In this document: positions 1-64,000 of the stretch, piece after piece
How positions within the stretch are numbered: the stretch's first letter is position 1
Layout of the letters: each line of letters starts with the position of its first letter
Assembly: GCA_022563685.1 (NCBI GenBank)
Contig: JADFMY010000001.1
Location: forward strand, 10,707-74,706
Length of the DNA: 64,000 nucleotides
Source: Pseudomonadota bacterium
GTDB taxonomy: Bacteria > Pseudomonadota > Gammaproteobacteria > GCA-001735895
Direction of reading: 5' to 3'
Notes under the pieces: generated by a model
What the model saw: the letters and a program-made list of their open reading frames with translations, nothing else
What the model was told of the DNA's origin: nothing
The model's database searches: none
Program-made: the position numbers and the translations under genes

Positions 1-2
1 TA

Positions 3-953
3 ATCCTGACCCTGCTCTATTTTGTCGCCCCATCTGCAATAGTAACCGACCAGTGGGGAATCATATTAGCAATGGTTACATTTGCTTCATTTATCCTCTC
101 ATTTAGATACTCCAGGTTGTTTACCGAAGAAACCCGCTGGAAACTTGCCATCGAGACCTGGGCCATGATTATTTTCATTTCCTGGGTTGCCTTTAACACA
201 GGTGGTATTGATAGCCCGTTACTTATCTTGTTTCTCATTGTTATTATGGTCAGTGCTTTGACGCTGGGTAAGATCATAACCTTACTGGAGTTCATTTTAA
301 TTACCGTAGTTTATATTTATTTCGCCCAATCTACCTATACCGGGGATTCCTTTTCTTTGATAAATTTCAGTGATGTGATGATCTTATTTACCCCTATTAT
401 ACTGGTGGGATATGTGACCACACTGTTGGCAGCGGATATCCACCATGCGAATGAGGAATTGGCACTCTTGTCGGATACCGATGAATTGACAGGTGTCAAA
501 AACAGGAGAGCGTTTAATAAAGAATTTTCAATTGAAGCGAAGAGGGCTGTTCGCTACGAAAGACCATTTTCTATTATGATGCTGGATTCGGATAACCTTA
601 AGAAAATTAACGATCAATATGGCCATCCCGTTGGTGATAGTTTAATAATATCTCTCTCGCAAGTGATAAAGAGCAGCCTGCGAGAAACCGATATATTAGC
701 TCGATATGGTGGTGATGAATTTGTGGTTATGTTACCCGAAACAATTCATAGTAAGGCTTTTGAAATCGCAGAAAGAATCAGACAGTCTGTTGAAAATACG
801 TCATTCAGTGCTGATGGGAATCGCGTGTCATCAACACTCAGTATAGGTGTTGCCTGTTACCCGGAAGATTCAAATATTTCAGAAGAAGTATTAATAAAAG
901 CAGATAAGGCATTATATCAAAGTAAGCTCAAAGGTAAAAATTGTGTTTCCTGA
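3..953 (+). CDS. membrane-anchored diguanylate cyclase (GGDEF domain); start may lie upstream of the window
   Basis: ORF 72..953. The C-terminal half has GGDEF-family motifs (DELTGVKNRRAF, RYGGDEFVVMLPE, SIGVA). The N-terminal half is several hydrophobic helices. The frame stays open and hydrophobic back to nt 3, so ATG 72 may be internal. Confidence 0.85.
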   Translation: MLTLLYFVAPSAIVTDQWGIILAMVTFASFILSFRYSRLFTEETRWKLAIETWAMIIFISWVAFNTGGIDSPLLILFLIVIMVSALTLGKIITLLEFILITVVYIYFAQSTYTGDSFSLINFSDVMILFTPIILVGYVTTLLAADIHHANEELALLSDTDELTGVKNRRAFNKEFSIEAKRAVRYERPFSIMMLDSDNLKKINDQYGHPVGDSLIISLSQVIKSSLRETDILARYGGDEFVVMLPETIHSKAFEIAERIRQSVENTSFSADGNRVSSTLSIGVACYPEDSNISEEVLIKADKALYQSKLKGKNCVS

Positions 954-1038
954 TAATTATTAAATTACCTGGATACTCAAATCTTGCTAATATTAGGGAA
1001 CCTCTGAATAATTCATCCATGAATTCTCAGAGGACGAC

Positions 1039-1062
1039 AAATGAAAAATATGATTTTCATTT
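1039..1062. terminator. AT-rich hairpin between convergent genes (possible bidirectional terminator)
   Basis: aaatgaaaa / ttttcattt forms a 9-bp inverted repeat with a 6-nt loop, between the GGDEF gene (+) and the response regulator (-). The stem is all A/T, so it is weak. Confidence 0.25.
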
Positions 1063-1124
1063 GTCTCACAAAATCAATGCCTTAGCGGCACTGATGGTAG
1101 TTTCGTTCAATAGGCGGGGCAGCC

Positions 1125-2537
1125 TCAATTGACCAGCGCTTCATCTTCTTCGAATTCGATATCTTCGTGATCGGAGCCACTCGGGTCTATGAGCTTGTGC
1201 TGCTTGATAATGCGTCTCAATCGGGGGCGTGATATGCCCAGAATTTTGCAGGTTTCACCCTTGTGCCAGCCAGTCGAATTTAACACTCTCGATACATGGC
1301 ACTTTTCCATTTCGTCGAGACTGGTTTGTATCGGCATGGTCGAGTCAAATTCGGTCTGCGGGCAGGCACTAATGTATTCAGGGATTAGATCGAGGGTTAT
1401 GGTTTCAGCCGGTGACAGGGCCACTGCCTTGGTTAACACATTTTCCAGTTCACGAATATTCCCCGGCCAATGGTAGCTATGGAATGCACTGATTACTTCG
1501 ACGGATAAGTGGCTGATACTCTTGTGCATTTCCCGATTGATGCGACAGAGCAGGGTTTGCATCAAGTCCATCAAATCCTCCTTGCGATCGCGCAATGGTG
1601 GAATGCCTATGTTGACTACCTGCAACCTGTAGTACAAATCTTCCCTGAACAGACCTAGTTTAACTTTCTCCTGAAGGTCATTATTGGTCGCTGCTATTAT
1701 TCTCGCATTGGATTTAAAAACCGTGGAGCTACCGACCGGCGTGTATTCCTTTTCCTGGATCACACGGAGTATTTTGGCCTGTATAGCAGGTGACAGCTCA
1801 CCCACTTCGTCCAGAAACAGCGTGCCATTTTCCGCCATTGCGAACTTCCCATGATGCCTCTTAACGGCACCTGTAAAGGCGCCCTTTTCATGCCCGAACA
1901 ACTCTGATTCAAGCAGGGTTTCGATCAGGGCCGCGCAATTTACCGCTACGTAGGGGCCCTCGGAAATATGACTCGATTCGTGTATTGCGCGCGCTACCAG
2001 CTCCTTACCGGTGCCACTCTCGCCAGTGACCAGGACATTGATAGGCTTATCGGCTACCAGGCCGATGGTTTTATAAATTTCACGCATCGCCGGGCTATGG
2101 CCAGCCATTCTGAAGTGTTTGTTTTTATTCTGGTTAGCGTCATCTGTGCTGATCGGTACATTAGTGTGTTCTTCATCTGTACGGATAAGCGCTCGCTCAA
2201 CGGCCTGGTCCAGTTCGTTGATATCGACCGGTTTGTGGATATAGTCATCGGCGCCATTTTTCATCGCCTTGATGGTTGATTCCATATCATGATAAGCGGT
2301 AATCATGATAATCGGCACCTCAGGCACCACCTCGTGAAAATCGGTTAAACCTTCGAGACCTGATTTACTGGGCATTTTTAGATCGAGTAAAATCAGGTCT
2401 ATATCGTTGGATGCAGCCGCTAGCAGGCCATCATTGACGCTATGGGTGGTAATCACAGTATGCGACTGACTGCTGTAATGCAATTGCAGGGTTCTGCAAA
2501 TTGCAACATCGTCATCAACAATTAACAGGGTACTCAT
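1125..2537 (-). CDS. sigma-54-dependent response regulator (NtrC family bEBP)
   Basis: Receiver domain (LLIVDDD..., DLILLDLKMP). AAA+ core with Walker A GESGTGKE and the sigma-54 contact loop GAFTGA. C-terminal Fis-type HTH (ETCKILGISRPRLRRIIK). Confidence 0.9.
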   Translation of the reverse strand: MSTLLIVDDDVAICRTLQLHYSSQSHTVITTHSVNDGLLAAASNDIDLILLDLKMPSKSGLEGLTDFHEVVPEVPIIMITAYHDMESTIKAMKNGADDYIHKPVDINELDQAVERALIRTDEEHTNVPISTDDANQNKNKHFRMAGHSPAMREIYKTIGLVADKPINVLVTGESGTGKELVARAIHESSHISEGPYVAVNCAALIETLLESELFGHEKGAFTGAVKRHHGKFAMAENGTLFLDEVGELSPAIQAKILRVIQEKEYTPVGSSTVFKSNARIIAATNNDLQEKVKLGLFREDLYYRLQVVNIGIPPLRDRKEDLMDLMQTLLCRINREMHKSISHLSVEVISAFHSYHWPGNIRELENVLTKAVALSPAETITLDLIPEYISACPQTEFDSTMPIQTSLDEMEKCHVSRVLNSTGWHKGETCKILGISRPRLRRIIKQHKLIDPSGSDHEDIEFEEDEALVN

Positions 2538-2655
2538 TCTATACTTTGCCTCCCGTCTCCCGGCTTTTCACATCAGGCAATCCAGGCCATCATACTCTAC
2601 GTAAAACAGATAACTAGTGAGCTGGATCAATATTTCGCCTGGATCTGTATTCGAT

Positions 2656-5592
2656 TCACGAGACCAGGCCCAGTTTAACTATCGCTATACAACCACCATT
2701 TTCGCCCGCCTGTAACTGCAATTTACCCTGTTGCAATTCGACGAATCGCTTGGCGATAGCGAGTCCCAGTCCGGTACCTTTCGACCGACCGGTATAGAAA
2801 GGCTCGAATAATTCATCCACCGTATCTATATCTATACCGCAACCATTATCTTCGATGGCGATATTGATGGCAGAATTTTCATCACCCAGTTCCAGCCGCA
2901 CAGATATATTGATAATCGGCCTGACATCTTCGAGGGTTTCCACAGACTGTATTGCGTTTGCGAGTAAATTGGATATCACCTGGCGTAGTTTTCTGGAATC
3001 CGCATTGATCAAAGGCAGGCCCTTTTCGAACCAGGTATTGATGGTTGCACCGGATGCATTAATTTCCTTTTGAACAATACTGATGCTGTGCTCGATTAGA
3101 TTTTTTGTATCTATCCATTCCAGATTGACCGCATCCGGGCGTGAATAGCTCATCAGATCGGCGAGTATATCTTCCATATAATGTACTTGCTCAAGCGCTA
3201 TCTGATTAAGCTCGATGGCATTTTTCTGACTCAGTTTACTAGACTGCTTTTGAAAAATCTGTAATCCCATCTTGATCGACGAGAGCGGATTGCGCAGGTC
3301 GTGGGCAATCACATTTGCCATTTTCCCCACCGTATTAAAAGCCTGATTACGGCTTATTTCCTCGTTACGCTGCATTAACTCATTTTCGAGCTGGTGTCTT
3401 ATGGTCAGGTCTATGACCGCCGAAATATTCAATTCCCCCTCTAGACTGGGCGCCGAGCTAACGCCGATTTCAACTGGAAATACTTCTCCGGATTTTTTAT
3501 GAGCCAGAAAATCTCTCCCCTGCTCCGCACTTATGCCTGTACTTTCGATCGTGCTATCGGATTGCACCAACAATCTTTGTTGCGATACTTCGTCTGGAAT
3601 CACAAGGTGAATATCCTTGCCGACCAACTCACTCTCCTGGTAACCAAACATTTTCAGCAAGTGGTCGTTGACGAGCAGAATTTCACCGTCGCCGTTCGAC
3701 ATAACCATCGCCACGGGAGCCGAGTTGAAACAGTGCTTGAAGCGTTCTTCGAGCATTTTCTGCTCGGTGATATCTTCCTTTACCGCGAGGAAGTGGGTTA
3801 TTTCTCCTTCAGAATTTCGGATACCTGAAATAGACGCCGACTCCCAGTAAAGTTCGCCACTTTTCTTACGGTTGTGAAATATGCCGCGCCAGGTTTTTCC
3901 TTGCTTAACTTTACGCCATAAGTTGGAATATTCTTCATCACTGGTTTCACCGGATTTGAGGATGCGGGGGGTAAGACCTTTGACCTCTTCCAGACTGTAA
4001 CCCGTCAAGCTTTCGAATTTTGGATTAACATACTCAATCAGGCCCTCTTTGTCGGTAAGAACGACCGAGGCAGGACTTTGTTCCACTGCTTCGGATAAAT
4101 GTCGTACACGCATTTCATTCTCTCGATATTGGGTAATATCTTCACCGATAAATATCAACCCAACATCTTCTCCCTCGGAATTGGTCAGGAAGGTATCGTG
4201 CCAGCGGATTAGATACTCGCGTTTTAAACGATCCTGTAACCAGCTTTCATGCGTTGTTGTGTCTTTGCGCCGTTGGATAGCCTGTTCGAAAAATTCGCTG
4301 CAAGCATCTTTAAACTGGTTAGCAACGAGTGTTTCTATCCAGTGCTTACCCAGCAGTTGCGCCCTTTGCCAGCCCAGTAAATTGAGCAGGGCATTATTAC
4401 AGAAGGTAATATTGCCCTGCATATCCACGGCCAGGATATTAACCTCGATGGACTCAAATACTCTTCGGAAATATTGCTCGGACTCGATATCAATCTCTGC
4501 CATCTGATGACTGGCTCTAAAACGCGCAATGATATGCCCACCGATCAGGAATACTAAAAACACAATCAGGTAGAAGAGCCAGTTGCCGCGAAAAAAATCC
4601 TTTCCCAGTGTATTGAGTTCGGCGGGCGTAATATGGGCGACCAGGCTCCAGGGTCGATTGAAAAATTCGGGTCTGGCCTGAGACGTATCATAATCTTTAC
4701 TCAAACCGGTTATTTCAATGCCGGGAAAAACGGTGTTATAACTGAACAAACCGTTAGGACTACTAAACTGACCCGATTCAGAGGTAGATATCCGCTCCCA
4801 CTCGTTTTCATAGTCGGTGGCGAATGTATATTCATGGTCCAGCATAAAACCCCATTCCAAATCACGGTTAAAGTGGCTTAACCAGTAACCTTCGTGGTTC
4901 AACAACATAACGCGATTAGAAATATTTGAGGTTGCGGCACGGAAATTGTTAAGTAATCGATTACCCAGATAATTAAGAATCAGCACGCCGACCCTGATTC
5001 CGGAAGAATTAAATACTGGCGTTCCAAAACGTATCACCGGCTTTATTGGTATCTGAATCCTTCCGTGTTCGACATTGAGATCAAAAGGTGAAATATAGAT
5101 TTCATTTCTATCGAGTTCCAACGCCTCCCGAAAATAGTATCTTTGCGCCTTGTGCTGCAGGTAGGCTTCTTCGACGATAATGGATTTACCATCACGATTG
5201 TTAATGCGTATCACTTCCTGACCGTTTATATCGATCAGGCGAATTTGATCGTAGATTATTTTTTCACGGGAAAATAACGCCAGGTCTCGCGCCAGAATGG
5301 CAAGTGTCTGCGCATCAAGATGATCAAAGTACCCATGTAACTCAGCCTGCCTGGCGAGAAAACTAACATCGGACTGAATATTGGTAAGCTCGGTAACAAT
5401 CGCAGTTTTACCCAGTTCCAGATTGAGTAACTCCTGATCATTGCGCTTCGATGTTTCAGCCGAAATATAGCTGTTGTAATGAACTGCCAGGATCGCCAGC
5501 AATATGACAATCGATATCGACGTATACCACAAGGTCTGCTGAAGTATGCGTTGATTTTTACTGAGGTGATGAACAGGTGTATGGCTGAGCAT
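2656..5592 (-). CDS. sensor histidine kinase with a periplasmic Cache-like domain, multiple PAS domains, HisKA and HATPase_c
   Basis: 978 aa. Two TM segments flank a ~300-aa extracytoplasmic domain. These are followed by repeated PAS-like blocks, an H-box (AHDLRNPLSSI) and G-boxes (DNGCGI, GTGLGLAI). Confidence 0.9.
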   Translation of the reverse strand: MLSHTPVHHLSKNQRILQQTLWYTSISIVILLAILAVHYNSYISAETSKRNDQELLNLELGKTAIVTELTNIQSDVSFLARQAELHGYFDHLDAQTLAILARDLALFSREKIIYDQIRLIDINGQEVIRINNRDGKSIIVEEAYLQHKAQRYYFREALELDRNEIYISPFDLNVEHGRIQIPIKPVIRFGTPVFNSSGIRVGVLILNYLGNRLLNNFRAATSNISNRVMLLNHEGYWLSHFNRDLEWGFMLDHEYTFATDYENEWERISTSESGQFSSPNGLFSYNTVFPGIEITGLSKDYDTSQARPEFFNRPWSLVAHITPAELNTLGKDFFRGNWLFYLIVFLVFLIGGHIIARFRASHQMAEIDIESEQYFRRVFESIEVNILAVDMQGNITFCNNALLNLLGWQRAQLLGKHWIETLVANQFKDACSEFFEQAIQRRKDTTTHESWLQDRLKREYLIRWHDTFLTNSEGEDVGLIFIGEDITQYRENEMRVRHLSEAVEQSPASVVLTDKEGLIEYVNPKFESLTGYSLEEVKGLTPRILKSGETSDEEYSNLWRKVKQGKTWRGIFHNRKKSGELYWESASISGIRNSEGEITHFLAVKEDITEQKMLEERFKHCFNSAPVAMVMSNGDGEILLVNDHLLKMFGYQESELVGKDIHLVIPDEVSQQRLLVQSDSTIESTGISAEQGRDFLAHKKSGEVFPVEIGVSSAPSLEGELNISAVIDLTIRHQLENELMQRNEEISRNQAFNTVGKMANVIAHDLRNPLSSIKMGLQIFQKQSSKLSQKNAIELNQIALEQVHYMEDILADLMSYSRPDAVNLEWIDTKNLIEHSISIVQKEINASGATINTWFEKGLPLINADSRKLRQVISNLLANAIQSVETLEDVRPIINISVRLELGDENSAINIAIEDNGCGIDIDTVDELFEPFYTGRSKGTGLGLAIAKRFVELQQGKLQLQAGENGGCIAIVKLGLVS

Positions 5593-5601
5593 GGTGAGGG
5601 G

Positions 5602-5934
5602 TCAGCCACATTGAGTTAGCATCAAATAGCGTAGCCGTTGCAGATAATCCGCCCTGGTCTCGCCGGCCTGCTTTGGATGAAGAAACAGCAGTTTAGCCGC
5701 GATCATAGTTTGCCGTCGCGCTTCGTGATCTATGGTCGCAGATTGATCCATTAACATTTGCAGGTTTGTCAGTGCCCTTTCGGGGTTCTTGCAATAGCGC
5801 GGAAAACTGATGTTATGCGCATACCATTGCGACATCAAAGAGATCGACAACAATGCCAGCATTACCGGGATTATAATTTTCCATGGGTTAAATCGTGGTG
5901 ACGCCGATTCGGACTGACTGGAGGAATTATTCAT
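5602..5934 (-). CDS. hypothetical single-pass membrane protein
   Basis: 110-aa ORF with one TM helix (WKIIIPVMLALLSISLM). It has a 4-nt overlap with the upstream gene and lies 9 nt before the kinase gene. I recognise no family. Confidence 0.5.
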   Translation of the reverse strand: MNNSSSQSESASPRFNPWKIIIPVMLALLSISLMSQWYAHNISFPRYCKNPERALTNLQMLMDQSATIDHEARRQTMIAAKLLFLHPKQAGETRADYLQRLRYLMLTQCG

Positions 5935-7355
5935 ACCCGGTTCAGAACTTCATCAGCATTGGTCCAGACATAAGCAGGTCTGGATGTCGTCCCTTCAGTC
6001 ATCCTGGTACTTATCTGGTCGGCTACGGTTTTAGCCTGAATGATACGATCTCTAATCGAAATACCCTGCAGGTAGTTGGCGACAAAATGCAGGCCGTCAC
6101 AGCGGCCCTCGTACCGGTTAATCGCCTGGGTTAATCGATGGTAGTTACCGTGATAAAGCGGAAGCCCCTGATGATGCCGATTAATCCTGATCATCTCGGG
6201 CGAGCCCTTAAGTCCGCAAAGGTTTTGTAATGCACGCAGGGTTTGATCGACTAAAACACGGTCTGGATTTTTCAGTGCATCCGCCTGACAGGCGCCGCCG
6301 ATAAAGTTACTGGTGAGCAGTTTTCCTTCGGGTGCCCGATTCGCGATCAGGTTGCTTATCCATAAACTGCCCCGAATGGGTGTTTTTTCACGGCTTGGCA
6401 CCAGGAAACCGCTACCATCCAGTGGTTTGCTAAATGCGCCCCTGTCGAAACCGAGATGAATCTGGGCTATCGGGGCATATTCGATTTGATTCAACAGTGC
6501 GGATAATTTCGGATGGATCGGTTTCAACAATTTGCAGGCGATGTTAGCGGGTGTTGAAAATATGACGTGGCGGGTTTGGTATTGCAATTCAGTAGTGTTA
6601 TCACTAGCAGTCACCCGCCAACCAGATTTTAGCGGTTCGAGGGCGATTACCTGTTGCCCGGTATGAATCTCAGCAAGTGGGTTTTCAGCCAGGGTATCAA
6701 CCAGTGTTTTCATACCACCGGAAAAACTGAATGCTTCCTGTGGCAAGCCTCTTTTTCCAGGTAATAGTTTTTTGATTAACACGCCTGCGGTAATACTACC
6801 AAACTCGTTTTCCAAAGCGGTCAGGCGCGGCAAGGTGGAACGTGCGCAGGCTTTTTCAGGATCACAGGCGAGCACCGCAGAAACATAGGGATCGATCGCC
6901 AGGTCGAGTATCTCCTGCCCTAGCCTGCGTCGAATGAACGCGGCGACGCTCTCCCACTCTGATCGTCGGCAGCACCTGAAGGCCTCGGTGATCATTTGAA
7001 TCCGGGTTTTAAACGAAAACAAATCCGAGCACAGCATCTCCCTGATATTGACTGGCACCTCGGCTAATTCACTATTTTTAAGCACATAACGTTTGGCAAC
7101 CGGATTACGGTTTACCCGATGCTTCTGCAGGCCGGATTCGCTAATAAACCGACTCACGGCTGAGTCAAAGTTAAGAATCATCGAGGCGGCATGATCGGTC
7201 AAATATCCATCCTGATCGGTGCTGTCGATCAATCCTCCGCTACGCTTTGCCTGTTCGAGCAAGATAGAATGTATGCCATGTTGCGACAACCACCAGGCCG
7301 ATGACAAACCCGATATGCCAGCTCCGATAATCAATACACTGCTTTGTCGGGTCAT
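5931..7355 (-). CDS. HemY/CgoX-type FAD-dependent (copro/proto)porphyrinogen oxidase-like protein
   Basis: N-terminal dinucleotide fold VLIIGAGISGLSSAWWL...LLEQAKRSGG. It is collinear with Bacillus HemY to the C-terminus (GSGFLVP..., APEGK.LL, SPEMIRINRHHQGLPLYHGNY, GLHFVANYLQGISIRDRI). Confidence 0.8.
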   Translation of the reverse strand: MTRQSSVLIIGAGISGLSSAWWLSQHGIHSILLEQAKRSGGLIDSTDQDGYLTDHAASMILNFDSAVSRFISESGLQKHRVNRNPVAKRYVLKNSELAEVPVNIREMLCSDLFSFKTRIQMITEAFRCCRRSEWESVAAFIRRRLGQEILDLAIDPYVSAVLACDPEKACARSTLPRLTALENEFGSITAGVLIKKLLPGKRGLPQEAFSFSGGMKTLVDTLAENPLAEIHTGQQVIALEPLKSGWRVTASDNTTELQYQTRHVIFSTPANIACKLLKPIHPKLSALLNQIEYAPIAQIHLGFDRGAFSKPLDGSGFLVPSREKTPIRGSLWISNLIANRAPEGKLLTSNFIGGACQADALKNPDRVLVDQTLRALQNLCGLKGSPEMIRINRHHQGLPLYHGNYHRLTQAINRYEGRCDGLHFVANYLQGISIRDRIIQAKTVADQISTRMTEGTTSRPAYVWTNADEVLNRV

Positions 7356-8635
7356 GGTTCAAGCCCGCCTGATGGTGGGCGTTTCCAGGGCAGGTCGTCA
7401 CCAAAACGCCTGGCCGATAACTGTTGCATATGCTCGACAGTGATTAATTGTTCACCCAGATCAATTACATACGATTCGGTTCTTTTTTTAATCATCGCGC
7501 GCAAAAAGCCGGGGATGCGACCGAGTCTTTTATGCGCCTCGTCGGACCATACCAGGTCAGCACCGGCAAAATCGGTAACAGGCTGGATTACGTCTTTACC
7601 TTGCGGCAGATAATCGCAGGATGCGTCTTCATCCATGATATGCCCTCCCGCTGCCAGTGGTCTCGCACGGCAGCCGCCGCAGAGTTTTCGAAATTCGCAA
7701 TAACCGCATTTACCGGTCAATTGTGGGTTGCGTAAGGATAGAAAATCGGGCGCGGTAGTCCAGATTGAGTGAAAATCCTGTTGGCGAATATTACCGACAC
7801 TTTGCTCAATATACGGACAGGCAGTCACCTCTCCTTCGGGCGTTACACGGCAATAATGGCTGCCGGCGATACAGCCATCACCTTCCATACCACTGATCCG
7901 ATTCAGCGCCGAATCAGGAGCCATCTGCCAGGCTATGCGCTTGAAATAGGGAGCGCAGCGGGGCCGAATAATCAAATCATCGTATTGTTGCTGCAACTGA
8001 ATTATTTTTTTTATGCTCGCTTCATAATGATGCGCAGAGATGTCGCCGACCGATTCTGCGCGTCCGGTACATATAATAAAAAAGAAATTGACCACCCTGG
8101 CCCCGGACAGCCTGGCAAACAAAACGATATCCTTGATCTCGTGATAATTGTTATCGGTAATGGAAAAATGTATTTGGAAATCGAGCCCATGCTTCCGGCA
8201 ATGCTCGATACCTGTCATAGTTTTATGCCAGCTACCGGGCTTACCTCTAAAGGCATCATGACGCGACGCATCCAGCGAATCGACGCTAATGCCTATGCCC
8301 ATTGCCCCGGCATTTTTCAGTGACACGACGCGTCGTTCGGTCAGCAAGGCGCCATTGCTACCGATCACCAACATCAGGCCCAATTGCTTGCCATGGCTGC
8401 AAATCGCTTCCAGATCCTTCCTGATGAGGGGTTCCCCGCCGGTTAGTACCACCATGGTTTGATCGTGATGCAGCGCTATCTGGTCGAGCAGACCTTTCAC
8501 TTCGTCGGTGGTTAATTCGTTGGGTGACGGTGTTGTTAAGTCATCGGCGTCGAGATAACAGTGCGCACAGGCCAGATTACACCTGCGGGTTAGATTAATC
8601 GCGATAATCTGGAGTTGATCTGAATCCGCAACCAT
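7352..8635 (-). CDS. radical SAM/SPASM enzyme of the AhbC/AhbD/NirJ type with a C-terminal PCP_red-like domain
   Basis: CxxxCxxC motif CNLACAHC. FFFIICTGRA block as in haem-modifying radical SAM enzymes. Cys-rich SPASM region (CPYIEQ..., CGYCEFRKLCGGCRARP). The tail VWSDEAHKRLGRIPGFLRAMIKKRTESYV resembles the BchB/ChlB C-terminal domain. Confidence 0.8.
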   Translation of the reverse strand: MVADSDQLQIIAINLTRRCNLACAHCYLDADDLTTPSPNELTTDEVKGLLDQIALHHDQTMVVLTGGEPLIRKDLEAICSHGKQLGLMLVIGSNGALLTERRVVSLKNAGAMGIGISVDSLDASRHDAFRGKPGSWHKTMTGIEHCRKHGLDFQIHFSITDNNYHEIKDIVLFARLSGARVVNFFFIICTGRAESVGDISAHHYEASIKKIIQLQQQYDDLIIRPRCAPYFKRIAWQMAPDSALNRISGMEGDGCIAGSHYCRVTPEGEVTACPYIEQSVGNIRQQDFHSIWTTAPDFLSLRNPQLTGKCGYCEFRKLCGGCRARPLAAGGHIMDEDASCDYLPQGKDVIQPVTDFAGADLVWSDEAHKRLGRIPGFLRAMIKKRTESYVIDLGEQLITVEHMQQLSARRFGDDLPWKRPPSGGLEP

Positions 8636-8643
8636 AGCGTGGT

Positions 8644-10812
8644 TCAGCTAGTATTTCTGGGGTCGTCTGGGTCGAGATGAAACTGTCCGTTTTGCATCCA
8701 TTTATCTTTAACCTGGTCAACAGTATGCGCTGTAATTTCCTGCTGCTTATGTTGCCTGGCCCAGGTTTCAATTTCCTGAATCAGCATGCCGCGAATCATC
8801 TTCGGCGCCCTGGCTATTTTATCCCTGGCAGCCGCTTGCCAGTTGAGCGATTCCTGCACTTTGTCCGAACCCTTTCGAAAGACTGTCATGATGTTTTTAA
8901 CAAACTCTACGTCGATAGACTGTAAGCCCGTTTTTCGGGCTATGGTTTCCATGGCATTAATGCCCATGTCCCGGCAGTAACCCTCGGGAATATTATCCAG
9001 CAGTTTTTTGGAACCCGGCTCCCATACCATTGCTGTATCCTCACCCACATCTGCTGTATCCTCACCCGCATCATCAGCCAGAGCCCTACCGGCAAACGGA
9101 CATTTACTCGCTTTAGGCGCGGGTTTTTCTCCACTCCTGACCTGCTCTTCCATTTCAAGGCGGGCAATTTCGAGTCCCTTTTCTACCACTTCCAGCGAGA
9201 TATTATGAGTGTTGGTTTTGATTGCATAATTTTCGATATTCTTTTTCGCCGTATCGCGCATAAATCCCTCTGGAGCCCGCATTAACCTCGCGATAGCTGC
9301 AGCCTCCCAGTGTAATTCCTGAACCTCGGTGGTTTCATCGCCGGATTCTCTGGTTTGCGTAAAGGGCTGTATATGCTGCACCTCAACTTGCCAGGTTTTA
9401 TCGGCGCGCGCCTTTTTTTCCGCGCGGCCCTTGAGATTCTCTCGCAGCGAGGGGTCGTTTACCGATTGCAATAGAACCTCCGCTGCGTCGCTCCAGACCA
9501 TAACTTGAGAGGTCACGGATTTTTTCAGTTCTCCACGATCGGCCGCATCTACGATTTCCTGCAGCGCATTTTCAGCATTACCCGGCATCAGTTCCGCGGT
9601 TGCCGCCTCGACGATACTTTCAGTGATTACCGTGTGACCCTTTTCATGGGCGTATCGTAAAATTGCCATCCTGGCCATCGGGCGCACAAAATCGGGCACC
9701 CTGAGCATGCGTTTTTCTGCTTCAACCGACCAGGAAGTGGTCGTTGCAGCGATACGATCGATACGCGGCTGGTGCTCCTGCATACTCAGCAAAATCGCAC
9801 AATTGACATTACGCAGCAAGTTTTCGGCGTTGCCGCCGATGTCGAGCTCAGGGTCGGCGTGGACACCCATTTTGCCAATGACCAGTAACGAGGGGTTTAT
9901 TTCGGCGACATATTTTTCAATCGCATCGTAGGCTTTACCATCCAGCAATCGGGTTTCAATTTCTACATCATAGTCCTGTGCTATCGATTGAGCGACATCC
10001 AGATGTCCCTGATATATCTTTGCGAGCCCCGAATCGATGATATCTTCATGCAGCTTTTCCTGCTCTTTGAACTTGAACACTTTTTCGGCCTCTTCGGATA
10101 GCACCTCGGCTATGCGGTTAAACGCCACATAGTGGTAATAAGGGTCAAACGTGGCGATGACTTTTATCTCGACCTGCCACTGTTTCGCCAGTGAAAATGC
10201 CGTGAGCAAAGCGCCGTATGACTTGCTCGAACCATCCAGCGCAACGACAATGGGGCCTTCACTGAGCTTACGCTGCGGCTGCTTGATAACCAGCGTATCG
10301 ATATTGCTGCGGCGTACAGTCCTGCCGCAAACGGTGCCGATACGACTACCCTCGATGGCGCCAACCCCAATCGATCCCATCACCAGCAAATCGTAAGTAC
10401 CGTTATTGGCCTCACCCACCAGGGCGCGGTAATTTTTGCCCTCAAGCGATGACCGGTGGAAATCTAATTCCTGCTGCTGACATAGCCTGTCGATCTGATC
10501 CAGATACGATTCGGTAATAATCGACAGGCCGCGCGTGATTAATTCGTTGTGTACCTCGCGCTGATGTTCGAGTTCCTGCTCTACCCGGTATTGCTCGGGT
10601 AAACCACCTTCCATCTGCCGAAAACGTAAATCGTGCATCTTCGCCGCATAGGCATGGGTACCCGTGATTTTGCTACCCCAGTATTGAGCCAACCTGACGG
10701 CTTCTTCGACTGCCTGGTTGGAGTGATCGGAAGAATCGACTGCCACCAGTATTGACTGGTATTGCGTTAACGGATCAAGTGACTTCTTCGGTTGTTGAGC
10801 GATTGCAGTCAT
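8644..10812 (-). CDS. multidomain protein: two universal stress protein (USP) domains followed by five PCP_red-like repeats
   Basis: ORF 8644..10947, trimmed to the ATG at 10812 (MTAIAQQPKK). USP blocks are ILVAVDSSDHS...LLVMGSIGVG and IVVALDGSSKS...LLVIGKMGVH. Five repeats of W-x2-x-A-x3-L-x2-P-x-(F/M)-(V/M/C)R...E..A follow. Confidence 0.75.
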   Translation of the reverse strand: MTAIAQQPKKSLDPLTQYQSILVAVDSSDHSNQAVEEAVRLAQYWGSKITGTHAYAAKMHDLRFRQMEGGLPEQYRVEQELEHQREVHNELITRGLSIITESYLDQIDRLCQQQELDFHRSSLEGKNYRALVGEANNGTYDLLVMGSIGVGAIEGSRIGTVCGRTVRRSNIDTLVIKQPQRKLSEGPIVVALDGSSKSYGALLTAFSLAKQWQVEIKVIATFDPYYHYVAFNRIAEVLSEEAEKVFKFKEQEKLHEDIIDSGLAKIYQGHLDVAQSIAQDYDVEIETRLLDGKAYDAIEKYVAEINPSLLVIGKMGVHADPELDIGGNAENLLRNVNCAILLSMQEHQPRIDRIAATTTSWSVEAEKRMLRVPDFVRPMARMAILRYAHEKGHTVITESIVEAATAELMPGNAENALQEIVDAADRGELKKSVTSQVMVWSDAAEVLLQSVNDPSLRENLKGRAEKKARADKTWQVEVQHIQPFTQTRESGDETTEVQELHWEAAAIARLMRAPEGFMRDTAKKNIENYAIKTNTHNISLEVVEKGLEIARLEMEEQVRSGEKPAPKASKCPFAGRALADDAGEDTADVGEDTAMVWEPGSKKLLDNIPEGYCRDMGINAMETIARKTGLQSIDVEFVKNIMTVFRKGSDKVQESLNWQAAARDKIARAPKMIRGMLIQEIETWARQHKQQEITAHTVDQVKDKWMQNGQFHLDPDDPRNTS
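9031..9072. repeat. in-frame 21-bp tandem duplication (2 units, 1 mismatch) inside the USP/PCP_red gene
   Basis: tgctgtatcctcacccacatc / tgctgtatcctcacccgcatc. These encode DAGEDTA / DVGEDTA in an acidic linker between repeats 3 and 4. Confidence 0.85.
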
Positions 10813-10838
10813 GATTAATGGTTGCCCCCTTTTAAAGA

Positions 10839-10970
10839 TTACTGGCCGAAAAATAACCAGTAAGAAAATAAGTAAAGCACGACAAGAATATTGATCGCAG
10901 CACCGGCAAGTACAAAATAATCGAACCCGGTAAGCTGCTGGAACCAATGTTGTTGCGGGTTCTGTTTCAT
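10839..10970 (-). CDS. small hydrophobic peptide (43 aa, one TM helix)
   Basis: MKQNPQQHWFQQLTGFDYFVLAGAAINILVVLYLFSYWLFFGQ. It fills the gap between two operon genes on the same strand. I recognise no family. Confidence 0.35.
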   Translation of the reverse strand: MKQNPQQHWFQQLTGFDYFVLAGAAINILVVLYLFSYWLFFGQ

Positions 10971-10992
10971 CAATTCGCTAACCGCCCGGTTG

Positions 10993-11757
10993 TTATTTTT
11001 TAAAGCTGAAATCAACGGTTTGTGTCGCACCGGCAGATACCGTGGCTTTGCCCTTCTGGGTACCGAGCGTACCATGAAAAGCCATCACTTTGTAACTGCC
11101 CGCGGGAATATTGTCGATGCTGTAAGTGCCATCTTCGGCGACCTGTGCGTAATAGGGATTCTTTGCAACGAAAATAAATCCGTGCATAAATTCATGCGCG
11201 TCGCATTCGATCTTCATTGCTACGCCACGCTTGAGTTTGACTTTTTTATTTATCGTACCTTTATCGGGCTGGCTAATATTCATCACCGTCTTTTTAGCCT
11301 TACCGATAATTTCGTAGGTATGTATGTTATGCAACACCGGGTCTTCGTTGACAATGGCGACATTGTTATCGTTATGCATTATTTGCGTGAAAGGCTGAAA
11401 TTTGCAGCCCTGTTGCAAGATTGTCGCATCCCTTTGCGAATCGTCGAAAGCCTTGCCCTGTTTGACTTTATCGAGGTAGACCACCACATCGGTGAGGCGA
11501 CCGCTATTGACCCTGACATAATCGATCGATCGATTACCCGATCCACAGACATCGTTGTCTTTGGCGATTTTAAAAACCACAGGTGCCGGAACCTGCCCCG
11601 GATAAAACACCTTGCCACTGATGCTACCACCGTCGACAACGTCGATGACTTTATATTTGGCGGCCATAGCATTCTGGCTACCAGTAATGGCCAGAATCAG
11701 GCCGCTAACAATAAAAAAATTTCTTACCACAGGAATTCCCCTTCTAGTTTCATTCAA
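10993..11757 (-). CDS. secreted cupredoxin-like protein with a C-terminal carboxypeptidase-regulatory-like beta-sandwich
   Basis: Signal peptide (FFIVSGLILAITGSQNAMA). C..H..M-type patch CDAHEFMHG. C-terminal AEDGTYSIDNIPAGSYKV...TVDFSF is typical of CarboxypepD_reg folds. ATGA overlap with the HEAT gene. Confidence 0.6.
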   Translation of the reverse strand: MNETRRGIPVVRNFFIVSGLILAITGSQNAMAAKYKVIDVVDGGSISGKVFYPGQVPAPVVFKIAKDNDVCGSGNRSIDYVRVNSGRLTDVVVYLDKVKQGKAFDDSQRDATILQQGCKFQPFTQIMHNDNNVAIVNEDPVLHNIHTYEIIGKAKKTVMNISQPDKGTINKKVKLKRGVAMKIECDAHEFMHGFIFVAKNPYYAQVAEDGTYSIDNIPAGSYKVMAFHGTLGTQKGKATVSAGATQTVDFSFKK

Positions 11758-14180
11758 TGTCTGGATGCGGATTGATCGGCTGTGAAGCGGTACATCTCTT
11801 CCAGCATTTCAATCACAAATCGTCGCTCATAACTGCTAGTCAAATCTTTTAATAGCTGAATCAGTTTTTCGGTAGCCTGAACCGGTGCGATGTCTTTCAG
11901 GATCAGTGCCATATCACGGGTTCTACCGCCCTGATTACTAACCGCAGATTTGATTATTTGTTCTATGGCCCTGTCGATCAGCTGCTGTTGCTGGTTTATT
12001 TCATCGTGCAATAGACAGCGTTTAATATTTTTTACCGCACTGTAGCGTACACCGCTCTCACTATCTTCGAGGCAATCGATTAAGCTTATGAACCACTCGC
12101 TGAGCGACGGTGGTAACTCTGGAACATGCGCATTTTTCAGCAACTCGTCGCCATCGAGCATCAAGTCTGTAATCGATTGAATAGCCTGGATCTTCAATGC
12201 CGCCCGACTATGATCGAGTGCGGTGATTAGAATCGGTATCGCAGCGCGATTGCGTATCGCTGCCAGCGCTTTCATACAGGCGAGTTTTAAATCCCATTGT
12301 TCGTTGTGGAATTGAGTCACCAGCCCTCCAAAGGCATACTCTATGCCCGGAGTTTTTGGGTTTGCGATTGCAATCTGTGCTATCGATTCAGCCGCGCAAG
12401 TGCGTAATTTGCAATCCTCGGCGTTTAACGCCGATAGCAGACTGTTGATGATGCGCGTGGATTTCTCTTCGCTTAAATGCCCCGGTAAACCGGACAGTAT
12501 TCTGGCTGCCAGACGTCGTACATCGCTTGCTACGGAGACATCTTCTTTTTGATCGAATAACCATTCGCTGCGTACAATATTATCCTGTACCAAATCACGG
12601 TATTCATCGAGCGATGGGTCGGGATCCTGATCTATTGCCGGTTCGTTATTCATCTGTTTGAGAGATTCTTCTACCTGCTGATTATCCTGCAGGATCGATT
12701 CCAGCGTCGACATTGCTTCGACAGCCTGATCATCGCTGGATTCCTGTTCCTCCGGGGTTATTTTCGCCTCTGGTTCAAGCCTGCCCGGATTTGCGCTATC
12801 GACGATTGAAGCGACTTCAATTTCCAGTACAACCCGGCCATTGAGTGTCTGGTTTACAATATCTATAGGCGTGGAGTGCGTATCTTGATCCAGGTTAACT
12901 TCGTCCAGGTTTTTCTCCAGGGACATTAAGGCCTGCAAGGTAGTGAGCCTGATGCTGCTATCATTATGGTTGATCAGGCTTGTCATAATCCGCGAAACCT
13001 TGACATTCCAGCGGCATAACTGTGCCAGAATGTCAATACAACTGGTTATAATCTGACTGGATAATTTAGGTCGCAGTATTAACTGTATGAGTTGAGCCTG
13101 GGCCTGTTCGGGGTTAGATAACTTGAGCAGCAAGGGGATTGCCGCCAGAATCACCTTTTCATTCTTATCATTCAAGGCCGACAGAATTTGGTCGCTTAGC
13201 TGATCCTGGTCGAGTTTGGTAGCGGTCGATTGCAGAGATTGCAGATAGGCCGCTCTGACATCGGCATCGGGGTCTTTCAATAGTCGTTGGCTGACGGCTA
13301 TAGGTGTGCTTTTTTCGCCCGCTATTTCCGATTTAACCATGAGGCTCAGATCGTTATATGCCAGAATGGCCGCCTGCCGCACTTTTTCTGAACGATCTTT
13401 CTTGAGTAGTTCTATCGCGCGCAGATATTGGCCTGCTTTTCGATCAACCAGTGCCTGCAGGGCGTTAAGGCGCACTTCTTCTGAACTATCGGTGAATGCA
13501 GAAGCAAGCGCCTTGAGTGATTCTGACGAATTCGAAAACGATAACTCGTGAGCCGCCCGCCGACGTGTCTGGGCTGAGGCCGACTTAAGCTGATCGATAA
13601 CAATTTGTTCACCCTCGCCACCAATACTGACCAGGGATTTTAAAATATCGTGTTCGATATCGAGCACGTCATCGCTACTCAGTAGCTGTTGTAATACTGG
13701 AGTCGCCTGCTCTGCCTTCATCTGGCCCAATGAAATAACAGCCTGACGCTGCATATCCCACCAGTCATCCCAGTCTTCGTTACTGTCGATGATCATATCT
13801 TCTGGATGGTGTTCGGCTAATTGCAGCAATACAGGAATACTTGCAGGGCTTTTGATTTCGCCCAGGGCTTTCACGATAGCGGTCTTTAATTCACCATCTG
13901 GGTCATGTTCCAGCGATTCCAGCAATTGCGGAACAACATGAAGCGCATTCAGCTTTCCAAGTGCTTCTGCGGCATCGATGCAGACATCGATGTCTTCATC
14001 CCTGAGTCTTAATACCAGGTCATCGATCGCCTCTACCGCTCCAATCGAGCCCAGTGCCCGGCTGGCATTACATTTATCCACTTCGTCTCCAGCATCGAGC
14101 AAGTCACGCAAACGATGTATGACCATAGCCTTACACTGGCTGGATGGATCGCTGGTTTGATTGTTATCTGCTACTTGCAC
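11754..14180 (-). CDS. HEAT-repeat (PBS-lyase-like) protein, 808 aa
   Basis: Repeated ~30-aa units such as ASRALGSIGAVEAIDDLVLRLRDEDIDVCIDAAEALGKL and ELKTAIVKALGEIKSPASIPVLLQL run along the whole protein. The start is GTG 14180 and is uncertain. Confidence 0.75.
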   Translation of the reverse strand: MQVADNNQTSDPSSQCKAMVIHRLRDLLDAGDEVDKCNASRALGSIGAVEAIDDLVLRLRDEDIDVCIDAAEALGKLNALHVVPQLLESLEHDPDGELKTAIVKALGEIKSPASIPVLLQLAEHHPEDMIIDSNEDWDDWWDMQRQAVISLGQMKAEQATPVLQQLLSSDDVLDIEHDILKSLVSIGGEGEQIVIDQLKSASAQTRRRAAHELSFSNSSESLKALASAFTDSSEEVRLNALQALVDRKAGQYLRAIELLKKDRSEKVRQAAILAYNDLSLMVKSEIAGEKSTPIAVSQRLLKDPDADVRAAYLQSLQSTATKLDQDQLSDQILSALNDKNEKVILAAIPLLLKLSNPEQAQAQLIQLILRPKLSSQIITSCIDILAQLCRWNVKVSRIMTSLINHNDSSIRLTTLQALMSLEKNLDEVNLDQDTHSTPIDIVNQTLNGRVVLEIEVASIVDSANPGRLEPEAKITPEEQESSDDQAVEAMSTLESILQDNQQVEESLKQMNNEPAIDQDPDPSLDEYRDLVQDNIVRSEWLFDQKEDVSVASDVRRLAARILSGLPGHLSEEKSTRIINSLLSALNAEDCKLRTCAAESIAQIAIANPKTPGIEYAFGGLVTQFHNEQWDLKLACMKALAAIRNRAAIPILITALDHSRAALKIQAIQSITDLMLDGDELLKNAHVPELPPSLSEWFISLIDCLEDSESGVRYSAVKNIKRCLLHDEINQQQQLIDRAIEQIIKSAVSNQGGRTRDMALILKDIAPVQATEKLIQLLKDLTSSYERRFVIEMLEEMYRFTADQSASRH

Positions 14181-14216
14181 TCCAGGTAAACCTCTGGCTT
14201 GTTTAGCCTAACCTAA

Positions 14217-14231
14217 GCACAAACGATGCCA
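14217..14231 (-). promoter_or_regulatory. candidate sigma-54 (-24/-12) promoter for the minus-strand operon
   Basis: The reverse complement reads TGGCATCGTTTGTGCT. GG-N10-GC spacing is correct and the -12 region is imperfect. It lies ~40 nt upstream of the HEAT gene start. Confidence 0.35.
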
Positions 14232-14320
14232 AGGCTGGATAGTATCAATTTAAGTTATTGAAAAATATATACTATCTCATTTTTCATGGATTAATTTCTG
14301 ATGGGATTGGAGACATTAGT

Positions 14321-14430
14321 TGAACGAATCGTTTCATCATCTAAAACTGTCAACCAGGGCTGAACAATTTGTTCAAATCGACCATAGCATGAATTGATCA
14401 ATTGCGCCCTGATTATTGAACGCTTCGTTA
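14321..14430. promoter_or_regulatory. three related dyad-like sites, TGAAC-N4-(C/T)GTT: candidate activator binding sites
   Basis: TGAACGAATCGTTTCA (14321), TGAACAATTTGTTCA (14361, the best dyad) and TGAACGCTTCGTTA (14417). All lie in the divergent intergenic region between two candidate sigma-54 promoters. Confidence 0.3.
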
Positions 14431-14563
14431 CTCTGGATGCTTTAATAGTCACCTGTTATGATTCTTGCCAGGGCAAGGTAAAAACAGAAACCCGAATATA
14501 AACCGCTGATTTATAGGCAAAACTTCGAGTATTTCGATTCACCCGACAGGTTTGTGAATCTAC

Positions 14564-14579
14564 TGGCAGGATATTTGCA
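14564..14579 (+). promoter_or_regulatory. sigma-54 (-24/-12) promoter of the CydA-like/cytochrome c operon
   Basis: TGGCAG-gatat-TTGCA against the consensus TGGCAC-N5-TTGCA. It lies 39 nt upstream of the first micro-ORF ATG. Confidence 0.65.
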
Positions 14580-14617
14580 GAAGACCTGCAAATTTATAGT
14601 GAAGGCGGGATGTGGTC

Positions 14618-14767
14618 ATGAGTGGACAAAACGACGAGCTCGATAACGGACCGGACGATGATTCGGTCACCTGGGGCCCGATATTGTTTTACGGCACCCT
14701 CATCGCCGGGTTGGTATTTTTCTGGTGGATGGTGATCTACTCGCATGGCGTATCACCCACACACTAA
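14618..14767 (+). CDS. micro-ORF, 49-aa single-TM peptide (not in the ORF track)
   Basis: ATG preceded by gaaggcggga. MSGQNDELDNGPDDDSVTWGPILFYGTLIAGLVFFWWMVIYSHGVSPTH has an acidic head and one TM helix. It lies directly behind the sigma-54 promoter. Confidence 0.4.
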   Translation: MSGQNDELDNGPDDDSVTWGPILFYGTLIAGLVFFWWMVIYSHGVSPTH

Positions 14768-14798
14768 GCACATTTCGAAATGCTGGTAACCACCGTAT

Positions 14799-14927
14799 AT
14801 GAATAAAACGCTCACTCACTGGCTGCTGGCAGCGGTCATAGTCATCGGTCTGTTTTACGGTTTGAACCACATCGTCATGTCTATGCAAGGGTTACCGCTC
14901 AATCTGAATTTAACTCCGATACAGTAA
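14799..14927 (+). CDS. micro-ORF, 42-aa single-TM peptide (not in the ORF track)
   Basis: MNKTLTHWLLAAVIVIGLFYGLNHIVMSMQGLPLNLNLTPIQ. Its stop abuts the CydA-like ORF. Confidence 0.4.
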   Translation: MNKTLTHWLLAAVIVIGLFYGLNHIVMSMQGLPLNLNLTPIQ

Positions 14928-14982
14928 TGTGTGTCCTGAACTGGTGGATAAAGATGCACTCTGGTCTGGTGGAAATTTAACA

Positions 14983-16839
14983 ATGAGCAGAAATCCAGAC
15001 AATATCCGTAACAAATACCTGTATTTAGCCCTGTTATTGTTGTTATTTCTATCGGCGACAGCTCTCATATCACTGGCCATATCAGGCAAAGTTTACGCAA
15101 CTATAGAGACAGGTTCCACTGCAGCAGAATCTGTTGCATTGTCGGCAGAAAATGCCAGCAGCCGAATACCCTTCCCGGCGCCGAATTTAAAACGCGAAGA
15201 CTACCCGCGTATGGGTATTAGCAGCCGTTCAATTGTCTGGGTCATTGCGCAGATGCATCTGTTTTTTGCTGCGTTTGTACTCGCGGTACCAATCTTCGTT
15301 CTGGTAATCGAGTGGATTGGTGTCAGGACCGGTGACGAGCGTTACGACGATATGGCGCATGAGTGTATGAAAATCAGCATGACCGCCTACTCGATAACCG
15401 CGCTATTCGGTGGCACACTGGTATTCGCACTGTTTCTGCTGTACCCGCAATTCATGGCTTACATGATGCATGTGTTTGATTCGCAGGTACTGGTATACGC
15501 ATTTCTGTTCTTTGCCGAAAGCGCCTTCCTCTATCTCTATTACTACAGTTGGTATGCCTGTCGATACGGCAATAAAAAATGGGTTCATCTGACCCTGGGC
15601 CTGATGCTGAACATTACAGGTACCACCTTGCTACTCCTCGCCAATGCCTGGGTCACTTTTATGATGGCACCGTCGGGGGTCGATGATGCGGGCGTGGTCA
15701 CCGGCAGTATCTGGGAAATTATGCGCGGCCCGTTGTGGAACCCGATAAATTTACACCGTTTTATTGCCAATATTGCATTTGGTGGGGCGGTTATCGGCGC
15801 CTATGCGGCTTACAAGTTTCTTTCATCCACCGACCCACGCGCCAGAGCGCATTACGACTGGATGGGTTACACCGCCAACTTTATCGCCATCCTCGCATTT
15901 TTACCCTTACCGTTTGCCGGCTACTGGCTGATGGCCGAGATCTACGCCTACTCCCAGCAAATGGGAATTACCGCGATGGGCGGAATACTGGCCTGGTTGT
16001 TTATCATACAGGCGGTATTGATCGGTACTATTTTGCTGGCGGGTAATTATTATCTCTGGTCGGGTATGTCGCGTACCCTGGGATCTGAGCGTTATACCTG
16101 GATGATCAAATATATCGCCATCGTACTGGTGACCTGCTTCCTGGTCTGGGTGACGCCGCATACGCTGATTTTGAGCGCGTCCGAAATGAGGCAACTGGGC
16201 GGCAGCCGTCATTACATTCTGGGGCCGCTCGGTATCATGCCGGCGAAAAATATCGCGGTTAACCTGATGTTGATCTTCACCTTTCTGTCGTTCCAGATAT
16301 ACCGTCGTGCCGATAAGGAAGTCACCGTTAGCTGGGCCGGTTTCGGCAACACGTTGATGGTTTGCATCTATGTCGTCGCGATAGTTAACATCGTATTTGC
16401 CGGTGTGTATTACGGTTATTTCACCAATACCGTATACAAGGTCGGTTCCAGCGTCATGCAGGTAGTATCGACGCTGGTGGTTATCGGTGCTGGAATCACG
16501 ATAGATTCCCTGATGTTCAAGGGTGCTAAAAAACTACCCTCCGAATGGGGCAAGGTATCCAACCGCGCTCAATACGCGCTTTTCGCATTACCGATCACCT
16601 TTACCTGGTTGATGGCCCTGATGGGTTACGTGCGCTCGTCGGTCAGAACCAACTGGCATGTGTACACGGTGATGAAAGACAACTCCCCCGATAATTTCAT
16701 TCCCACCATCGGTTATGCCGGCAACATGATGACCCTCGTCACCGTGCTATTCCTGTTGTTTGTACTGTTTATATTCTGGATTGCCTCTTTGAGCGACAAA
16801 AAGCAACCAAAGCCAGCCTTTCTGGCCGGTGGTGATTAA
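14983..16839 (+). CDS. cytochrome bd subunit I (CydA)-like membrane protein, no CydB partner
   Basis: Matches E. coli CydA blocks: AQMHLFFAAFVLAVPIF ~ TAMYHFLFVPLTLG (His19 region), FFAESAFLYLYYYSW ~ FFLESTFVGLFFFGW (Glu99), LLLLANAWVTFMM ~ LWILVANGWMQNP, and NPINLHRFIANIAFGG ~ NPVAQVKFVHTVASGY. The ATG at 14983 with ggtgga upstream is preferred to the GTG at 14929. Confidence 0.75.
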   Translation: MSRNPDNIRNKYLYLALLLLLFLSATALISLAISGKVYATIETGSTAAESVALSAENASSRIPFPAPNLKREDYPRMGISSRSIVWVIAQMHLFFAAFVLAVPIFVLVIEWIGVRTGDERYDDMAHECMKISMTAYSITALFGGTLVFALFLLYPQFMAYMMHVFDSQVLVYAFLFFAESAFLYLYYYSWYACRYGNKKWVHLTLGLMLNITGTTLLLLANAWVTFMMAPSGVDDAGVVTGSIWEIMRGPLWNPINLHRFIANIAFGGAVIGAYAAYKFLSSTDPRARAHYDWMGYTANFIAILAFLPLPFAGYWLMAEIYAYSQQMGITAMGGILAWLFIIQAVLIGTILLAGNYYLWSGMSRTLGSERYTWMIKYIAIVLVTCFLVWVTPHTLILSASEMRQLGGSRHYILGPLGIMPAKNIAVNLMLIFTFLSFQIYRRADKEVTVSWAGFGNTLMVCIYVVAIVNIVFAGVYYGYFTNTVYKVGSSVMQVVSTLVVIGAGITIDSLMFKGAKKLPSEWGKVSNRAQYALFALPITFTWLMALMGYVRSSVRTNWHVYTVMKDNSPDNFIPTIGYAGNMMTLVTVLFLLFVLFIFWIASLSDKKQPKPAFLAGGD

Positions 16840-17714
16840 TGCTATCAACCAGCGGGAAAATGAACCATCGGCAACGCGGCTCTATCCTGCTTAAAATCAT
16901 ATTGTTCAGTATTTCACTGACGCTGGTGTTTACCCTGTTCGCTAATCTTTTACCCCAGGTAGAGGGCGAGGCGCCGGTAGAACAGCAAATCGACCCTGGC
17001 GCCCTGACTGCGGACAGCTTCGTCGCACTCGGCGAAAGCACTTTTACCGGTAAAGGATCCTGCACCCTGTGTCATAACAACATGGGCCGCGCACCCGATA
17101 TCCTGCAACTGAATATGGTCGATATCTCGGCGCAAAGACTACAAGATGATCGATATCAGGGAGATGCAAACTCGGTTGAAGACTACCTGCGCGAGTCGAT
17201 GCTATCGCCGGGTGCGTACGTGGTTAAAGGCTATGGCAAAAAAGGGACTAAGGATACCGAGTCGCCGATGCCTGAAGTCGACAAGGCGCCTATCCTGCTC
17301 AACAACATCGAAATTGATGCCGTGATCGCATTTATGCAGGCGAAAGACGGCCACGAAGTCACGGTCGCATTACCCGAAGCTTTGCCAGTACCGGGCGAAG
17401 AAATCAAGGCACAGGCCGCACCGGTTACAGCGGTGTCAGCCCCGGCAGAAAACGCCGAAGTAGCTTTGGGTAAGTATATCTGTACCGCCTGCCATAGCCT
17501 GGCGGGCAGCGTATCTCCAGTCGGTCCTGATCTCAATACGGTGGGTGACCGGTTAAATCGAGACCAGATCAGTCAAAGTATCATCGACCCGAATGCAGTC
17601 ATTGCCGAGGGTTTCTTTGCCGGCGTAATGCCAGCCGATTTCGCCGGCAAAATGACAGTCAGCGAACTTGCGATGATCGTCGACTTCCTGGCGAATCAAA
17701 AGGCAAATCAATAG
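16839..17714 (+). CDS. membrane-anchored dihaem cytochrome c
   Basis: N-terminal TM helix and two CxxCH motifs (CTLCH, CTACH). The start overlaps the previous stop (TAATG). Confidence 0.8.
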   Translation: MLSTSGKMNHRQRGSILLKIILFSISLTLVFTLFANLLPQVEGEAPVEQQIDPGALTADSFVALGESTFTGKGSCTLCHNNMGRAPDILQLNMVDISAQRLQDDRYQGDANSVEDYLRESMLSPGAYVVKGYGKKGTKDTESPMPEVDKAPILLNNIEIDAVIAFMQAKDGHEVTVALPEALPVPGEEIKAQAAPVTAVSAPAENAEVALGKYICTACHSLAGSVSPVGPDLNTVGDRLNRDQISQSIIDPNAVIAEGFFAGVMPADFAGKMTVSELAMIVDFLANQKANQ

Positions 17715-17716
17715 AG

Positions 17717-20128
17717 ATGCGTATTTCGGCATTTTACCAGGCGGTACTGGTCATCGTAGTTGCTTATCTCATCTTCGATAACGCCTTCCCACCGCTATTA
17801 CCGAAGACGTTGATGATTCAGTACATGATCATTACGGTTGTCGGCGTACTGCTATATTTCTCGTTCGACGACGACCGTTGGGCGGAGTTTTTAGCACCGA
17901 TAAGGTCGGTACTGAGAGACGATGATAAAGGCTTATTGCGCGGATTCTTCCTGCTGGCAATCCCGGGACTGATCGGATGGGTGACTTATGAAGCCATTAA
18001 GCCTACATTAGATTCGCCGATTGAATTACGCCAGGTGCACCCTGCCCCACCGTCAAGCTTCAGGGTATTTAACCAGACTTACAACCTCAGCAAACTGGAA
18101 AACCCGGTACGCGACGAGATCGCCAGTCAATACCAGGAAGATCCTGACGCCGCGATGCAAACCTATACCGACGCAGTCGAAGCTGGCCGCGATGTGTATT
18201 ATCAAAATTGTTTCTACTGTCATGGTGACCTGCTCGATGGACAGGGGCCTTTTGCCGATGGTTTTACCAATCCCCTGCCGATCAATTTCCAGGACGTGGG
18301 TACCATTGCGCAGTTAGAAGAGACTTTTTTATTCTGGCGCATCACCACCGGCGGTCCAGGTTTACCCAGGGAAGGAACGCCGTGGAATTCAGCGATGCCG
18401 GTGTGGCATGAATTTCTCGAAGAGGAAGATGTGTGGAACGTCATCACATTTTTGTACGACTATGTGGGTCAGGTGCCGCGTATCTGGGACCGGGATAAAT
18501 CAAAAATAGCCACTGCCATTAAAGAAGCGCGGGTCAAACAACGTTCGACGATGATGGGGGGCGATCTTTATCAATATCGTTGCGCCGCCTGCCATGGCGT
18601 GGAAGGTCTGGGCGACGGGGTTGCCCCCGAGCGTCTGTATCCCAGGCCACGCGACTTCAGTTTGGGCCTGTTCAAATACAAAACTACGCCGGGCGCTTTG
18701 CCCCCCAGCGATGAAGACCTGTTCAATACCATCAAACACGGTTTGACCGGAACAGGGATGCCCGGCTGGGGCAGAGTGATGCGCGATGACCAGATCGAAA
18801 GCCTGATCCCGGTGCTTAAGGGATTTGACATGACAGCAACCTGGTCTCCGGAAGATGCAGAGGATGAAAACTTCGACGACGAAGGTCGTTACACAAAAAC
18901 TGACTTTATCTCGATTACTGAAACTGAACCGGTTGATGGAATGATCGACTATAGCCCTGATTCCATAGCCAGGGGCAGGGAGGTTTTTAACAAGGCCTGT
19001 AACAAATGCCACGGAGATAGTGGTAGAGGCAATATCACCTCGGGCAAGAAACTCGACGACGACTGGGGTTATCGTATCTGGCCTCGCGATCTGACCAAAG
19101 CCTGGACTTATCGAGTATCTGAGGTAATCGACACGGATACCACCCATGCCAGAACGCAAACCATTCAGAGAATTTACCAGCGCCTGTCGATCGGCATTAC
19201 CGGCACACCGATGCCCGCACACCGCGCAGTTGAGGAAGGCAACAAGGATCCGATCGAGCTTGAGGATCGTTGGCACGTCGCCAATTACGTCTATTCCCTG
19301 CGCGAACAGGCAAATTCATTACCTGGCGAAAGCGACGTCCTGTCGGCAATCAAGTTGGAACAATTGCCTGGGGATGTAAATTCCGAACTGTGGAATCAGG
19401 CGACCCCGGCCACCTTCAGGCTGGTACCGAACATCATCAAAGGCGAGCGCCTTTTCACCCCGTTGTCGGATGCCGTAACGGTACGCGCAGTGTATACCCG
19501 GGATGAGATTTCCTTTCTGCTGGAACTGAATGACCGTACCGACAGTCGTCCCGGTGAAGAAGAGTCCGAAGGCATACAGGATGAAGAGCTGACCCTGCAC
19601 CCGGATGCACTGGCACTACAGTTTCCCAAACAGGATGCGTTCGAAACATCCCCAGTAGTCGTGAAACCCCTGTACCGCCATGGAGATAAAAACCATGCAA
19701 CCACGATCTGGTACTGGAATGCCGGTAGCGTCGAGCCGCCGATTCCGGCCAGCGCAGCGTTAATAGACGCCAATGGACCCGATCAAAAACTGAGGTTTCG
19801 CGAGGCTGGAGATTTGAAAGCCATCGGGGTATGGAACCAGGGCCAATGGAAAGTCATGTTCACACGTCCAAGAAAAGTTCATGATGAGGGTGACCTCAGC
19901 TTCGACGAGGGACGCTTCATCCCGATCTCTTTTGCCAACTGGGACGGCAGCAATGGCGAAGCTGGCTCGAAACATACCCTGACCACCTGGTACTGGCTGA
20001 TATTGCCACCGCAAACAAATTTGACTTATGTCTTAGGTATTCCGCTACTGATGATTATACTGTCTATCATGGCTGGTTTGATAGCGGTGCGATCCCAGCG
20101 AAAACTGTCGAAATCGCGTCATGAGTAA
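17717..20128 (+). CDS. fusion protein: N-terminal TM helices, three cytochrome c domains, an EB_dh/DOMON-like haem-b domain and a C-terminal TM anchor
   Basis: CFYCH, CAACH and CNKCH motifs. The C-terminal ~250 aa (TTIWYWNAGS, GQWKVMFTRPR, SFANWDGSNGEAGSKHTLTTWYWLIL) resemble gamma subunits of type II DMSO-reductase enzymes (EbdC/NxrC-like). The final helix is IPLLMIILSIMAGLIAV. Confidence 0.7.
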   Translation: MRISAFYQAVLVIVVAYLIFDNAFPPLLPKTLMIQYMIITVVGVLLYFSFDDDRWAEFLAPIRSVLRDDDKGLLRGFFLLAIPGLIGWVTYEAIKPTLDSPIELRQVHPAPPSSFRVFNQTYNLSKLENPVRDEIASQYQEDPDAAMQTYTDAVEAGRDVYYQNCFYCHGDLLDGQGPFADGFTNPLPINFQDVGTIAQLEETFLFWRITTGGPGLPREGTPWNSAMPVWHEFLEEEDVWNVITFLYDYVGQVPRIWDRDKSKIATAIKEARVKQRSTMMGGDLYQYRCAACHGVEGLGDGVAPERLYPRPRDFSLGLFKYKTTPGALPPSDEDLFNTIKHGLTGTGMPGWGRVMRDDQIESLIPVLKGFDMTATWSPEDAEDENFDDEGRYTKTDFISITETEPVDGMIDYSPDSIARGREVFNKACNKCHGDSGRGNITSGKKLDDDWGYRIWPRDLTKAWTYRVSEVIDTDTTHARTQTIQRIYQRLSIGITGTPMPAHRAVEEGNKDPIELEDRWHVANYVYSLREQANSLPGESDVLSAIKLEQLPGDVNSELWNQATPATFRLVPNIIKGERLFTPLSDAVTVRAVYTRDEISFLLELNDRTDSRPGEEESEGIQDEELTLHPDALALQFPKQDAFETSPVVVKPLYRHGDKNHATTIWYWNAGSVEPPIPASAALIDANGPDQKLRFREAGDLKAIGVWNQGQWKVMFTRPRKVHDEGDLSFDEGRFIPISFANWDGSNGEAGSKHTLTTWYWLILPPQTNLTYVLGIPLLMIILSIMAGLIAVRSQRKLSKSRHE

Positions 20129-20169
20129 GCGAATTGTATTCCCGGTGTAACTATTGAGCGAGGTTAGAA

Positions 20170-20319
20170 ATGACGAATCACAAGGGTATGGCAGAATTTC
20201 TGCCTTTGAATAGGGCGGTATTAACGGTTTCCGACAGTCGTGCTCGAGCCGAGGCTCCAGTCATGCGGTATCGGAAAAAGTTACCTGTTAAGGGGGCCAG
20301 TCATGAGTTGCTGTGACCA
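20170..20319 (+). pseudogene. moaB: moaB/mog-like N-terminal remnant
   Basis: The 49-codon ORF MTNHKGMAEFLPLNRAVLTVSDSRARAE... resembles the E. coli MoaB N-terminus (TEFIPTRIAILTVSNRRGEE). It then loses similarity and runs out of frame into the moeA start. Confidence 0.4.
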
Positions 20320-21583
20320 GGCAGACTTGATGCCGTACGACCAGGCAATCGCCGAATTGCTGTCAGTAGCGAAACCTATTACAGAATCAGAAATAGTACC
20401 GGTGGCAGGTGCTCTTGGACGCGTGCTGGCTGAAGATGCGGTCTCCAGCCTCGATGTGCCACCAGCGGATAACAGTGCTATGGATGGTTATGCGCTGCGA
20501 TATTCAGACCTCACCAACGCGGGCTTGACCACACAAGGTCGAGTCGTGTTACCGATCAGTCAGCGAATCGCCGCTGGCGTAGTGCCCGAAGCGCTAAACC
20601 CCGGTACTGTTGCCAGAATTTTTACCGGCAGCGAAATCCCCGAGGGGGCAGACACCGTCATCATGCAGGAGCAGTGCCGGGCATTAAACGGTACCGATGG
20701 TGAAGGGAAAGAAAACGGTCAGACGGTTGAACTGCCTGTCGACATAAACCCAGGTGATAACATTCGCCTTAAAGGTCTGGATATCACCGCGGGTTCGGTT
20801 ATATTAAATCGTGGCCACAAATTGCTACCGCAGGATCTGGGTTTGCTGGCTTCCATAGGCCTCGCCGAAGTTAAGGTATATCGACGCTTAAAAGTGGCGA
20901 TCCTCTCGACCGGTGATGAAATCGTCGAACCTGGGCAGGCTTGCCCGGCAGGCCATATTTATAATTCCAACCGTTACACGCTAGCCGGACTAATCGATGC
21001 GATGGGCATGGAGCGAGTGGATATGGGTATAGTACCCGACGATCCTGAAGCAACCGAAGCAGTATTACGACAGGCCGCGGAACTGGCCGACTGTATCATT
21101 ACCACCGGCGGCGTATCGGTGGGGGAAGAAGACCACGTCAAGGCCTGTGTCGAGAAATTGGGTGAATTGCAATTATGGCGCCTGGCAATTAAACCAGGAA
21201 AACCGCTCGCTTTTGGCCAGGTGCTGGATAAACCTTTTTTTGGATTACCCGGAAACCCGGCGGCGGTTTTTGTTACCTTTGCAATGGTAGCTCGACCTTA
21301 TTTATTGAGATTCCAGGGTTGCGAAAATGGCCTCCTGCCCATGACCCTCACGGTTCAGGCAAACTTTAGCCGCAACAGGCCAGGCAAACGCCAGGAATAT
21401 CTGCGCGCGCGTCTGGATATTTCCGAGCGAGGAGTCATGAGCGCCAGCTTACATACCAATCAAAGCAGTGGCGCACTTTCGGCAGCCAGTTGGAGTAACG
21501 GTTTTGCGGTCCTGCCGATTGACCAGCTAATCGAAAACGGCGACAGCGTGAAATTTATTCCCTATAGTGAATTGTTTGCCTAG
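20303..21583 (+). CDS. moeA: molybdopterin molybdenumtransferase MoeA
   Basis: ALGRVLAEDAVSSLDVPPADNSAMDGYALR, ITTGGVSVGEEDHV and KPGKPLAFG are canonical MoeA blocks. The ATG at 20303 with aaggggg upstream is preferred to the track start at 20240. Confidence 0.9.
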   Translation: MSCCDQADLMPYDQAIAELLSVAKPITESEIVPVAGALGRVLAEDAVSSLDVPPADNSAMDGYALRYSDLTNAGLTTQGRVVLPISQRIAAGVVPEALNPGTVARIFTGSEIPEGADTVIMQEQCRALNGTDGEGKENGQTVELPVDINPGDNIRLKGLDITAGSVILNRGHKLLPQDLGLLASIGLAEVKVYRRLKVAILSTGDEIVEPGQACPAGHIYNSNRYTLAGLIDAMGMERVDMGIVPDDPEATEAVLRQAAELADCIITTGGVSVGEEDHVKACVEKLGELQLWRLAIKPGKPLAFGQVLDKPFFGLPGNPAAVFVTFAMVARPYLLRFQGCENGLLPMTLTVQANFSRNRPGKRQEYLRARLDISERGVMSASLHTNQSSGALSAASWSNGFAVLPIDQLIENGDSVKFIPYSELFA

Positions 21584-21607
21584 ATCAGAGGCTCCCTAAA
21601 TAACGAT

Positions 21608-22840
21608 ATGCTCAAGTTGACAGTCCCTGACGAGGCCAACCGTACGGTGCCCCTGTTTCGTTTGGCGTTTCGCCCTTTCTTCCTCGGCGGCGTCTTATTT
21701 TCACTACTGGCACTGAGCCTGTGGGCGGTTTTCTGGATTACGGGATTGGACTGGGTTCCTTATGGTGGCTGGATCTGGTGGCACGCCCACGAAATGCTGT
21801 ATGGATTTGTGGTCGCCATTATTGTCGGTTTCCTGTTAACGGCGGTGCAAAACTGGACCGGGCAGGAGAGTATTACCGGCTGGCCACTGGCGGGCCTGTT
21901 TACACTCTGGTTGTTGCCTCGTGGCTTACTGCTTTACCCGATTGCACCCGTCGAATCGCTGCTTCCCTGGTTGGATCTGGCATTCCTGCCTGTCGTCGCC
22001 TGGGTAATGGGCAGAATTCTTTGGCGCGCTCGACAATTTGTCAATCTTGTTTTTGTGCCGATATTGCTATTGCTGACTATTGCTAATGCTCAAATGCACT
22101 GGGCGGTGGTACAGGGTGATGCCGTGTTATTCAGGGATGCCGCTGAAAGTACCATTTTTATAATTGTGCTTGTAACGGTAGTGATGGGTGGCCGTGTGAT
22201 TCCGTTTTTCACAGCCAGTAGTACGGTCACACCCAGCGTGTTGCCCAACCCGGTGATCGAACTGCTGTCTTTGGGATCGGTCGCGCTGCTGGCTTTGTTG
22301 CATTTATTCAGTCTGATCCAGCATCTATCTTCGCTATTAGTAGCAGGCATATTTTTGGTGGCGGGATTGGGTCATTTGCTACGCTTTTTACGCTGGCGTC
22401 CATGGATTACCTACAAAGAACCCTTGCTTTGGTCGCTACACCTCGCCTATCTGTTTATTGCGCTAGGTTTTATTCTGTGTGCATTGCGTTATGCAGGTTT
22501 AAGCCTGGATGTGTTGAGTAGATTTACAGCTTTGTACCCCACCATTTTGCACAGTTTTACGCTCGGGGGCATGGGTTTGTTGATTCTGGCGATGATGTCC
22601 CGGGTTTCGCTGGGTCACACGGGTCGCCCCCTGGTGGTGAGTCCCTGGGTTAGTTTCAGTTTTCTATGTATTATTGCGGCCTATGTCAGTCGTGTCTGGC
22701 TGCCGTTACTATCGCCCGCCACCAGTCATTACTCAAGCTACCTGCTCAGCATTATTTTTTGGTTGTCTGGTTACGGAATATTCATATTTGTCTACCTGCC
22801 TGTCCTCAGCAAACCACGTGTAGATGGTCAACCGGGTTAA
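21608..22840 (+). CDS. nnrS: NnrS family haem/copper membrane protein
   Basis: FRLAFRPFFLGG...WHAHEMLYGF signature and ~12 TM helices. Confidence 0.85.
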   Translation: MLKLTVPDEANRTVPLFRLAFRPFFLGGVLFSLLALSLWAVFWITGLDWVPYGGWIWWHAHEMLYGFVVAIIVGFLLTAVQNWTGQESITGWPLAGLFTLWLLPRGLLLYPIAPVESLLPWLDLAFLPVVAWVMGRILWRARQFVNLVFVPILLLLTIANAQMHWAVVQGDAVLFRDAAESTIFIIVLVTVVMGGRVIPFFTASSTVTPSVLPNPVIELLSLGSVALLALLHLFSLIQHLSSLLVAGIFLVAGLGHLLRFLRWRPWITYKEPLLWSLHLAYLFIALGFILCALRYAGLSLDVLSRFTALYPTILHSFTLGGMGLLILAMMSRVSLGHTGRPLVVSPWVSFSFLCIIAAYVSRVWLPLLSPATSHYSSYLLSIIFWLSGYGIFIFVYLPVLSKPRVDGQPG

Positions 22841-22920
22841 TGACTGATGATAGCGAAAGCCAGGGAATCTCTGACTAAATCTGGGCGAATCATATTTTCA
22901 TCGTTGCTCGCTCATAAGTG

Positions 22921-23316
22921 CTATTCAATGGGATAACCATCTGCCTGCCACTGCCGCATGTGACCCTCAAGCTCACGAAGATGCTTGAACCCGGCCTGCG
23001 ACAGGAGTGATTGTGCAAAACTTGAGCGAGGCCCTACCCAACAATAAACCACAATCTCCCTGTCCTGGTGTGACATCAACTCAGAGAGTCTGTAGCGAAG
23101 TTTCCTATGGGGTATGTTGACCGCACCGGGAATATGTCCGCTCGCGAACTCTTCGGGCGTGCGGACATCGAGAATCAGGGGAGCCTCACCAATATTGATG
23201 CGATCAAGCAACTCCGACGGAGTAATGGCGTTGCCTGCCTGCACCAGGGTAGATGCAAGAGTCAAAGCTACAAGTGCAGTGATGATTAAACTGAATTTCC
23301 AAACATAGAGTCGCAT
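22921..23316 (-). CDS. periplasmic rhodanese-domain sulfurtransferase
   Basis: Signal peptide. LILDVRTPEEFASGHIPGAVNIP, and the active-site loop CWVGPRS. Confidence 0.85.
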   Translation of the reverse strand: MRLYVWKFSLIITALVALTLASTLVQAGNAITPSELLDRINIGEAPLILDVRTPEEFASGHIPGAVNIPHRKLRYRLSELMSHQDREIVVYCWVGPRSSFAQSLLSQAGFKHLRELEGHMRQWQADGYPIE

Positions 23317-23830
23317 CTGAATACCTCGCTGTTGGTTATTAACTCAAGACGCTTAACAGTAAATTTAAGAGGCCGGTGGCCTTTTAATAATTATTAGCGA
23401 GCGGCAATTGAATTCTTTTAGCGGAAAAAATAAAATGCGTAACTCATTGATGGCCAGGATTTATGTTCCATGCGTTTTACTAAATTCCATTAGCGTGACG
23501 GATGGCCCTCTATTTTCCAGAATTTCGATAAAAAGCTGACACGGTAGTGGCTCACCGCTGAGGCATGGACTCGTACTGTGAATTATAAACAATCTCCCTT
23601 TCTCCTTTCCCTCTCAAGCTATATGAAGGTTCGCCGTTATAATCTGAGTATTCCATTATTTACCCGAAAAAGCGACTAGCATCAGAAAACACGCAGGTAC
23701 AACCTCAGGCACCAGGGTCCCAGGCAACCATTAAACCTGAGCTGATATTTCAATGCCAATATGACTTATGTTAATGTTCGATTCACTCGATTCAGTAACA
23801 TTGTTGATGAACGAAAACCAGGAGTGAGAT

Positions 23831-24022
23831 ATGAACATTCTGACAGGGGTAATAATAGGCGCTCTGTTATTGACCGTTGCTGTACTTGGCACTGGAATCT
23901 GGTCAATGATTCGTGGGGGGGAGTTCGATAAGAAGCATTCAACCGAGTTGATGTTTGCCCGGGTTGGTATGCAGGCGGTTACATTATTGCTTCTACTTTT
24001 AGCTATTTACCTGGCAAATTGA
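23831..24022 (+). CDS. twin-transmembrane-helix small protein (HIG1-like)
   Basis: 63 aa with two TM helices joined by GGEFDKKHSTELMFARVGMQ, which resembles the HIG1 R-x-R-x3-Q loop. ggag RBS. Confidence 0.6.
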   Translation: MNILTGVIIGALLLTVAVLGTGIWSMIRGGEFDKKHSTELMFARVGMQAVTLLLLLLAIYLAN

Positions 24023-24267
24023 TAGCGATTAAATAAAGCACCGGGGTTCTATAGGGCTAACCGATACTCCATTTATTTGCCCCCGATTCGCTCGCATCGA
24101 GCGCTAACAAGCAACGGCCTGGCAGTCTTCATTGAATGAATCGATCAATTCATCGTTTAAAACTCATACGAATTGAAAGATTTATACACCCGAAACCTCC
24201 ATATTGAGCACCCGGTTTTTCTCATAAGCAATTGATCCAATAGACAAATATAGGATCATGGAAAACT

Positions 24268-24283
24268 TGGCTTAATAAATGCA
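24268..24283 (+). promoter_or_regulatory. weak candidate sigma-54 promoter upstream of the peroxidase/Rieske/Mo cluster
   Basis: TGGCTTAATAAATGCA has correct GG-N10-GC spacing but is otherwise AT-rich. It lies 69 nt upstream of ATG 24352. Confidence 0.25.
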
Positions 24284-24351
24284 GTACCCAATAAGTAATT
24301 AAACAGTCCCCTCTGAAACACAGAGGTTGCTAACTATTGGAGGTAAGCATT

Positions 24352-25479
24352 ATGAGTCCAAAGCTGACCAGGCGTGGCCGACTGATGATAGCAGTATCCG
24401 GGTTGAGTCTTGCATTCGCAGTGTCGACTGGCGCAGTGTCGACGGACCTGGCTGCGGAAATCGGACCGCTTCCCGAGCTAAAAACAGACTTGCTGAAAGC
24501 CGAGCTGGGAAAGAGGCTTTTTTTCGATAAACGAATCTCTGGCGATGCGGGTATTGCCTGCGCGAGCTGCCATCAGCCGGAGCACGGATTCAGTCACCCC
24601 GATGCATTGTCGCCTGGTTATCCGGGTAATAAGCATTTTCGCAATTCACCTACCCTGATCAACGTCGCACACAAAAAAGTATGGAATCACGACGGCCGTC
24701 TTGGCACCAACCTGAACGATGTGACGCGCGGCATGCTCACCGAATCCTACATCATGAACATGGATATGCGCATCATGCAGGAACGCCTGAAGCAAGATCC
24801 TGTTTATGTGCGTATGTTCAAGGAAGCAGGTTATGGTGAACCTTCCAACGGTAGTGTGCGTAAAGCCATTCCTGAATACCTGAAGACACTTACTTCGCGT
24901 GGTGCGCCATTTGACAAGGCTAAGATGTCGCGTTCGGCTAAACGCGGCATGAAGCTGTTTACCGGCAAAGCCGGGTGCATCAGCTGCCATAGCGGCGCCA
25001 ACTTCACCGATGGGCAGGCGCATAACACCGGAGTCCCGGAAAACTGGGACGTATTTCTCGACCCGGCGCGTCACCAGGCGTTCCTCGCCTACGGCCTGTT
25101 TATGGGGGTTGAAAATCTCTTCAGCCTGAAGCGCGACCCGGGCGCCCATGTACAGTCGCATAAGGCAGACGGTTCCGATATGGGCAAGTTCATGACGCCG
25201 ACATTACGCGAGCTCGCCTACACCGCTCCCTACATGCATAACGGCATGATCAAAACACTGGATGAAGTGGTGGAGTTCTACAATCAGGGCGGTGGTCGGG
25301 ATTCGAACAAGAGTGCGTTGATGAAACCGCTGAAGCTGAGCCAGGCCGAAAAGAAAGATCTGGTTGAATTTCTGCAAGCGTTATCTGGCGAAACTCTAAG
25401 CGGCAAGGAGTTTGTGTGGGATCAGCCCTACCCGGCTGAATACGAAGCTATCGCCGACTGGCGCAACGTTCGAAACTAG
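24352..25479 (+). CDS. dihaem cytochrome c peroxidase (CCP/MauG family), IdrP-like by context
   Basis: Signal peptide. CASCHQPEHGF and CISCHSG haem motifs. C-terminal TPTLRELAYTAPYMHNG block. The ATG at 24352 behind ggagg is preferred to the TTG at 24337. Confidence 0.85.
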   Translation: MSPKLTRRGRLMIAVSGLSLAFAVSTGAVSTDLAAEIGPLPELKTDLLKAELGKRLFFDKRISGDAGIACASCHQPEHGFSHPDALSPGYPGNKHFRNSPTLINVAHKKVWNHDGRLGTNLNDVTRGMLTESYIMNMDMRIMQERLKQDPVYVRMFKEAGYGEPSNGSVRKAIPEYLKTLTSRGAPFDKAKMSRSAKRGMKLFTGKAGCISCHSGANFTDGQAHNTGVPENWDVFLDPARHQAFLAYGLFMGVENLFSLKRDPGAHVQSHKADGSDMGKFMTPTLRELAYTAPYMHNGMIKTLDEVVEFYNQGGGRDSNKSALMKPLKLSQAEKKDLVEFLQALSGETLSGKEFVWDQPYPAEYEAIADWRNVRN

Positions 25480-25494
25480 GTTTGGGAGTAGCTA

Positions 25495-26691
25495 ATGAAT
25501 ATATCGATTCAAAAAACGACTGTTGCTGGTATCGCGCTCGCCGTCTCGATGGCCTACGGGTCTGCTTACGCCGAATTGACCGTCGTTTCTACCGGAACAG
25601 GCGAGGTTAATCCGCCTTTGGCGCCGCTACCGAAAATGCCGGTTCCACCGGATAACAAGATTACACCGGAAAAGGTCGAATTGGGCAAGTTCCTGTTCTT
25701 CGACCCTCGCCTCGGTGGCGATGCCTCCATTTCATGCGCGAGTTGTCACGACCCGGGTCAGGGTTGGGCCTGGACTGAAGATTTTTCGCGTGGCTATCCG
25801 GGCACCGTGCACTGGCGTAATAGTCAGACCATCATCAATTCACAGTTTCTGCAGAAACAGTTCTGGGCTGGCTCGGCTTCATCGGGCGAAAAACAGGCTC
25901 GATCGGCAGCAAGGGGTGGTGTCGCCGGTAATGGCGAAGCCGATTTGATGGAAGCGCGCCTGGCCCTGATACCCGAGTATAAAAAACGCTTCAACGAAGT
26001 ATTCGGTGATGAATGGCCATTGATCAAGAATGCCTGGCGCGCTATCGCCACGTTCGAGAGAACCTTAATCGCCGATAACACCCCGCTGGATGCCTATCTC
26101 GGGGGCGATAAATCGGCTTTGAGCGATGCGCAATTGCGCGGTAAAAAACTGTTTGAAGCCAAGGCAAACTGCATCGAGTGCCATAATGGCCCGCTTGCTA
26201 CCGACGAACGTTATTACAACATCGGGGTTCCCACTGCAGCGCGTTGGGACGATGATGGCATGGCGCAAATTACTTTCCGCTTTGAACAGTATGCCAAGGG
26301 TACAACCGAGGAAATGTACCGCACTATCAAGGACGATGCCGGTTTTTACTACCGCAGTAAAAACAAGTGGGATAAGGGTAAGTTCCGTACACCGCCGCTC
26401 AGATACATCTCCTATACCCCACCGTATATGCATAACGGCGCTTTCTACACGCTCGAAGAAGTGGTCGATTTCTACAATCGCGGCGGAATCGACGAAGAAG
26501 GCAATAGCACTTCGTTCCCTGAAACCAAGAGCGCTTTGATTAAACCATTAAATCTGAGTGATGCAGAAAAAGAAGATCTGCTGGCTTTCCTGGAGGCGTT
26601 CTCGGGTGATGAAATCGAAATCGAAAAACCTGAATTGCCTGATTATGCACCTTTGTTTACCAGGGCCGAATTATTGGAGGCTATAAAATGA
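25495..26691 (+). CDS. second dihaem cytochrome c peroxidase (CCP/MauG family), IdrP-like by context
   Basis: Signal peptide. CASCHDPGQGW and CIECHNG motifs. TPPLRYISYTPPYMHNG. Confidence 0.85.
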   Translation: MNISIQKTTVAGIALAVSMAYGSAYAELTVVSTGTGEVNPPLAPLPKMPVPPDNKITPEKVELGKFLFFDPRLGGDASISCASCHDPGQGWAWTEDFSRGYPGTVHWRNSQTIINSQFLQKQFWAGSASSGEKQARSAARGGVAGNGEADLMEARLALIPEYKKRFNEVFGDEWPLIKNAWRAIATFERTLIADNTPLDAYLGGDKSALSDAQLRGKKLFEAKANCIECHNGPLATDERYYNIGVPTAARWDDDGMAQITFRFEQYAKGTTEEMYRTIKDDAGFYYRSKNKWDKGKFRTPPLRYISYTPPYMHNGAFYTLEEVVDFYNRGGIDEEGNSTSFPETKSALIKPLNLSDAEKEDLLAFLEAFSGDEIEIEKPELPDYAPLFTRAELLEAIK

Positions 26692-27269
26692 GCACAGAAT
26701 TGAAAGTGGGAAAAGAGAAATCGGCGGCGCATGGCAAGTGCATGATGACCCGACGCGGCTTCCTCATGACCAGTGGTGCCGCAACCGCGATGGGTACGGT
26801 GGGTATATCGCTATTCCCGGGTACGGTTAACGCATTCTCATCGACTGCTCAGGTGGTTGGTTATCCACGTAAGAAAATCGCCAGCCTGAGGCAGTTGAAG
26901 GATAACCAGCCGTTTGATTTTAGCTACCCGGATGAGGTTGGAAACAACCAGTGCATGCTGGTCAAGATGGGCGGTGCCCAGGCCGGTGGTGGTGTTGGTA
27001 AAAAGAAAGACATAGTTGCTTTCAGTTACCTCTGCACGCACCAGGGTGGTCCGCTGCAGGGCAGCTATAAAGTAGTGGGCGACCAACGTGTACTGGGGCA
27101 GTGCCCATTTCACCTGTCAACCTTTGACCTGCGCCGACACGGCATCATCGTCTCCGGTCAGGCTTATGAAAGCCTGCCGCAGATTTTGCTGGAGATCGAT
27201 GGCGACGACGTCTACGCCGTGGGTATGTTAGGGCTGGTTTTCGGCCGCAATACAAATTTGAAATCCTAG
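26688..27269 (+). CDS. Tat-exported Rieske [2Fe-2S] small subunit of the AioB/IdrB type
   Basis: Twin-arginine motif TRRGFLMTSGAA. Rieske ligands CTH (CTHQGGPL) and CPFH (CPFHLSTFD). ATGA overlap with the preceding gene. Confidence 0.85.
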   Translation: MSTELKVGKEKSAAHGKCMMTRRGFLMTSGAATAMGTVGISLFPGTVNAFSSTAQVVGYPRKKIASLRQLKDNQPFDFSYPDEVGNNQCMLVKMGGAQAGGGVGKKKDIVAFSYLCTHQGGPLQGSYKVVGDQRVLGQCPFHLSTFDLRRHGIIVSGQAYESLPQILLEIDGDDVYAVGMLGLVFGRNTNLKS

Positions 27270-27281
27270 GAGACACAACAC

Positions 27282-29978
27282 ATGTCTACTAATTATTATC
27301 TACCCGAAGACAGCGCACCCCTGCCACCTAAGCATGCGGAAGTGCTGACAACAGCCTGCGACTACTGCATCGTCGCCTGTGGCTATAAAGTCTATCGCTG
27401 GCGACTCGGTAGCGGCAATGGTGGTACCAAAGCATCGGAAAATGCATTTGGCATCGATTTTCCATCGGCTCCCCTGCAGGATTGGGTCGCGCCCGCGCAA
27501 CACAATGTGGTGATGCACAATGGTGTGCCTCATAACATCGTCATCACCCCCGACAAGGACACCACGGTGGTTAATACCCTGGGCGATTCCAGCATGCGGG
27601 GTGGCCTGATCGCGCAAAAGTGTTACAACCCGAAGACCCCGACTCGTGATCGGCTAACCACACCGCTGGTGCGATTATTCGGTACCTTGCAGCCGGTGAC
27701 CTGGGAGTTTGCACTCGATATTGCCGCCGAGGTCGCCAAACACGTCATTAAAAACCATGGCGCCAATGCTTATTCGGTGAAAACCTACTCATATCAGTAT
27801 GTCGAAAATACCTATGCGATAACCAAGTATGCGCGTCGTCATATCAATACCGCAGCTTTTACCTTCCACGATACGCCTTCGGATGTCACCTCTACTCCGG
27901 GATTTCGTGACGCCGGATTCGATAACTTCGGCCCCAGTTATGATGACTGGGGATCGGCCGAAACCCTGATGATCTGCGGCACCGACCCATACGAAACTAA
28001 AACTATCCTGTTCACCCGGTTCATCATGCCCGCGATTCAGGGCGGTCAAAAAGTCATTATGCTCAATCCACGCGAGACCGCAGGCGTGGCTTATGTGAAA
28101 AAAATGGGTGGCTTGCACATTCAGCTTTATCCAGGTACCGATCTACTGGTGGTTGGCGCTATTGCGCGGGTGATTATGGAAAATGGTTGGGAAGATAAGG
28201 ACTGGATCAAGAAATGGGTCAACAGCAAGTGGGAATCAAGCTCTGGTTTTGGCCAGGGTACGCGTAATACACCCTGGCAATGGCGTACGACCTGGGGCAA
28301 GTTCCAGACCGATGGTTTTGAAGACTACAAGAAGTGGGTGATGGCTCAGAAAGAATACGAGCCCGCCTATGCAGCAAAGAAAGCCGGTATCCCGGTCGAA
28401 CAAATTTACCGGGCGGCTGAAATGATGGCCAGGCCTGTCGGCGGCAAGCGGCCGAAGACTTCGATCGGCATCGAAAAAGGGTTCTACTGGTCCAACAATA
28501 CCGGCAATACCGAGGCAATCGCTTCACTGGCAACCATCTGCGGCGCCGGTGGGCGGCCTGGACAGGTAATTGGCCGTTTTGGTGGTCACCAGCGTGGCGG
28601 CACTAGCGGTGGGAAATACCCCCGTAACAAGTCACCCGAAAAAGTACCTGGCCGCCGCAGACGCGCACTGGATACCGATCGCTGGTTAGTCAGTGGTCAT
28701 ACTCGTTTCGCGCACGTCATCGGCACTACATGGATTCAATCCATGTGCGGTTCACAGAGTCTGGAAAAGGCATTTCATGAACTGGTGACAGCCAACCCGC
28801 ATCAGGTACGTGATTTCGACAAACAGGGCATCATCGACACCTTGAAAAAACGCGCCGATTCCGGTGGCATGGTGGTGATCAATCAGGATATTTACCTACG
28901 CGATCCGATCGGCGCCAAGTTTGCCGATATCGTATTCCCGGCTGCTACCTGGGGCGAAGAAGACTTTGTGCGGGCCAACGGCGAACGCCGGTTGCGCCTG
29001 TTTCAAAAATTCTACGATCCACCGGGTAATTCAAAACCAGACTGGTGGATTATTGCGCAACTGGCCAAACGCATGGGATTCGACGGGTTCGACTGGAAAA
29101 ACTCCAACGAAGTTTGCGAAGAATCTTCCCGTTTCAGCCGTGGCAACCGTAAGGCCTACCACATGGTCAAGGTTGCAGCGCATAAGGAAGGCAAGACCCT
29201 GCACGAAAAACTCAGGGAATTAGGTACCGATGGGATTCAGGGTCCGACCTTTTATAACTATGAAACCGGTGAGTTAATAGGCACCAAACGCCTGCACGAC
29301 ACGACCCTGACCGAAGCCGATCTGATCAAGATGGGCCTCGCTGACGGGGCTCAGGCTGGCAACCTGGTGAACAAGAAACTGACCCACTTTAACAGCCAGA
29401 CCGGCAAGGTGAATATCAACAAGCACCCCTGGAGCCTGTTCTCCGATTTCTGGGAGTGGTTATCACCCAAAGGTGACGAGCTGTGGTATTCCACTGGTCG
29501 TATCAACGAGATCTGGCAATCCGGTTTCGACGATGTCGAAAGGCGTCCTTATTGTACGCAACGCTGGCCCGAGAACTGGGTGGAAATTCATCCCGACGAT
29601 GCCGCTAAACGTGGTATCGAGTCCGGTGACCAGGTCATGCTCTATTCCGACCGGGTTGCGAGACACAAGGATACCATTCTGGGTGTCAAGGGAGATGACT
29701 TCCAGTTCTCCAGTTTACTTAAAAATGGTCATATCGAACTGAGCAAGGCAGCGGTAACCGCGGTTGCTATAGTTACGCCAGCGATTAAGCAGGGCATGAT
29801 GTACGCGAATATGATCGATATGCGCCAGCCATCAAACGCTCTCCAACCCGCAGTGGTAGACTGGATCAGTGGTAACTACAACTACAAAATGGGCGTAGCC
29901 AGAGTCAAGAAACTGGGCGAATCCAAGTATAAGAAGGAATTCCGTAGCTTTTCCTTCGCACCACGGAATATCGTTTAA
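27282..29978 (+). CDS. AioA/IdrA-clade molybdopterin oxidoreductase large subunit (arsenite oxidase-like; iodate reductase-like by context)
   Basis: 898 aa. The N-terminal [3Fe-4S] motif CDYCIVACGYKVY (C-x2-C-x3-C) resembles AioA CHFCIVGCGYHVY. There is no Tat signal of its own, so it would hitch-hike on the Rieske subunit as AioA does. It follows the Rieske gene as in aioBA. Confidence 0.85.
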   Translation: MSTNYYLPEDSAPLPPKHAEVLTTACDYCIVACGYKVYRWRLGSGNGGTKASENAFGIDFPSAPLQDWVAPAQHNVVMHNGVPHNIVITPDKDTTVVNTLGDSSMRGGLIAQKCYNPKTPTRDRLTTPLVRLFGTLQPVTWEFALDIAAEVAKHVIKNHGANAYSVKTYSYQYVENTYAITKYARRHINTAAFTFHDTPSDVTSTPGFRDAGFDNFGPSYDDWGSAETLMICGTDPYETKTILFTRFIMPAIQGGQKVIMLNPRETAGVAYVKKMGGLHIQLYPGTDLLVVGAIARVIMENGWEDKDWIKKWVNSKWESSSGFGQGTRNTPWQWRTTWGKFQTDGFEDYKKWVMAQKEYEPAYAAKKAGIPVEQIYRAAEMMARPVGGKRPKTSIGIEKGFYWSNNTGNTEAIASLATICGAGGRPGQVIGRFGGHQRGGTSGGKYPRNKSPEKVPGRRRRALDTDRWLVSGHTRFAHVIGTTWIQSMCGSQSLEKAFHELVTANPHQVRDFDKQGIIDTLKKRADSGGMVVINQDIYLRDPIGAKFADIVFPAATWGEEDFVRANGERRLRLFQKFYDPPGNSKPDWWIIAQLAKRMGFDGFDWKNSNEVCEESSRFSRGNRKAYHMVKVAAHKEGKTLHEKLRELGTDGIQGPTFYNYETGELIGTKRLHDTTLTEADLIKMGLADGAQAGNLVNKKLTHFNSQTGKVNINKHPWSLFSDFWEWLSPKGDELWYSTGRINEIWQSGFDDVERRPYCTQRWPENWVEIHPDDAAKRGIESGDQVMLYSDRVARHKDTILGVKGDDFQFSSLLKNGHIELSKAAVTAVAIVTPAIKQGMMYANMIDMRQPSNALQPAVVDWISGNYNYKMGVARVKKLGESKYKKEFRSFSFAPRNIV

Positions 29979-30007
29979 ACCGAAGGCCAAAAAGGATGGC
30001 CTGTTAA

Positions 30008-30049
30008 AAGAGTGTGATGGGACTCTCCCCCTCGTTCCGTCACACTCTT
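30008..30049 (+). terminator. hairpin downstream of the Mo subunit gene (possible terminator)
   Basis: aagagtgtga ... tcacactctt forms a 10-bp stem with a 22-nt loop, followed by a short T run. A smaller hairpin (aggcca/tggcct) lies at 29984-30002. Confidence 0.35.
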
Positions 30050-30075
30050 TAAGCCTGGTCAATTTTAAATTGCCG

Positions 30076-30097
30076 TTGACAAGGTCAACCTTGTCAA
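30076..30097. promoter_or_regulatory. perfect 10-2-10 palindrome upstream of modA (candidate operator)
   Basis: TTGACAAGGT-CA-ACCTTGTCAA lies 89 nt upstream of the modA start. A TAGAAT -10-like hexamer sits at 30119-30124. Confidence 0.35.
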
Positions 30098-30185
30098 TAC
30101 AAGTCGCAGAAATTCGCGTAGAATGACCGGGTCGATTTTGGATTCGAATTAACATGAATTCAATGATTATCCCTACTCTATAAAG

Positions 30186-30959
30186 ATGATTTGCAGACTG
30201 ATAACGATCTTTGTGTTAGCCACTGCATGGATATGCCCTGTCCAGGCAATGTCTTCGGCCTCCCCCCTGGTAGCAACGGCATCAGGAATGCAATTTGCTA
30301 TCAGGGAAATTGCGCTTAAGTTTTATGAAGACACAGGTATTAAAGTCCGAATCACCCTTGGTTCTTCGGGAAACCTGTATCGACAGATCAAAAATAATGC
30401 ACCGTTTGATTTGTTTATATCCGCAGATAACTCACTCACAAAGAAACTTGAATCGGAGAAACTTACCCTGAACGACAGCGTAGTCATCGCTAAAGGCCGG
30501 TTGGTAGTATTCGCACCCAACGGTTCGCCATTAATCCCCGATGAACATCTTGGCGGGTTGAAAATCGCACTCTCTGAAGGCCAGATAACAAGATTTGCGA
30601 TTGCCAGTCCAAAGCATGCTCCCTATGGCCAAAGAGCAAAAGAGGCACTTCAATCGGCACAGCTATGGGAAGCGGTTAAGGATAAATTGGTGATTGGCGA
30701 GAATGTCTCTCAGGCGGCGCAATTCGTTGTTTCGGGTGCGGCACAAGGGGGTATAATTGCGCAATCCCTTGTTGTCGTGGATGAAATTTCACATCGGGGT
30801 CAGTATGCCCTACTACCCGAGTCCTGGCACCAACCTATACTTCATAGTATGGTGCTCCTAAAAAATGCAGACGAGGCCGCTTTAAAGTTATTCGAATATA
30901 TTAGGTCAATTAAAGGGCAGGATATACTATCACTCCATGGGTTTAACCCTTCTTACTAA
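30186..30959 (+). CDS. modA: molybdate ABC transporter substrate-binding protein
   Basis: Signal peptide. LGSSGNLYRQIKNNAPFDLFISAD matches the ModA block (SG.L..QI..GAP.D.F.SAD). Confidence 0.9.
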   Translation: MICRLITIFVLATAWICPVQAMSSASPLVATASGMQFAIREIALKFYEDTGIKVRITLGSSGNLYRQIKNNAPFDLFISADNSLTKKLESEKLTLNDSVVIAKGRLVVFAPNGSPLIPDEHLGGLKIALSEGQITRFAIASPKHAPYGQRAKEALQSAQLWEAVKDKLVIGENVSQAAQFVVSGAAQGGIIAQSLVVVDEISHRGQYALLPESWHQPILHSMVLLKNADEAALKLFEYIRSIKGQDILSLHGFNPSY

Positions 30960-30975
30960 TTTACCAGGCAAATAG

Positions 30976-31647
30976 ATGGATTGGGGAGCATTCAGGCTTT
31001 CACTACAGTTGGCCTTTTTCACCGTAATATTGTTACTACCGATCGCCGTCCTGATGGCTCGATGGCTGGTAACGCTTCCCCCAGCACCTAAGAGCATTAT
31101 TGAGTCATTACTGACCTTACCTCTCATCCTGCCCCCAACGGTACTGGGGTTTTTTCTTCTTATAACACTGAGCGACTCTTCTTCGATTGGACGAATATGG
31201 CGTTCTATCTTCGACGAATCTCTTGTCTTTACATTTGAAGGTTTGTTAGTCGCATCCATTATTGTCAATATCCCATTTGCTGTTCAACCGGCGCTCAGGG
31301 CATTTGAGGCGATAGGCAGTGATATGCGTGAGGCTGCAGAAACATGCGGTATGAGTTCGTGGCGATCATTCAGGCGCATTGAATTCCCCCTCGCCTGGCC
31401 AGGAATTCTCACCGGAGGGGTGCTCACATTCGCCCATACACTAGGCGAGTTTGGAGTTGTTTTAATGGTAGGGGGAAATATTCCTGGTGAAACACGCACT
31501 GTTGCAATTGCAATTTATGACCAGGTTCAGAGTTTTGATAATGCTTCGGCAGCAACCATGTCAGCCATCTTACTCGCGATATCACTCCTCGCAATCAGCA
31601 TCACCTTTCTATTAACGCGAAAAGCCCTCAGCAGGAACAGGTTGTAA
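30976..31647 (+). CDS. modB: molybdate ABC transporter permease
   Basis: FPLAWPGILTGGVLTFAHTLGEFGVVLMVGGNIPGETRT is the canonical ModB EAA-loop region. Confidence 0.9.
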   Translation: MDWGAFRLSLQLAFFTVILLLPIAVLMARWLVTLPPAPKSIIESLLTLPLILPPTVLGFFLLITLSDSSSIGRIWRSIFDESLVFTFEGLLVASIIVNIPFAVQPALRAFEAIGSDMREAAETCGMSSWRSFRRIEFPLAWPGILTGGVLTFAHTLGEFGVVLMVGGNIPGETRTVAIAIYDQVQSFDNASAATMSAILLAISLLAISITFLLTRKALSRNRL

Positions 31648-31648
31648 A

Positions 31649-32770
31649 TTGTCAGACCCAAATAGTTTAGAAGTCACGATACGACAAACCGACCCGGTTT
31701 TCCTGGATGTCCAATTTAAGGTCAGGGGATCCGAACTACTCGCCCTTGTTGGGCCTTCCGGGGGCGGTAAATCGACAATTTTAAGAACTATCGCAGGGTT
31801 CCAAAAGCCGATTTCCGGGAAGATAACTATCGGTGACAAGGTGTGGTTCAATAGTCAACGGAAAGTATCCGTGGCACCTCGACATCGTCGATTAGGTATG
31901 GTTTTTCAATCCTATGCTCTGTTTCCCCACTTGACAGCCATCGAAAATGTGATGGAATCGATTTCAAACCAACGGGCTACCAACAAAATTAATATGGCCA
32001 ATGAGTACCTGGCCCGAGTCAATCTCAAAGGTCTCGGTGACCGGCGCCCGGATCAGCTATCGGGAGGGCAACGGCAACGTGTCGCGGTCGCTAGAGCCCT
32101 TGCCAGGGAACCTGATGTGCTTTTGATGGACGAGCCCTTTTCTGCAGTTGATCGTGTCACCCGGACCCGGTTGCAACGGGAACTGATCGAACTACGATCA
32201 CATTTATCTATTCCAATAATCTTCGTTACGCATGACATGGAAGAGGCTGCTCGCCTGGCTGATCGGGTTGCCGTGCTCCATGAAGGGAGGATTTTACAAA
32301 CAGATTCGTATGAAACCCTGTCTAAGCGTCCTGTCAATACTACCGTGGCAAAGCTGGTTGGTATTCGAAATATATTTAACGGCAAAGTTTCGAAAATCAC
32401 CGATAACGAAGGAAGACTTCGTTTGCAATGGGGAAACTTTGTGCTGGATACTCCTTATCGAACGGGTTTTAGTGCGAACCAGTCGGTCACCTGGTGTATT
32501 CCATCAGATGGAATCGTGGTCCACCGGAGGAACAGACCTTCGCGAGGGGAGCACGAAAATCCGGTCTCCGGCATTGTTAGCGAACTGTTCCAATTTGGCC
32601 AGACAACCGAACTCATCATCGATGTCAGTGACCCAGACGCGCATCCACTACACTGTTCGATACCAACCCATGTAGCAAAGCGCAATGATATAAGCATTGG
32701 TGTAAATATTGGTGTCTCCCTCAAAGCTGATATGATTCATATCATGGCTGCTGAAAACGCGTGTTCCTGA
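31649..32770 (+). CDS. modC: molybdate ABC transporter ATP-binding protein with a C-terminal TOBE/Mop domain
   Basis: Walker A GPSGGGKST, signature LSGGQRQRV, Walker B LLMDEP. TTG start 2 nt after the modB stop. Confidence 0.9.
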   Translation: MSDPNSLEVTIRQTDPVFLDVQFKVRGSELLALVGPSGGGKSTILRTIAGFQKPISGKITIGDKVWFNSQRKVSVAPRHRRLGMVFQSYALFPHLTAIENVMESISNQRATNKINMANEYLARVNLKGLGDRRPDQLSGGQRQRVAVARALAREPDVLLMDEPFSAVDRVTRTRLQRELIELRSHLSIPIIFVTHDMEEAARLADRVAVLHEGRILQTDSYETLSKRPVNTTVAKLVGIRNIFNGKVSKITDNEGRLRLQWGNFVLDTPYRTGFSANQSVTWCIPSDGIVVHRRNRPSRGEHENPVSGIVSELFQFGQTTELIIDVSDPDAHPLHCSIPTHVAKRNDISIGVNIGVSLKADMIHIMAAENACS

Positions 32771-32843
32771 TTGCCCCGGAAAGGGCATCAAACTCCCGAG
32801 TGAAAATAATTTCTCCTCGCAAACCGTATTTAATCGTTTAGCT

Positions 32844-35219
32844 TCAAGTAGTCAGTGCAGAAAAAACCATAGGCAACCTTTCTGGCAATCGTTCGACATT
32901 CTCAACAATCGAATAGTTGTTTTCTCCAAATATGCGTGCTACATATCGATCAGCGTCTGGATCTAGCGTGAGGCAATAGGTATAAACCCCTTGCATGGCC
33001 AATTCCTCAACCGCTTTTTGGGCATCGTGTCGAAGATATTGCGGATCGCGTTCATCAATATCGGCTGGTTCGCCATCGGTCACTAACAACACGAGGCGTT
33101 TAGTGGCATTTTGTTCCTTTAAATGGAAACCTGCGTGCCGCAGAGCTGCTCCCATGCGCGTTGATAATCCGCCATTCATGCCGGCCAGTCGAGATTTGGC
33201 TTCATCATCGTATCTCTGGTTAAAGTCTTTAAACCGATAATATTGCACATCATGCCGGCCATTCGATGCAAAGCCATGCACCGCAAAAGTATCACCAATG
33301 GCATCGATTGCCCAGGACAATAATCCAGTTGCCTCACGTGTCAAACTGAGGATGCTGGGCGCCTCGGCATAACCTTCGTCTCCTTCGGTTATATCACCAA
33401 TTTTTTCGTTGGTTGATTCCGATAAATCCATTAGAACCAGGATAGCGAGATCTCGATTGTGGCGAGTGATACGTATATTGATTCGCGGGTCAGGCATAAC
33501 ACCGCGACGAATATCGATCATGGCGCGAACTGCCGCATTCAAATCCAGCTCCTCACCTTCTTCATATCCTCGGCGTCGCACTATACCCTGTGGCTGCAGG
33601 GCATCGATCAGGTGTTTAATTCGAGCCGCAATCGGTTTATGCCGGGTTAGTATTTCATCCATCACATCGGGATTACCTTTAGGCTGGCGGTGCTCGATCA
33701 CCGTGGCCCAATCGGGCCGTGCTAATTGCACCCGATAATCCCATTCATCGTAATGATAGGGTTGCGAGACAGGTTCCTTACCCTCGAGCTCATTGATGGT
33801 GCACCCCTCCTGGTCAAGCCAAAATGGCGTCGATAGTGTCCAGATTTCCTGCGCATCATCGCCGGCCAGCTCACAATCAAGGGTATTGACCATTTCCATT
33901 AGACCAACGCTACGCCGCAACTGTTGCTGACTATCTGGTTGATAATCAAGGCCCTCCTGGACAAACATGTTTTCGGAAAAAGCCCAGCAATAACGATTGT
34001 CATCGCGGTACGGGATCGGCATATTTTCCAGTATTCGAACCGATGGAATCGCTGCGTATTCAACAATACGGTTATAAAACTCGATACCAAATTGCCATGA
34101 AATACGATTATCGTGAGGATTCTGGGCAAGCCTGGTTCTAAAATCGGCGGCAAATTGATGGATAAATTCAATCTCAGCATTGTATTTTTCATCCAGAAGT
34201 GAATAGGCCAGGTTAACCATTAAATCCATGGATTCATGTAGCTCGGTGTCTTCATTTGAAGATTTATATGCGATGAAAAAACGAATCCAGAGCTTTTTCA
34301 ATCCCGGAAAGTCCTGTATCGCGAGATACTCAACGCGCGCATCTTCGAATAGTCCAATAAATAGCATTTGCGCCTGGGATAATTGTTCCGCACTCATAGA
34401 CTGTTTGGTATAGACCATGTGCGCTGCACAGTGAGCCGCCGATGCACGATATATCTCAAGTCCCTGAATGTCATGAAACGAATCAAATGCGTCCGGAAGA
34501 TATATCTGAAAACTTTCAATATAAGGACGCAAGCCTTCTCTATTCTCATAATCACCCGACGTAGGCCGCATAAAGAAGGACCGACCCCAGAGGGCGCGTA
34601 AATAGAAATTCAGCTTTCTTTGATTATTGATAAACAAGGTTCCGCGCCGCTCTTTTTGCAATACGGAGCGTGAAGACTCTGTATTCAGCGCAAAGTAAGC
34701 CATTTGATTGTCGAGGTCACGCGCGTGTGCCTGCGCGCCCCATAAGGCCCAACGCCTTAAGCCACCCAAAGTCAGCTTACTGAGCAATTCATCGAGATTT
34801 TCCATCATCGGCCGCAAGCCGCGCGGAGCTTTTCCCGCAAGATTGTGAAGCAATTTGAGATAGCCGCGGACGACTTCTGCATCGCCAAGCCGACGAGCAG
34901 CTAAAGACATTTCAGACAGTATCAGGATAATGACGCTACCCGAGGTGTGCGACGACAACTTCATCATCGCATGAACAATATCTGGCACTATATCTTCGCC
35001 AATTTCTCTGGCGACGCCTGGCATCTCCTGGACATAGGTGAGCACCAAATCCCTGTTATTGCCCAGCGAGTAGATCGCACGCATGCCCTCTAAATAATTT
35101 TTTAACCCCTGTGGTGACATCACGCGAGCTGCCTCGCGATATGAAGATTCTAGCGTTTGACGATCTGTGGTATCGTCTTCATCAAGGAAATTGAGGTATT
35201 CTGAAAAATTGATCGGCAT
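32844..35219 (-). CDS. cbbO: RuBisCO activase adaptor CbbO (von Willebrand factor A domain)
   Basis: ~790 aa with a C-terminal VWA/MIDAS block (LVLMDLSESTNE...LVLLVTDGEPADID). It follows cbbQ. The ATG at 35219 (MPINFSEY) is preferred because the track start overlaps cbbQ. Confidence 0.85.
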   Translation of the reverse strand: MPINFSEYLNFLDEDDTTDRQTLESSYREAARVMSPQGLKNYLEGMRAIYSLGNNRDLVLTYVQEMPGVAREIGEDIVPDIVHAMMKLSSHTSGSVIILILSEMSLAARRLGDAEVVRGYLKLLHNLAGKAPRGLRPMMENLDELLSKLTLGGLRRWALWGAQAHARDLDNQMAYFALNTESSRSVLQKERRGTLFINNQRKLNFYLRALWGRSFFMRPTSGDYENREGLRPYIESFQIYLPDAFDSFHDIQGLEIYRASAAHCAAHMVYTKQSMSAEQLSQAQMLFIGLFEDARVEYLAIQDFPGLKKLWIRFFIAYKSSNEDTELHESMDLMVNLAYSLLDEKYNAEIEFIHQFAADFRTRLAQNPHDNRISWQFGIEFYNRIVEYAAIPSVRILENMPIPYRDDNRYCWAFSENMFVQEGLDYQPDSQQQLRRSVGLMEMVNTLDCELAGDDAQEIWTLSTPFWLDQEGCTINELEGKEPVSQPYHYDEWDYRVQLARPDWATVIEHRQPKGNPDVMDEILTRHKPIAARIKHLIDALQPQGIVRRRGYEEGEELDLNAAVRAMIDIRRGVMPDPRINIRITRHNRDLAILVLMDLSESTNEKIGDITEGDEGYAEAPSILSLTREATGLLSWAIDAIGDTFAVHGFASNGRHDVQYYRFKDFNQRYDDEAKSRLAGMNGGLSTRMGAALRHAGFHLKEQNATKRLVLLVTDGEPADIDERDPQYLRHDAQKAVEELAMQGVYTYCLTLDPDADRYVARIFGENNYSIVENVERLPERLPMVFSALTT

Positions 35220-35241
35220 GGCGGTACCAGCGATTGACTCA

Positions 35242-36048
35242 CTAGAAAAAGGTATTAACCGCAGCATCGAGGGTATCGCGCATATCCGGATCATCCGTTA
35301 GAGGCGTCACCAGTGCCATTTTGCAGGCCTGTTCAGGATTGATCCCTTTCGAAATCAGTTGCGCAGCATAAATTAGCAGGCGGGTTGACATGCCTTCATC
35401 TAGACCATGCCCTTTTAAGTTTCGCGACCGATGAGCAACCTGCACCAGTTTTTCGGCGATGTCATTTTCCACACCACCTTCGTGTTTGACAATTTCAATT
35501 TCGGTTTCAGTTCCAGGGTAGTTAAAATCGATACCACCAAAACGTTGCTTGGTCGATTGCTTGAGATCTTTCATCAAAGACTGATAACCGGGGTTATACG
35601 AAATCACTAATTGAAAATTTTCATGAGCCTTCACCAGTTCGCCTTTTTTCTCTAAAGGCAGTTCGCGACGATGATCGGTTAAAGGATGAATCACAACGGT
35701 AGTATCCTGACGTGCTTCGACCACTTCATCGAGATAACATATCGCACCAATGCGTGCTGCTACTGTTAGTGGCCCGTCCTGCCACTTTGTGCCATTGATG
35801 TCGAGCAGAAAACGGCCAACTAAATCGGATGCTGTCATGTCTTCATTACAGGCGATCGTGATCAATGGTCTATGTAGCCTCCATGCCATGTATTCGACGA
35901 ATCGAGTTTTGCCGCACCCAGTCGGTCCTTTAAGCATGACCGGCATTCGCACATCGTAAGCCGCTGTATATAATTTCACCTCGCTATCAATAGCAAGATA
36001 ATAAGGTTCGTTTTCGATGAGATATTGATCGCTATCGATTTCACTCAT
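35242..36048 (-). CDS. cbbQ: MoxR-type AAA+ ATPase CbbQ (RuBisCO activase)
   Basis: Walker [18 protein letters not shown], 268 aa, sitting between cbbS and cbbO. Confidence 0.9.
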
Positions 36049-36153
36049 ATGAAAATCCTTTCATTAGCACTGTTTGGTAGATCGACTTCGAGGAAAAAAT
36101 GATGCTTTTGTTCCTGCAATAGAAACAAAAGCATCCAATCACACAGAGGAGAT

Positions 36154-36510
36154 TTAAACTGCTTTTCCACGATATATGACCATTTCTGCTCCCTTTGATT
36201 GAGAGAAATTGTCAAATCCGACCAGGCGAACATGATTTTTGGGGTGGGCCTGATGACAGGCATCGACTTCAGCCAATATTAAATCGACGTCGGTTTCACC
36301 AAACATCGGCAATTTCCACATATACCAGTAGGAACCGAAAGCATTTTCCGGCTCGGTGTGTTCGACGGCCGGATTCCAGCCCTGCTTCACAATATACTCT
36401 ACCTGCTGGCGAGTTTGATCTGCATTCATTGCAGGTAAATAGGAGAAGGTCTCAAATTTCCGACTCGCAACATCGGACAAACTTGACGCATAATCTCGTA
36501 CTTCGCTCAT
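36154..36510 (-). CDS. cbbS: RuBisCO small subunit
   Basis: [26 protein letters not shown]...[12 protein letters not shown]. Trimmed to the ATG at 36510 because the track start overlaps cbbL. Confidence 0.9.
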
Positions 36511-36553
36511 GATTAATTCCTCAACAAATCTCAAAACTTCATCTAGTGGCAGC

Positions 36554-37978
36554 TTATTTGTGGGCAACGTCGAGCTTGTCTACAGTATCAAACTCGAATT
36601 TGATTTCTTTCCAGGTTTCCATCGCAATCGCGAGTTCGGGGCTTGATTTAGCCGCGCTAGTGAGAATATCCTTCCCTTCTTTTTCAAGTTCACGACCCTG
36701 ATTACGCGCTTCTACACAGGCCTCAACCGCAACACGGTTAGCACAAGCTCCGGCAGCATTGCCCCAGGGGTGACCGAGTGTTCCACCACCGAACTGTAAG
36801 ACCGAATCGTCCCCAAAAATATTGACCAGTGCCGGCATGTGCCAGACATGGATACCACCCGATGCAACCACAAACACACCTGGCATTGAACCCCAATCCT
36901 GATCGAAGAAAATTCCACGTGAACGGTCTTCTTTGATGTAAGATTCACGCAGCAGATCGATCCAGCCCAAAGTCGCGTCTCTATCGCCTTCTAATTTACC
37001 CACCACCGTGCCGGTATGGAGATGATCGCCGCCAGACAGTCTGAGAATTTTGGCTAAAACACGAAAGTGAATACCATGGTGCGGATTTCTATCCATAACC
37101 GCATGCATTGCACGGTGAATATGCAGCAGCATACCGTTGGCCTGGCACCATTGAGCCAGGCCTGTATTGGCGCATAACCCCCCGGTTAAATAGTCATGCA
37201 TAATAATTGGGGCACCTATTTCTTTAGCATATTCAGCGCGTTTCATCATTTCGTCTGGTGTCGGCGCTGTAACGTTCAGGTAATGACCTTTGCGTTCACC
37301 CGTTTCTGCTTCTGCCTTGTGAATCGCTTCCATGACGAAATCGAAACGATGACGCCAGCGCATGAATGGCTGGGAGTTGACATTTTCATCGTCTTTGGTG
37401 AAATCCAGCCCACCGCGTAAACCTTCATAACAGGCGCGGCCATAGTTTTTTGCTGACAGGCCCAGTTTAGGTTTGATGGTACAACCCAATAGCGGCCGTC
37501 CATATTTATTCAGGATGTCACGCTCAACCTGGATACCCTGTGGTGGTCCATTGCAGGTCATGACGTAAGCGATTGGAAAACGGATATCTTCAAGGCGTAA
37601 TGCTCGTAACGCCTTAAATCCGAATACATTGCCAACCAGTGATGTGAAAACGTTAACGACTGAGCCCTCTTCAAACAAATCAATGGGATAAGCAATGAAA
37701 GCATAGAAGCAGGTATCGTCGCCCGGCACATCTTCAATCGCGTAGGCGCGCCCCTTGTAATAATCCAGGTCGGTCAACAGATCTGTCCAGACTGTTGTCC
37801 AGGTGCCCGTAGACGATTCAGCAGCAACCGCGGCAGCGACTTCTTCTCGTGGAATGCCGGCCTGAGGCGTTATTTTGAAACAGGCTAAAATATCAGTTGC
37901 CTTTGGCGTGTAATCTGGCTCCCAATAGGTTTCACGATAATCTTTAACACCTGCGGTATAGGTTTTTCTCGAGTTCAT
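36554..37978 (-). CDS. cbbL: RuBisCO large subunit, form IA
   Basis: 474 aa with [38 protein letters not shown] and [11 protein letters not shown]. Confidence 0.95.
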
Positions 37979-37996
37979 CTTTATATCTCCAAATTG

Positions 37997-39079
37997 TCAG
38001 GCCGCACTCTGGTTGGTCGTTGGCTTCGGGTCGAGCGCACCGCTGGCATAGCACCTTGCCATCTCGGCAACGCTGATCGGTGTGATTTTTGAAGCCTTTC
38101 CCGCGCTTTCAAACTGTTCGAAGCGATCACGACAAAGTTTCTGCATGGCATCCCGTGCCGGCGCCAGGAATTTACGCGGGTCAAACTGTAATTTATCCTG
38201 TTGCGCAATTTTTCTGAACTCGCCGGTCATCGCCAGTCGACAATCGGTATCGATATTAACTTTGCGAACTCCGTGTTTGATTCCGCGCACAATCTCCTCA
38301 ACTGGTACTCCATAGGTTTGTGGCATTTCGCCACCAAACTCATTGAAAATATCCTGCAGCTCCTGTGGTACCGACGACGAGCCATGCATAACAAGATGTA
38401 CTTCAGGGAGTTTTGCATTGATTTTCCGCACTACATCCATCGCGAGAATATCGCCATCGGGTTTACGGCTAAACTTATATGCTCCATGCGACGTGCCCAT
38501 TGCAATTGCGAGCGCATCAACCTTTGTTTTGGTCACAAAATCGACCGCTTGATCCGGGTCGGTGAGTAATTGATCCATGCTTAAACTGCCTTCAAATCCA
38601 TGCCCGTCTTCTTTTTCGCCTTCGCCGGTTTCAAGCGAACCGAGACATCCAAGTTCGCCTTCGACCGAAACACCGATATCGTGTGCAATGCGTGTAACTT
38701 CGGAAGTAATATCGAGGTTGTATTCATAACTTGCAGGGGTTTTGGCGTCAGCTTCGAGCGATCCATCCATCATTACTGAGGTAAAGCTTGCCTGCATGGC
38801 AGAAACGCAGGTCGCCCGGTTATTTCCATGATCCTGGTGCAGGCAAATTGGAATTTGTGGATACATTTCTTCCGCGGCTTCGACCATTTTGCGGATCATG
38901 ATATCGCCCGCATAACCTCGCGCGCCGCGACTGGCTTGTAAAATGACAGGCGCATCCACAGCTTTAGCCGCTTCCATGATCGCCAGTACCTGTTCCATAT
39001 TGTTAATATTAAAAGCCGGTACTCCGTATCCGTATTCGGCTGCATTGTCGAGCAATTGCCGTAGTGTAATTCGTGCCAT
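37997..39079 (-). CDS. cbbA: class II fructose/sedoheptulose-bisphosphate aldolase, Calvin-cycle subtype
   Basis: [50 protein letters not shown] at 39079. Confidence 0.9.
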
Positions 39080-39212
39080 TTTTATAGTCCTCCTATACTC
39101 CAAAGCCAACAAGCAAATCCATCGCGTTCACCATTTCATGTGGTTCTTGTTTCTCTATTTGATTTGATTCCATTGGGGTATTCACGGTGAACTCCGATAT
39201 AAATAATTCTCT

Positions 39213-40088
39213 CTAACCAGCACGTCGCTTACGTTCTACCAACTGCATAACTAATGGGGTAAAAACCAGTTGCATCGCCAGATCAAACTTGCCGCCGGGA
39301 ATCACAATGGTATTAGGTCGCGACATAAAACTGTTGTGAATCATGCTTAGCAAATAGGGAAAATCGATTCCCTTTGGATCGGCGAAACGTATTACTACCA
39401 TCGATTCATCGGCTGTCGGAATCCACCGGGCTATAAACGGATTTGACGTATCTACAATCGGTACGCGCTGAAAATTGACATCGGTATTGGTAAATTGAGG
39501 ACAGATATACCTGATATAATCAGGCATTCGTCGAAGTATGGTGTCGGTTACTGCCTCCGGCGAGTAACCACGCACCAACTTGTCTCGGTGAATTTTTTGA
39601 ATCCATTCAAGATTTGTTACTGGAACCACACCAACCTTCAGATCTGCATACTGGGCTACGTTTGCCTGCTCAGTGTTTATTGCACCGTGCAATCCTTCGT
39701 AAAACAATAAATCGGTACCTTCCGGAAAATCTTCCCAATCGGTGAAGTTCCCAGGTTCAACTCCGTATATTTTTGCTTCATCCTCATCATGGGCATAATG
39801 CCGTGTTCTACCGGTACCCGTCTCGCCATACTGTTTAAATACACCCTCAAGTTCTGAAAATAGATTTGCCTCCGGACCGAAATGACTGAAATTTCTATCC
39901 CCTGTTTTTTCGGCACTATCCATGGCATTTTTCATTTGCTTTCGGTTATAACGATGAAAGGCGTCACCTTCGATATAACAGGCGTACACATTTTCACGCA
40001 TATAAATATGTTCAAAGGTATCTTTGACTGTCGATGTGCCCGCGCCTGACGAACCTGTTATTGAGATGACTGGATGCTTCCTGGACAT
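39213..40088 (-). CDS. prk: phosphoribulokinase
   Basis: MSRKHPVISITGSSGAGTSTV P-loop, 291 aa, in the cbb cluster. Confidence 0.9.
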   Translation of the reverse strand: MSRKHPVISITGSSGAGTSTVKDTFEHIYMRENVYACYIEGDAFHRYNRKQMKNAMDSAEKTGDRNFSHFGPEANLFSELEGVFKQYGETGTGRTRHYAHDEDEAKIYGVEPGNFTDWEDFPEGTDLLFYEGLHGAINTEQANVAQYADLKVGVVPVTNLEWIQKIHRDKLVRGYSPEAVTDTILRRMPDYIRYICPQFTNTDVNFQRVPIVDTSNPFIARWIPTADESMVVIRFADPKGIDFPYLLSMIHNSFMSRPNTIVIPGGKFDLAMQLVFTPLVMQLVERKRRAG

Positions 40089-40095
40089 ACTACTT

Positions 40096-41127
40096 CTAGC
40101 GCCTTAGCAAACTAGGATTTTGAAAAAGAGGAAACCGGGTGTTGGCGGTAAAGTCACCAGAGATATAATCCATAACCTCGGCAACCTTATCTCGCGAACC
40201 AAATATCAATGGAATTCGCTCATGAAGCGAGGTCACCTCAATATCCAGGATTATTTGATTCCCGTCCGAAGCCGCCCCACCCGCTTGCTCAACTATAAAA
40301 GCAAGGGGTAACGCATCGTAAAGCAATCGAAACCTGCCTTTCTCAAACCCTGTCCTGGAGTCGCCTGGATAAAGAAAAACGCCACCCCAAACAAGAATAC
40401 GGTATGCCTCCGCCACCAGGGACGCGTTCCAACGCATTCTGTAGTTCACGCCCAGAGGTCCATCTTCTCCAGATATGCAATCGTCAATAAAATATCTAAT
40501 CGAACTATCCCAGAACCGATAATTCAAAGTGTTTATTGCAAGCTCTCTTTGAGCAGTAGGGATCCTGATATTTTCACTGACCAGCAAGAATTCGGAACCA
40601 ACATGCTCAAGAGTGAAAGTGTGTGTACCCTTACCACAGGTAAGAACCAGTGAGGTTTGAGGGCCATAAACCAGGAATCCTGCAGCTACCTGTCGTTCAC
40701 CAATACTCCCTTCGAAAACCCGGCCTGAATCAAATCTAAGTATCGAAAATATAGTCCCTATTGACATATTAGATTCAATATTTGTTGAGCTATCGAGCGG
40801 GTTAATCGCAACCGCGAGTGTGCCTTTAGGATTTAGTGGAACAGCCTCTGATTTTTCTGCGGATGCCAGGTAAGCAACGGGCGCATTGTATAATGCTTCC
40901 TCAAACACATTGTTAGCCACGATATTTAAAGGCTTTTGAGTATCGCCATCTGGGTTTTGCGCCCCAGCGGCTTCATCATACCTGGCCAAACTATGGCGAG
41001 AAATTAATTTAGACAAATTAATCCCTGCTTCCGCAATACTCGTTATGGTAGAACACAGGTCTCTGCTTGAGGTGTCATCGCCCACCCGCGACAGTAAAAA
41101 TTGATTAAGAGTACTTCTGGCACTCAT
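40096..41127 (-). CDS. cbbF: class 1 fructose-1,6-/sedoheptulose-1,7-bisphosphatase
   Basis: NPLDSSTNIESN (metal site DPLDGSSN-like), GPQTSLVLT, GVFLYPGD, LLYDALPLAFIVEQAGG. ATG at 41127. Confidence 0.85.
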   Translation of the reverse strand: MSARSTLNQFLLSRVGDDTSSRDLCSTITSIAEAGINLSKLISRHSLARYDEAAGAQNPDGDTQKPLNIVANNVFEEALYNAPVAYLASAEKSEAVPLNPKGTLAVAINPLDSSTNIESNMSIGTIFSILRFDSGRVFEGSIGERQVAAGFLVYGPQTSLVLTCGKGTHTFTLEHVGSEFLLVSENIRIPTAQRELAINTLNYRFWDSSIRYFIDDCISGEDGPLGVNYRMRWNASLVAEAYRILVWGGVFLYPGDSRTGFEKGRFRLLYDALPLAFIVEQAGGAASDGNQIILDIEVTSLHERIPLIFGSRDKVAEVMDYISGDFTANTRFPLFQNPSLLRR

Positions 41128-41185
41128 GCAAACCTCCCCCACTCGGCCTTTATCGATGTAACGAAATACTGTCACACTTGATTTT

Positions 41186-41198
41186 TAAGTAAAGTTAA
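41186..41198. promoter_or_regulatory. TNA-N7-TNA LysR/CbbR-type box in the cbbR-cbbF divergent region
   Basis: TAAGTAAAGTTAA. The context is AT-rich, so a chance match is quite possible. Confidence 0.2.
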
Positions 41199-41213
41199 AA
41201 TATCTTAAGACGA

Positions 41214-42146
41214 ATGAAAGAAAAACTTTACCCCTGGGCAAGGCAATTAACACTCAAGCAACTGCGTGGATTTCATGCCGTTGTTGGGGCTGGCAGTATT
41301 TCAGGCGCAGCCAGGAAGCTGCATTTGACCCCACCCGCTGTATCGCTGCAAATCCGAGGTCTCGAAAATGCGACAGGAATTCCTCTACTCGAACGTAGCG
41401 AAATCGGTTTGGTTCCCACGCTTGGGGGAGCAGCCCTGTACACACTTGCCGTTAACATGCACTCTGTACTTTATGAGTTCGCCGAAACATTGGACGAACT
41501 GAAAGGCGTGGATCACGGTATTGTCTCTGTCGGCGTGGTGAGCACGGCACGCTATTTCGCACCAACAGTACTCGCTGAATTCAATAAGCTTTACCCCGAG
41601 GTTAAATTGCAATTATCGGTAGGCAACCGTGAAATCATTGTGAATAAACTGGGGAATCTCGAACTGGACATTGCCATTACCGGGCTCCCTCCTGATAATT
41701 TTGAGGTTGAAAGCGAGTACATCGGTAAACACCCTCAAATAATCATCGCACCACCCGATCATGAGTATTCGACAAGCACTCAAATCTCACTCGTAAGCTT
41801 AAAAGATCAAACTTTTCTGCTACGCGAACCTGGTTCGGGAACACGCTCGGTTGCAGACAAGTTGTTTAAAAACGCCAGATTCATGCCTGCATCTGGAATT
41901 GAATTCGGTAGCAACGAAACGATTAAACAGGCTGTTATGGCCGGTATGGGCATTGCGTTAATCTCTGCCCATACGGTTGCAGCCGAATTAAAAGATAAGC
42001 GACTAGTCGCACTTGATGTTAAAGGTCTGCCCATCAACCGGAAATGGTTTGTCGTTAAAAACCAGAAAAAACGTTTTTTGCCATCGGCACAAGCGCTGTG
42101 GAATTTTATTGCTCGCAGTGGTAAACGTTATTTACCAAAGCCATGA
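41214..42146 (+). CDS. cbbR: LysR-family transcriptional regulator CbbR
   Basis: N-terminal HTH (LTLKQLRGFHAVVGAGSISGAARKLHLTPPAVSLQIRGLE). Divergent from the cbb operon. Confidence 0.85.
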   Translation: MKEKLYPWARQLTLKQLRGFHAVVGAGSISGAARKLHLTPPAVSLQIRGLENATGIPLLERSEIGLVPTLGGAALYTLAVNMHSVLYEFAETLDELKGVDHGIVSVGVVSTARYFAPTVLAEFNKLYPEVKLQLSVGNREIIVNKLGNLELDIAITGLPPDNFEVESEYIGKHPQIIIAPPDHEYSTSTQISLVSLKDQTFLLREPGSGTRSVADKLFKNARFMPASGIEFGSNETIKQAVMAGMGIALISAHTVAAELKDKRLVALDVKGLPINRKWFVVKNQKKRFLPSAQALWNFIARSGKRYLPKP

Positions 42147-42158
42147 TTTTCATAGGAG

Positions 42159-42258
42159 TGTTAGCGAACTGTTCCAATTTAGCCAGGCAACTGAACTCAC
42201 CATCGATGTCAATGACCCAAACGCGCATCTGCAACACTGCGAAAGACGCGTGTTCCTA
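42159..42258 (+). pseudogene. modC: decayed second copy of the modC 3' end
   Basis: 42159-42243 aligns with 32575-32660 at roughly 85-90% identity by eye. The tail 42244-42258 aligns with 32755-32770 (gaaa[a/g]acgcgtgttcct). About 95 bp is missing in between, which breaks the frame. Confidence 0.75.
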
Positions 42259-42837
42259 GTCGCTTCTCCAGATCGAGAGCAGGTCATGCCCATTCTTACG
42301 TGGATAAGCGTGCGTGGTGCCTGAATGAGTTCCCATCACTACAAAGCCAACGAGATGCTCCTCAGGTTTTAATCGAAACGCCTGCCGCATCGTATTCGAT
42401 CGAACACGACGACCACTGACAATCTTTCCTTTATAACCAAACGATTCTAAAGCCAGTAGAACGTTTTGCAGCGATGCGCCTACTGAAATCCATTGCTCGT
42501 GTGGTGGAACCGCGATATTGAGTTCAGATATGTAAGCGATGATTGCGACCAACATGGCGCCGTTCATTGCTTTTAGCCGAATTTCTTCGAGGTAATCACT
42601 CGCTAAACCCTTATTTTCAACTCTAGCGGCTGACTCAAATACGGTTGCCATGGATTCACGCTCATCCTTTGGAATAAGAACAAATCGAACTGGCGCCATC
42701 CGCCCATGATCTGGCGCCGCTCCGGCAGTGCCAATAATTTCAATGAGTTCATCCCAACTGGGTGCTGGCTCCTTCAGATGTTTGGGTGAAACAGACCGAC
42801 GCGTGAGAATTGATTTGATGATTCTATTAATAGTCAA
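42256..42837 (-). CDS. nitroreductase family protein
   Basis: ILTRRSVSPKHL...APDHGRMAPVRFVLI and a C-terminal GF.VMG-type block. Confidence 0.8.
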   Translation of the reverse strand: MTINRIIKSILTRRSVSPKHLKEPAPSWDELIEIIGTAGAAPDHGRMAPVRFVLIPKDERESMATVFESAARVENKGLASDYLEEIRLKAMNGAMLVAIIAYISELNIAVPPHEQWISVGASLQNVLLALESFGYKGKIVSGRRVRSNTMRQAFRLKPEEHLVGFVVMGTHSGTTHAYPRKNGHDLLSIWRSD

Positions 42838-42977
42838 AATATAATCATTAGGCGTTGTAATTGGGCTCTTTGCTGCAGGGCAAGATACCCTACATCTAAA
42901 AATTTAAAAACCCAACGCTCATAGAATTTATTCGAAAATTGAATAATCGACCGAGGAGCCGGTATTCATGACCAAGA

Positions 42978-42993
42978 AACCAGGCGCCTGGTT
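42978..42993 (-). terminator. GC-rich palindrome downstream of the TorD-like gene (possible terminator)
   Basis: AACCAGGCGCCTGGTT is a perfect 16-nt palindrome. On the minus strand it is followed by TTTCTTGG. Confidence 0.3.
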
Positions 42994-43086
42994 GGACGCC
43001 TGAAATGAGGAGAAAAAAACGACCCTTAACGATCAACCAGTTTGTGGTTCTTCATTGGCATCGAGTTAACTGTTAACCCGGTAGGC

Positions 43087-43752
43087 TCACCGTTCAAACT
43101 CCATATAATTCCTGGTCAATTCAGCCATAGACCGGTAAAAGGGTAGGTCAGCCTGCTCCATGACCACATCACAGAATTGGGGTAGCCAGCATAATAGATG
43201 CTTGTCAAGAAACATGCGTTGTATAGACGAGCTATACTCTGCGCTTTTTCGATCCTGTTGAGTCCACTTTTCAGCTTCCCATGCTGTCAGCTTCTGCATA
43301 AATTCAAGCTCAACGCTGATGTGATCCGGAATCCCGGTGAACTCAGGTTGATAGTCAAGACCTGCTGTTTCGATAAAGTTTTTCACTTCAACGGTCGTTC
43401 TTCCCCATAGGCTACTCGTATCACCATCCATTTCGGCAAAGATAGACTCATGGGCCGATATATGATGGCCAGGACCGATAAACAGTCGAGTAAACTCCAG
43501 TCCCAGGGCTTCCGCCGTCGCAGTTTCAGGGCTGCTATAAAATGCTTCTCCCAGCTCCACACCCATGTCTGAGAAGATCCCCGACAAGCGGGGACCCCTC
43601 AGTTCCTTGATGAGAGCTTCGGTGGGCTCTTCCCGGAAAACAGTGGCCAATAACCCATAAATGTTACTTCTTAGTTGGGCGTTGTCGGCCGCTTTTTTCC
43701 AGTCGGTTTCCACTTCAGATCTCCCGTTAGCTTTCATTTTAGGCTTTGGCAA
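43087..43752 (-). CDS. TorD/DmsD-family redox enzyme maturation chaperone
   Basis: RSNIYGLLATVFREEPTEALIKEL ... EFTRLFIGPG ... HESIF pattern. Overlaps the stop of the Mo subunit gene. Confidence 0.8.
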   Translation of the reverse strand: MPKPKMKANGRSEVETDWKKAADNAQLRSNIYGLLATVFREEPTEALIKELRGPRLSGIFSDMGVELGEAFYSSPETATAEALGLEFTRLFIGPGHHISAHESIFAEMDGDTSSLWGRTTVEVKNFIETAGLDYQPEFTGIPDHISVELEFMQKLTAWEAEKWTQQDRKSAEYSSSIQRMFLDKHLLCWLPQFCDVVMEQADLPFYRSMAELTRNYMEFER

Positions 43753-46261
43753 CTCTTACCACCGTATCCATCCATCGTTGCCCACCACTGATCGGATCCG
43801 AACTGTTCGGAATGATCGAGTTGGGATGGGTGCCATATTTATCCCACCACTTGTTTTTAGCATCCGGGTCCGTTGAGGCGCCCCCGGCAATGGGAGAACT
43901 CTTACCCGATCCGTAGATACCAGAATACTGGCGCCCAAAGTGGTGCGAGATGGCGATGATGCCAGGGATGATGCCTTCGGTTACATGAGCGGTGGTGGTT
44001 ATCGAACCGAGAGCGCTCGATACCTTGATGCGATCACCATCCTTGATGTTACGCGCGGCAGCGGTCTTGCTGTTGATCCATGCCGGGTTATCGTGCTTGA
44101 TCTCGGACAGCCACTTGCAGTGGGCTGTACGCGAATGCGTATGTACCGCAACCTTGTAGGTAGTCAGGTGTAACTCATCCTTAGCCATCTTCTGATGCTC
44201 GGGTATCGGCGTGTAGGTCGGTAGTGCCGGGAATCCCTTGGACGCGAAGTTGTCGGAGTAAAAGTCGAGCAATCCGGACTTGAGGAACGAAGTGTTCGGC
44301 GGATAAGCCTTACGCGCCGTTCCGTTGATATCCTGGGCGACATAGGCATTCTTGGCGCCATCGACTCCCAGATAACCCTTGCTCCTGGCATCAGCCTTGC
44401 TGACTCCGGCCTTCTTGTAGTTCCAGTAGACGCCGGTTTCTTTATCGAGGATAACGCCGTCGCCGGAAACATCCGCTTTGGCCTCGTAGAAGCCGAAGTT
44501 AGGTTTGGCATTCTTATCGTGCCAGACCCCATATTTCTTCATGTACTCGAAGCCACCTGCTTCCTTGACACCAGGCGTCATATTGCATGACTGGCGGACA
44601 TAGTCTTCCTTGGTCTTATAGGCCAGTTTAAATCCGAGGCGCTTTGCCAGACCGTAAAAGATTTCACCCTGATCCCTGGATTCACCCAGTGGTTTGATCA
44701 AGGGTTGCCGGATGGTGTACTCGCCGACGCCGGTTGGCGACACCATATCATCGGTATCCCAGCGTTCCAGGTAGGTAACATCAGGCAGGATGAGGTCTGC
44801 ATATTGTGATGTTTCATCATAGACAATATTAGATGAAACGGAGAATGGAATGAGTTTCTCATCTTTTAAAATAGCTTCCGCTTCCTTGTTGTTGCCATTG
44901 ATAAAGGCCATGTTGTTACAGCTCGACCAGTAGACCTTGGGTCGACCATTTCGGCCGTCCTTGATCATTGGCAGATTTTGCTGGCTTACCTGATGTGTAG
45001 GAAACGCGGCTTCACCGGGGAAACCGTGGGTGATGTCGAGACCTTTTTGTATCTTGGCTTTCGGAGAATGGGGCGCTTTCCAGCCGGCACCGACACCCAT
45101 GACCCGACCGCCCTTTCTATCAAGGTTGTTAGTGATGGCCGACAACAACATCGCCGCACGTTCCTGGTCCGCGCCGTGATAGTGCATGACGGTGCCACGA
45201 TAGGTAATCAGGCAGGCCGATTTTGCCCTGGCGTAACCACGTGCGATCATCCTGATCTTATCGGCTGGAACATCGCTTTCTTTTTCGGCAAACTCGGGCG
45301 TGTACATGGCCACATGTTTCTTGATGGCAGCGATTTTCTCATCGTCCGAGGCGTGATAACTTGGCGTCACACGCATATATTTGAGGTGATCTTTGCGGAA
45401 CAGCCCTTCATTCATGATAACGTTAATCATGGACAACATCACCAGACCGTCCTTGCCCACCTTAATCGGAACCCACTCGGTTGACTTCGCGGCGGTGTTG
45501 GAAAGGCGCACGTCGAAGGTATAAAGTGGAACGCCACGATCCACCATTGCCCGGATTAGACGCTGCGATGTGGGGATGTGATTGGTGTGGGTTTCGAACT
45601 GATTTGAGCCGAAATTAACCACGTAATCGGTATTATCGTAGTCCCAGTTATCGTACATCCCACCCCATAAACTTTCCTGCCCGACCCATTTTGGTCCCTC
45701 ACATACCGATGTGTGCGTACCGATCGTTTTGGAGCCAAAGGCGTCCATAAAATCGTGCATAATCGAGGACTGGCTACCCTTGTGCCGTCCGTACTGGTAC
45801 ATAAACAACTCGGGTGTTCCAGCGTCACGTAGCGGCTTGAGTTTGGATGCCAGGAGGTCCAGGGCATCGTCCCAGGAAATTCTCTTCCATTTATGTTCCC
45901 CGCGCTTGCCGACGCGCTGCATCGGGTACAGCAGACGATCCGGGAAGTAAACCTGGTTTACACCGGCCTGCCCCTTGGCGCAGAACTTACCGAGGGTACG
46001 GATAGATTTCGGGTGCCCCTCCAGTTTTACCAGGCGTCCGTCTTCGACAAAGCCTATCATCGAGTCACGAGTTACGCACTGCCAACAGGTAGAGGGTATA
46101 GCCTTACGTTCCTTCTTCGTGATCGGAGAAAAATCGCGACCACCCTCCTGCATTTTTATTGACCCAGCCAGTGCGTTCTGATTAACACCCACCCCAGCGA
46201 CTATAGCAGTGCCGCTAGCTGCGGCAAGTTTTACAAAATTACGACGATTCATTTTTTTCAT
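43739..46261 (-). CDS. Tat-exported molybdopterin oxidoreductase catalytic subunit of the Psr/Phs/Arr-like branch, substrate unknown
   Basis: Tat signal NRRNFVKLAAASG. The FS0 region CWQCVTRD...GKFCAKGQAG resembles Thermus PsrA CEMCFWRCG...GRLCARGNAG. A probable Cys Mo ligand lies in GTHTSVCEGPKW. 840 aa. Confidence 0.8.
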   Translation of the reverse strand: MKKMNRRNFVKLAAASGTAIVAGVGVNQNALAGSIKMQEGGRDFSPITKKERKAIPSTCWQCVTRDSMIGFVEDGRLVKLEGHPKSIRTLGKFCAKGQAGVNQVYFPDRLLYPMQRVGKRGEHKWKRISWDDALDLLASKLKPLRDAGTPELFMYQYGRHKGSQSSIMHDFMDAFGSKTIGTHTSVCEGPKWVGQESLWGGMYDNWDYDNTDYVVNFGSNQFETHTNHIPTSQRLIRAMVDRGVPLYTFDVRLSNTAAKSTEWVPIKVGKDGLVMLSMINVIMNEGLFRKDHLKYMRVTPSYHASDDEKIAAIKKHVAMYTPEFAEKESDVPADKIRMIARGYARAKSACLITYRGTVMHYHGADQERAAMLLSAITNNLDRKGGRVMGVGAGWKAPHSPKAKIQKGLDITHGFPGEAAFPTHQVSQQNLPMIKDGRNGRPKVYWSSCNNMAFINGNNKEAEAILKDEKLIPFSVSSNIVYDETSQYADLILPDVTYLERWDTDDMVSPTGVGEYTIRQPLIKPLGESRDQGEIFYGLAKRLGFKLAYKTKEDYVRQSCNMTPGVKEAGGFEYMKKYGVWHDKNAKPNFGFYEAKADVSGDGVILDKETGVYWNYKKAGVSKADARSKGYLGVDGAKNAYVAQDINGTARKAYPPNTSFLKSGLLDFYSDNFASKGFPALPTYTPIPEHQKMAKDELHLTTYKVAVHTHSRTAHCKWLSEIKHDNPAWINSKTAAARNIKDGDRIKVSSALGSITTTAHVTEGIIPGIIAISHHFGRQYSGIYGSGKSSPIAGGASTDPDAKNKWWDKYGTHPNSIIPNSSDPISGGQRWMDTVVRVAKA

Positions 46262-46293
46262 GTCAATTCCTCTCTTTTACATGCTGTCAGGGT

Positions 46294-47154
46294 TTATATG
46301 ATTTGATCCACAAAGTGGTCAAGTTTGCCCTTCTTCCGCTTCGTATAGAGGGTCTTCAGTAAATTATCCGGATCGATATAGAACACATGCGGGTTGGTAT
46401 CCTCTTCTGGAAGTAGCACATTGGTACTTGCGGTACCCGTGGTCAGATTGTGTTCTTTAACAAGCTTCGAGACTTCACTGTTCGGGTCGTTTAGATCTCC
46501 GAAAATTCGGGCTCGCCCCTGGCAGGTATTGACACAGGATGGCTCAACACCGTTGTCGATACGATGAACGCACATATCGCATTTATCTACCGCCTGTTCG
46601 GCCGGATCAGCCCCCGCTTTAACAAAGGGATCGAACGAACGCACACCATAGGGGCAGGCATCTATACATTTTCCACAGCCGATACACAGGTCTTTGTCGA
46701 TCAGGATCAAGCCGTCCGGTCGTTTGAAGGTAGCACCGCCACGGTAACGTATGGTCTTACCATCGGCAGTTTTATACTTGAGACGTGCTCCCGGGAATTC
46801 AGGGCACTCTTTAACACAGGGAGGAATACCATCCTCTTTGTTGCCTTCGCAGTGATTACACATCAAGGGCAAAAACACCTTCTTGGTGTTCGGGAAAGTC
46901 CCCATAGTTACCTCTTGAATAACCGCCCTGAATCGGCCAAGAGACACGTTGTTTTCGGATTTACAGGCCACAGTACAGGCTCTGCAACCGATACATCGCC
47001 TGAGGTCCATCACCATCGCCCAGCGAGGTGCTTTCGCTTGCGCCGCCTGAAGATTCGCTCCGGGTGTCGCCAGTGCTGCCGTGCCTACGGCCGCTGTTCC
47101 GACGCCTCCCAAAAATTTACGCCGACTGATTTGTGGTTTTTTCTGGTCACTCAT
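46294..47154 (-). CDS. Tat-exported four-cluster [4Fe-4S] ferredoxin subunit
   Basis: Tat signal SRRKFLGGVG. Cys groups are CIGCRACTVAC, CNHCEG...CVKECP, CIGCGKCIDACP and CDMC...CVNTC. Confidence 0.85.
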   Translation of the reverse strand: MSDQKKPQISRRKFLGGVGTAAVGTAALATPGANLQAAQAKAPRWAMVMDLRRCIGCRACTVACKSENNVSLGRFRAVIQEVTMGTFPNTKKVFLPLMCNHCEGNKEDGIPPCVKECPEFPGARLKYKTADGKTIRYRGGATFKRPDGLILIDKDLCIGCGKCIDACPYGVRSFDPFVKAGADPAEQAVDKCDMCVHRIDNGVEPSCVNTCQGRARIFGDLNDPNSEVSKLVKEHNLTTGTASTNVLLPEEDTNPHVFYIDPDNLLKTLYTKRKKGKLDHFVDQII

Positions 47155-47216
47155 TTTTTTCTCTCCTGTTCATCTTCTTTAACCTTTACAGTTGTTGATT
47201 GGTTAGATCTGTCTCT

Positions 47217-48731
47217 TTAGTCAGTTATTCTTGCTGCTTCGAGCAGGTCGATAGTGTCTTCGAACTTGCCGAATGCCCCATCGAGAATAGTGATCGCATA
47301 CTTCTTGTTATGTACGCCATTACCCACTCGCACAATATCGAGTAGCTCAACGCCCTCTGCGATCATCGCATCTGCCTGGCTTAGTTGCTCCTCATTCAGG
47401 CTGTTCTTTAATTCAACCAGGAGCTCACGCACTTCTGCCTCGACTTCTTCTGCGTCTGAAACCTCATCCTCAAGCGTTTTTTTCCACTTACTGAGCATTT
47501 TTATGTGCTGCTCTGTATGGCATGCAGCACAGGTATCACCCGATGCGGTGCGCACATCATGCCCCCTGCTCACAGTCTTTTTGAGATGACAACCCATGCA
47601 GTTGGTGTTGACTTCATACATCAGGTGGGGGGCACCTGAGATTTCTTCATTAACTGGAATACCTGCGAGCAACAGTTTCTGGTATTTATGCTGATCGACA
47701 TGGCAGAGCTGGCAATCTTCGCGCACAAAATCGAGATGATCGGTTCGGTTCCGGTGTTCGATTACACTATGACAATCAAAGCAGTCAGCCTTGTCAGGCA
47801 CATGCTTGTCATGCATGAGATCTCGGTCACCTGCGGTTGCCAGAAGCGTCTGGCTCCGGTTATGGCATGTCAGGCATCCGTTAGAGACAACATTTCCGGT
47901 ATCAACCTCCCCGCCACCTTTCACCACTTCAAAGTGGCAGCCCTCACAGGCAACCCCTGCTTCCTGCATCGTCTGATGCGTAATTGGGTCCTTGGTTAAG
48001 CGCTCATCGCCTGCCTTAAACTGGCTTTGTAACGACTCGGTTGGAATCGTGTGGCAGACATCACAACGGGATAACCCCTGGTTGAAATCTATAGTGGGTC
48101 TTTCGGCAAAGGTGATTTTCCTAATATCTCCATCGTTCATTACTGCCTTGTCAAGCGTAGGTTTTTGCAGCTTTAAATGACACAGGAAACAGATGTCTTC
48201 AGGCACCTCGAAATGTTTGTCTTCGGTGACCTTGAAATGACAGGTATCACAGGTAATTTGGTATCCGTCCAGGGCTTTATCGCCAAAGTGGACCTCGTGT
48301 TTGAAGCGCACCTTTTCTGTGAACTGTATCTCCATCGGCGCCAGCTTGTCGCGGTTGTGGCAGCCGGATCGCAGGCAGGAGCCGTCCTTTATGACCGGTC
48401 GAATGGGTAGTGGTGCTTCCGGGTCATAAAGGTAGGCAGCCAGGTGGCGTAGCCCTTCGTATTTGGCTTTGAGTGAATACTTCTCACCCGGCAGAAAGTG
48501 GCAGTCTATACAGTCAGCCTGCATTCCATCCGGATTATTGTTTTTGTGGTGAAAATCGGACTTCCAGGCATCGTACTGTTCTGTCATAGTGTGACAGCTG
48601 CCACCGCAAAAAGAGGACTGCGCAGTGTAATACTCTACACCCCCCCAGCTTGCTAGCAGAAACAGAACGGCCCCCACGAAAAAGAAAGCGGCCAGCCGCC
48701 AGGTAATGATAATATTTAGTTCCTCTCCCAA
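47217..48731 (-). CDS. membrane-anchored multihaem cytochrome c (10 CxxCH plus one CX3CH and one CX4CH)
   Basis: N-terminal TM helix, then CGGSCH (CX3CH), CIDCH, CLRSGCH (CX4CH), CDTCH, CFLCH, CDVCH, CEGCH, CLTCH, CFDCH, CQLCH, CMGCH and CAACH. TTG start. Confidence 0.8.
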   Translation of the reverse strand: MGEELNIIITWRLAAFFFVGAVLFLLASWGGVEYYTAQSSFCGGSCHTMTEQYDAWKSDFHHKNNNPDGMQADCIDCHFLPGEKYSLKAKYEGLRHLAAYLYDPEAPLPIRPVIKDGSCLRSGCHNRDKLAPMEIQFTEKVRFKHEVHFGDKALDGYQITCDTCHFKVTEDKHFEVPEDICFLCHLKLQKPTLDKAVMNDGDIRKITFAERPTIDFNQGLSRCDVCHTIPTESLQSQFKAGDERLTKDPITHQTMQEAGVACEGCHFEVVKGGGEVDTGNVVSNGCLTCHNRSQTLLATAGDRDLMHDKHVPDKADCFDCHSVIEHRNRTDHLDFVREDCQLCHVDQHKYQKLLLAGIPVNEEISGAPHLMYEVNTNCMGCHLKKTVSRGHDVRTASGDTCAACHTEQHIKMLSKWKKTLEDEVSDAEEVEAEVRELLVELKNSLNEEQLSQADAMIAEGVELLDIVRVGNGVHNKKYAITILDGAFGKFEDTIDLLEAARITD

Positions 48732-48830
48732 AATTAATTGCCTTGCTTACTCCTAATTCCGATTAACGGGATTAGTCAAATTATTATTTGCAATAAAGCC
48801 ACAAACGTCGCAAAGTCGCGATAAATACAA

Positions 48831-48847
48831 AGCAAAGGTCATGCCAC
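48831..48847 (-). promoter_or_regulatory. sigma-54 (-24/-12) promoter of the multihaem/FeS/Mo operon
   Basis: The reverse complement reads GTGGCATGACCTTTGCT, i.e. TGGCAT-N5-TTGCT. It lies ~100 nt upstream of the start at 48731. Confidence 0.6.
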
Positions 48848-48908
48848 ACTCATATATACTTGAAATAACAAAGGATAAAAACGACACGGTGATAGAAATT
48901 TCGAATTT

Positions 48909-48924
48909 GTTACCCGGCGGTAAC
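48909..48924. promoter_or_regulatory. GTTACC-N4-GGTAAC palindrome, candidate bEBP upstream activating site 1
   Basis: GTTACCcggcGGTAAC, centred ~85 bp upstream of the -12 element. Confidence 0.4.
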
Positions 48925-48999
48925 CTGTATTAAAAACTCGTAACTTTTCTGATTAGTACCCTAAATTCATGCAGTTAGGGTGTTAAGGGCGTAAAATTG

Positions 49000-49015
49000 G
49001 TTACCGATGGGTAAC
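49000..49015. promoter_or_regulatory. GTTACC-N4-GGTAAC palindrome, candidate upstream activating site 2
   Basis: GTTACCgatgGGTAAC has the same half-sites. It is 91 bp centre-to-centre from site 1 and 33 bp from the IS110 transposase stop. Confidence 0.35.
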
Positions 49016-49047
49016 AACACGCCCTGAGGTGGACAGCAACCCAGTAT

Positions 49048-50310
49048 TCAAGTTTTCACCGCAAACTTCAGTAATGGAGAGCCTCGGTCTTTAAGCGCCT
49101 GAAGATACTTTGATTCATCGTAAGGTTTACGATCTTTCCAGCATCTAAAAATGATTCTGATCCACTTGAATGCGAGTGAGCGGATAATCGTATTGTGTGG
49201 TTTTCCTTTTTGCATTTGTTGTTCGTAATAAGCCCTGGCCCAGAAGGAGTATCGAACGGTTTGCCCCGCCCATTCAACAAAGGTTTGTCGCAAGAATGTT
49301 GGACAACTGTATCGCCAGTGAGTCCAGCTCTTTTGGCCGCTTTGCTCGATCACGGGAGCGACACCACTGTATTTCTGTAGCTCGGCAGCGGCTTGATAAC
49401 GCTCACGATCGCTACCAAAAGCGACCAGTAGTCGCGGTGCGAACTGGGGTCCTGCGCCAGGCAGAGAATCGAACAGGGATCGATCTCGCATCGGTTTATA
49501 TAGACGACTGATTTCAGCATCGAGTCGTTTAATACCATCGAGCAAGTGCTTGAGTTGCGGCATGAGGACTTCGATGAGGATACGATTAGGCTTAATGATA
49601 CCCTCATCATCGGTCAGAGTGATCGCCGATTTAATCGCGTCGATACGGAGCTGATTGACCTGGAGATAGCGTGCGTTATGGGCATTGAAGAACGCCATCA
49701 AGGTTTTCTTTCGCGCCCGTTTGACTAGTACCAGTGATGGCCATTTAATGATGAAGTCACAAAAAACGTGCGTGTCTTTTTCGTTAAACCAATCAAGTAC
49801 TTGTGGATAGTAGTTCTTCAAAGTCGCGGTAATACAGTTGGTCAGATCGACGCGATCCTGTACCAGTTTACGCCGATATTCCAGTAGTTGTGCCAATGCA
49901 CGAACATCCGCTGACTCGGGCTGGATGGGTTTGAGCTTATCCATGTGTTTTTCCAGTATCTCGGTTTGCAGGTAAGCATCGCCGGGATCATCCTTTGCGC
50001 CACTTAAGGAGAAGGCTTTGCGATACCTCGCCACGGTTGCAGGATTAATCGGAAAGATGATGAGGTTGTTATATCGACTCAAGGCATAGATCAACGGCCC
50101 TTTTTTTAGTTCACACGCCACAGCAACGACCTGGCCTGGATAACGATTCTCCAATGCCGTGGCCCAGGCGTGCAGATCAGCTGGTTGACTGGAGATCACT
50201 GACCATTGGTAGTCTTTGGTTCCGATAGCTAATTCACAGATATCGTGTTTCTTATCTGCCCAGTCAATCCCGACAATGGCAGCAAAGTCATCGATAGAAA
50301 AATCTTTCAT
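49048..50310 (-). CDS. IS110-family DEDD transposase/recombinase
   Basis: N-terminal IVGIDWADKKHDICE...DDPGDAYL (DEDD_Tnp_IS110). C-terminal LDSLPGAGPQFAPRLLVAFG...YSGVAPVIEQSGQKS (Transposase_20). Confidence 0.9.
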   Translation of the reverse strand: MKDFSIDDFAAIVGIDWADKKHDICELAIGTKDYQWSVISSQPADLHAWATALENRYPGQVVAVACELKKGPLIYALSRYNNLIIFPINPATVARYRKAFSLSGAKDDPGDAYLQTEILEKHMDKLKPIQPESADVRALAQLLEYRRKLVQDRVDLTNCITATLKNYYPQVLDWFNEKDTHVFCDFIIKWPSLVLVKRARKKTLMAFFNAHNARYLQVNQLRIDAIKSAITLTDDEGIIKPNRILIEVLMPQLKHLLDGIKRLDAEISRLYKPMRDRSLFDSLPGAGPQFAPRLLVAFGSDRERYQAAAELQKYSGVAPVIEQSGQKSWTHWRYSCPTFLRQTFVEWAGQTVRYSFWARAYYEQQMQKGKPHNTIIRSLAFKWIRIIFRCWKDRKPYDESKYLQALKDRGSPLLKFAVKT

Positions 50311-50500
50311 CTGAGTGCTCCTGGCGTTACAGTTTGTATTGGAATGTGCTTGAACTCGTTTCTCGCAGGTCTTATAGAAAGTCGGTATGACGACAATCCC
50401 TGAGTATGCGTTTTGAAACGGTTCACTTCTGCTGACTCGAACGTCTTGTTAAAAACATTTGGGATGTCTTTGCGCTCAAATATTCGTAGTCAGCAGAAGC
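50311..50500 (-). ncRNA. candidate IS110 bridge/seek-RNA region (structured 5' non-coding end)
   Basis: A long-range stem: cttctgctgact(c)gaa at 50426-50441 pairs with ttcg(t)agtcagcagaag at 50483-50499. That is 12 perfect bp plus 4 bp after a 1-nt bulge, with a ~41-nt loop, immediately upstream of the transposase start. Confidence 0.25.
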
Positions 50501-50685
50501 ATGTTCCACCGAAACAGCAATAAAGGAAAATGATCAATTGATGGAACGGTCCAACTATAAGCGGTCAAATGGGGAAAATATTAAGTGCGAAGAACACTTC
50601 ACTTTTCCCCAGAAAGGAGTTAAAAATGATCTTGTCGGGCATAGCCAGGCAGTATCCCTGTGAAGTACATTAATGAGGAACAACA

Positions 50686-51552
50686 GTGCGATTGATTTGT
50701 CTTTTCTTGATATTCTGGATTACTCCAGGTTTTGCGGTCAGCGCAGAGCCGCCTATCCGCTTTGGCTTAACCGCGGTGATACTGACTGACAACATCAGGT
50801 TTCTCGATAAATGGAGTCAATACCTGGAAGTTAAAATGGGTCGCAAGGTCGAATTTGTGCTCAGAAGGTCCTATCAAGAGGTAATGGATCTATTGGTCTC
50901 GGGCGCCATCGATTTTGCGTGGATCTGCGGTTATCCCTACGTGCAAACAAGAAAACCGGAATCTCTTAAGCTCATGACAGTGCCTGTTTACCGCGGGGCG
51001 CCACTTTACTTCTCTTATATCATTGTCCCTCATAATAGCCCCTACAAACGATTTAGCGATCTGAAAGGAAAGATTTTTGCCTTCTCTGATCCTGACTCGA
51101 ATTCCGGCTTCCTCTATCCACAATCCTTGTTGGCGAAGCAGGGTGCTAAACCCGAGACCTTTTTCCGTCAAACATTTTTCACCTTCAATCATGCGGAGAC
51201 GGTACAGGCTGTTTCCGAGCAGGTTGCAGATGGCGGCGCGGTAGACTCATATATATGGGAATCCCTCGCCGCTATCAAACCGGAGGTCACCGAAAAGACT
51301 CGGATAATAAAAAAATCTCCCAGTTTTGGCTTCCCGCCTATTGTTTCAGGTTTAAGGGTAGACGCTGACACGGTCAAGTTGATGAAAAGTACACTCGAGA
51401 ATATGAACCAGGATGAAAACGGCAAAGCACTCCTTGCAAAACTCAAGCTGGATGGCTTTGGTGATTATCCGGATTCGCTATTCGACGGAATCCGCGCTAA
51501 CTTAAAAGCTATCCAAAGGATTACGCCGGATGTACTCGCTGTTACCAATTGA
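50686..51552 (+). CDS. periplasmic PhnD-like (phosphonate/oxyanion) binding protein, AioX/ArxX-like by context
   Basis: Signal peptide. PIRFGLTAV...YQEVMDLLVSGAIDFAW...FSDPDSNSGFLYP is the PhnD-family pattern. Followed directly by a histidine kinase and a sigma-54 response regulator. GTG start. Confidence 0.75.
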   Translation: MRLICLFLIFWITPGFAVSAEPPIRFGLTAVILTDNIRFLDKWSQYLEVKMGRKVEFVLRRSYQEVMDLLVSGAIDFAWICGYPYVQTRKPESLKLMTVPVYRGAPLYFSYIIVPHNSPYKRFSDLKGKIFAFSDPDSNSGFLYPQSLLAKQGAKPETFFRQTFFTFNHAETVQAVSEQVADGGAVDSYIWESLAAIKPEVTEKTRIIKKSPSFGFPPIVSGLRVDADTVKLMKSTLENMNQDENGKALLAKLKLDGFGDYPDSLFDGIRANLKAIQRITPDVLAVTN

Positions 51553-51569
51553 CTAATTGCAGAGTAAAA

Positions 51570-53045
51570 ATGCCGATACTTAGCCCAAGATCCTGGCCAG
51601 TGGCGATAAAGCTATCGCTCACAATCACGGTCTTTGTGGCTTCGGTTGGATTCATGATCGGTGCGGTGATGGTGGTACAGGACTCGACCCGCTTTCACGA
51701 TGCATTGGGTGAAAAGGCTCTTCTATTGTCTGAATCCGTTGCCATCACCGCCCCCAGGGCAATGCTGCGCAAGGATTACTGGTCTCTCTATCAAAGCCTG
51801 AAGAATATAGCCGCCAGAAGAACAGGAACAGGCGGATCTCATGAAATCATCACGGCGATGATACTTGATGCGGAGGGTCTCATTCAGGCGCACCTTCAAC
51901 CCGCTGGAAATCCATTAGGTCTTATTTTTTCACCCACAGGCAAGCTTGAACAAGAACTCTTAAGGCTCGCCATGAGCGCAAGAAAGCCCATCGTGTTAAG
52001 CAGGGGTGGTTTTTCGGAAACAGGCTTCGTGGAGGGTGTTGTCCCACTCTTCTCCGATCAAAAGTATATGGGTGTGGCCCGAGTCCGGTTATCGGTAGTC
52101 CTATTATATCAAAAGGCTAAAAACTCGGCGCTCATCGTTCTTCTCCTGGTATTCTTTTTCGTCATTATCGGTAGTGCTCTGGGCACCATCGTTTCCAGGC
52201 GTATAGTCAAACCTCTCACAGCAATCACCCAGGGACTGGAAGCGGTCGGTCGAGGTGAAATGACCGATTTTGCTCCGGTACCAGTAGGGGACAGGGATGA
52301 AATCGGTCGTCTCAGCTTCACCTTCAATCAGATTATGTCGGAATTGGCGGAAAAAAAGATGCTTGAAGAGGAAATCGCGATGAGCGAAAAACTGGTTGCT
52401 CTCGGTCGCATCACGGCAGGTGTTGCGCACGAGGTTAACAACCCCCTTGCCGGGCTTCTGAACTGCATCGACACCTTGCAAAAGCATCCTAACGATCAAA
52501 AGCTGATTGATCGTTACTTACCGGTTATCGATCAAGGTCTGCACAGAATCAAGGACATCGTTCATGCCCTGCTTGTTGGGCTTAAGATTGAAGAGAGCGA
52601 TGAAAACGTAAGTATCGAACACATCGATAAACTACAGGATCTCATAACGGCGGAAATTGGGGACAGGGATATAGAAGTCATCTGGAACAACCGTGCTGAT
52701 AAAGGTCTGAATATCCCCGGCAAACTTGAACAGATCGTGTTTAATCTTCTGAAAAATGCGCTGGAGATACTTCCTGATAGCGGCAGGATTATTTTCAACA
52801 TGTATCAAAAAGGGGAATTCCTGGTCATCGAAGTCAGCGATAGCGGTCCTGGGATTCCCTCGAGTATCAGAAATCAACTGTTCGACCCTTTTTTCACCAC
52901 CAAACCCAATGGTACCGGATTAGGACTCTGGGTGGTGTATCGCCTGGTCCAGAGTATGCGGGGAATCATTGAAATAGAGAGCGAGAAGGATCAAGGCTCC
53001 ACGTTCCACGTTTCTGTACCAGTGATAAGAGCAAAGGTGGCCTGA
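51570..53045 (+). CDS. sensor histidine kinase (2 TM, HAMP, HisKA, HATPase_c), AioS-like by context
   Basis: H-box AHEVNNPLAGL, DSGPGIP, GTGLGLWV. ATG at 51570 (track TTG at 51549). Confidence 0.85.
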   Translation: MPILSPRSWPVAIKLSLTITVFVASVGFMIGAVMVVQDSTRFHDALGEKALLLSESVAITAPRAMLRKDYWSLYQSLKNIAARRTGTGGSHEIITAMILDAEGLIQAHLQPAGNPLGLIFSPTGKLEQELLRLAMSARKPIVLSRGGFSETGFVEGVVPLFSDQKYMGVARVRLSVVLLYQKAKNSALIVLLLVFFFVIIGSALGTIVSRRIVKPLTAITQGLEAVGRGEMTDFAPVPVGDRDEIGRLSFTFNQIMSELAEKKMLEEEIAMSEKLVALGRITAGVAHEVNNPLAGLLNCIDTLQKHPNDQKLIDRYLPVIDQGLHRIKDIVHALLVGLKIEESDENVSIEHIDKLQDLITAEIGDRDIEVIWNNRADKGLNIPGKLEQIVFNLLKNALEILPDSGRIIFNMYQKGEFLVIEVSDSGPGIPSSIRNQLFDPFFTTKPNGTGLGLWVVYRLVQSMRGIIEIESEKDQGSTFHVSVPVIRAKVA

Positions 53046-54445
53046 TGCAGGACAAGATGCAGCAAGGGTTAGATGATGACGATTTCAGTGACTACTGTGT
53101 GCTCCTTGTTGAAGATGATGAAATCATGCGTATGTCACTCGAAGACAGGCTGCACCTCGAGGGGATCACCGTGCGAGCCGTGTGTGACACGGCCAGTGCC
53201 AAAAAGGAGCTTAAAAAAGGAGATATCGACCTTGTGGTTAGCGATATTCGCCTGCCGGATGGCACAGGTATTGAACTGTTTTCCGATATTTCAAACTACT
53301 TCCCCGGCATCCCGGTGATCCTCATGACAGCCTACGGTGATGTATCAGATGCGGTTAAGCTGGTTAAAGCCGGCGCTCTCGATTATCTGACCAAACCTTT
53401 TGATATCAGCGACTTCATTAAGAAAGTGGAACAACATCTATCCCGTATTGCCGATACTCATCTGACATTGGGCACGGGCGATGACAACCGATTCAAACCA
53501 GGTAGCGGGCGCCTCGGTAAGAGTTCTGCAATGCGTAAGCTTGAGCGGCTGGTGGCTCGTCTTGGCAAGAGTGACAGTTCGGTATTAATCACTGGTGAAT
53601 CCGGCGTTGGTAAAGAAGTAGTCGCGATACTGCTCCACAACAACAGTCTCCGCGCCAACAAACCTATGATCAAGGTCAACTGTGCTGCCCTGTCACCGAG
53701 CTTGATTGAGAGTGAGCTCTTTGGTCACGAAAAAGGTGCTTTCACTGGTGCAATACAGCAACGCATAGGAAGATTTGAACAGGCCCAGGGGGGGACTATC
53801 TTTCTGGATGAAATCGCCGAAGTATCACCCGATATACAGGTCAAACTGCTTCGTGTGCTACAGGAGCGTGAGATCGAACGTGTCGGTGGCGTGGAGCCGA
53901 TCGCTCTCGATGTCAGGGTTATCGCCGCGACCCAGGTGAATCTCGAAGAGTCTATCGAGAAGCATGAATTTCGATCGGATCTCTATTGGCGGCTCAATGT
54001 AATTCATGTGGATATTCCGCCCTTGCGCAAGCGCCCGGAAGACATTATCTATCTTGCCAGATTGTTTGTAAGTGAACTGGCGACCAAAACCGGAAGTAAT
54101 ATTAAAGGGCTGTCAAAACAAGCCGAGTTACAGCTTCAATCCATGTCATTTCCTGGAAACGTCCGCGAACTGAAGAATATTATTGAAAGAGCAGTCGCCT
54201 TGTGTGATGCCCCCTGGATCGGCTCCAGTGATCTGCTCGCCCAGAATGACCTGTTGACCCATGACAGTAACCATCCCGATATTAATACCACGACACTGAA
54301 GCAAACGATTGAGGAAGCAGAGCGTCAGGCTATTATCAGCGCATTAGCCGAAAATTGTGGGAAAATAGCCCTGGTAGCGAATCATCTCGGTATCTCTCGT
54401 AAAAATCTTTGGGAGAAGATGAAGCGTTACGGAATCGAGAAGTAA
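53045..54445 (+). CDS. sigma-54-dependent response regulator (NtrC family), AioR-like by context
   Basis: Receiver (LLVEDDE, DLVVSDIRLPDG), GESGVGKE, GAFTGA, and a C-terminal HTH (KIALVANHLGISRKNLWEKMK). ATGA-type overlap with the kinase gene. Confidence 0.9.
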   Translation: MQDKMQQGLDDDDFSDYCVLLVEDDEIMRMSLEDRLHLEGITVRAVCDTASAKKELKKGDIDLVVSDIRLPDGTGIELFSDISNYFPGIPVILMTAYGDVSDAVKLVKAGALDYLTKPFDISDFIKKVEQHLSRIADTHLTLGTGDDNRFKPGSGRLGKSSAMRKLERLVARLGKSDSSVLITGESGVGKEVVAILLHNNSLRANKPMIKVNCAALSPSLIESELFGHEKGAFTGAIQQRIGRFEQAQGGTIFLDEIAEVSPDIQVKLLRVLQEREIERVGGVEPIALDVRVIAATQVNLEESIEKHEFRSDLYWRLNVIHVDIPPLRKRPEDIIYLARLFVSELATKTGSNIKGLSKQAELQLQSMSFPGNVRELKNIIERAVALCDAPWIGSSDLLAQNDLLTHDSNHPDINTTTLKQTIEEAERQAIISALAENCGKIALVANHLGISRKNLWEKMKRYGIEK

Positions 54446-54453
54446 GACTTGTA

Positions 54454-55629
54454 ATGACCCGGCTCACTAGCGAACAGATACTGGGTCGCCTGATTGGATT
54501 CGAGACGACGAGTACCACCTCCAATCTCGAGCTGATCGATTTTATGCGCAATTATCTCGACGATTTTTCGGTCGTGTCCCAACTCGTTCATAGTGACGAT
54601 CAGACCTGCGCCAACCTGTATGCGACTATCGGCCCTGACGATATCGGTGGTGTCATGTTATCCGGGCACACCGACGTGGTACCAACCGCCGGACAGAACT
54701 GGAATAGCGATCCCTATCAAATGAAATCCGATGATCGGGCATTTTTCGGACGCGGCGCCTGCGATATGAAAGGGTTTATCGCCAGTGCGCTCGCTGGTGT
54801 GCCGCAAATGGTGGCCCAGTCTTTGATGACGCCCATACACCTGGCCTTTTCCTACGACGAAGAAATCGGCTGCGTCGGGGTTAAGAAGCTGATCAACGCG
54901 ATGAGGGATTTTGAAGTAAAACCGCGAATCGGCCTCATTGGTGAACCCACCGATATGAAAATGGTGCCTGGCCACAAGGGCAAGGCTGCCTTTCGGGTCG
55001 ATGTGACAGGTTCCTCCTGTCATTCGGCTTACATTTCCAGCGGAGTCAACGCGGTCGAATACGCGGCCGAGCTGATTTCGTTCATCCGTAACATGAACCA
55101 CGAAGTCCAGCAACGCCAGCAGCTCGACGATGGCTACTCGGTTCCACATTCCACCTTCCATGTCGGCAATATCAGTGGTGGCACGGCGCTTAACATAGTG
55201 CCCAAACAGTGTCAGTTTGAATTTGAGGTACGAAACCTGCCGCAGGATCGACTCGATGACCTGGTGCACGAAATACAACGCTACTCGATGGATAAATTGT
55301 TGCCGGACATGCAAGCCCGATTCGAACAAAGCGACATCCAGTTTACCCTTATCTCGCACTACCCTGGCCTGCTCACCGAACTCGATTCGACCGTGATCGA
55401 ATACACGCGATCGATCAACCCGGTAAATGAAATCGGCGACAAGGTCAGCTTTGGTACCGAAGCCGGATTATTCGATCAGCAGCTCGGCATCAATAGTGTG
55501 GTCTGCGGTCCGGGCAGTATCGACCAGGCCCACAAACCGGATGAATTTGTCACTCGCGAACAGATGCAATACTGTGACCGTCTGATAACTAATTTGATCG
55601 ATCGATGCAAGACAGTATTCCCAAACTGA
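54454..55629 (+). CDS. argE: acetylornithine deacetylase (M20 peptidase)
   Basis: LSGHTDVVP...W.SDPY, GRGACDMKG, YDEEIGC, GEPT. ATG at 54454 is preferred because the track start overlaps the regulator gene. Confidence 0.8.
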   Translation: MTRLTSEQILGRLIGFETTSTTSNLELIDFMRNYLDDFSVVSQLVHSDDQTCANLYATIGPDDIGGVMLSGHTDVVPTAGQNWNSDPYQMKSDDRAFFGRGACDMKGFIASALAGVPQMVAQSLMTPIHLAFSYDEEIGCVGVKKLINAMRDFEVKPRIGLIGEPTDMKMVPGHKGKAAFRVDVTGSSCHSAYISSGVNAVEYAAELISFIRNMNHEVQQRQQLDDGYSVPHSTFHVGNISGGTALNIVPKQCQFEFEVRNLPQDRLDDLVHEIQRYSMDKLLPDMQARFEQSDIQFTLISHYPGLLTELDSTVIEYTRSINPVNEIGDKVSFGTEAGLFDQQLGINSVVCGPGSIDQAHKPDEFVTREQMQYCDRLITNLIDRCKTVFPN

Positions 55630-56069
55630 CCCTCGGCTGGCGCGAGTGGGTGGCTTTACCCGATCTGGGGTTGCCCGCGATCAAGGCGAAAGTAGACTCT
55701 GGCGCAAAAACCTCGGTTTTACACGCGTATCACACCGAGCAATATCAAGTTGATGGTGTCGATATAGTGATGTTTCTGATCCACCCGATACAGAAAAATT
55801 ACGACTTTCACGTCGAATGTCACGCGCCGATCATCGATCATCGCGAAGTCAGCGATTCGGGTGGTCATAAGGAAATGCGCTTCATAATCGAGAGCAATAT
55901 CCTCATTGGCAATGCCAGTTGGCCGATTGAATTAAGCCTGACAAATCGTGATACTATGCGATTTCGAATGCTGCTCGGGCGCCGTGCGATGGAAAACAGG
56001 GTCATCATCGAACCTGCTGTATCTTATCTGAATGGCAAATTATATCCTCGCAAGCTATACCAACTCTAA
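55605..56069 (+). CDS. retropepsin-like ATP-dependent zinc protease family protein (RimK-associated)
   Basis: [32 protein letters not shown] ... MLLGRRAM. Lies upstream of rimK. Confidence 0.8.
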
Positions 56070-56083
56070 GCGGAGTCGCAGGC

Positions 56084-56989
56084 ATGAAATTAGCGTTGTT
56101 ATCGAGAAACCGAAAACTGTATTCTTCCCGGCGCATTATCGAAGCGGCGGAGGAAAGAGGTCACGAAATCCAGGTCATCGACGTATTGCGCGCCTATATG
56201 AATATTGCATCCCACAAACCCTCGGTACATTACAAGGGGCAGGTACTGGAAGACTTCGATGCGGTGATTCCACGCATCGGAGCCTCCGTGACCCATTACG
56301 GCACCGCGGTATTGCGTCAGTTCGAAATGATGGGTGTATCGCCGTTAAATGAATCGGTCGCGATAACGCGCTCACGCGACAAGTTACGATCGCTGCAGTT
56401 ATTATCGCGCAAGGGTATCGGTATGCCACTGACGGGCTACGCCAGCAAGCCGGACGATATCAAGGATGTGATCAAAATGGTCGGCGGTGCGCCACTGGTG
56501 GTCAAGCTGTTGCAGGGAACCCAGGGTATCGGTGTGGTACTGGCCGAAACCCAGAAAGCTGCCGAGAGTGTTATCGAAGGATTTATGGGTGTGAAAGCCG
56601 ATATCCTGATCCAGGAATTCATCAAGGAAGCCGGTGGTTCCGACATCCGCTGTTTCGTTATCGACGGTAAGGTTGTGGCGGCGATGAAACGCCAGGCGCA
56701 GAAAGGCGAGTTTCGTTCCAACCTTCATCGTGGGGGCACTTCGAGCCTGATCAAAATCACCCCGGAAGAACGCTCGACTGCTGTTCGCGCTGCCAGAATT
56801 ATTGGGCTAAACGTAGCCGGTGTCGACCTGTTGCGCTCTAACCACGGGCCGGTGGTGATCGAAGTGAATTCGAGCCCCGGGCTGGAAGGGATCGAAGCTG
56901 CGACGGGCAAGGACATTGCCGGGATGATGATCAGCTATATCGAGAAAAGCTGTAAACCGGGTAAAACCAAAACGCGCGGTAAAGGCTAA
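56084..56989 (+). CDS. rimK: ribosomal protein S6 L-glutamate ligase RimK (ATP-grasp)
   Basis: [28 protein letters not shown]..., [26 protein letters not shown]. Confidence 0.9.
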
Positions 56990-58054
56990 GTGTCTCATCG
57001 CCAGATACGAACTGAGATATCGATAGCCGGAATTAGTATCAAACCTGGTACGCGCCAGTCGATCGACATTCCACTCCCCAGTTACTACACCCGTAGTAGC
57101 GCGTGCATGCCCATCCACGTAGTTCATGGGCGTAATCCCGGCCCCTGTTTGCTGGTCTGCGCCGCGATACATGGAGATGAAATCAACGGGGTCGAAATCG
57201 TGCGCCGGATCCTGCTACACAAGTCGATCGACCGCATTAAAGGAACCCTGATCGCGATCCCGATCGTCAATGTCTTTGGGTTTGTCTCCAAGTCGCGCTA
57301 CCTGCCCGACCGCCGGGATTTGAACCGATCGTTTCCGGGCTCGGAAACCGGTTCGATGGCTGCTCGCCTCGCAAACGTGCTTATGTCCGAAGTGATACCG
57401 CATTGCACGCATGTCGTCGATTTGCATACCGGCGCCATCAATCGCGAAAACCTGCCGCAAATCCGGGCCAAGGTAATCGATGAACCCGAAACCGAAGCCA
57501 TGGCGCGCGCATTCGGTGTGCCGGTAATATTGAATTCGGAGTTGCTCGACGGTTCGTTTCGCATGGCCGCCCGGGCGCACGATATCCCGGTAATATTATA
57601 CGAAGCCGGCGAAGCCCTGCGCTTCGATGAAGTGGCTATTCGCGCCGGGGTAAAAGGCGTGCTCGGCGTGATGTCGCACCTGGGAATGCGCAGGAAAAGC
57701 CGCGCCCACAGCCATACAAACTGCCTGATCGCCAACACCAGCCATTGGGTGCGCGCACACCAGAGCGGTATCCTGCGCTCGTTAGTCGCAAACGGTGCAA
57801 AGGTAGAAATCGACGAAGTGCTCGCGTATATCAATGATCCGTTGGGTGAAAAAAGCGAACCTCTGTTAAGCCCAATCGCTGGAATTGTAATCGGAAAAAC
57901 CAATCTACCGCTGGTGTTTGAAGGCGAAGCGGTATTCCATATTGCGAAGTACGAAGAATTTACCGACGAGGTCTCTAGTCATATCGAAGCCTACCAGGAT
58001 GAACTCGACCCGCTGAGCGGCGATAGTGAAAGCGGAGAACCGCCGCTGGTGTAG
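56990..58054 (+). CDS. succinylglutamate desuccinylase/aspartoacylase family (M14-like) protein
   Basis: HGDEINGVEI, DLNRSFPG, VDLHTG. GTG start abutting the rimK stop. Confidence 0.8.
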   Translation: MSHRQIRTEISIAGISIKPGTRQSIDIPLPSYYTRSSACMPIHVVHGRNPGPCLLVCAAIHGDEINGVEIVRRILLHKSIDRIKGTLIAIPIVNVFGFVSKSRYLPDRRDLNRSFPGSETGSMAARLANVLMSEVIPHCTHVVDLHTGAINRENLPQIRAKVIDEPETEAMARAFGVPVILNSELLDGSFRMAARAHDIPVILYEAGEALRFDEVAIRAGVKGVLGVMSHLGMRRKSRAHSHTNCLIANTSHWVRAHQSGILRSLVANGAKVEIDEVLAYINDPLGEKSEPLLSPIAGIVIGKTNLPLVFEGEAVFHIAKYEEFTDEVSSHIEAYQDELDPLSGDSESGEPPLV

Positions 58055-58077
58055 AGATCCCCATGCAAGACCGTATT

Positions 58078-59370
58078 TCAGCCGCTTTCAGACGGCAGAG
58101 CCACCGGTATACGCTCTACAGCCTCTTCCTTGATAGGCCAATGCACCACGGCAGCAAAAATACCGAGCGCTACCCCTATCCACCAGACTACATCATAAGA
58201 GCCGGTCCGATCGTAAAGCACACCACCGAGCCACACACCCAGAAAAGAACCGAGCTGGTGCGAAAAGAATACAATCCCACCCAGCATGCCCAGATAACGC
58301 GTACCGAACATGACAGCCACGAGCCCATTGGTTGGCGCCACGGTAGACAACCAGAGGATACCGATCACCACCGAAAACACCACGATCGTAGTCGGCGTGG
58401 CCGGGGTTAATAAAAAGACCGTTATTGCGATGGTGCGGCCAATATAAATCAACGCGAGGAATTTCGGTTTGGAATAGTGCTGCCCGATGATACCGGAGGC
58501 AAGCGAGCCGATGATATTGAAAAACCCGATCAGGCTGATCGCAATCACCGCCCACCGCACCTCTAGTCCCAGGTCACTGATATAGGCGGGAAAATGCGCG
58601 GTAATAAAGGCGACCTGGAATCCGCAAACGAAAAATCCCGAGGTCAACAACCAATACCCCTTATGCGCAAACGCTTCTCTCAAAGCCTCGGCAAACGACT
58701 GCTCGAGTTCTGCGCTGGCAATTTTAGAACTGGCCGTATTACCGCGCAAGGCAATCGCGAGCACCGGTATGATCAACATGATCGAGCTGAGCACCAGCAG
58801 GCTATCTGACCAACCCAAAGAGTCGATCAAGCCTTTAGATATCGGGGCATATAAAAACATGCCTGCCGACCCCGCCGCGGTACCCAGACCAAATACAAAC
58901 GAACGTTTCTCAGCACTGACCAGGCGAGCCAGTGCGGCCAAAATGACGCCGAAGGAACAGGCGGCAACACCCAGTCCCACCAGGACTCCTCCACCAACAT
59001 ACAACCACAGGGGGGTAGCGGCGAATGCCATAGTCACCAGGCCAGAAATGTACAGCACAGCACCGACCGTGAGCACACGCCAGGTCCCATAACGGTCGGC
59101 AATGGCGCCAAAAAAAGGTTGCCCTAGACCCCAACACAGATTTTGCAGGGCCATCGCAAACGCGAATGTTGTCCTATCCCAACCCGTATCCTGTAACATC
59201 GGCAACTGGAAAAAACCCATCGCCGATCGCGGACCAAATGCGATCAACGAAATGATACAGGCGCAAGTTATGGCGACTACCGGGATACTGGGGATCGAAT
59301 TTCGTTTTTTGACTTCGGCGACAATCATAAAATAATCCTGCCATAAAACTCCGGCATCGGCTACAGTCAA
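58078..59370 (-). CDS. MFS transporter
   Basis: ~12 TM helices with MFS-type loops (GAIADRYGTWRV). An alternative start is the ATG at 59328. Confidence 0.8.
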   Translation of the reverse strand: MTVADAGVLWQDYFMIVAEVKKRNSIPSIPVVAITCACIISLIAFGPRSAMGFFQLPMLQDTGWDRTTFAFAMALQNLCWGLGQPFFGAIADRYGTWRVLTVGAVLYISGLVTMAFAATPLWLYVGGGVLVGLGVAACSFGVILAALARLVSAEKRSFVFGLGTAAGSAGMFLYAPISKGLIDSLGWSDSLLVLSSIMLIIPVLAIALRGNTASSKIASAELEQSFAEALREAFAHKGYWLLTSGFFVCGFQVAFITAHFPAYISDLGLEVRWAVIAISLIGFFNIIGSLASGIIGQHYSKPKFLALIYIGRTIAITVFLLTPATPTTIVVFSVVIGILWLSTVAPTNGLVAVMFGTRYLGMLGGIVFFSHQLGSFLGVWLGGVLYDRTGSYDVVWWIGVALGIFAAVVHWPIKEEAVERIPVALPSESG

Positions 59371-59424
59371 TTTCTTAAACCATTGATTATTCGACCTGAT
59401 GACTTTTAACTAAGCAATGAAATT

Positions 59425-59910
59425 ATGAAAATAAAAATACTCTCGACCGGCGGCACCTTTGACAAAATCTACTACGACGCAAAGAGCGATTTCCACATCG
59501 GTGACCCGATGGCGACTCCCATTCTTGAAGAAGCCAATGTCACTTTTGACTACGCGGTGGACTCGATTCTGCAAAAAGACAGTCTCGATATTAACGACGA
59601 AGATCGCGATCTTATCCGCCAAAAGGTACAAGGTGACGGCTGCGATAAAATCGTCGTAATCCATGGTACCGACACCTTGTTGAACACCGCGATGCACCTG
59701 CTCGATATTCGAGGTAAGACCATCGTCATCACCGGTGCGATGCAACCAGCCCGAATGCGCTACAGCGATGCTGCTTATAACCTGGGGGTCGCGACCAGTG
59801 CCGTTCAAGTATTAAAACCCGGGGTTTACGTGGCCATGAACGGACAGATATTCGACCCGAGAACCACCCGGAAAAACCTCGAACAAAGCCGCTTCGAATC
59901 AACCCTTTAA
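59425..59910 (+). CDS. asparaginase-domain protein (short)
   Basis: KILSTGGTFDK ... VVIHGTDTL ... IVITGAM resembles the N-terminal domain of L-asparaginases. Confidence 0.65.
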   Translation: MKIKILSTGGTFDKIYYDAKSDFHIGDPMATPILEEANVTFDYAVDSILQKDSLDINDEDRDLIRQKVQGDGCDKIVVIHGTDTLLNTAMHLLDIRGKTIVITGAMQPARMRYSDAAYNLGVATSAVQVLKPGVYVAMNGQIFDPRTTRKNLEQSRFESTL

Positions 59911-60063
59911 AAAATGGCTCTTCATCCGATGGTGCCACCATCAGGGGAAGAGGCATAAAAATAAATCTCCTCAAGGCCAATATCCCCGAGTCGTACTTGA
60001 CGCCTTAACGATTAACCATTACAACATCAGCTTGCTTCTTCGAATTAGCAGTAATCCCTTACT

Positions 60064-61317
60064 ATGACCATCCGCTCGATCACCAAAATTCTTTTGCCTA
60101 TCCTCGTTATTGCGATTGCGGTCGGCGTGTTTCAGCACTTGAAGGCCAGCAAACCAGAAAGGGAAAAGCCTGAGCTGAAGGAAAAGGTCTGGCAGGTCGA
60201 GGTCATACCGGCACTAGTGCAAAGCCTCAGACCGAGCCTGACACTTTATGGCCTGGTCGAATCACCTGAACTGCTGCAGGCTGCCGCTCCCGGTGCAGGC
60301 ATCATTAGCAAGGTGCTGGTACAAAATGGAACCCGGGTAAAAACCGGTCAGTTTCTGATAAAAATGGATCGACGTGATTTTGAGTATGAACTGGTACAGG
60401 CCCAATCCGACCTGCGGGATATTGATAACCAGATCAGCGAATTGCAGATACGTTACCGTTCCAACCAGCTGGCACTCGAAACCGAACGTGAGCTGTTGCA
60501 ACTGGCAGAGCAGGAAGTGCAGCGCATGCAAAAGCTGCAAAAGCAAAAACTCGGATCCGATTCGGCCCTGAATCAAGCGCGCAGCACGCTGGGTCGCGAA
60601 CGATTATCGGTAATATCTCGCGAGCTCGAAGTCGAGAGTTTTCCTGTACAAATGGGAAAACTGGAGGCCATGCGGGATCTCAACCGATCGAAGCTCAGGA
60701 ATGCCAATCTTATGATCGAGCGTAGCGAAGTGATCGCTCCTTTCGATGGCGTGATTAACGCCGTGGCGGTTTCGGTCGGCGACCGCGTGGACATGGGGCA
60801 GACTCTGGTATCTTTGTATCCGACCGACAGCCTCGAAGTTCGTGCCCACATACCAGCGCGTTATGTGGCTCAGGTTCAACAGGCGCTCGCCGACGGGGAA
60901 GCGCAGCGAGCTAGCCTGATGACCTCCGAAGGCAGTCTGTGGTTAACGCTAAGGCGCCTGGCTGGAGACGCGGCACCGTCCGGAGTCGACGCCTATTTCC
61001 ACGCTGGCGAGGCAAGTCAGGATCTTCGCCCTGGCGCCTTGCTGAAGCTCAATTTCACGCTAGCGAGGCAGGATGGTGTAATCGCGGTTCCTTATCAGGC
61101 CATCTATGGAAATTCCAGACTTTATCTACTCAGTGATAATCGCCTGCAAGGAATAGACGTGGAAACTGAGGGTCAATTTCGCAATAAAGCCGGCGATACC
61201 TTCATGCTGGTGCGAAGCGACCAGATCGATCAGGGCGATATTATCGTTGTCACTCACCTGCCCAACGCGGTCAGTGGTCTGAAGGTCAGGAGTTCAGGTG
61301 ATGCAGCATCGCAATGA
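60064..61317 (+). CDS. RND efflux periplasmic adaptor (membrane fusion protein)
   Basis: N-terminal TM helix, coiled-coil hairpin region, and a lipoyl-like block (VIAPFDGVINAV). Overlaps the RND pump gene. Confidence 0.85.
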   Translation: MTIRSITKILLPILVIAIAVGVFQHLKASKPEREKPELKEKVWQVEVIPALVQSLRPSLTLYGLVESPELLQAAAPGAGIISKVLVQNGTRVKTGQFLIKMDRRDFEYELVQAQSDLRDIDNQISELQIRYRSNQLALETERELLQLAEQEVQRMQKLQKQKLGSDSALNQARSTLGRERLSVISRELEVESFPVQMGKLEAMRDLNRSKLRNANLMIERSEVIAPFDGVINAVAVSVGDRVDMGQTLVSLYPTDSLEVRAHIPARYVAQVQQALADGEAQRASLMTSEGSLWLTLRRLAGDAAPSGVDAYFHAGEASQDLRPGALLKLNFTLARQDGVIAVPYQAIYGNSRLYLLSDNRLQGIDVETEGQFRNKAGDTFMLVRSDQIDQGDIIVVTHLPNAVSGLKVRSSGDAASQ

Positions 61318-64000
61318 TCTACTAGGCCTGCTTGCAAACCATCGTGTCGCGCCCAATTTACTCATGGTCATGATGCTATTGGCCGGCGCGATTGCACTAA
61401 AAAACCTCAACATACAGTTCTTTCCCAATTTCGAACTGGGTACGATCTCGGTCTCGACTATCTGGAGTGGTGCGAGCGCCGAGGATATCCAAACCGGCAT
61501 CACTGTCCCGCTGGAGCAACGCCTGCGTAACGTCGATGAACTCAAGGAAATGTCATCAACCTCTGCCCCGGGGGCATCCGGTATTACGCTCGAATTTCAC
61601 GAGGGCGCAAATATGATCCTTGCGCTGGACAATGTTAAAAAACAGGTCGATGATTTTACCAGTCTACCCGACGATGCCGAAAAGCCAAAAGTTACTCTGG
61701 CCGTGCGATACGAATCGGTCGCCAGATTACTCATCAGCGGCCCTGACAAGCTCGACGAGTTACGCAAGATCGCTCGCCAGTTCGAAAGCGAATTGCTTGC
61801 CCGGGGGATAGACAAGATAGAAATCCAGGGATTGCCTCAGGACACCATACAGATTTCAGTTTCGGCGGAGCAAATGCAACGACTGGGCCTCGGGCTGGAC
61901 GAGCTCGCACAACGTATCAATAACGCGAGCCAGGATTTACCCGCGGGCCTGATTGGTGAAAATGACGGAACCCGGGAAATTCGCAGCAAAAATCAACGCA
62001 GAACGCCGCTCGAGTTCGCGAGTTTAAGCGTGGTAAGCGAGCAGGATAAACGGATCAACCTGGGCGATATCGCGAATATCGAACGCCGGATTAAATCCGC
62101 ATCCCCATTTATTACGGTCGGAGATAAAACCGCCGTGGTCATGGTGTTACGTCGAAACGAAAACGGTGACTCGCTCGAATCGGCGCAAATACTTCGAGAG
62201 TGGCTCGACGAGACCAGGCCAACCCTGCCACCAACCATTCAGATACAACTATTCAACGATCGCTGGGAATTAATCAAGGACCGGATCCTGCTGTTGCTTA
62301 AAAATGGTGCGGGCGGACTGGTGCTGGTATTACTCATTCTTTATTTATTTCTGTCGACACGCGTGGCTTTCTGGGTCGCGGTCGGCATTCCCGTATCCTT
62401 TATGGCGACGCTCGCAGTGCTATATCTGGTGGGGGGAAGTATCAACATGATTAGCCTGTTCGCGTTGATCATGGCGCTGGGCATTATTGTCGACGATGCG
62501 ATCGTGGTGGGTGAAGATGCACAGGCGCACTACGACATGGGCGAAGACCCTTTGAAAGCGTCCGAAGGCGGTGCACGTCGAATGCTGCCACCGGTACTGG
62601 CCTCCTCGTTGACTACGATTGCGGCTTTTCTGCCGTTGATGTTCATCGGGGGGCACATAGGTAATATCATGCTGGCGATTCCGGTGGTCATCATATGCGT
62701 CATTATCGCCTCGTTAATCGAAAGTTTCCTGATTCTACCCGGTCATTTACGCCACGCCTTTGTTCACGCACACGGTAAACCGCCATCGCGCGTCAGAAAC
62801 TATCTCAACCAGGGGTTCGAAAGCTTTAGGGATCGCCTGTTTAGACCATTAGTCCGCATTGCGATCGAGTTTCGCTGGACCACGATCGCGTGCGCAATTG
62901 GTTTCCTGATTTTTGCCGCCGGCCTGGTTGTTGGCGGCAAAACCGGCTGGCAATTTTTCCCATCGCCGGAATCGACAACCGTATATGCTAACGTACGATT
63001 TGTGGCCGGAACTTCGGGAGAAATCGTCGACGAATTTTTGCTGCAACTCGAGTCAGAATTACACAACACGATGAAATCTTATGATGAAGAAGTCGTATCC
63101 ACTTACTATACGACTCATTCTTCTTCGTCGGGCCGGGGGCGCGCGGTTACCGGCGAACGCACAGGATCAATCTATGTCGAACTGGTCAGCTCGGAAAAAC
63201 GCAACACCAAAAACCGGGATTTTATCCAGAACTGGCGTGCACGTATCGAGCAGCCCGCGGGTATCGAGAGTTTCAAGATATCGTCTCGCCGCGTGGGTCC
63301 TTCGAGGCGCGACCTGAATATTCGCCTCACAGGCTCTTCCCCGCATTTACTCAAAAACGCTGCTCTGGATCTCGCCGAAGCGCTGAATAGTGTGCCGGGC
63401 ATTAGTGCTGTGGACGACGATCTACCCTACGGACGCGAGCAGTTAATTTACTCGTTAACACCCGCCGGAGAAGCACTGGGGCTGTCTATTAGCGATGTTG
63501 GCCGGCAGCTTCGCGCCGCCTACGATGGCATCGTATTACAGCGCTTTCAACAGGGAGCCGATGAAGTAGAAGTGCGTTTGCAACTACCCGAGCACGAGCA
63601 ACGCAGCTTAACCAGTCTTTTTCAACTACCAATCAAACTGCCGAACGGAGACTTCGTACCGCTCGAAAGCATCGTCAACTGGGATTCGAACCAGGGTTAT
63701 GAGGTGCTGCGCCGCTTTAATGGACGCCTGTCGGTCGACGTAACCGCCGATGTCAATCCTGCACTCAATAATACTGCCGAAATTGTAAAGGATCTGCAAA
63801 TATCCACCTTGCCGCAACTGTCGAGCCGTTATGGCATCCAGTACAGTATCGAGGGGCGCTCGGCGAGCCAGCGCGAAACCTTCGCCGAGATGAGAACGGG
63901 CGCGCTGATCGCATTGCTACTGATGTACCTGGTGCTGGCCTGGGTATTTTCCTCTTATGGCTGGCCCTTGCTGGTGCTGTTAAGTATTCCGTTGGGAATC
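61301..64000 (+). CDS. RND (AcrB/CzcA-type) efflux permease, 3'-truncated by window edge (not in the ORF track)
   Basis: My own translation from ATG 61301 is MQHRNDLLGLLANHRVAPNLLMVMMLLAGAIALKNLNIQFFPNFELG...SLFALIMALGIIVDDAIVVGE..., which is a typical RND N-terminus and TM4 region. The frame stays open for 900 codons to nt 64000. Confidence 0.85.
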   Translation, partial: MQHRNDLLGLLANHRVAPNLLMVMMLLAGAIALKNLNIQFFPNFELGTISVSTIWSGASAEDIQTGITVPLEQRLRNVDELKEMSSTSAPGASGITLEFHEGANMILALDNVKKQVDDFTSLPDDAEKPKVTLAVRYESVARLLISGPDKLDELRKIARQFESELLARGIDKIEIQGLPQDTIQISVSAEQMQRLGLGLDELAQRINNASQDLPAGLIGENDGTREIRSKNQRRTPLEFASLSVVSEQDKRINLGDIANIERRIKSASPFITVGDKTAVVMVLRRNENGDSLESAQILREWLDETRPTLPPTIQIQLFNDRWELIKDRILLLLKNGAGGLVLVLLILYLFLSTRVAFWVAVGIPVSFMATLAVLYLVGGSINMISLFALIMALGIIVDDAIVVGEDAQAHYDMGEDPLKASEGGARRMLPPVLASSLTTIAAFLPLMFIGGHIGNIMLAIPVVIICVIIASLIESFLILPGHLRHAFVHAHGKPPSRVRNYLNQGFESFRDRLFRPLVRIAIEFRWTTIACAIGFLIFAAGLVVGGKTGWQFFPSPESTTVYANVRFVAGTSGEIVDEFLLQLESELHNTMKSYDEEVVSTYYTTHSSSSGRGRAVTGERTGSIYVELVSSEKRNTKNRDFIQNWRARIEQPAGIESFKISSRRVGPSRRDLNIRLTGSSPHLLKNAALDLAEALNSVPGISAVDDDLPYGREQLIYSLTPAGEALGLSISDVGRQLRAAYDGIVLQRFQQGADEVEVRLQLPEHEQRSLTSLFQLPIKLPNGDFVPLESIVNWDSNQGYEVLRRFNGRLSVDVTADVNPALNNTAEIVKDLQISTLPQLSSRYGIQYSIEGRSASQRETFAEMRTGALIALLLMYLVLAWVFSSYGWPLLVLLSIPLGI

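Follow-up and report, generated by a model that had tools for sequence, protein, structure and literature searches.

The locus at positions 24352-29978 of the 64-kb stretch of DNA analysed here (the window) raises the question of whether a molybdoenzyme operon that automated annotation names as a classical arsenite oxidase, AioBA, instead encodes an iodate reductase. Four genes, all on the + strand, are tightly packed in the order peroxidase-peroxidase-Rieske-Mo subunit, with intergenic gaps of 15, -4 and 12 nt and a Shine-Dalgarno sequence before each, in agreement with the initial annotation, which had described four co-directional genes overlapping or lying a few nt apart. These genes are idrP2 (24352-25479, +) and idrP1 (25495-26691, +), encoding di-haem cytochrome c peroxidases of 375 aa (41.5 kDa) and 398 aa (44.2 kDa), respectively; idrB (26688-27269, +), encoding a Tat-exported Rieske [2Fe-2S] small subunit of 193 aa; and idrA (27282-29978, +), encoding the molybdopterin catalytic subunit with a [3Fe-4S] cluster (898 aa, 100.8 kDa). 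The peroxidase genes were named by position, P2 being taken from the DN11 accession order in PMC10149662; the longest open reading frame for idrP2 begins at TTG 24337, whereas gene calling and the position of the Shine-Dalgarno sequence favor ATG 24352. Two di-haem peroxidase genes together with Rieske and Mo genes constitute the synteny criterion for Idr (PMC8692401), and the CCP-CCP-Rieske-Mo order was found in approximately 70 of 80 genome loci, which are all those whose upstream DNA reaches far enough to judge gene order, as well as on the Azonexus NCP973 plasmid. From sequence comparison, we consider it likely that the four genes form one operon, idrP2-idrP1-idrB-idrA, whose product is an iodate reductase that acts in the periplasm and belongs to the marine IdrA clade.

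Analysis of the predicted proteins revealed all of the published Idr motifs, namely CX2CX3CX70S, a Tat signal with a Rieske motif, and two CXXCH per peroxidase (PMC10149662). The two peroxidases, already recognized as CCP/MauG-family proteins, belong to the bacterial di-haem CCP/MauG superfamily, each with a Pfam CCP_MauG domain (5e-38 for idrP2 and 1e-41 for idrP1) and two c-type haem sites, at residues 70 and 209 of IdrP2 and residues 81 and 226 of IdrP1 (CASCH and CISCH in one protein, CASCH and CIECH in the other). Both have signal peptides, their N-termini being hydrophobic leaders, and thus show the secretion and two-CX2CH pattern of IdrP1/IdrP2. Both also scored well under the cutoffs of the MauG and MbnH equivalog models and contain PYMHNG, which matches the Met-ligand motif of bacterial CCPs. 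The best solved relatives of IdrP1 are bacterial CCPs (1nml, 3o5c and 1iqc). The idrP2 gene is the orthologue of the first Azonexus peroxidase gene (45% identity), and IdrP1 showed 55% identity to the second Azonexus peroxidase compared to 37% to its paralogue IdrP2. IdrB exceeded the cutoff of TIGR02694 (118 bits versus 95.65) and, as noted from the sequence earlier, is a Tat-signal Rieske subunit, with a TIGR01409 match, the motif TRRGFL and C116-T-H-X20-C-P-F-H, corresponding to the CXH...CX2H pattern of IdrB; it shares 54% identity with Azonexus IdrB and 40% with NT-26 AioB.

The large subunit carries the AioA-type 3Fe-4S motif previously noticed in it, CDYCIVAC, at residues 26-33, which fits CX2CX3CX70S from C26 to S104, and contains the Pfam domains Rieske_3, Molybdopterin and Molydop_binding; its N-terminus, MSTNYYLPEDS, has neither a twin-arginine nor a hydrophobic leader that would indicate a signal peptide. 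In a neighbor-joining tree (used in place of the maximum-likelihood tree; 46 sequences, 788 columns, 200 bootstraps), IdrA fell inside the marine clade with 100% support, including P0121, and this clade was sister (84% bootstrap) to the Azonexus and Thiothrix IdrA clade, with canonical AioA separate from both Idr clades (85.5%). The tree check proposed with the initial annotation therefore placed the protein outside canonical AioA. The window IdrA is 69-91% identical to hundreds of marine sequences, its closest named relatives (81-91%) coming from uncultured Thiotrichaceae-type MAGs. Other marine-clade idrABP1P2 clusters occur in Roseovarius azorensis and further Roseobacter-group bacteria, in SAR324 and alphaproteobacterial OMZ MAGs, and in Vibrio, Moritella, Photobacterium, Sedimenticola and Thiomargarita. 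The window enzyme itself shows no difference from this clade, sharing its synteny, its active-site loop HDTP[SA][DN]V[TS]S (the SAR324 and Roseobacter-group sequences included) and its occurrence in RuBisCO-carrying sulfur oxidisers (PMC8692401; PMC13455634).

Comparison with IdrABP1P2 of the iodate-respiring isolates Pseudomonas sp. SCT, Denitromonas iodatirespirans IR-12, Azoarcus sp. DN11 and Azonexus hydrophilus NCP973 (for the last, see PMC13455634) revealed the same gene order, similar protein sizes, the same [3Fe-4S], Rieske, Tat and di-haem motifs, an IdrA without a signal peptide and a σ54-type promoter element. Fifteen invariant signature positions and two insertions are common to both Idr clades and distinguish them from AioA. 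In contrast, identity to the isolates' proteins was just 49% for IdrA (that of Azonexus hydrophilus NCP973), 54% for IdrB and 45% and 55% for the peroxidases; the active-site loop HDTPSDVTS differs at most of its nine positions from HDKCSATND of the isolates' clade; and 67 clade-invariant positions differ between the marine and isolates' IdrA clades. The Rieske spacer has 20 residues here and 18 as reported for DN11, and, unlike in Azonexus and Thiothrix, neither a cytochrome c gene nor moaA lies directly downstream.

The name AioBA given by automated annotation is understandable, and database homologues are likewise labelled 'arsenate reductase (azurin) large subunit': IdrB passes TIGR02694, and the large subunit narrowly passes the AioA model TIGR02693 (391 versus 359 bits, across only model positions 3-663 of 806), scores that explain the misnaming. 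As in AioBA of A. faecalis (1G8K) and Rhizobium NT-26 (4AAY), a Tat-exported Rieske subunit accompanies a [3Fe-4S]/Mo-bisMGD subunit, and three of the four arsenite-binding residues singled out for inspection, His195, Arg419 and His423 in A. faecalis numbering, are kept as H196, R432 and H436. The fourth, Glu203, is replaced by Ser204, a Ser that is nearly invariant across the marine clade (Azonexus IdrA has Asp), and HQEG of AioA has become HQRGG. At the position of the usual Mo-ligating residue AioA has Ala and window-type IdrA a variable Ser/Ala, which makes a protein ligand to Mo improbable. Identity to AioA sequences was only 27-31% (29-31% to those of NT-26, Ralstonia and Thermus), in keeping with the separate clade, and IdrA has about 70 extra residues, with insertions at 317-323, 441-462, 676-700 and 791-821; A. 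faecalis AioA has 825 aa (PDB 1g8k) and is, as the initial annotation stated, the shorter protein. The two peroxidase genes are absent from AioA loci (PMC8692401), no ars genes occur among the neighboring genes, as had been remarked before, and electrons presumably flow the other way. An AioXSR-like trio does lie within the window, but in none of 80 other loci was an AioX-like gene linked to idr, and the one in the window stands beside a different Mo enzyme. Taken on tree nesting, the arsenite-binding set and gene context, the AioBA identity fails in all three respects, which the cutoff scores do not outweigh, and we regard it as highly improbable; the tree, the Glu203 to Ser change, the two-peroxidase synteny and the Idr motifs uphold the original proposal that the enzyme is of the Idr type and not a classical arsenite oxidase.

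Accepting an Idr-type enzyme, the divergent loop, the 67 clade-invariant differences and the low identity to validated IdrA could mean that the marine clade acts on a different or broader substrate, another halogen or chalcogen oxyanion, with iodate as a side activity. The expression evidence for the clade is also modest: E. coli expressing idrABP1P2 clusters from SAR324 and alphaproteobacterial MAGs showed increased iodate reduction, but the empty-vector control alone reduced approximately 28% of the iodate (PMC13455634). Nevertheless, the top protein in an iodate-reducing activity band of Roseovarius azorensis was its IdrA homologue, and idrA was induced there by 0.1 μM iodate (PMC11445184); synteny and the peroxidase pair are retained across clades together with the fifteen signature residues, and the neighboring genes point to no alternative substrate, making this explanation rather improbable. 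The link from the clade to these experiments runs through congeners, Roseovarius sp. P0398 (69% identity) and GTDB SAR324 MAGs, rather than the exact published sequences. A minor but real possibility is that iodate reduction serves as a non-respiratory electron sink or detoxification at low O2 rather than energy-conserving respiration coupled to lithoautotrophy. Three idr-bearing marine aerobic Alphaproteobacteria reduced iodate only under static, low-O2 conditions, and such Roseobacter strains showed no anaerobic growth on iodate (PMC11445184); a congeneric Roseovarius IdrA falls in the marine clade, and the nnrS and HIG_1_N/twin-helix protein genes near the operon are of a stress or hypoxia type. 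The operon itself has no gene for a quinol dehydrogenase. On the other hand, sister-clade isolates conserve energy using an equivalent gene set (PMC8692401, PMC13455634), and OMZ MAGs with marine-clade idr have been proposed as dissimilatory reducers; sink and respiration are indistinguishable from sequence.

For the iodate reductase that we favor, the pathway can be outlined from published Idr models. Because IdrA lacks a signal peptide yet carries the [3Fe-4S] motif and bis-MGD domains, it would most likely be exported as a complex with IdrB, which has a Tat signal. The cytochrome c pool of the periplasm would donate electrons that travel via the Rieske and [3Fe-4S] clusters to the Mo centre, opposite to their course in arsenite oxidase. 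The Mo centre would reduce IO3- to HIO and may release H2O2 as a by-product. Both peroxidases could then remove H2O2 with cytochrome c as donor, and HIO may yield iodide by disproportionation or, in a sulfidic niche, by chemical reduction.

A σ54-type -24/-12 promoter element, TGGCTTAATAAATGCA, lies at 24268-24283 (+), 69 nt before the first start codon, and is the probable site of transcription initiation ahead of idrP2. Of 71 loci, 30 carry the same TGGC-N8-TGC[AT] element 45-133 nt ahead of the first peroxidase gene, compared to approximately 2.4 expected by chance, and the validated Azonexus cluster is one of these 30. Directly after the idrA stop codon, two stem-loops (29984-30050, +) mark the likely transcript end; the region 29970-30190 had a minimum free energy of -75.5 kcal/mol (z = -6.5 versus shuffles), with a 17-bp stem at 30007-30050, and we call this a putative terminator because it has no canonical U-tract. 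The σ54 element before the first peroxidase gene and the strong hairpin after idrA thus point to one operon, a layout that speaks for transcription of the peroxidase genes together with the Rieske and Mo genes. Approximately 120 nt upstream of the -24 element, the near-palindrome GAATCGATCAATTC (24138-24151) has only two copies in the window (≤2 mismatches), the other at 14391 in the divergent promoter region of a bd-like block. It is a tentative and weakly supported candidate activator-binding site, since the regions ahead of idr in 69 other loci do not conserve it.

In DN11, Azonexus and Thiothrix, a σ54-dependent regulator and a sensor kinase adjoin idr, whereas in the window the candidate pair (1125-5592, -) sits 19 kb upstream and comprises a σ54-dependent response regulator (1125-2537) and a PAS histidine kinase (2656-5592). 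In approximately 22 loci, from Vibrio, Photobacterium, Moritella, Marinomonas, Motiliproteus and other genera, orthologues of the response regulator (48-58% identical) and of the kinase are encoded no more than 10 kb from idr; we infer that the pair is tied to idr in this genome and probably drives its transcription. In thiotrophs the regulator pair is also part of the bd-like block, and this unrelated bd-like oxidase block often adjoins idr.

We speculate, with low confidence, that idr of thiotrophic Gammaproteobacteria may form part of a σ54-controlled low-oxygen/oxidant regulon that is governed by this kinase and response regulator and includes the bd-like block, and that a RuBisCO-bearing sulfur oxidiser respires iodate. 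The block would supply a bd-like (OR-N/OR-C-type) reductase lacking the quinol site, fed by a multihaem cytochrome c/EB_dh protein, which could scavenge O2 or other reactive by-products and shield an O2-sensitive Idr. If true, iodate respiration here would be genuinely lithoautotrophic and would have an electron-transfer module of its own in the periplasm, a combination that no isolate is so far known to show.

The operon itself is not new but an ordinary member of the known idrABP1P2 cluster, found in at least 474 species-level genomes, and its subtype is a frequent one among marine bacteria, sulfur-oxidising autotrophs included. Its link to autotrophic sulfur oxidisers is already published: a 2021 list of idr carriers included Sedimenticola and Thiomargarita (PMC8692401 supplement), and a 2026 paper described the marine clade, expressed members of it in E. 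coli and discussed sulfur-oxidising RuBisCO-bearing carriers (PMC13455634).

Finally, the surroundings named in the initial annotation were all recovered: moeA (20240-21583, +; molybdopterin molybdotransferase, NF007960, 417 bits), which could serve cofactor supply; nnrS; a signal-peptide rhodanese on the opposite strand; and the molybdate ABC transporter genes modABC (30186-32770, +; TIGR01256 and TIGR02141 over cutoffs). So was the cbb cluster, cbbO-cbbQ-cbbS-cbbL-fba-prk, with a form I RuBisCO, and iodate could therefore be the electron acceptor or sink of a lithoautotroph. Among the loci compared, modABC, moeA and the cbb operon directly next to idr are specific to this genome, the moeA-idr linkage being conserved in none of the others, and we treat moeA and modABC as genomic context only. 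The statement that aioXSR is not adjacent holds for the immediate flanks but not for the window as a whole, which contains the AioXSR-like trio at 50686-54445 (43, 29 and 41% identity to NT-26 AioX, AioS and AioR), approximately 20 kb downstream of idr and beside a second molybdoenzyme cluster of a different kind.

Analysis of the idr region revealed four genes on the + strand that lie exactly where the initial annotation had placed them and that carry every motif listed for the iodate reductase (Idr) of DN11, namely CX2CX3CX70S, a Tat signal plus Rieske motif, and two CX2CH motifs in each peroxidase together with signal peptides (PMC10149662). The first two genes, at 24352-25479 (375 aa) and 25495-26691 (398 aa), encode di-haem peroxidases (Pfam CCP_MauG, 5e-38 and 1e-41, respectively), each with two CXXCH motifs and a hydrophobic leader; they are called idrP2 and idrP1 by position, following the transcription order P2-P1-B-A implied by the DN11 accession order. 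These are followed by the Rieske small subunit (26688-27269; 193 aa), with a Tat signal (TIGR01409, TRRGFL) and C116-T-H-X20-C-P-F-H, and by the Mo large subunit, IdrA (27282-29978; 898 aa), with Rieske_3 [3Fe-4S], Molybdopterin and Molydop_binding domains and CDYCIVAC at residues 26-33. The intergenic gaps are 15, -4 and 12 nt, and a Shine-Dalgarno sequence precedes each gene.

The large subunit is related to AioA, the arsenite oxidase large subunit: its best solved-structure matches are AioA of NT-26 (270 bits) and A. faecalis (237 bits), its HMMER alignment to AioA structures has E = 5e-79, and it scores 391 bits versus a cutoff of 359 with the NCBIfam arsenite-oxidase equivalog, matching part of the model only. 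The Idr clade is defined operationally by conserved idrABP1P2 synteny, which is absent from AioA loci (Reyes-Umana et al., PMC8692401). In a tblastn search of 80 genome loci with the window proteins, gene order was the same wherever the locus extended far enough upstream, whereas the peroxidase genes are lacking at the AioA loci of NT-26, Thermus, Ralstonia and Cytobacillus, where aioXSR, ars or pst genes are found instead. Plasmid-borne relatives were bimodal, with three Idr-like matches at 49-72% identity and about 57 AioA matches at 26-30%. One of the three is on a plasmid of Azonexus hydrophilus NCP973, which respires iodate and upregulates idrABP1P2 (PMC13455634), and its locus is like that of the window in gene order and sizes (peroxidase, peroxidase, Rieske, large subunit). 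This is the one validated isolate IdrA in our comparisons, because the best 80 matches of the genome scan, all at least 72% identical, were without the Denitromonas, Pseudomonas SCT and DN11 sequences.

In a neighbour-joining tree (46 sequences, 788 trimmed columns, 200 bootstraps, Nap/Fdh-like root), the window protein grouped with Vibrio, Moritella, Photobacterium, Marinobacter, Thiomargarita and Sedimenticola in a marine clade that also holds Ca. Thiodiazotropha, tubeworm symbionts, SAR324 and a Rhodospirillales genome, and that has 100% bootstrap support with the Mariprofundaceae representative P0121 counted in. The marine clade is sister to Azonexus and Thiothrix IdrA (84% bootstrap), and canonical AioA (NT-26, Ralstonia, Thermus) stands apart (85.5%).

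Comparison of the active sites further separated these groups. Counted on the HMMER alignment, the A. faecalis AioA chain index equals the published numbering, with His195 and Glu203 in RIH-NRPAYNS-E and Arg419 and His423 in VR-MGG-H. The initial annotation had proposed these four arsenite-binding residues as a check on the enzyme's identity; three are kept in the window protein (H196, R432 and H436), but Glu203 is replaced by S204; the marine clade has Ser here throughout, and Azonexus has Asp. The active-site loop reads HNRPAYNSE in canonical AioA, HDKCSATND in Azonexus/Thiothrix IdrA and HDTP[SA][DN]V[TS]S in the marine clade, where it is uniform across approximately 230 retrieved sequences; window residues 196-204 (DNA about 27867-27893) are HDTPSDVTS. 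The position of the Mo ligand in other family members is Ala199 in AioA and Ser or Ala in the marine clade, and because it varies within that clade, the residue is unlikely to be a ligand. At 15 positions the two Idr clades have an invariant residue in common that is unlike the invariant AioA residue; they also share insertions at 317-323 and 791-821 and the insertion GGxxPxxxSPEKxPGRRR, and they differ from one another at 67 clade-invariant positions. The HDKCSATND clade contains the iodate-respiring isolates, and the marine clade has very different substrate-funnel residues although the same substrate is claimed. The sharp loop difference between the two Idr clades thus offers a concrete mutagenesis target.

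Reduction of iodate to iodide controls marine iodine speciation and, via volatile iodine, ozone chemistry. For the marine clade, the case for function as an iodate reductase is indirect but reasonable. A search from its alphaproteobacterial member retrieved Roseovarius, Roseibium album, Pseudovibrio and Rhodobacteraceae proteins at 77-79% identity; one Roseovarius sequence, at 69% identity to the window protein, shares its loop. In Roseovarius azorensis, the IdrA homologue was the top protein of a band stained for iodate-reducing activity, and idrA was induced by 0.1 uM iodate (PMC11445184). IdrA proteins of OMZ MAGs form a clade distinct from isolates, and SAR324 and alphaproteobacterial clusters expressed in E. 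coli reduced iodate beyond the empty vector, itself at approximately 28% (PMC13455634); GTDB SAR324 IdrA proteins are 74-76% identical to the window protein. We infer the tie between these experiments and the marine clade, because congeners stand in for the exact published sequences.

The window idr cluster is a further case of an already known system and is not new in kind, because a 2021 catalogue of idr-type clusters already covers marine Gammaproteobacteria, with Sedimenticola thiotaurini and Thiomargarita nelsonii among its sulfur oxidisers (PMC8692401 supplement), sulfide-oxidising, cbbLS-bearing idr carriers have been discussed explicitly (PMC13455634), and our genome scan found relatives in at least 474 species-level genomes. 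The window therefore extends the list of likely iodate reducers by an uncultured gammaproteobacterium that is probably a sulfur-oxidising autotroph, a conclusion drawn earlier in the literature for related lineages. The scores of marine IdrA proteins lie only slightly above the NCBIfam AioA equivalog cutoff, and databases widely label these proteins 'arsenate reductase (azurin) large subunit' or else 'arsenite oxidase large subunit'; IdrA of the iodate respirer Azonexus NCP973 also bears such a name. This misannotation of marine IdrA is systematic, and annotation-based surveys of arsenic cycling will over-count arsenite oxidases.

Examination of the region upstream of idr revealed sigma-54 -24/-12 spacing in TGGCTTAATAAATGCA (24268-24283). 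The pattern TGGC-N8-TGC[AT] was found 45-133 nt before the first peroxidase gene in 30 of the 71 loci (approximately 2.4 expected), including Azonexus, where a sigma-54 activator flanks the cluster. Scans for sigma-70 promoter and terminator consensus sequences gave only chance-level matches inside the operon, and the RNA directly after the idrA stop is strongly structured (z = -6.5) and contains a 17-bp stem. Because of the sigma-54 element in front, the lack of internal signals and the structured RNA after idrA, the peroxidase genes are most likely co-transcribed with idrBA. Between the post-idrA hairpins and modA lies a perfect 22-nt palindrome, TTGACAAGGTCAACCTTGTCAA (30075-30096), which may serve modABC as an operator for molybdate-responsive control; it is unlike the E. 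coli ModE site.

Two sigma-54 activators are encoded in the window. The activator at 1125-2537 is accompanied by a PAS kinase at 2656-5592. In approximately 22 loci from Vibrionaceae and Oceanospirillales-type genomes, its orthologues (48-58% identity) lie no more than 10 kb from idr, and it is the better candidate for an idr regulator. The alternative is the activator at 53045-54445, which belongs to an AioXSR-like trio (50686-54445; 43% identity to NT-26 AioX and 41% to AioR). As an idr regulator this trio was rejected: its X gene was linked to idr in none of 80 loci, and it adjoins a second Mo-enzyme operon with a sigma-54 element of its own. The conserved sigma-54 element and the candidate activator-kinase pair provide a handle on idr regulation. 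The second Mo-enzyme operon, on the - strand in 43087-54445, encodes an NrfH/NapC-like multihaem cytochrome, an Fe-S subunit, an 840-aa Mo subunit (best match, a sub-threshold PhsA) and a TorD-like chaperone; its sigma-54-type element is at 48831, and an IS110 transposase (49048-50310) lies between the operon and the trio.

Upstream of idr is a separate bd-like block (1125-20128). On its + strand arm, 14929-16839 encodes a CydA-like membrane protein, 16839-17714 a cytochrome c and 17717-20128 a multihaem cytochrome c with a fused EB_dh haem-b domain. The - strand arm encodes the sigma-54 response regulator, the PAS kinase, an FAD amine-oxidase-like protein, a radical-SAM/SPASM/PCP_red protein, a Usp/PCP_red protein, a 254-aa protein and an 808-aa HEAT-repeat protein. 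Sigma-54-type elements precede both arms (14216, - strand; 14564, + strand). A near-palindrome, GAATTGATCAATTG / GAATCGATCAATTC, occurs just twice in the 64 kb (14391-14404 and 24138-24151), in both cases upstream of sigma-54-type elements, those of the bd-like block and of idr, respectively, and a degenerate form is present at the equivalent place in two other loci (L089/L090). Together, the shared near-palindrome and sigma-54 elements hint at co-regulation of idr and the block. The near-palindrome was absent upstream of idr in 69 other loci, so as a conserved activator site (GAATYGATCAATTS) it was rejected, and it counts only as a genome-specific hint.

We also considered whether the operon at 14929-20128 is a dedicated quinol dehydrogenase or accessory of Idr, since CydA-like, cytochrome c and EB_dh genes lie directly upstream of idr in approximately 20 thiotroph loci. 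When contexts were sampled independently from the CydA-like side, however, three of four held the whole block and had no idr within 10 kb, and the CydA-like genes were always paired with the divergent HEAT-repeat, Usp/PCP_red, radical-SAM/SPASM and FAD amine-oxidase genes and the PAS kinase, in the layout of window 1125-20128. The bd-like block is thus a module independent of idr, and the idr-specific reading was rejected. Thiotroph MAGs contain the two-armed block at 70-80% identity, both with and without adjoining idr. Alignment of the CydA-like protein to bd oxidase subunit I is confined to the first four helices, and the protein has no detectable quinol-site homology; this fits the OR-N/OR-C families of Murali et al. 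(bioRxiv 10.1101/2021.01.16.426971), which lack the quinol site. A role as a reductase fed by cytochrome c is therefore more likely for this protein than one as a quinol dehydrogenase for Idr.

The neighbours of idr named in the initial annotation were borne out by the gene calls of a matching ENA metagenome scaffold and by family searches. Upstream are moeA, nnrS and, on the opposite strand, a rhodanese with a signal peptide, as well as a small twin-helix protein; downstream, modABC is followed by cbbO-cbbQ-cbbS-cbbL-fba-prk-fbp and a divergent LysR regulator. The latter is a complete form I RuBisCO/CBB set on the - strand (32844-42146; class II fba; LysR-type regulator at 41214-42146) and begins just 74 nt past modC; direct idr-mod-cbb adjacency was seen in none of 80 other idr loci. 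GC content is 0.52 over idr versus 0.46-0.47 in the immediate flanks, a modest rise that is not diagnostic of a genomic island, and a search of the window for tRNA genes gave none.

Finally, Sedimenticola hydrogenitrophicus appears to carry two idr clusters. Strain SB48 (L075) has a second peroxidase pair and a second idrB approximately 7 kb downstream of the first idrA (clusters at about 7000-12700 and about 19500-22700), and strain SN1189 (L076, L081) has idrA on two different contigs.

Follow-up and report, generated by a model that had tools for sequence, protein, structure and literature searches.

A decaying second modC 3' end beside the Calvin-cycle operon of a marine-sediment gammaproteobacterium as a probable scar of insertion or rearrangement

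The window, that is, the whole 64,000-nt stretch of DNA that was analysed, carries a complete Calvin-cycle (cbb) operon between a molybdate/tungstate-type ABC transport operon and a convergent nitroreductase gene (Table 1). Upstream of modAB lie NnrS and haem-maturation/bd-like oxidase genes, and since this synteny is common to two relatives (L087 and L088), the modAB operon is in its ancestral place. As for the ATPase, the NCBIfam model TIGR02142 (modC_ABC) scores its product at 218 bits, which is under the cut-off of 285, with the PhnT2 and PotA models giving similar results. Its position in an operon with an SBP_bac_11 binding protein and a permease, adjoining Mo enzymes, fits ModC identity, and the JGI label of its homologues is molybdate transport ATP-binding protein. 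The C-terminal motifs FGQTTEL, HPLHCS, PTHVA, and KADMIHIM of 42 ModC homologues at 65-75% identity are all retained in the window's intact modC. The gene content claimed for the interval by a first-pass annotation, namely cbbO-Q-S-L-fba-prk-cbbF and cbbR, is confirmed by Pfam. All eight ORFs between the two repeats described below are cbb genes, the intergenic gaps between them are too small for a further gene, and Pfam reports no transposase or integrase in the block. Homologues of CbbR fall into two identity ranges, 84-92% and 68-74%. The nitroreductase is full length (193 aa vs 192 aa in a homologue).

Table 1. Features of the modC-cbb-nitroreductase locus (window coordinates)
Feature	Position	Strand	Remarks
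modA	30186-30959	+	Pfam SBP_bac_11 (6e-56); molybdate/tungstate-type ABC binding protein
modB	30976-31647	+	Pfam BPD_transp_1; molybdate/tungstate-type ABC permease
modC-like ABC ATPase, intact	31649-32770	+	373 aa; Pfam ABC_tran
T1, twice-present part of intact modC	32570-32770	+	codons ~308-373 plus stop
T1 subsegments	A, 32575-32655; B, 32656-32747; C, 32748-32770	+	B absent from remnant
modC-cbbO spacer	32771-32843		73 nt between both stop codons; holds left edge of cbb block
cbbO	32844-35294	-	Pfam
cbbQ	35242-36048	-	Pfam
cbbS	36154-36567	-	Pfam
cbbL	36554-37978	-	Pfam
fba, class II	37997-39112	-	Pfam
prk	39213-40088	-	Pfam
fbp/cbbF	40096-41175	-	Pfam
cbbR, LysR regulator divergent from cbb operon	41214-42146	+	Pfam HTH_1, LysR_substrate
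Putative illegitimate joint	42147-42158		cbbR stop + 6-12 nt fused to modC ~32570-32575
T2, displaced decaying modC tail	42159-42259	+	A', 42159-42239; C', 42237-42259; 95 nt of B deleted
Nitroreductase, convergent	42256-42837	-	Pfam Nitroreductase 9e-19; stop is CTA on + strand, 42256-42258

The spacer between modC and cbbO is 80% identical to that of L123 and shows a 41-nt indel polymorphism in runs X9 and X12. Scanning this spacer for terminators and promoters and folding it gave nothing significant; a small GC hairpin lies at 32773-32786 (fold z-scores -0.8 and -1.4). The left edge of the cbb block can be placed no finer than somewhere within these 73 nt.

A second copy of the modC 3' end lies directly behind cbbR. 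According to blastn, its longer part (A') aligns with segment A of modC over 81 nt without gaps, with 72/81 positions identical and 9 mismatches (E 1.6e-25), and segment A is the sole significant match of 42100-42300 within the whole window. A second aligned block (42237-42257 vs 32748-32768, 18/21 identical, including the exact 12-mer ACGCGTGTTCCT) ends at the modC stop. Taken on its own, this 21-nt tail has an E-value of 0.42; it is accepted as real because it is collinear with the 81-nt block and because an undeleted allele exists in the close strain L132. The offsets of the two blocks (9584 and 9489) differ by 95 nt, and the second copy therefore carries an internal, frame-shifting deletion of 95 nt. 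Its left end falls mid-codon in modC, 6-12 nt past cbbR, with the similarity beginning at 32570 in L123, and the resemblance between T1 and T2 stops within ~3 nt of the modC stop. At the other junction the natural ends of the modC tail and the nitroreductase gene coincide: the nitroreductase stop codon lies inside the last bases of the remnant, and the CCTA motif there is kept in 4/4 lineages. Thus, the modC match 3' of cbbR, the short tail match, the deletion of about 95 bp, and the end of the remnant at the nitroreductase stop, all noted in the first-pass annotation, hold on closer analysis. An ORF at 42013-42324, which runs through the remnant in the modC frame, was rejected as a gene: its TTG start lies inside cbbR, it is frameshifted by the deletion, and it has no codon-position bias.

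The same arrangement recurs in four contigs of the same species that come from different samples, in the three further lineages L123-125, L132, and L133, and in contigs of at least 8 public runs, and so it is not an assembly artefact. The poor E-value of the 21-nt tail taken alone is a point in favour of chance similarity. An explanation by chance or misassembly is refuted, however, by the significance of the 81-nt block and by the identical structure in independent assemblies and runs; moreover, the longest exact word common to the two copies in the window is 22 nt, and they share no word of at least 31 nt able to mislead a de Bruijn assembler. The cbbR joint together with the 95-nt deletion is found in L133 (~94% nucleotide identity), in L123-125 (~85%, three samples), and in runs X8, X9, X12, X13, and X14. 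In L132, cbbR is followed by 12 nt, an undeleted second copy of 197 nt (176/197 identical to 32575-32771, ungapped), and then the nitroreductase gene. The joint after cbbR is identical in all four lineages (the window, L123, L132, and L133). As for L126, whose CbbR is 84% identical, it has only T(A/T)TTCA after the cbbR stop in common with them, followed by a fumarase context.

The deleted T2 allele thus occurs in the most distant lineage (L123) and the undeleted one in L132, a close strain that is a mosaic. Such a distribution requires that an old allele passed between strains by recombination or, with lower probability, that the same deletion arose twice at a 3-nt CTG microhomology. Recent gene conversion was rejected as an origin of the full-length L132 copy, whose B segment has private changes and differs at no fewer than 11/95 sites from the intact modC tail found alongside it. 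The intact modC of run X7 has three states in common with T2 copies (32603G, 32608T, and 32628A), which hints at gene conversion or recombination blurring polarity.

Regarding its fate, the second copy evolves neutrally. In the window, the 9 differences from modC fall on the three codon positions as 3/4/2, and 7/8 changed codons are non-synonymous, including the family-invariant G317, P333, and L334. The copy in L132 has 21 differences (codon positions 8/7/6; 5 synonymous and 15 non-synonymous), and its stop codon is altered from TGA to TAA. That the second copy might be a functional element kept by selection, for instance by coding for a small TOBE-like peptide, by serving cbbR or the nitroreductase gene as 3'UTR or terminator, or by giving rise, on read-through from the nitroreductase gene, to an RNA antisense to the 3' end of modC, could be argued from its persistence across lineages ~15% diverged, from the 65 stop-free codons of the L132 copy, whose frame is open upstream, and from its last three bases serving as the nitroreductase stop codon. 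Between the window and L123, T2 is 75-80% identical, which slightly exceeds the 67% of four-fold sites; other intergenic DNA, however, shows the same conservation (80%). One read-sized contig from a 'metatranscriptomic WGA' run spans 42183-42333, but this RNA evidence is unstranded, very thin, and possibly derived from DNA. The even spread of substitutions over codon positions and the loss of invariant residues, the frameshifting deletion as the common allele, the lack of any significant terminator in terminator and promoter scans of the remnant, and RNA folding with no structure signal (z-scores -0.04 and +0.48) all make a selected function very unlikely. The non-functional scar proposed in the first-pass annotation agrees with this neutral decay, with the full copy in L132, and with the joined natural gene ends. 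That reading was to be abandoned if relatives had the same duplicated arrangement with both copies under purifying selection; relatives do have the arrangement, whereas the second copy is not under such selection. We consider it probable (roughly 75%) that T2 is a non-functional scar, left when the cbb block was inserted or rearranged within the lineage.

The cbb genes and the mod genes have different neighbours in related genomes. L123 and L128-L131 have cbbR divergent from fbp-prk-(tkt)-fba-cbbL-cbbS-cbbQ-cbbO, as in the window, and in L128-L131 this order stands between different flanks. In three lineages whose CbbR is 71-74% identical, RND efflux genes adjoin the same operon on the cbbR side and there is no trace of modC; L129 and L130, in which the cbbO side is covered as well, carry cytochrome c/HAD/5'-nucleotidase genes there. 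In more distant relatives modABC lies elsewhere than the cbb operon, and ModC relatives at 70-74% identity have no cbb genes downstream; among those in L085-L088 the downstream genes vary, so that the ancestral junction is unreadable there. Neither an empty site, with modC directly abutting the nitroreductase gene, nor a donor-type arrangement, with modC-cbb followed by something else, was found among the relatives examined. In a scan of metagenome contigs, nitroreductase homologues had at most 50% identity and none adjoined modC, and a ModC scan of genome contigs gave a best match of 54% identity, mostly generic ABC ATPases with no useful synteny.

According to the three-way site patterns between the intact copy and the T2 copies of the window and L123, the window T2 agrees with the intact copy against L123 at 11 sites, the L123 T2 agrees with it against the window at 6, all three differ at 3, and the two T2 copies agree against the intact one at 0. 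When all four T2 copies are compared with the intact copy over the 81-nt block, 0/81 sites separate them from it, with at most 2 ambiguous (32597 and 32628). Since no state is specific to T2 in this block, the copies were ~97-100% identical at origin, which argues against a xenologue, as that would differ mainly at synonymous sites; the differences between the copies are mostly non-synonymous. The first-pass view of T2 as the tail of an older or xenologous modC is not supported by this. A foreign segment with a xenologous modC and cbb genes, recombined in from a distant donor so that the remnant is the older resident tail, would leave exactly this structure of intact gene, insert, and displaced tail. 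The cbb context, unlike that of the relatives with CbbR at 71-74%, also suits such an origin, as does the recombinogenic character of the region, with L132 a mosaic and an IS91/ISCR-like fragment adjoining the block in L123 only. The compositional comparison with the flanks that had been proposed as a check turned out unremarkable, however: GC of the cbb block is 0.469, its GC3 (0.41-0.48) is like that of modABC and the nitroreductase gene, and its tetranucleotide distance of 0.151 is within the spread of other 9.4-kb segments (mean 0.140, sd 0.016; 19% equally far or farther). Furthermore, the Cbb and the Mod proteins have their nearest relatives in one and the same group, uncultured marine Gammaproteobacteria, with CbbL at ~90% and ModC at ~70-74%, values compatible with vertical descent. 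Together with the near-identity of the copies at origin, these values make a distant donor quite improbable. Of the boundary that had been proposed, of horizontal acquisition or rearrangement, only rearrangement is supported, as a relocation whose donor belonged to the lineage or population itself rather than to a distant group.

A scar left by relocation within the lineage can be given a tentative history. In an ancestor within a marine-sediment gammaproteobacterial clade, modABC would have run head-on into the nitroreductase gene, with overlapping stop codons (CCTA(A/G)). The entering 9.4-kb block would have consisted of a copy of the modC tail, the 73-nt spacer, cbbO-Q-S-L-fba-prk-fbp, cbbR, and ~7 nt more. 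Homologous exchange within modC may have resolved the left side, leaving modC intact with the tail copy T1, and a single illegitimate joint may have closed the right side, from the cbbR stop plus 6-12 nt to modC ~32570. The product is what would be expected of a circularised fragment with a gene-end segment integrating by a single crossover, or of homology-facilitated illegitimate recombination (HFIR) of linear DNA. T2, presumably the original modC 3' end (the last ~196-201 nt) and now a pseudogene fragment, would have stayed beside the nitroreductase gene, its last three bases still providing the stop codon of that gene, and would then have drifted neutrally, most lineages losing 95 internal bases and one keeping all 197. 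Features of such a route are present: flanking direct repeats with an intact upstream and a 5'-truncated downstream copy, copies near-identical at the event (0/81 separating sites), and one novel joint inside the anchoring gene, identical in four lineages. As for this particular single-crossover or HFIR route alone, the odds for and against it appear about even. The same final structure would also result if the right-hand side (T2, the nitroreductase gene, and the Mo-enzyme operon) were incoming, or via replication template switching.

Duplicative insertion in situ, by template switching (departure at the modC stop, copying of cbb, and re-entry ~200 nt further back) or by insertion at staggered breaks ~200 nt apart, would make the two tails a long target duplication and would need neither a modC tail in the donor nor a pre-existing modC-cbb adjacency there. 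It would explain why the tails were essentially identical at origin and agrees with the absence of mobility genes and terminal repeats. In addition, only events leaving both overlapping convergent genes intact would survive selection, which requires a duplication. On the other hand, the left switch or break would have to fall exactly at the modC stop, an end that homologous exchange with a gene-end fragment explains for free, and bacterial insertion mechanisms are not known to produce target duplications of ~200 bp regularly. We regard in-situ duplication as unlikely. Two element-borne routes were rejected. No terminal inverted repeats are present at 32771-32843 or 42147-42158, and the repeat is ~200 bp rather than a target duplication of 2-14 bp, which together with the absence of a transposase speaks against transposon- or IS-mediated insertion. 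An integrase-borne island or prophage in the gene 3' end fails on the absence of a recombinase gene between the repeats and on a composition that is not distinct.

Judging from the sequence, the cbb operon probably moved as a single compact unit that came from inside the lineage or population, and no recognisable mobile element accompanies it. For an uncultured chemolithoautotroph of marine sediment, the scar marks at base-pair resolution a boundary of the move that a complete Calvin-cycle operon made, and with its full-length and deleted alleles it provides a natural marker for strain recombination. It reveals no new mechanism or gene function and is of an ordinary kind of rearrangement. The suitable annotation for 42159-42259 is a modC pseudogene fragment rather than an ORF. 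A broader reading, which we hold to be unlikely, is that populations of sulfur oxidisers in marine sediment repeatedly mobilise the compact operon as an autotrophy cassette, which would have entered as a circular or linear fragment via the ~200-bp modC anchor and been picked up later in L123 with its scars, next to a merR-CDF metal module and a rolling-circle transposase of the IS91/ISCR type. If this were true, the modC tails would act as portable homology targeting the cassette to modC in other genomes.

Among known systems, a close likeness is offered by circular DNA bearing a gene-end fragment, whose integration by a single crossover gave, in E. coli lacZ, duplications of 109-950 bp flanking the insert (PMC3240628). 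In the lacZ single-crossover/HFIR system as here (~200 bp), the insert is flanked by direct repeats of the homologous part of the gene, one copy in the intact gene and the other 5'-truncated, one joint is homologous and the other illegitimate, and neither a transposase nor an integrase is needed (PMC3240628). In contrast to that system, the present event is natural and ancient and concerns a whole 9.4-kb operon; moreover, classical HFIR usually deletes recipient DNA, whereas here DNA was duplicated. Integrative elements may carry a substitute 3' end of their target, such as phage 21 and e14 in E. coli icd and many islands in tRNA/tmRNA genes. There too, a 3' end brought by the element keeps the gene intact, while the original one survives as a pseudogene fragment at the far end of the insert. 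The present locus, however, has no integrase, excisionase, or mobility gene between the repeats, only cbb genes; its composition is not distinct, and instead of a diverged substitute end it had two almost identical copies when it arose. At T6SS effector, Rhs, and CDI loci, too, a module arriving with a homologous 5' anchor takes the place of the gene end, and the former end persists downstream as a displaced orphan 3' fragment; the sequential displacement model in Vibrio cholerae is an example (PMC5361080). The displaced pieces at those loci stay functional as immunity genes in a recurrent adaptive process, in contrast to the apparently single event and decaying piece found here. The operon itself is a non-carboxysomal Calvin-cycle operon of the cbbLSQO type known from gammaproteobacterial sulfur oxidisers: its content and order match those of L128-L131 and L123, it lacks the tkt present in L128 and L131, and its flanks, modC on one side and T2 with the nitroreductase gene on the other, contrast with the cytochrome c/HAD and RND efflux genes of its relatives.

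According to a short-word search of the whole 64-kb window, the sole significant non-self match of 42100-42300 lies inside modC (72 of 81 bases identical, ungapped, E 1.6e-25). A second, collinear block pairs the end of modC with the last bases of the remnant, i.e., the second modC tail beyond cbbR (18/21 identical, including an exact 12-mer; E 0.42 taken alone). The offsets of the two blocks are 9584 and 9489, so the downstream copy lacks 95 bases of modC and has a shifted frame. The first-pass annotation had described the resemblance of 42159-42243 to modC from 32575 with about nine mismatches, the alignment of the remnant's tail with the modC end, and an internal deletion of ~95 bp with a frameshift, all of which hold. 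Its gene assignments between the tails (cbb genes and cbbR) and on the flanks (modC and nitroreductase) are reproduced by Pfam, and it correctly placed the remnant's end at the nitroreductase stop codon, which lies within the final bases of the remnant. The nitroreductase is full length (193 aa vs 192 aa in a homologue). As for modC, it scores 218 bits vs the NCBIfam ModC equivalog cut-off of 285, with the PhnT2 and PotA models scoring similarly, and the assignment of molybdate or tungstate as its putative substrate rests on operon context only.

Features of the modC-cbb-nitroreductase locus in the window and in related contigs
Feature	Sequence	Position	Strand	Basis
modA, modB	window		+	Pfam
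modC-like ATPase, 373 aa	window	31649-32770	+	Pfam
Stop codon of intact modC	window	32768-32770		
cbbO, cbbQ, cbbS, cbbL, class II fba, prk, fbp	window		-	Pfam
cbbR	window		+	Pfam
Nitroreductase gene, beyond cbbR	window		convergent	Pfam
Nitroreductase stop codon (CTA on plus strand)	window	42256-42258		
First repeat block	window	32575-32655 / 42159-42239		
Second repeat block	window	32748-32768 / 42237-42257		
41-nt indel, modC-cbbO spacer	window	32784-32826		
Small indels	window	32809-32817		
IS110 element	window	49018-50558		
Site without IS110	L133	8977-8978		
Left end, modC end behind CDF gene	L123	1-1700		
fba deletion, stub of the gene	L123	6832-6921		
Right end, remnant and transposase fragment	L123	9890-10576		
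Transketolase gene between fba and prk	L128	5084-7093		
Transketolase gene between fba and prk	L131	5975-7984		

The same arrangement is present in four contigs from different samples that are 99.8-99.9% identical to the window. Three further lineages were reached through CbbR homologues: L133 (~94% nucleotide identity to the window), L123 with L124 and L125 (three samples, ~85%), and L132. In L133, L123, L124, and L125 the joint of the window recurs directly after cbbR, as does its remnant lacking the same 95 nt, and the deleted form also occurs in contigs of sequencing runs X8, X9, X12, X13, and X14. The arrangement of modC, cbb, and remnant is not an artefact and predates the species. The 41-nt indel polymorphism of the modC-cbbO spacer is found in contigs of runs X9 and X12, and several small indels occur in other runs. 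The IS110 element is absent from L133, where the flanks are joined cleanly with a 2-nt overlap, so L133 preserves the unoccupied site, and the element is a recent, strain-specific insertion.

A full-length second copy is found in L132, a 6117-nt contig of run X7 that reads cbbR, 12 nt, 197 nt collinear with window 32575-32771 (176/197 identical, gapless), and the nitroreductase gene. Because this copy is complete, the downstream tail originally repeated the final ~200 nt of modC in full, and its loss of 95 nt came later. A recent origin of the extra segment from the strain's own modC was considered and rejected, as the segment and the intact tail found alongside it differ at no fewer than 11 of 95 positions, through changes that are private. 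Identity between L132 and the window is 98-100% through cbbR and 88-89% at about 42190-42394, and then alternates between ~84% and 100%, a mosaic that fits the transfer of an old allele from strain to strain by homologous recombination. Compared over window 40100-43010, identity after 42394 changes abruptly (100%, 95%, 97%, 84%, and 87%), which indicates that homologous recombination between strains is frequent at the locus. The deleted allele occurs in the most diverged lineage (L123) and the undeleted one in a close mosaic strain (L132), a distribution that needs either recombinational spread of an old allele or, with lower probability, a recurrent deletion at a 3-nt CTG microhomology. The intact modC of run X7 has three states in common with second copies, which suggests some exchange between or around the copies, by gene conversion or recombination.

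Substitution patterns point to a second copy that is not under protein-level selection. The nine differences of the window remnant fall 3/4/2 over codon positions and alter the amino acid in 7 of 8 changed codons. Measured against 42 ModC homologues, intact modC keeps all conserved C-terminal motifs, and the remnant no longer has G317 and P333, both invariant in the family, or L334, from which only one homologue deviates. The full-length copy of L132 has 21 differences (8/7/6 over codon positions), namely 5 synonymous, 15 non-synonymous, and a stop change from TGA to TAA. Remnant identity between window and L123 is 75-80%, compared with ~80% for other intergenic sequence and 67% for four-fold degenerate sites of the cbb genes; the remnant is under no special constraint. 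A terminator-like site was not found in it, and folding gave no signal (z -0.04 and +0.48). Its sole evident residual role is to supply, with its last three bases, the nitroreductase stop codon; the terminal CCTA is retained in 4/4 lineages. The window has TGA as the stop of intact modC where related strains have TAA (G>A at 32769 in X7, X18, and X19), and all second copies retain TAA or TAG. Since only TA(A/G) yields the nitroreductase stop on the opposite strand, modC could drift to TGA once its tail was displaced from that gene.

The origin of the two tails was addressed by a three-way comparison of intact modC, the window remnant, and the L123 remnant over the 81-nt block. Intact modC agrees with the window remnant against L123 at 11 sites and with the L123 remnant against the window at 6, all three differ at 3, and the two remnants agree against intact modC at none. 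With L132 and L133 added, the number of sites uniting all second copies against the intact copy is again 0. The tails were thus all but identical at the time of the duplication, which favours an event within one lineage or population over a xenologous modC. Composition points the same way: block GC is 0.469, GC3 is similar to that of modABC and the nitroreductase gene, and by tetranucleotide distance to the rest of the window 19% of other 9.4-kb segments lie at least as far out as the block; the block does not stand out compositionally. Thus, the scar does not support an older or xenologous modC, as the first-pass annotation had proposed, or horizontal acquisition from afar.

As for the neighbourhood in relatives, contigs with CbbR of 71-74% identity (L128, L129/L130, and L131) have the same cbb operon order, with tkt in two of the three; that gene lies between fba and prk in L128 and L131 and is missing from the window, L129, and L123, the operon being otherwise identical. 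RND efflux genes stand on the cbbR side in 3/3, and cytochrome c, HAD, and 5'-nucleotidase genes on the cbbO side, covered only in L129/L130; no modC trace is found around the operon in any of these contigs. In L126 (CbbR 84%) fumarase follows cbbR. ModC relatives of 70-74% identity share the window's upstream neighbours (NnrS and haem-maturation/bd-like oxidase genes), and their downstream genes are unrelated and variable. Such common upstream and variable downstream neighbours, with cbb elsewhere in the wider group, place modABC in its old position next to a variable spot and the home of cbb in a different one. Gene order thus supports a relocation of cbb into the modC/nitroreductase junction in the ancestor that the window and L123 share. 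The earlier claim that the block was inserted here stands as regards the scar and the differing contexts of relatives; its empty site, a genome with modC abutting the nitroreductase gene, was not found among the collections scanned, because the nitroreductase has no close relatives in them.

In L123, a contig of NCBI GCA_006243215.1, modC is reduced to its last ~100 nt (from window ~32663-32676), which are fused straight behind the stop codon of a cation-efflux gene (CDF) that neighbours merR. At the other end, behind the deleted remnant and ~50 nt from the 3' end of the nitroreductase gene, lies part of a rolling-circle transposase of IS91/ISCR type (20.7 bits with Y2_Tnp of Pfam, 38 bits with ISCR_clade_Ia of NCBIfam, and ~62% by tblastn to IS91-family transposases of plasmids). 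Here the block seems to have been excised together with the two scars, perhaps in a second mobilisation of the operon. From that operon fba has been lost except for its last 30 codons, which persist as a stub flanked by cbbL and prk.

The evidence supports the second tail as a rearrangement scar that marks the insertion point of the cbb operon. Exactly one joint is unnatural, where the cbbR stop plus 6-12 nt is fused to the modC interior at ~32570-32575, identically in four lineages. The remaining three boundaries coincide with natural ends of genes (modC stop, spacer, and cbbO stop; remnant end overlapping the nitroreductase stop), and no integrase, transposase, or terminal inverted repeat is found at the block. 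The incoming DNA would have consisted of modC tail, spacer, and cbb, anchored in modC by homology and closed on its other side by one illegitimate joint, through either a single crossover of a circularised fragment or homology-facilitated illegitimate recombination. Similarity of the two tails ceases within ~3 nt of the modC stop, as would be expected for such DNA. Replication template switching, with cbb copied in and a return ~200 nt behind, is a conceivable alternative, and so is a reversal of roles in which the right-hand DNA (remnant, nitroreductase, and Mo-enzyme operon) was the incoming part; for both, the final structure would be the same as for homology-anchored insertion of cbb. In an E. 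coli test system, single crossovers of circles with a gene-end fragment gave duplications of 109-950 bp flanking the insert (PMC3240628). The type of scar is well known; this instance is new and well resolved, with a polymorphic full-length allele.

Follow-up and report, generated by a model that had tools for sequence, protein, structure and literature searches.

The window, a 64,000-nucleotide stretch of DNA from a Pseudomonadota bacterium (GCA_022563685.1, JADFMY010000001.1:10707-74706), carries a four-gene operon on the minus strand at positions 43087-48731. The order of the genes is cytochrome (47217-48731; 504 aa), FeS protein or B subunit (46294-47154; 286 aa), catalytic Mo subunit or A subunit (43739-46261; 840 aa) and chaperone (43087-43752; 221 aa). 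The last 14 nt of the catalytic gene are shared with the start of the chaperone gene. Three regulatory genes, X, S and R, lie nearby on the plus strand. A sequence-only reading of this DNA had described a four-gene minus-strand operon of this extent, and all four open reading frames were recovered.

The cytochrome has 12 haem sites, consisting of ten CxxCH motifs, one CX3CH and one CX4CH. The two variant sites are CGGSCH (aa 42-47, nt 48591-48608) and CLRSGCH (aa 119-125). All 24 cysteines of the protein lie inside haem motifs, and its single hydrophobic segment is N-terminal. The motif scan agrees in every respect with the earlier description of a 504-aa cytochrome with one TM helix, ten CxxCH motifs and two variant sites. 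Pfam identifies an N-terminal NapC/NirT domain (PF03264, 66 bits vs a cutoff of 24.1) and c3/c7 domains. An N-terminal TM helix followed by the PF03264 tetrahaem region is the arrangement of the NapC/NirT family. The protein can be described as a TM helix, an NrfH/NapC/NirT-like quinol/quinone module (first site CGGSCHTM), eight further haem sites and a C-terminal helical domain at about aa 410-503. It scores below the NCBIfam equivalog cutoffs for NrfH (56 vs 134), NapC (24 vs 349) and TorC (28 vs 455). The AF2 model has a mean pLDDT of 41, with confident parts limited to the TM helix and the C-terminal helices. All 12 haem sites, including the CX4CH, are kept in 66 orthologues, which share exactly 12 further conserved (distal) histidines. 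The haem-site pattern is thus not due to chance.

No NrfD/PsrC subunit accompanies the operon, as the sequence-only reading had observed. Neither the ORFs nor a hydrophobicity scan revealed one; within the operon, hydrophobic segments are confined to the cytochrome, and tblastn with two NrfD/ArxC queries gave zero matches in the whole 64-kb window. That reading had proposed that the cytochrome replaces the NrfD/PsrC anchor, and had suggested a search for co-occurrence of the cytochrome-B-A-D order. The order is present in 67 of 72 related loci, with the NapC/NirT-type dodecahaem cytochrome in the NrfD/PsrC place, which bears out the substitution.

The FeS protein contains a Tat motif (SRRKFLG) and 16 cysteines in four groups, in line with the four-cluster, Tat-signal ferredoxin reported earlier. 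It is predicted to be an exported B subunit with four [4Fe-4S] clusters. Its NCBIfam matches are TtrB/DsrO/ArrB-like, with every score below cutoff. The chaperone, previously called TorD-like, matches PF02613 with 80 bits (cutoff 22.2) and is assigned to the TorD/DmsD/NarJ family; it falls below both the TorD and the DmsD equivalog cutoffs of NCBIfam.

The Mo subunit begins with a Tat motif (RRNFVK) and comprises Molybdop_Fe4S4, Molybdopterin and Molydop_binding domains. The Pfam scores are all above gathering cutoffs (PF00384 110 bits, PF01568 73.5, PF04879 27.8). Its sequence places it in the Mo/W-bisPGD (DMSO reductase / MopB) superfamily. Cys187 aligns with the Mo-ligand cysteine of PsrA and ArrA. 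The FS0 motif reads C59-x2-C62-x3-D66-x27-C94. Its third position is an invariant aspartate in the family, whereas PsrA, PhsA, ArrA and ArxA have a cysteine. The FS0 and Cys-ligand regions had both been likened to those of PsrA/PhsA/ArrA; the likeness holds for the ligand but not for FS0, which has Asp66 in place of the third cysteine. In other ferredoxins, aspartate in place of cysteine gives a raised cluster potential or a 3Fe cluster.

The active-site motif is YGR(H)K. Residues Arg159, His183, Thr184 and Lys191 flank Cys187 and are (nearly) invariant in the family. Of these, Arg159, His183 and Thr184 align with ArrA positions that we take to be arsenate-binding. The position of Arg159 is a histidine in PsrA and an arginine in ArrA/ArxA. 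An (R/K)GRY motif is said to mark ArrA; the RGRY of ArrA is absent from the window enzyme, which reads YGRH.

The Mo subunit reaches none of the NCBIfam equivalog cutoffs. It scores 333 bits against PhsA (NF012032; cutoff 694), 180 against ArrA (NF041714; cutoff 1600) and 106 against TtrA (NF011567; cutoff 1750). The model for the DmsA/YnfE/F S-/N-oxide and selenate reductases (TIGR02166) gives 273 bits vs 777.7, and the ligand here is Cys, not Ser. The score for arsenite_ox_L is 23. Twenty representatives of neighbouring clades likewise reach no NCBIfam equivalog cutoff. Pairwise identities to ArrA/ArxA (25-28%) and PhsA (27%) bring the enzyme no closer to either; the values are 27.6% over 532 aa for ArrA, 24.7% for ArxA of the ORIO arx cluster and 27% for the E. 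coli plasmid PhsA. The sequence-only reading had suggested a phylogeny against reference DMSOR families. Our tree (neighbour joining only, 100 bootstraps, with references that do not include TtrA, SrrA, SrdA, SreA or AnrA) separates the family from the Psr/Phs clade in 100/100 bootstraps. Arr/Arx forms a clade with 100% bootstrap support, of which the family is not a member. The best PDB match by sequence is PsrA (2VPW, E 8e-50). Foldseek searches with the AF2 model gave ArrA at 1e-39 and PsrA at 2.5e-39, with a TM of 0.70 each, so ArrA and PsrA are not separable by structure. These comparisons place the catalytic subunit outside the characterised enzyme families, and its earlier description as unassigned stands.

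X (50686-51552) is identified by homology and pocket residues as a periplasmic AioX/ArxX-type arsenic-oxyanion sensor protein. The nearest match is the solved AioX (PDB 6ESK; 232 bits, E 8e-68), followed by ArrX (131 bits, E 5e-37) and PtxB/PhnD (about 50 bits, E about 1e-13). Its identity to the ArxX of a bona fide arx cluster is 45%. The arsenite pocket of AioX is made of Y88, C106, Y131, S161, (N162), S163, H192 and D210, and residues 53-61 form the hydrophobic signalling loop of AioX/ArxX sensors (PMC5908839). All the pocket residues, including Cys106, are kept in X. They are also kept throughout 58 operon-linked X orthologues, the exceptions being S163T, seen in a few sequences, and D210E, seen in a single one. 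The loop of X is full length with zero gaps relative to AioX and reads V-I-L, with the Ile as in ArxX; ArrX aligns to X from residue 44 only. X has the motif SNSG, not SFSG. Specificity for As(III) or As(V) is not fixed by the pocket residues alone (Badilla et al., PMC5908839). We assign X to the arsenite-binding AioX/ArxX subfamily on the basis of these similarities.

The neighbouring PhnD-like sensor had been taken earlier as a pointer to an oxyanion substrate. That pointer holds, and the sensor can be read, more exactly, as a probable AioX/ArxX-type arsenite binder. Its type narrows the probable substrate from an oxyanion or sulfur compound to arsenic, and favours the oxidase direction, which the sequence-only reading had offered only as an alternative. 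S (51549-53045) is a membrane sensor histidine kinase with two TM segments followed by HAMP, HisKA and HATPase domains. R (53045-54445) is a sigma-54-dependent response regulator with receiver, AAA+ and HTH_8 domains. S is 38% identical to its counterpart in Azoarcus sp. KH32C and 28% identical to ArxS; the values for R are 44% (KH32C) and 34% (ArxR).

A sigma-54 (-24/-12) promoter, TGGCATgacctTTGCT, is found on the minus strand at 48831-48846, ~100 nt upstream of the start codon of the cytochrome gene. It is unique in the window. In a scored search, a comparable element was detected in 46/64 orthologous upstream regions and in 2/64 controls. A strict regex recovers 18/64 because the pattern is too narrow. 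The palindrome GTTACC-N4-GGTAAC, the presumed site of the sigma-54 regulator, occurs in a proximal copy at 48909-48924 and a distal copy at 49000-49015, 91 bp apart. The 64 kb contain no further match (0 expected), and both copies are upstream of the cytochrome gene. The pair is kept in the gamma- and alphaproteobacterial loci. A 16-bp GTT..N6..AAC architecture is common to the palindromes upstream of the window operon, arxB2 and the KH32C operon.

In the window, the sensor genes and the operon are separated by an IS110 element. Its transposase gene (49048-50310, minus strand; PF01548/PF02371; NF033542 with 159 bits, above 140) is present in a single copy in the window. The insertion splits the divergent intergenic region between X and the cytochrome gene, which normally measures 550-650 bp, and leaves the promoter and both palindromes on the operon side. 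None of the 79 related loci has an IS element. The intergenic DNA is too diverged from that of relatives to define the ends of the element. The IS110 element does not belong to the arsenic-type system.

Relatives of the operon occur in at least 528 species-level genomes. In most of 78 related loci, X, the kinase and the sigma-54 regulator stand beside the operon. These loci represent four phyla, with carriers among Gamma- and Alphaproteobacteria, Desulfobacterota and Nitrospirota. Both X and R are found with cyt-B-A-D in 57 of the 70 loci that have room for them, and six of the 13 loci without them are contig-edge cases. The family is common in sulfur bacteria of the sea and in symbionts of clams: its carriers include many lucinid-clam symbionts (Ca. 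Thiodiazotropha, Sedimenticola), marine Rhodospirillales and Desulfobacterota, and Magnetovibrio sp. PR-2 is a carrier in culture. Eight alphaproteobacterial loci have a gene for a soluble dihaem cytochrome c on the 3' side of the chaperone gene, and cytC is similarly placed in aio clusters. ACR3 lies within 10 kb in three of 79 related loci, and the 64-kb window contains no ars genes. The literature searched gave no description of the clade or of arsenic metabolism in Thiodiazotropha; the 'arsenotrophy-like' genes of Saunders et al. 2019 may include the family. We also considered the highly expressed 'DMSO-reductase-like' gene of Ca. T. endoloripes (PMC6872982). It encodes 854 aa and has an extra gene between A and TorD, which is a different architecture; judged by its description, it is probably a different enzyme.

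The regulatory circuit resembles that of Arx (arxXSR and arxB2ABCD of Cereibacter azotoformans ORIO pORIO3 and Alkalilimnicola ehrlichii MLHE-1). In both, an AioX/ArxX-type binder is encoded with a kinase and a sigma-54 regulator, and 16-bp GTT..N6..AAC palindromes occur as a pair. As in Arx- and Aio-type regulation, the XSR genes are next to the structural genes and a sigma-54 promoter is present. The enzyme cores correspond too: in each, the Mo-bisPGD subunit has a Cys ligand, is exported by Tat and is accompanied by a four-cluster FeS subunit and a TorD-like chaperone. However, the window A subunit is 25% identical to ArxA and outside the Arr/Arx clade. ArxA enzymes are marked by an XGRGWG motif; ArxA of ORIO has GRGWG where the window enzyme has YGRHKG, and Cys rather than Asp at FS0. 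Arx uses ArxB2 and an NrfD-type ArxC, whereas the window has the 12-haem NapC/NirT cytochrome instead. The gene orders are B2-A-B-C-D and cyt-B-A-D, respectively.

The nearest relative from a cultured organism is the pAZKH cluster of Azoarcus sp. KH32C (WP_015451711-WP_015451714), with identities of 39% (A), 45% (B), 46% (X) and 44% (R). It shares the Asp-FS0, the position of B before A and divergent XSR genes, and has the palindrome GTTACG-N4-CGTAAC. KH32C and the window family cluster together, apart from Arr/Arx and Psr/Phs, in 100/100 bootstraps. The KH32C cluster differs in having an NrfD/PsrC anchor instead of the cytochrome and an ArxB2-like gene downstream. It is part of an ars resistance island (arsR-C-D-A-acr3, R-S-X, B-NrfD-A-TorD ... 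ArxB2-like), at the place where Azoarcus CIB has arx.

ArrAB of Shewanella sp. ANA-3 (PDB 6CZ7), the top Foldseek match, shares the periplasmic AB core, the Cys Mo ligand and the aligned active-site Arg, His and Ser/Thr positions, but is 22-28% identical. Shewanella ArrAB is linked to the quinone pool by the NapC/NirT cytochrome CymA, not by NrfD. The window cytochrome differs from CymA in being operon-encoded and in having 12 haems instead of four, and the window sensor is of the arsenite type. PsrABC and PhsABC (PDB 2VPW) have the same A/B core and Cys ligand; the window enzyme scores below half of the PhsA cutoff, lies outside their clade, has no PsrC/PhsC, replaces the active-site His of PsrA with Arg and is under AioX-type regulation. 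A precedent for the cytochrome is found in TorCAD/DorCAD, where an operon-encoded NapC/NirT membrane cytochrome with extra haem domain(s) feeds a periplasmic, TorD-matured Mo-bisPGD enzyme. TorA, however, has a Ser ligand and no FeS subunit or FS0, and TorC has five haems rather than 12. AioXSR-AioBA(-cytC) is alike in that X is nearest to the solved AioX, in the three-component sigma-54 circuit and in the soluble cytochrome c gene of some window-family loci. AioA has a 3Fe-4S cluster, which the non-standard FS0 of the window enzyme recalls. AioA nevertheless belongs to a remote branch of the superfamily and pairs with a Rieske protein, and a Rieske subunit is lacking here.

We lean, by a modest degree, towards the operon and X-S-R being a single arsenic-responsive respiratory module that most likely oxidises arsenite in this host. 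The enzyme is probably arsenic-respiring because the operon is almost always paired with an arsenite-type sensor system. Further points for arsenic are the closeness of X to AioX and its kept pocket, the promoter with its arx-like palindromes, the place of the KH32C relative in an ars island, ACR3 near three loci and the residues around Cys187 that align with ArrA. Points against it are that the catalytic subunit is as far from ArrA/ArxA as from PhsA, that Foldseek ties ArrA with PsrA, that ars genes are rarely close to the operon and that the hosts are sulfur specialists. The oxidase direction is favoured by the arsenite-type sensor, the linked soluble dihaem cytochrome c genes and the Asp-FS0. 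We infer the substrate, direction and electron path to be as follows. Periplasmic X would bind arsenite through its conserved cysteine pocket and signal to S, which would phosphorylate R. On the two GTTACC-N4-GGTAAC palindromes, R would fire the sigma-54 promoter before the cytochrome gene. The TorD-like chaperone would mature the Mo-bisPGD subunit, which would be exported by Tat with the four-cluster ferredoxin and dock in the periplasm on the membrane-anchored dodecahaem cytochrome. The host is a sulfur-oxidising, CO2-fixing gammaproteobacterium, and in it the Mo centre with its Cys ligand would most likely oxidise arsenite to arsenate. From that centre, electrons would pass through the Asp-containing FS0, the four FeS clusters, the eight distal haems and the NrfH-like tetrahaem module to quinone. 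Soluble cytochromes are possible alternative electron acceptors of the cytochrome. In menaquinone-based Desulfobacterota, the enzyme may run oppositely, as an arsenate reductase.

Arsenate reduction as the general function is rather unlikely. The NrfH-like module would then oxidise quinol, and the 12 haems and four FeS clusters would carry electrons to As(V) at Mo, as in a larger version of the ArrAB-CymA pairing of Shewanella, encoded within one operon. NapC/NirT-type cytochromes are usually quinol dehydrogenases that feed reductases, and the Pfam and NCBIfam matches are to such NapC/NirT/NrfH modules. The CymA dependence of Shewanella ArrAB, the presence of the operon in sulfate-reducer lineages that use low-potential menaquinone, the same pocket residues in ArrX-type sensors and the narrow lead of ArrA in Foldseek are consistent with this direction. 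However, X is far nearer to AioX than to ArrX (232 vs 131 bits), with the full-length loop and SNSG. An oxidase would also better suit the Asp-FS0 and the genes for soluble cytochrome c linked to the operon, and the gamma and alpha hosts are lithoautotrophic oxidisers.

A polysulfide, thiosulfate or tetrathionate reductase or oxidase of the Psr/Phs/Ttr kind, with the sensor re-tuned to a sulfur oxyanion or to a general redox or toxicity cue, is improbable. The best NCBIfam matches are PhsA for A and TtrB/DsrO for B, and PsrA is the best PDB sequence match. The hosts are sulfur oxidisers and sulfate reducers, sulfur specialists for which a sulfur substrate would be ecologically natural, and TtrS/ThsS sensors have PhnD-fold domains too. 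Against this, every family score is far below cutoff, the enzyme falls outside the Psr/Phs clade in all bootstraps and Arg159 stands at the PsrA His position, as in ArrA/ArxA. The arsenite-ligating Cys and the whole AioX pocket are kept across four phyla, and the sister enzyme, that of KH32C, is inside an ars island with an ArxB2-like gene. There is an outside chance that the substrate is antimonite, thioarsenate, methylarsenite or selenite, also sensed by the AioX-type pocket: a thiol-based pocket should bind Sb(III) as well, the catalytic subunit is in neither known arsenic clade and thioarsenic species are expected in sulfidic sediments, but arsenite is the parsimonious ligand because X is 45-50% identical to sensors that bind arsenite by ITC.

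We consider it evenly balanced whether the clade represents, beside Aio and Arr/Arx, a third and so far unrecognised lineage of arsenic-respiring molybdoenzymes, in which FS0 is Asp-ligated or 3Fe and the wire is a NapC/NirT cytochrome with 12 haems. The module is a natural case of a NapC/NirT-derived 12-haem wire substituting for the NrfD/PsrC anchor, and its Mo-bisPGD enzyme has an Asp at FS0. R is an AioR/ArxR-type paralogue with a distinct, well-defined operator (GTTACC-N4-GGTAAC), useful for specificity studies and biosensors. Even if the substrate is not arsenic, this is a large, tightly conserved respiratory enzyme family distinct from those characterised so far. Surveys of arsenic-cycling markers count only aioA, arxA and arrA. 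If the clade handles arsenic, they overlook a large and taxonomically broad share of the marine arsenic cycle, given the number of genomes with relatives. In chemosynthetic symbioses and in marine sediments, arsenite would then be an electron donor (or arsenate an acceptor) that has escaped notice. Free-living sulfur oxidisers, like the chemosynthetic symbionts of clams, would have an energy or detoxification pathway not recognised before.

The operon consists of four minus-strand genes, all running in one direction with close spacing in the ORF listing of the window. They encode a cytochrome (504 aa, 47217–48731), an FeS protein called B (286 aa, 46294–47154), a Mo subunit called A (840 aa, 43739–46261) and a chaperone of the TorD/NarJ family called D (PF02613, 221 aa, 43087–43752). 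The chaperone gene starts inside the Mo gene, the two sharing 14 nt. B carries the Tat motif SRRKFLG and 16 Cys residues forming four groups, and A carries the Tat motif RRNFVK and all three Pfam domains of the Mo-bisPGD superfamily. There is no NrfD/PsrC-like gene in the operon, and tblastn with two NrfD/ArxC query proteins found none in the whole 64-kb window. The ORF listing, motif scan, Pfam and tblastn thus confirm the sequence-only reading, which had described a four-gene operon anchored by a cytochrome and lacking NrfD/PsrC. A nitroreductase-family gene (PF00881, 42256–42837, minus strand) sits between the chaperone and LysR genes and is not a conserved neighbour of the operon in other loci.

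The cytochrome has a single, N-terminal hydrophobic helix, and Pfam assigns its N-terminal region to NapC/NirT (66 bits) and the part behind it to c3/c7-type domains. Ten CxxCH motifs are accompanied by two variant sites, CGGSCH (aa 42–47, nt 48591–48608) and CLRSGCH (aa 119–125), and all 24 cysteines lie inside haem motifs. All 12 haem sites are kept across 66 orthologues; the CX4CH site is present in nearly all of these, and the CX3CH site is a canonical CxxCH in the deltaproteobacterial versions only. Exactly 12 non-motif His residues are conserved, a number sufficient for 12 bis-His haems. The first haem site reads SCHTM, which we take to be the CXXCHXM signature of NrfH haem 1. The C-terminus (47217–47500, residues about 410–503) is a haem-free stretch of 95 residues that forms long helices, and these and the TM helix are the only confidently modelled parts of the protein. 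This stretch contains an invariant GNGVHNKKY, which includes His474, one of the 12 conserved non-motif His residues. The C-terminal helices could serve in docking or dimerisation and, in addition, supply a distal haem ligand.

The FS0 and Cys-ligand regions of A had been likened to those of PsrA, PhsA and ArrA. The likeness stands for Cys187, which aligns with the Mo-ligand Cys of PsrA and ArrA, but not for the third FS0 ligand. FS0 reads C59-x2-C62-x3-D66-x27-C94, and the third position is Asp66, invariant in the window family, in place of the Cys of ArrA, ArxA, PsrA and PhsA. Three Cys plus Asp66 implies a putative Asp-ligated 4Fe-4S cluster or else a 3Fe-4S cluster. The Asp form of FS0 also occurs in the related protein of Azoarcus sp. 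KH32C and in some neighbouring clades (P0125, P0132), and is not found in others (P0121, P0124). Around Cys187, the family conserves Arg159, His183, Thr184 and Lys191, of which all but Lys191 align with presumed arsenate-binding positions of ArrA. These four residues are a suggestive hint of an arsenic substrate only, and the catalytic subunit itself holds no decisive substrate signature. Taken from its sequence features, the enzyme is a predicted periplasmic, Cys-ligated Mo-bisPGD protein, for which a dodecahaem membrane cytochrome of the NapC/NirT type replaces NrfD.

The catalytic subunit remains unassigned to a characterised family, as had been noted. Its NCBIfam scores are 333 bits for PhsA (cutoff 694), 273 for DmsA/YnfE (778), 180 for ArrA (1600) and 106 for TtrA (1750). 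The top PDB sequence matches are PsrA (2VPW, 8e-50) and ArrA (6CZ7, 8e-47), and the AF2 model (pLDDT 76) matches ArrA and PsrA equally (TM 0.70). For comparison we used one PhsABC operon, DmsABC and the arx cluster on pORIO3 of Cereibacter azotoformans ORIO (arxXSR-B2-A-B-C-D, with arsABC alongside). The identity of the window protein is 24.7 % to ArxA, 27.6 % to ArrA, 27 % to PhsA and 23.5 % to DmsA; ArxA and ArrA share 36 %. Neighbouring sequences came from an exhaustive HMMER search over 1.8 billion representatives. In a neighbour-joining tree of 124 sequences, the window family is a tight clade within a large unannotated clade that includes the KH32C protein, and Arr/Arx and Psr/Phs form separate clades. 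This tree is distance-based and its references are without TtrA, SrrA, SrdA, SreA and AnrA, TtrA being compared by HMM only. Bootstrap support (100 replicates) is 97 % for the window family and 100 % for Arr/Arx plus two relatives. The smallest clade holding both the window and KH32C proteins left out ArrA, ArxA, PhsA and PsrA in 100 of 100 replicates. None of 20 representatives of the neighbouring clades attains any NCBIfam cutoff. The catalytic subunit is thus a clade of its own, and it does not fall squarely inside a characterised family by either the NCBIfam scores or the bootstrapped tree.

A scan with one genome per species returned 528 loci with relatives. The best 79 of these belong to Ca. 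Thiodiazotropha and Sedimenticola, which include many symbionts of lucinid clams, and to marine Rhodospirillales, other Alphaproteobacteria, Desulfobacterota, Nitrospirota and Mariprofundaceae. The cytochrome-B-A-D order recurs: among 78 loci with a family member, B is adjacent to A in 74 and D in 77, and the dodecahaem cytochrome is found in 67 of the 72 loci having room for one. A periplasmic sensor (X) and a sigma-54 response regulator (R) lie within 10 kb of the operon in 57 of 70 loci with room, six of the misses being at contig edges. In close relatives, X, a histidine kinase (S) and R are divergent from the operon, with an intergenic region of 550–650 bp between. The result is a conserved seven-gene module, in which an AioX-type three-component sigma-54 circuit accompanies the Mo enzyme, FeS subunit, cytochrome and chaperone.

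The surroundings of the module vary. In 28 gamma- and alphaproteobacterial loci, the chaperone gene is followed, usually on the opposite strand, by a gene for a conserved protein (about 220 aa) that the window lacks (e.g. L001:13316–13969, minus). In this protein a probable lipoprotein signal with ...AC at its end precedes GWWGDGE, and there is a weak match to a DSP/PTP-phosphatase-like domain (PF22741, 26 bits, slightly under cutoff), seemingly without the catalytic Cys. At L056 (a Thalassospiraceae MAG) and L013, several paralogous Mo-enzyme operons flank one X-S-R set. L056 has three A copies of 50–63 % identity, one with a cytochrome and one without, and L013 has a second A/B pair (56 %/44 %), which suggests recent duplication and diversification inside the clade.

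X (50686–51552, plus strand) had been called PhnD-like. Its kinship to oxyanion binders stands, but the match to phosphite/phosphonate binders is weak (about 1e-13), and the best match among solved structures is AioX of Rhizobium NT-26 (E 8e-68, 232 bits). The arsenate binder ArrX scores 5e-37, its alignment starting only at residue 44, and the identity to ArxX of the pORIO3 cluster is 45 %. The AioX pocket is made of Y88, C106 (which bonds arsenite), Y131, S161, S163, H192 and D210, and its hydrophobic signalling loop is V56-F57-L58, the ArrX counterpart being shorter and polar (Badilla et al., PMC5908839). The window X keeps seven of seven pocket residues. The pocket is maintained in all 58 operon-linked orthologues, with S163T in a few and D210E in one as exceptions. 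The loop of the window X is V-I-L, with Ile as in ArxX, and SNSG is common to X, AioX and ArxX, where ArrX has SFSG. By these residues, X is a predicted arsenite-type sensor.

A perfect sigma-54 promoter, TGGCATgacctTTGCT, is located at 48831–48846, with about 100 nt between it and the start codon of the cytochrome gene downstream. At a score of 9/11 or higher, similar elements precede 46 of 64 orthologues but occur in 2 of 64 control regions. Upstream of the promoter are two palindromes, GTTACC-N4-GGTAAC, at 48909–48924 and 49000–49015. The motif matches nowhere else in the window, for which random expectation is 0 matches. One or more of these sites are present in most loci of Gamma- and Alphaproteobacteria, and in roughly half of the loci they are paired at a spacing of about 91 bp. 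In the pORIO3 arx cluster, GTTCGG-N4-CCGAAC occurs twice ahead of arxB2, and the KH32C cluster has GTTACG-N4-CGTAAC and a sigma-54-like element. All share a 16-bp GTT..N6..AAC architecture, but the specificity bases differ. The putative cis-elements of the window fit a circuit of the Aio/Arx style. A single-copy IS110-family transposase gene (49048–50310, minus strand) lies within the divergent X/cytochrome intergenic region, an insertion seen in none of the 79 related loci. Its ORF ends about 30 nt from the distal palindrome, and the sensor genes are about 1.4 kb further off. The control region nevertheless looks intact, since the promoter and both palindromes are on the operon side.

The closest relative in a cultured organism is on the KH32C plasmid pAZKH (identities: A 39 %, B 45 %, X 46 %, R 44 %). 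The island there runs arsR-arsC-arsD-arsA-acr3, R-S-X (opposite strand) and B-NrfD-A-TorD; this cluster has a NrfD gene, whereas the window operon has the dodecahaem cytochrome. The KH32C catalytic protein shares the Asp-FS0 with the window protein and, by NCBIfam (176 bits), is likewise not ArrA. There are no aio or arx genes in this ars island, and the corresponding island of Azoarcus sp. CIB holds ars plus arxXSR/arxB2ABCD. Further downstream in KH32C, a 368-aa ferredoxin is a homologue of ArxB2 (28 % over 359 aa, E 8e-12), which is apparently confined to arx clusters (Ospino et al.). Of the 79 marine loci, three have ACR3 no more than 10 kb away, only a modest enrichment.

We infer that the substrate would be arsenic because the identity of the sensor, the architecture of the cis-elements and the place of the sister clade in its genome agree. 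In the window host, arsenite oxidation is the favoured direction, as the sensor is of the AioX/ArxX and not the ArrX type. With Asp in FS0, a higher cluster potential or a 3Fe cluster would be expected, which also favours oxidation. In eight alphaproteobacterial loci (e.g. L042:6341–6976, plus), a soluble dihaem cytochrome c with two cbb3-subunit-III-type domains directly follows the chaperone. It is a possible periplasmic electron acceptor, comparable to the cytC of aio clusters, and likewise argues for oxidation. Directly downstream of the window operon (37997–42146), we read the translations as class II fructose-bisphosphate aldolase, phosphoribulokinase, fructose-1,6-bisphosphatase and a divergent, CbbR-like LysR. 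These suggest a Calvin-cycle cluster and an autotrophic host, and a lithoautotroph would again favour arsenite oxidation. The reverse direction, an arsenate reductase comparable to ArrAB-CymA in Shewanella, is a serious rival, especially in Desulfobacterota, where the loci carry an extra NrfD/FeS/multihaem module. In seven Desulfobacterota/Nitrospirota loci (L062, L064, L067, L069, L072, L074 and L079), this second module lies downstream of the chaperone and comprises a second FeS protein, a NrfD-family membrane protein and c554/c552-like multihaem cytochromes (one or two, each about 430 aa); most of the seven also have a cytochrome b561-like protein and a small cytochrome resembling c3. After X, these seven loci encode a different kinase (739 aa) plus an additional receiver-domain protein. 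A sulfur compound or another metalloid is a less likely candidate substrate.

Our literature search, which did not cover Saunders et al. 2019 (pelagic arsenotrophy), found no account of the window clade, of a cytochrome-B-A-D arsenic enzyme or of Thiodiazotropha arsenic metabolism, and Aio, Arx and Arr remain the sole entries in arsenic reviews and surveys. A 'DMSO-reductase-like' molybdoenzyme of Ca. Thiodiazotropha endoloripes, A3193_10195, is among the top-expressed symbiont genes and proteins (Petersen et al. 2016, PMC6872982). It is probably another enzyme, as its size (854 aa) and gene order, with an extra gene before TorD, differ from the window operon. We rate the window system as a probable respiratory Mo-bisPGD oxyanion oxidoreductase under AioXSR-type control, distinguished by its separate catalytic clade, Asp-FS0 and dodecahaem anchor. 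Its broad marine occurrence would be important should the link to arsenic prove right.
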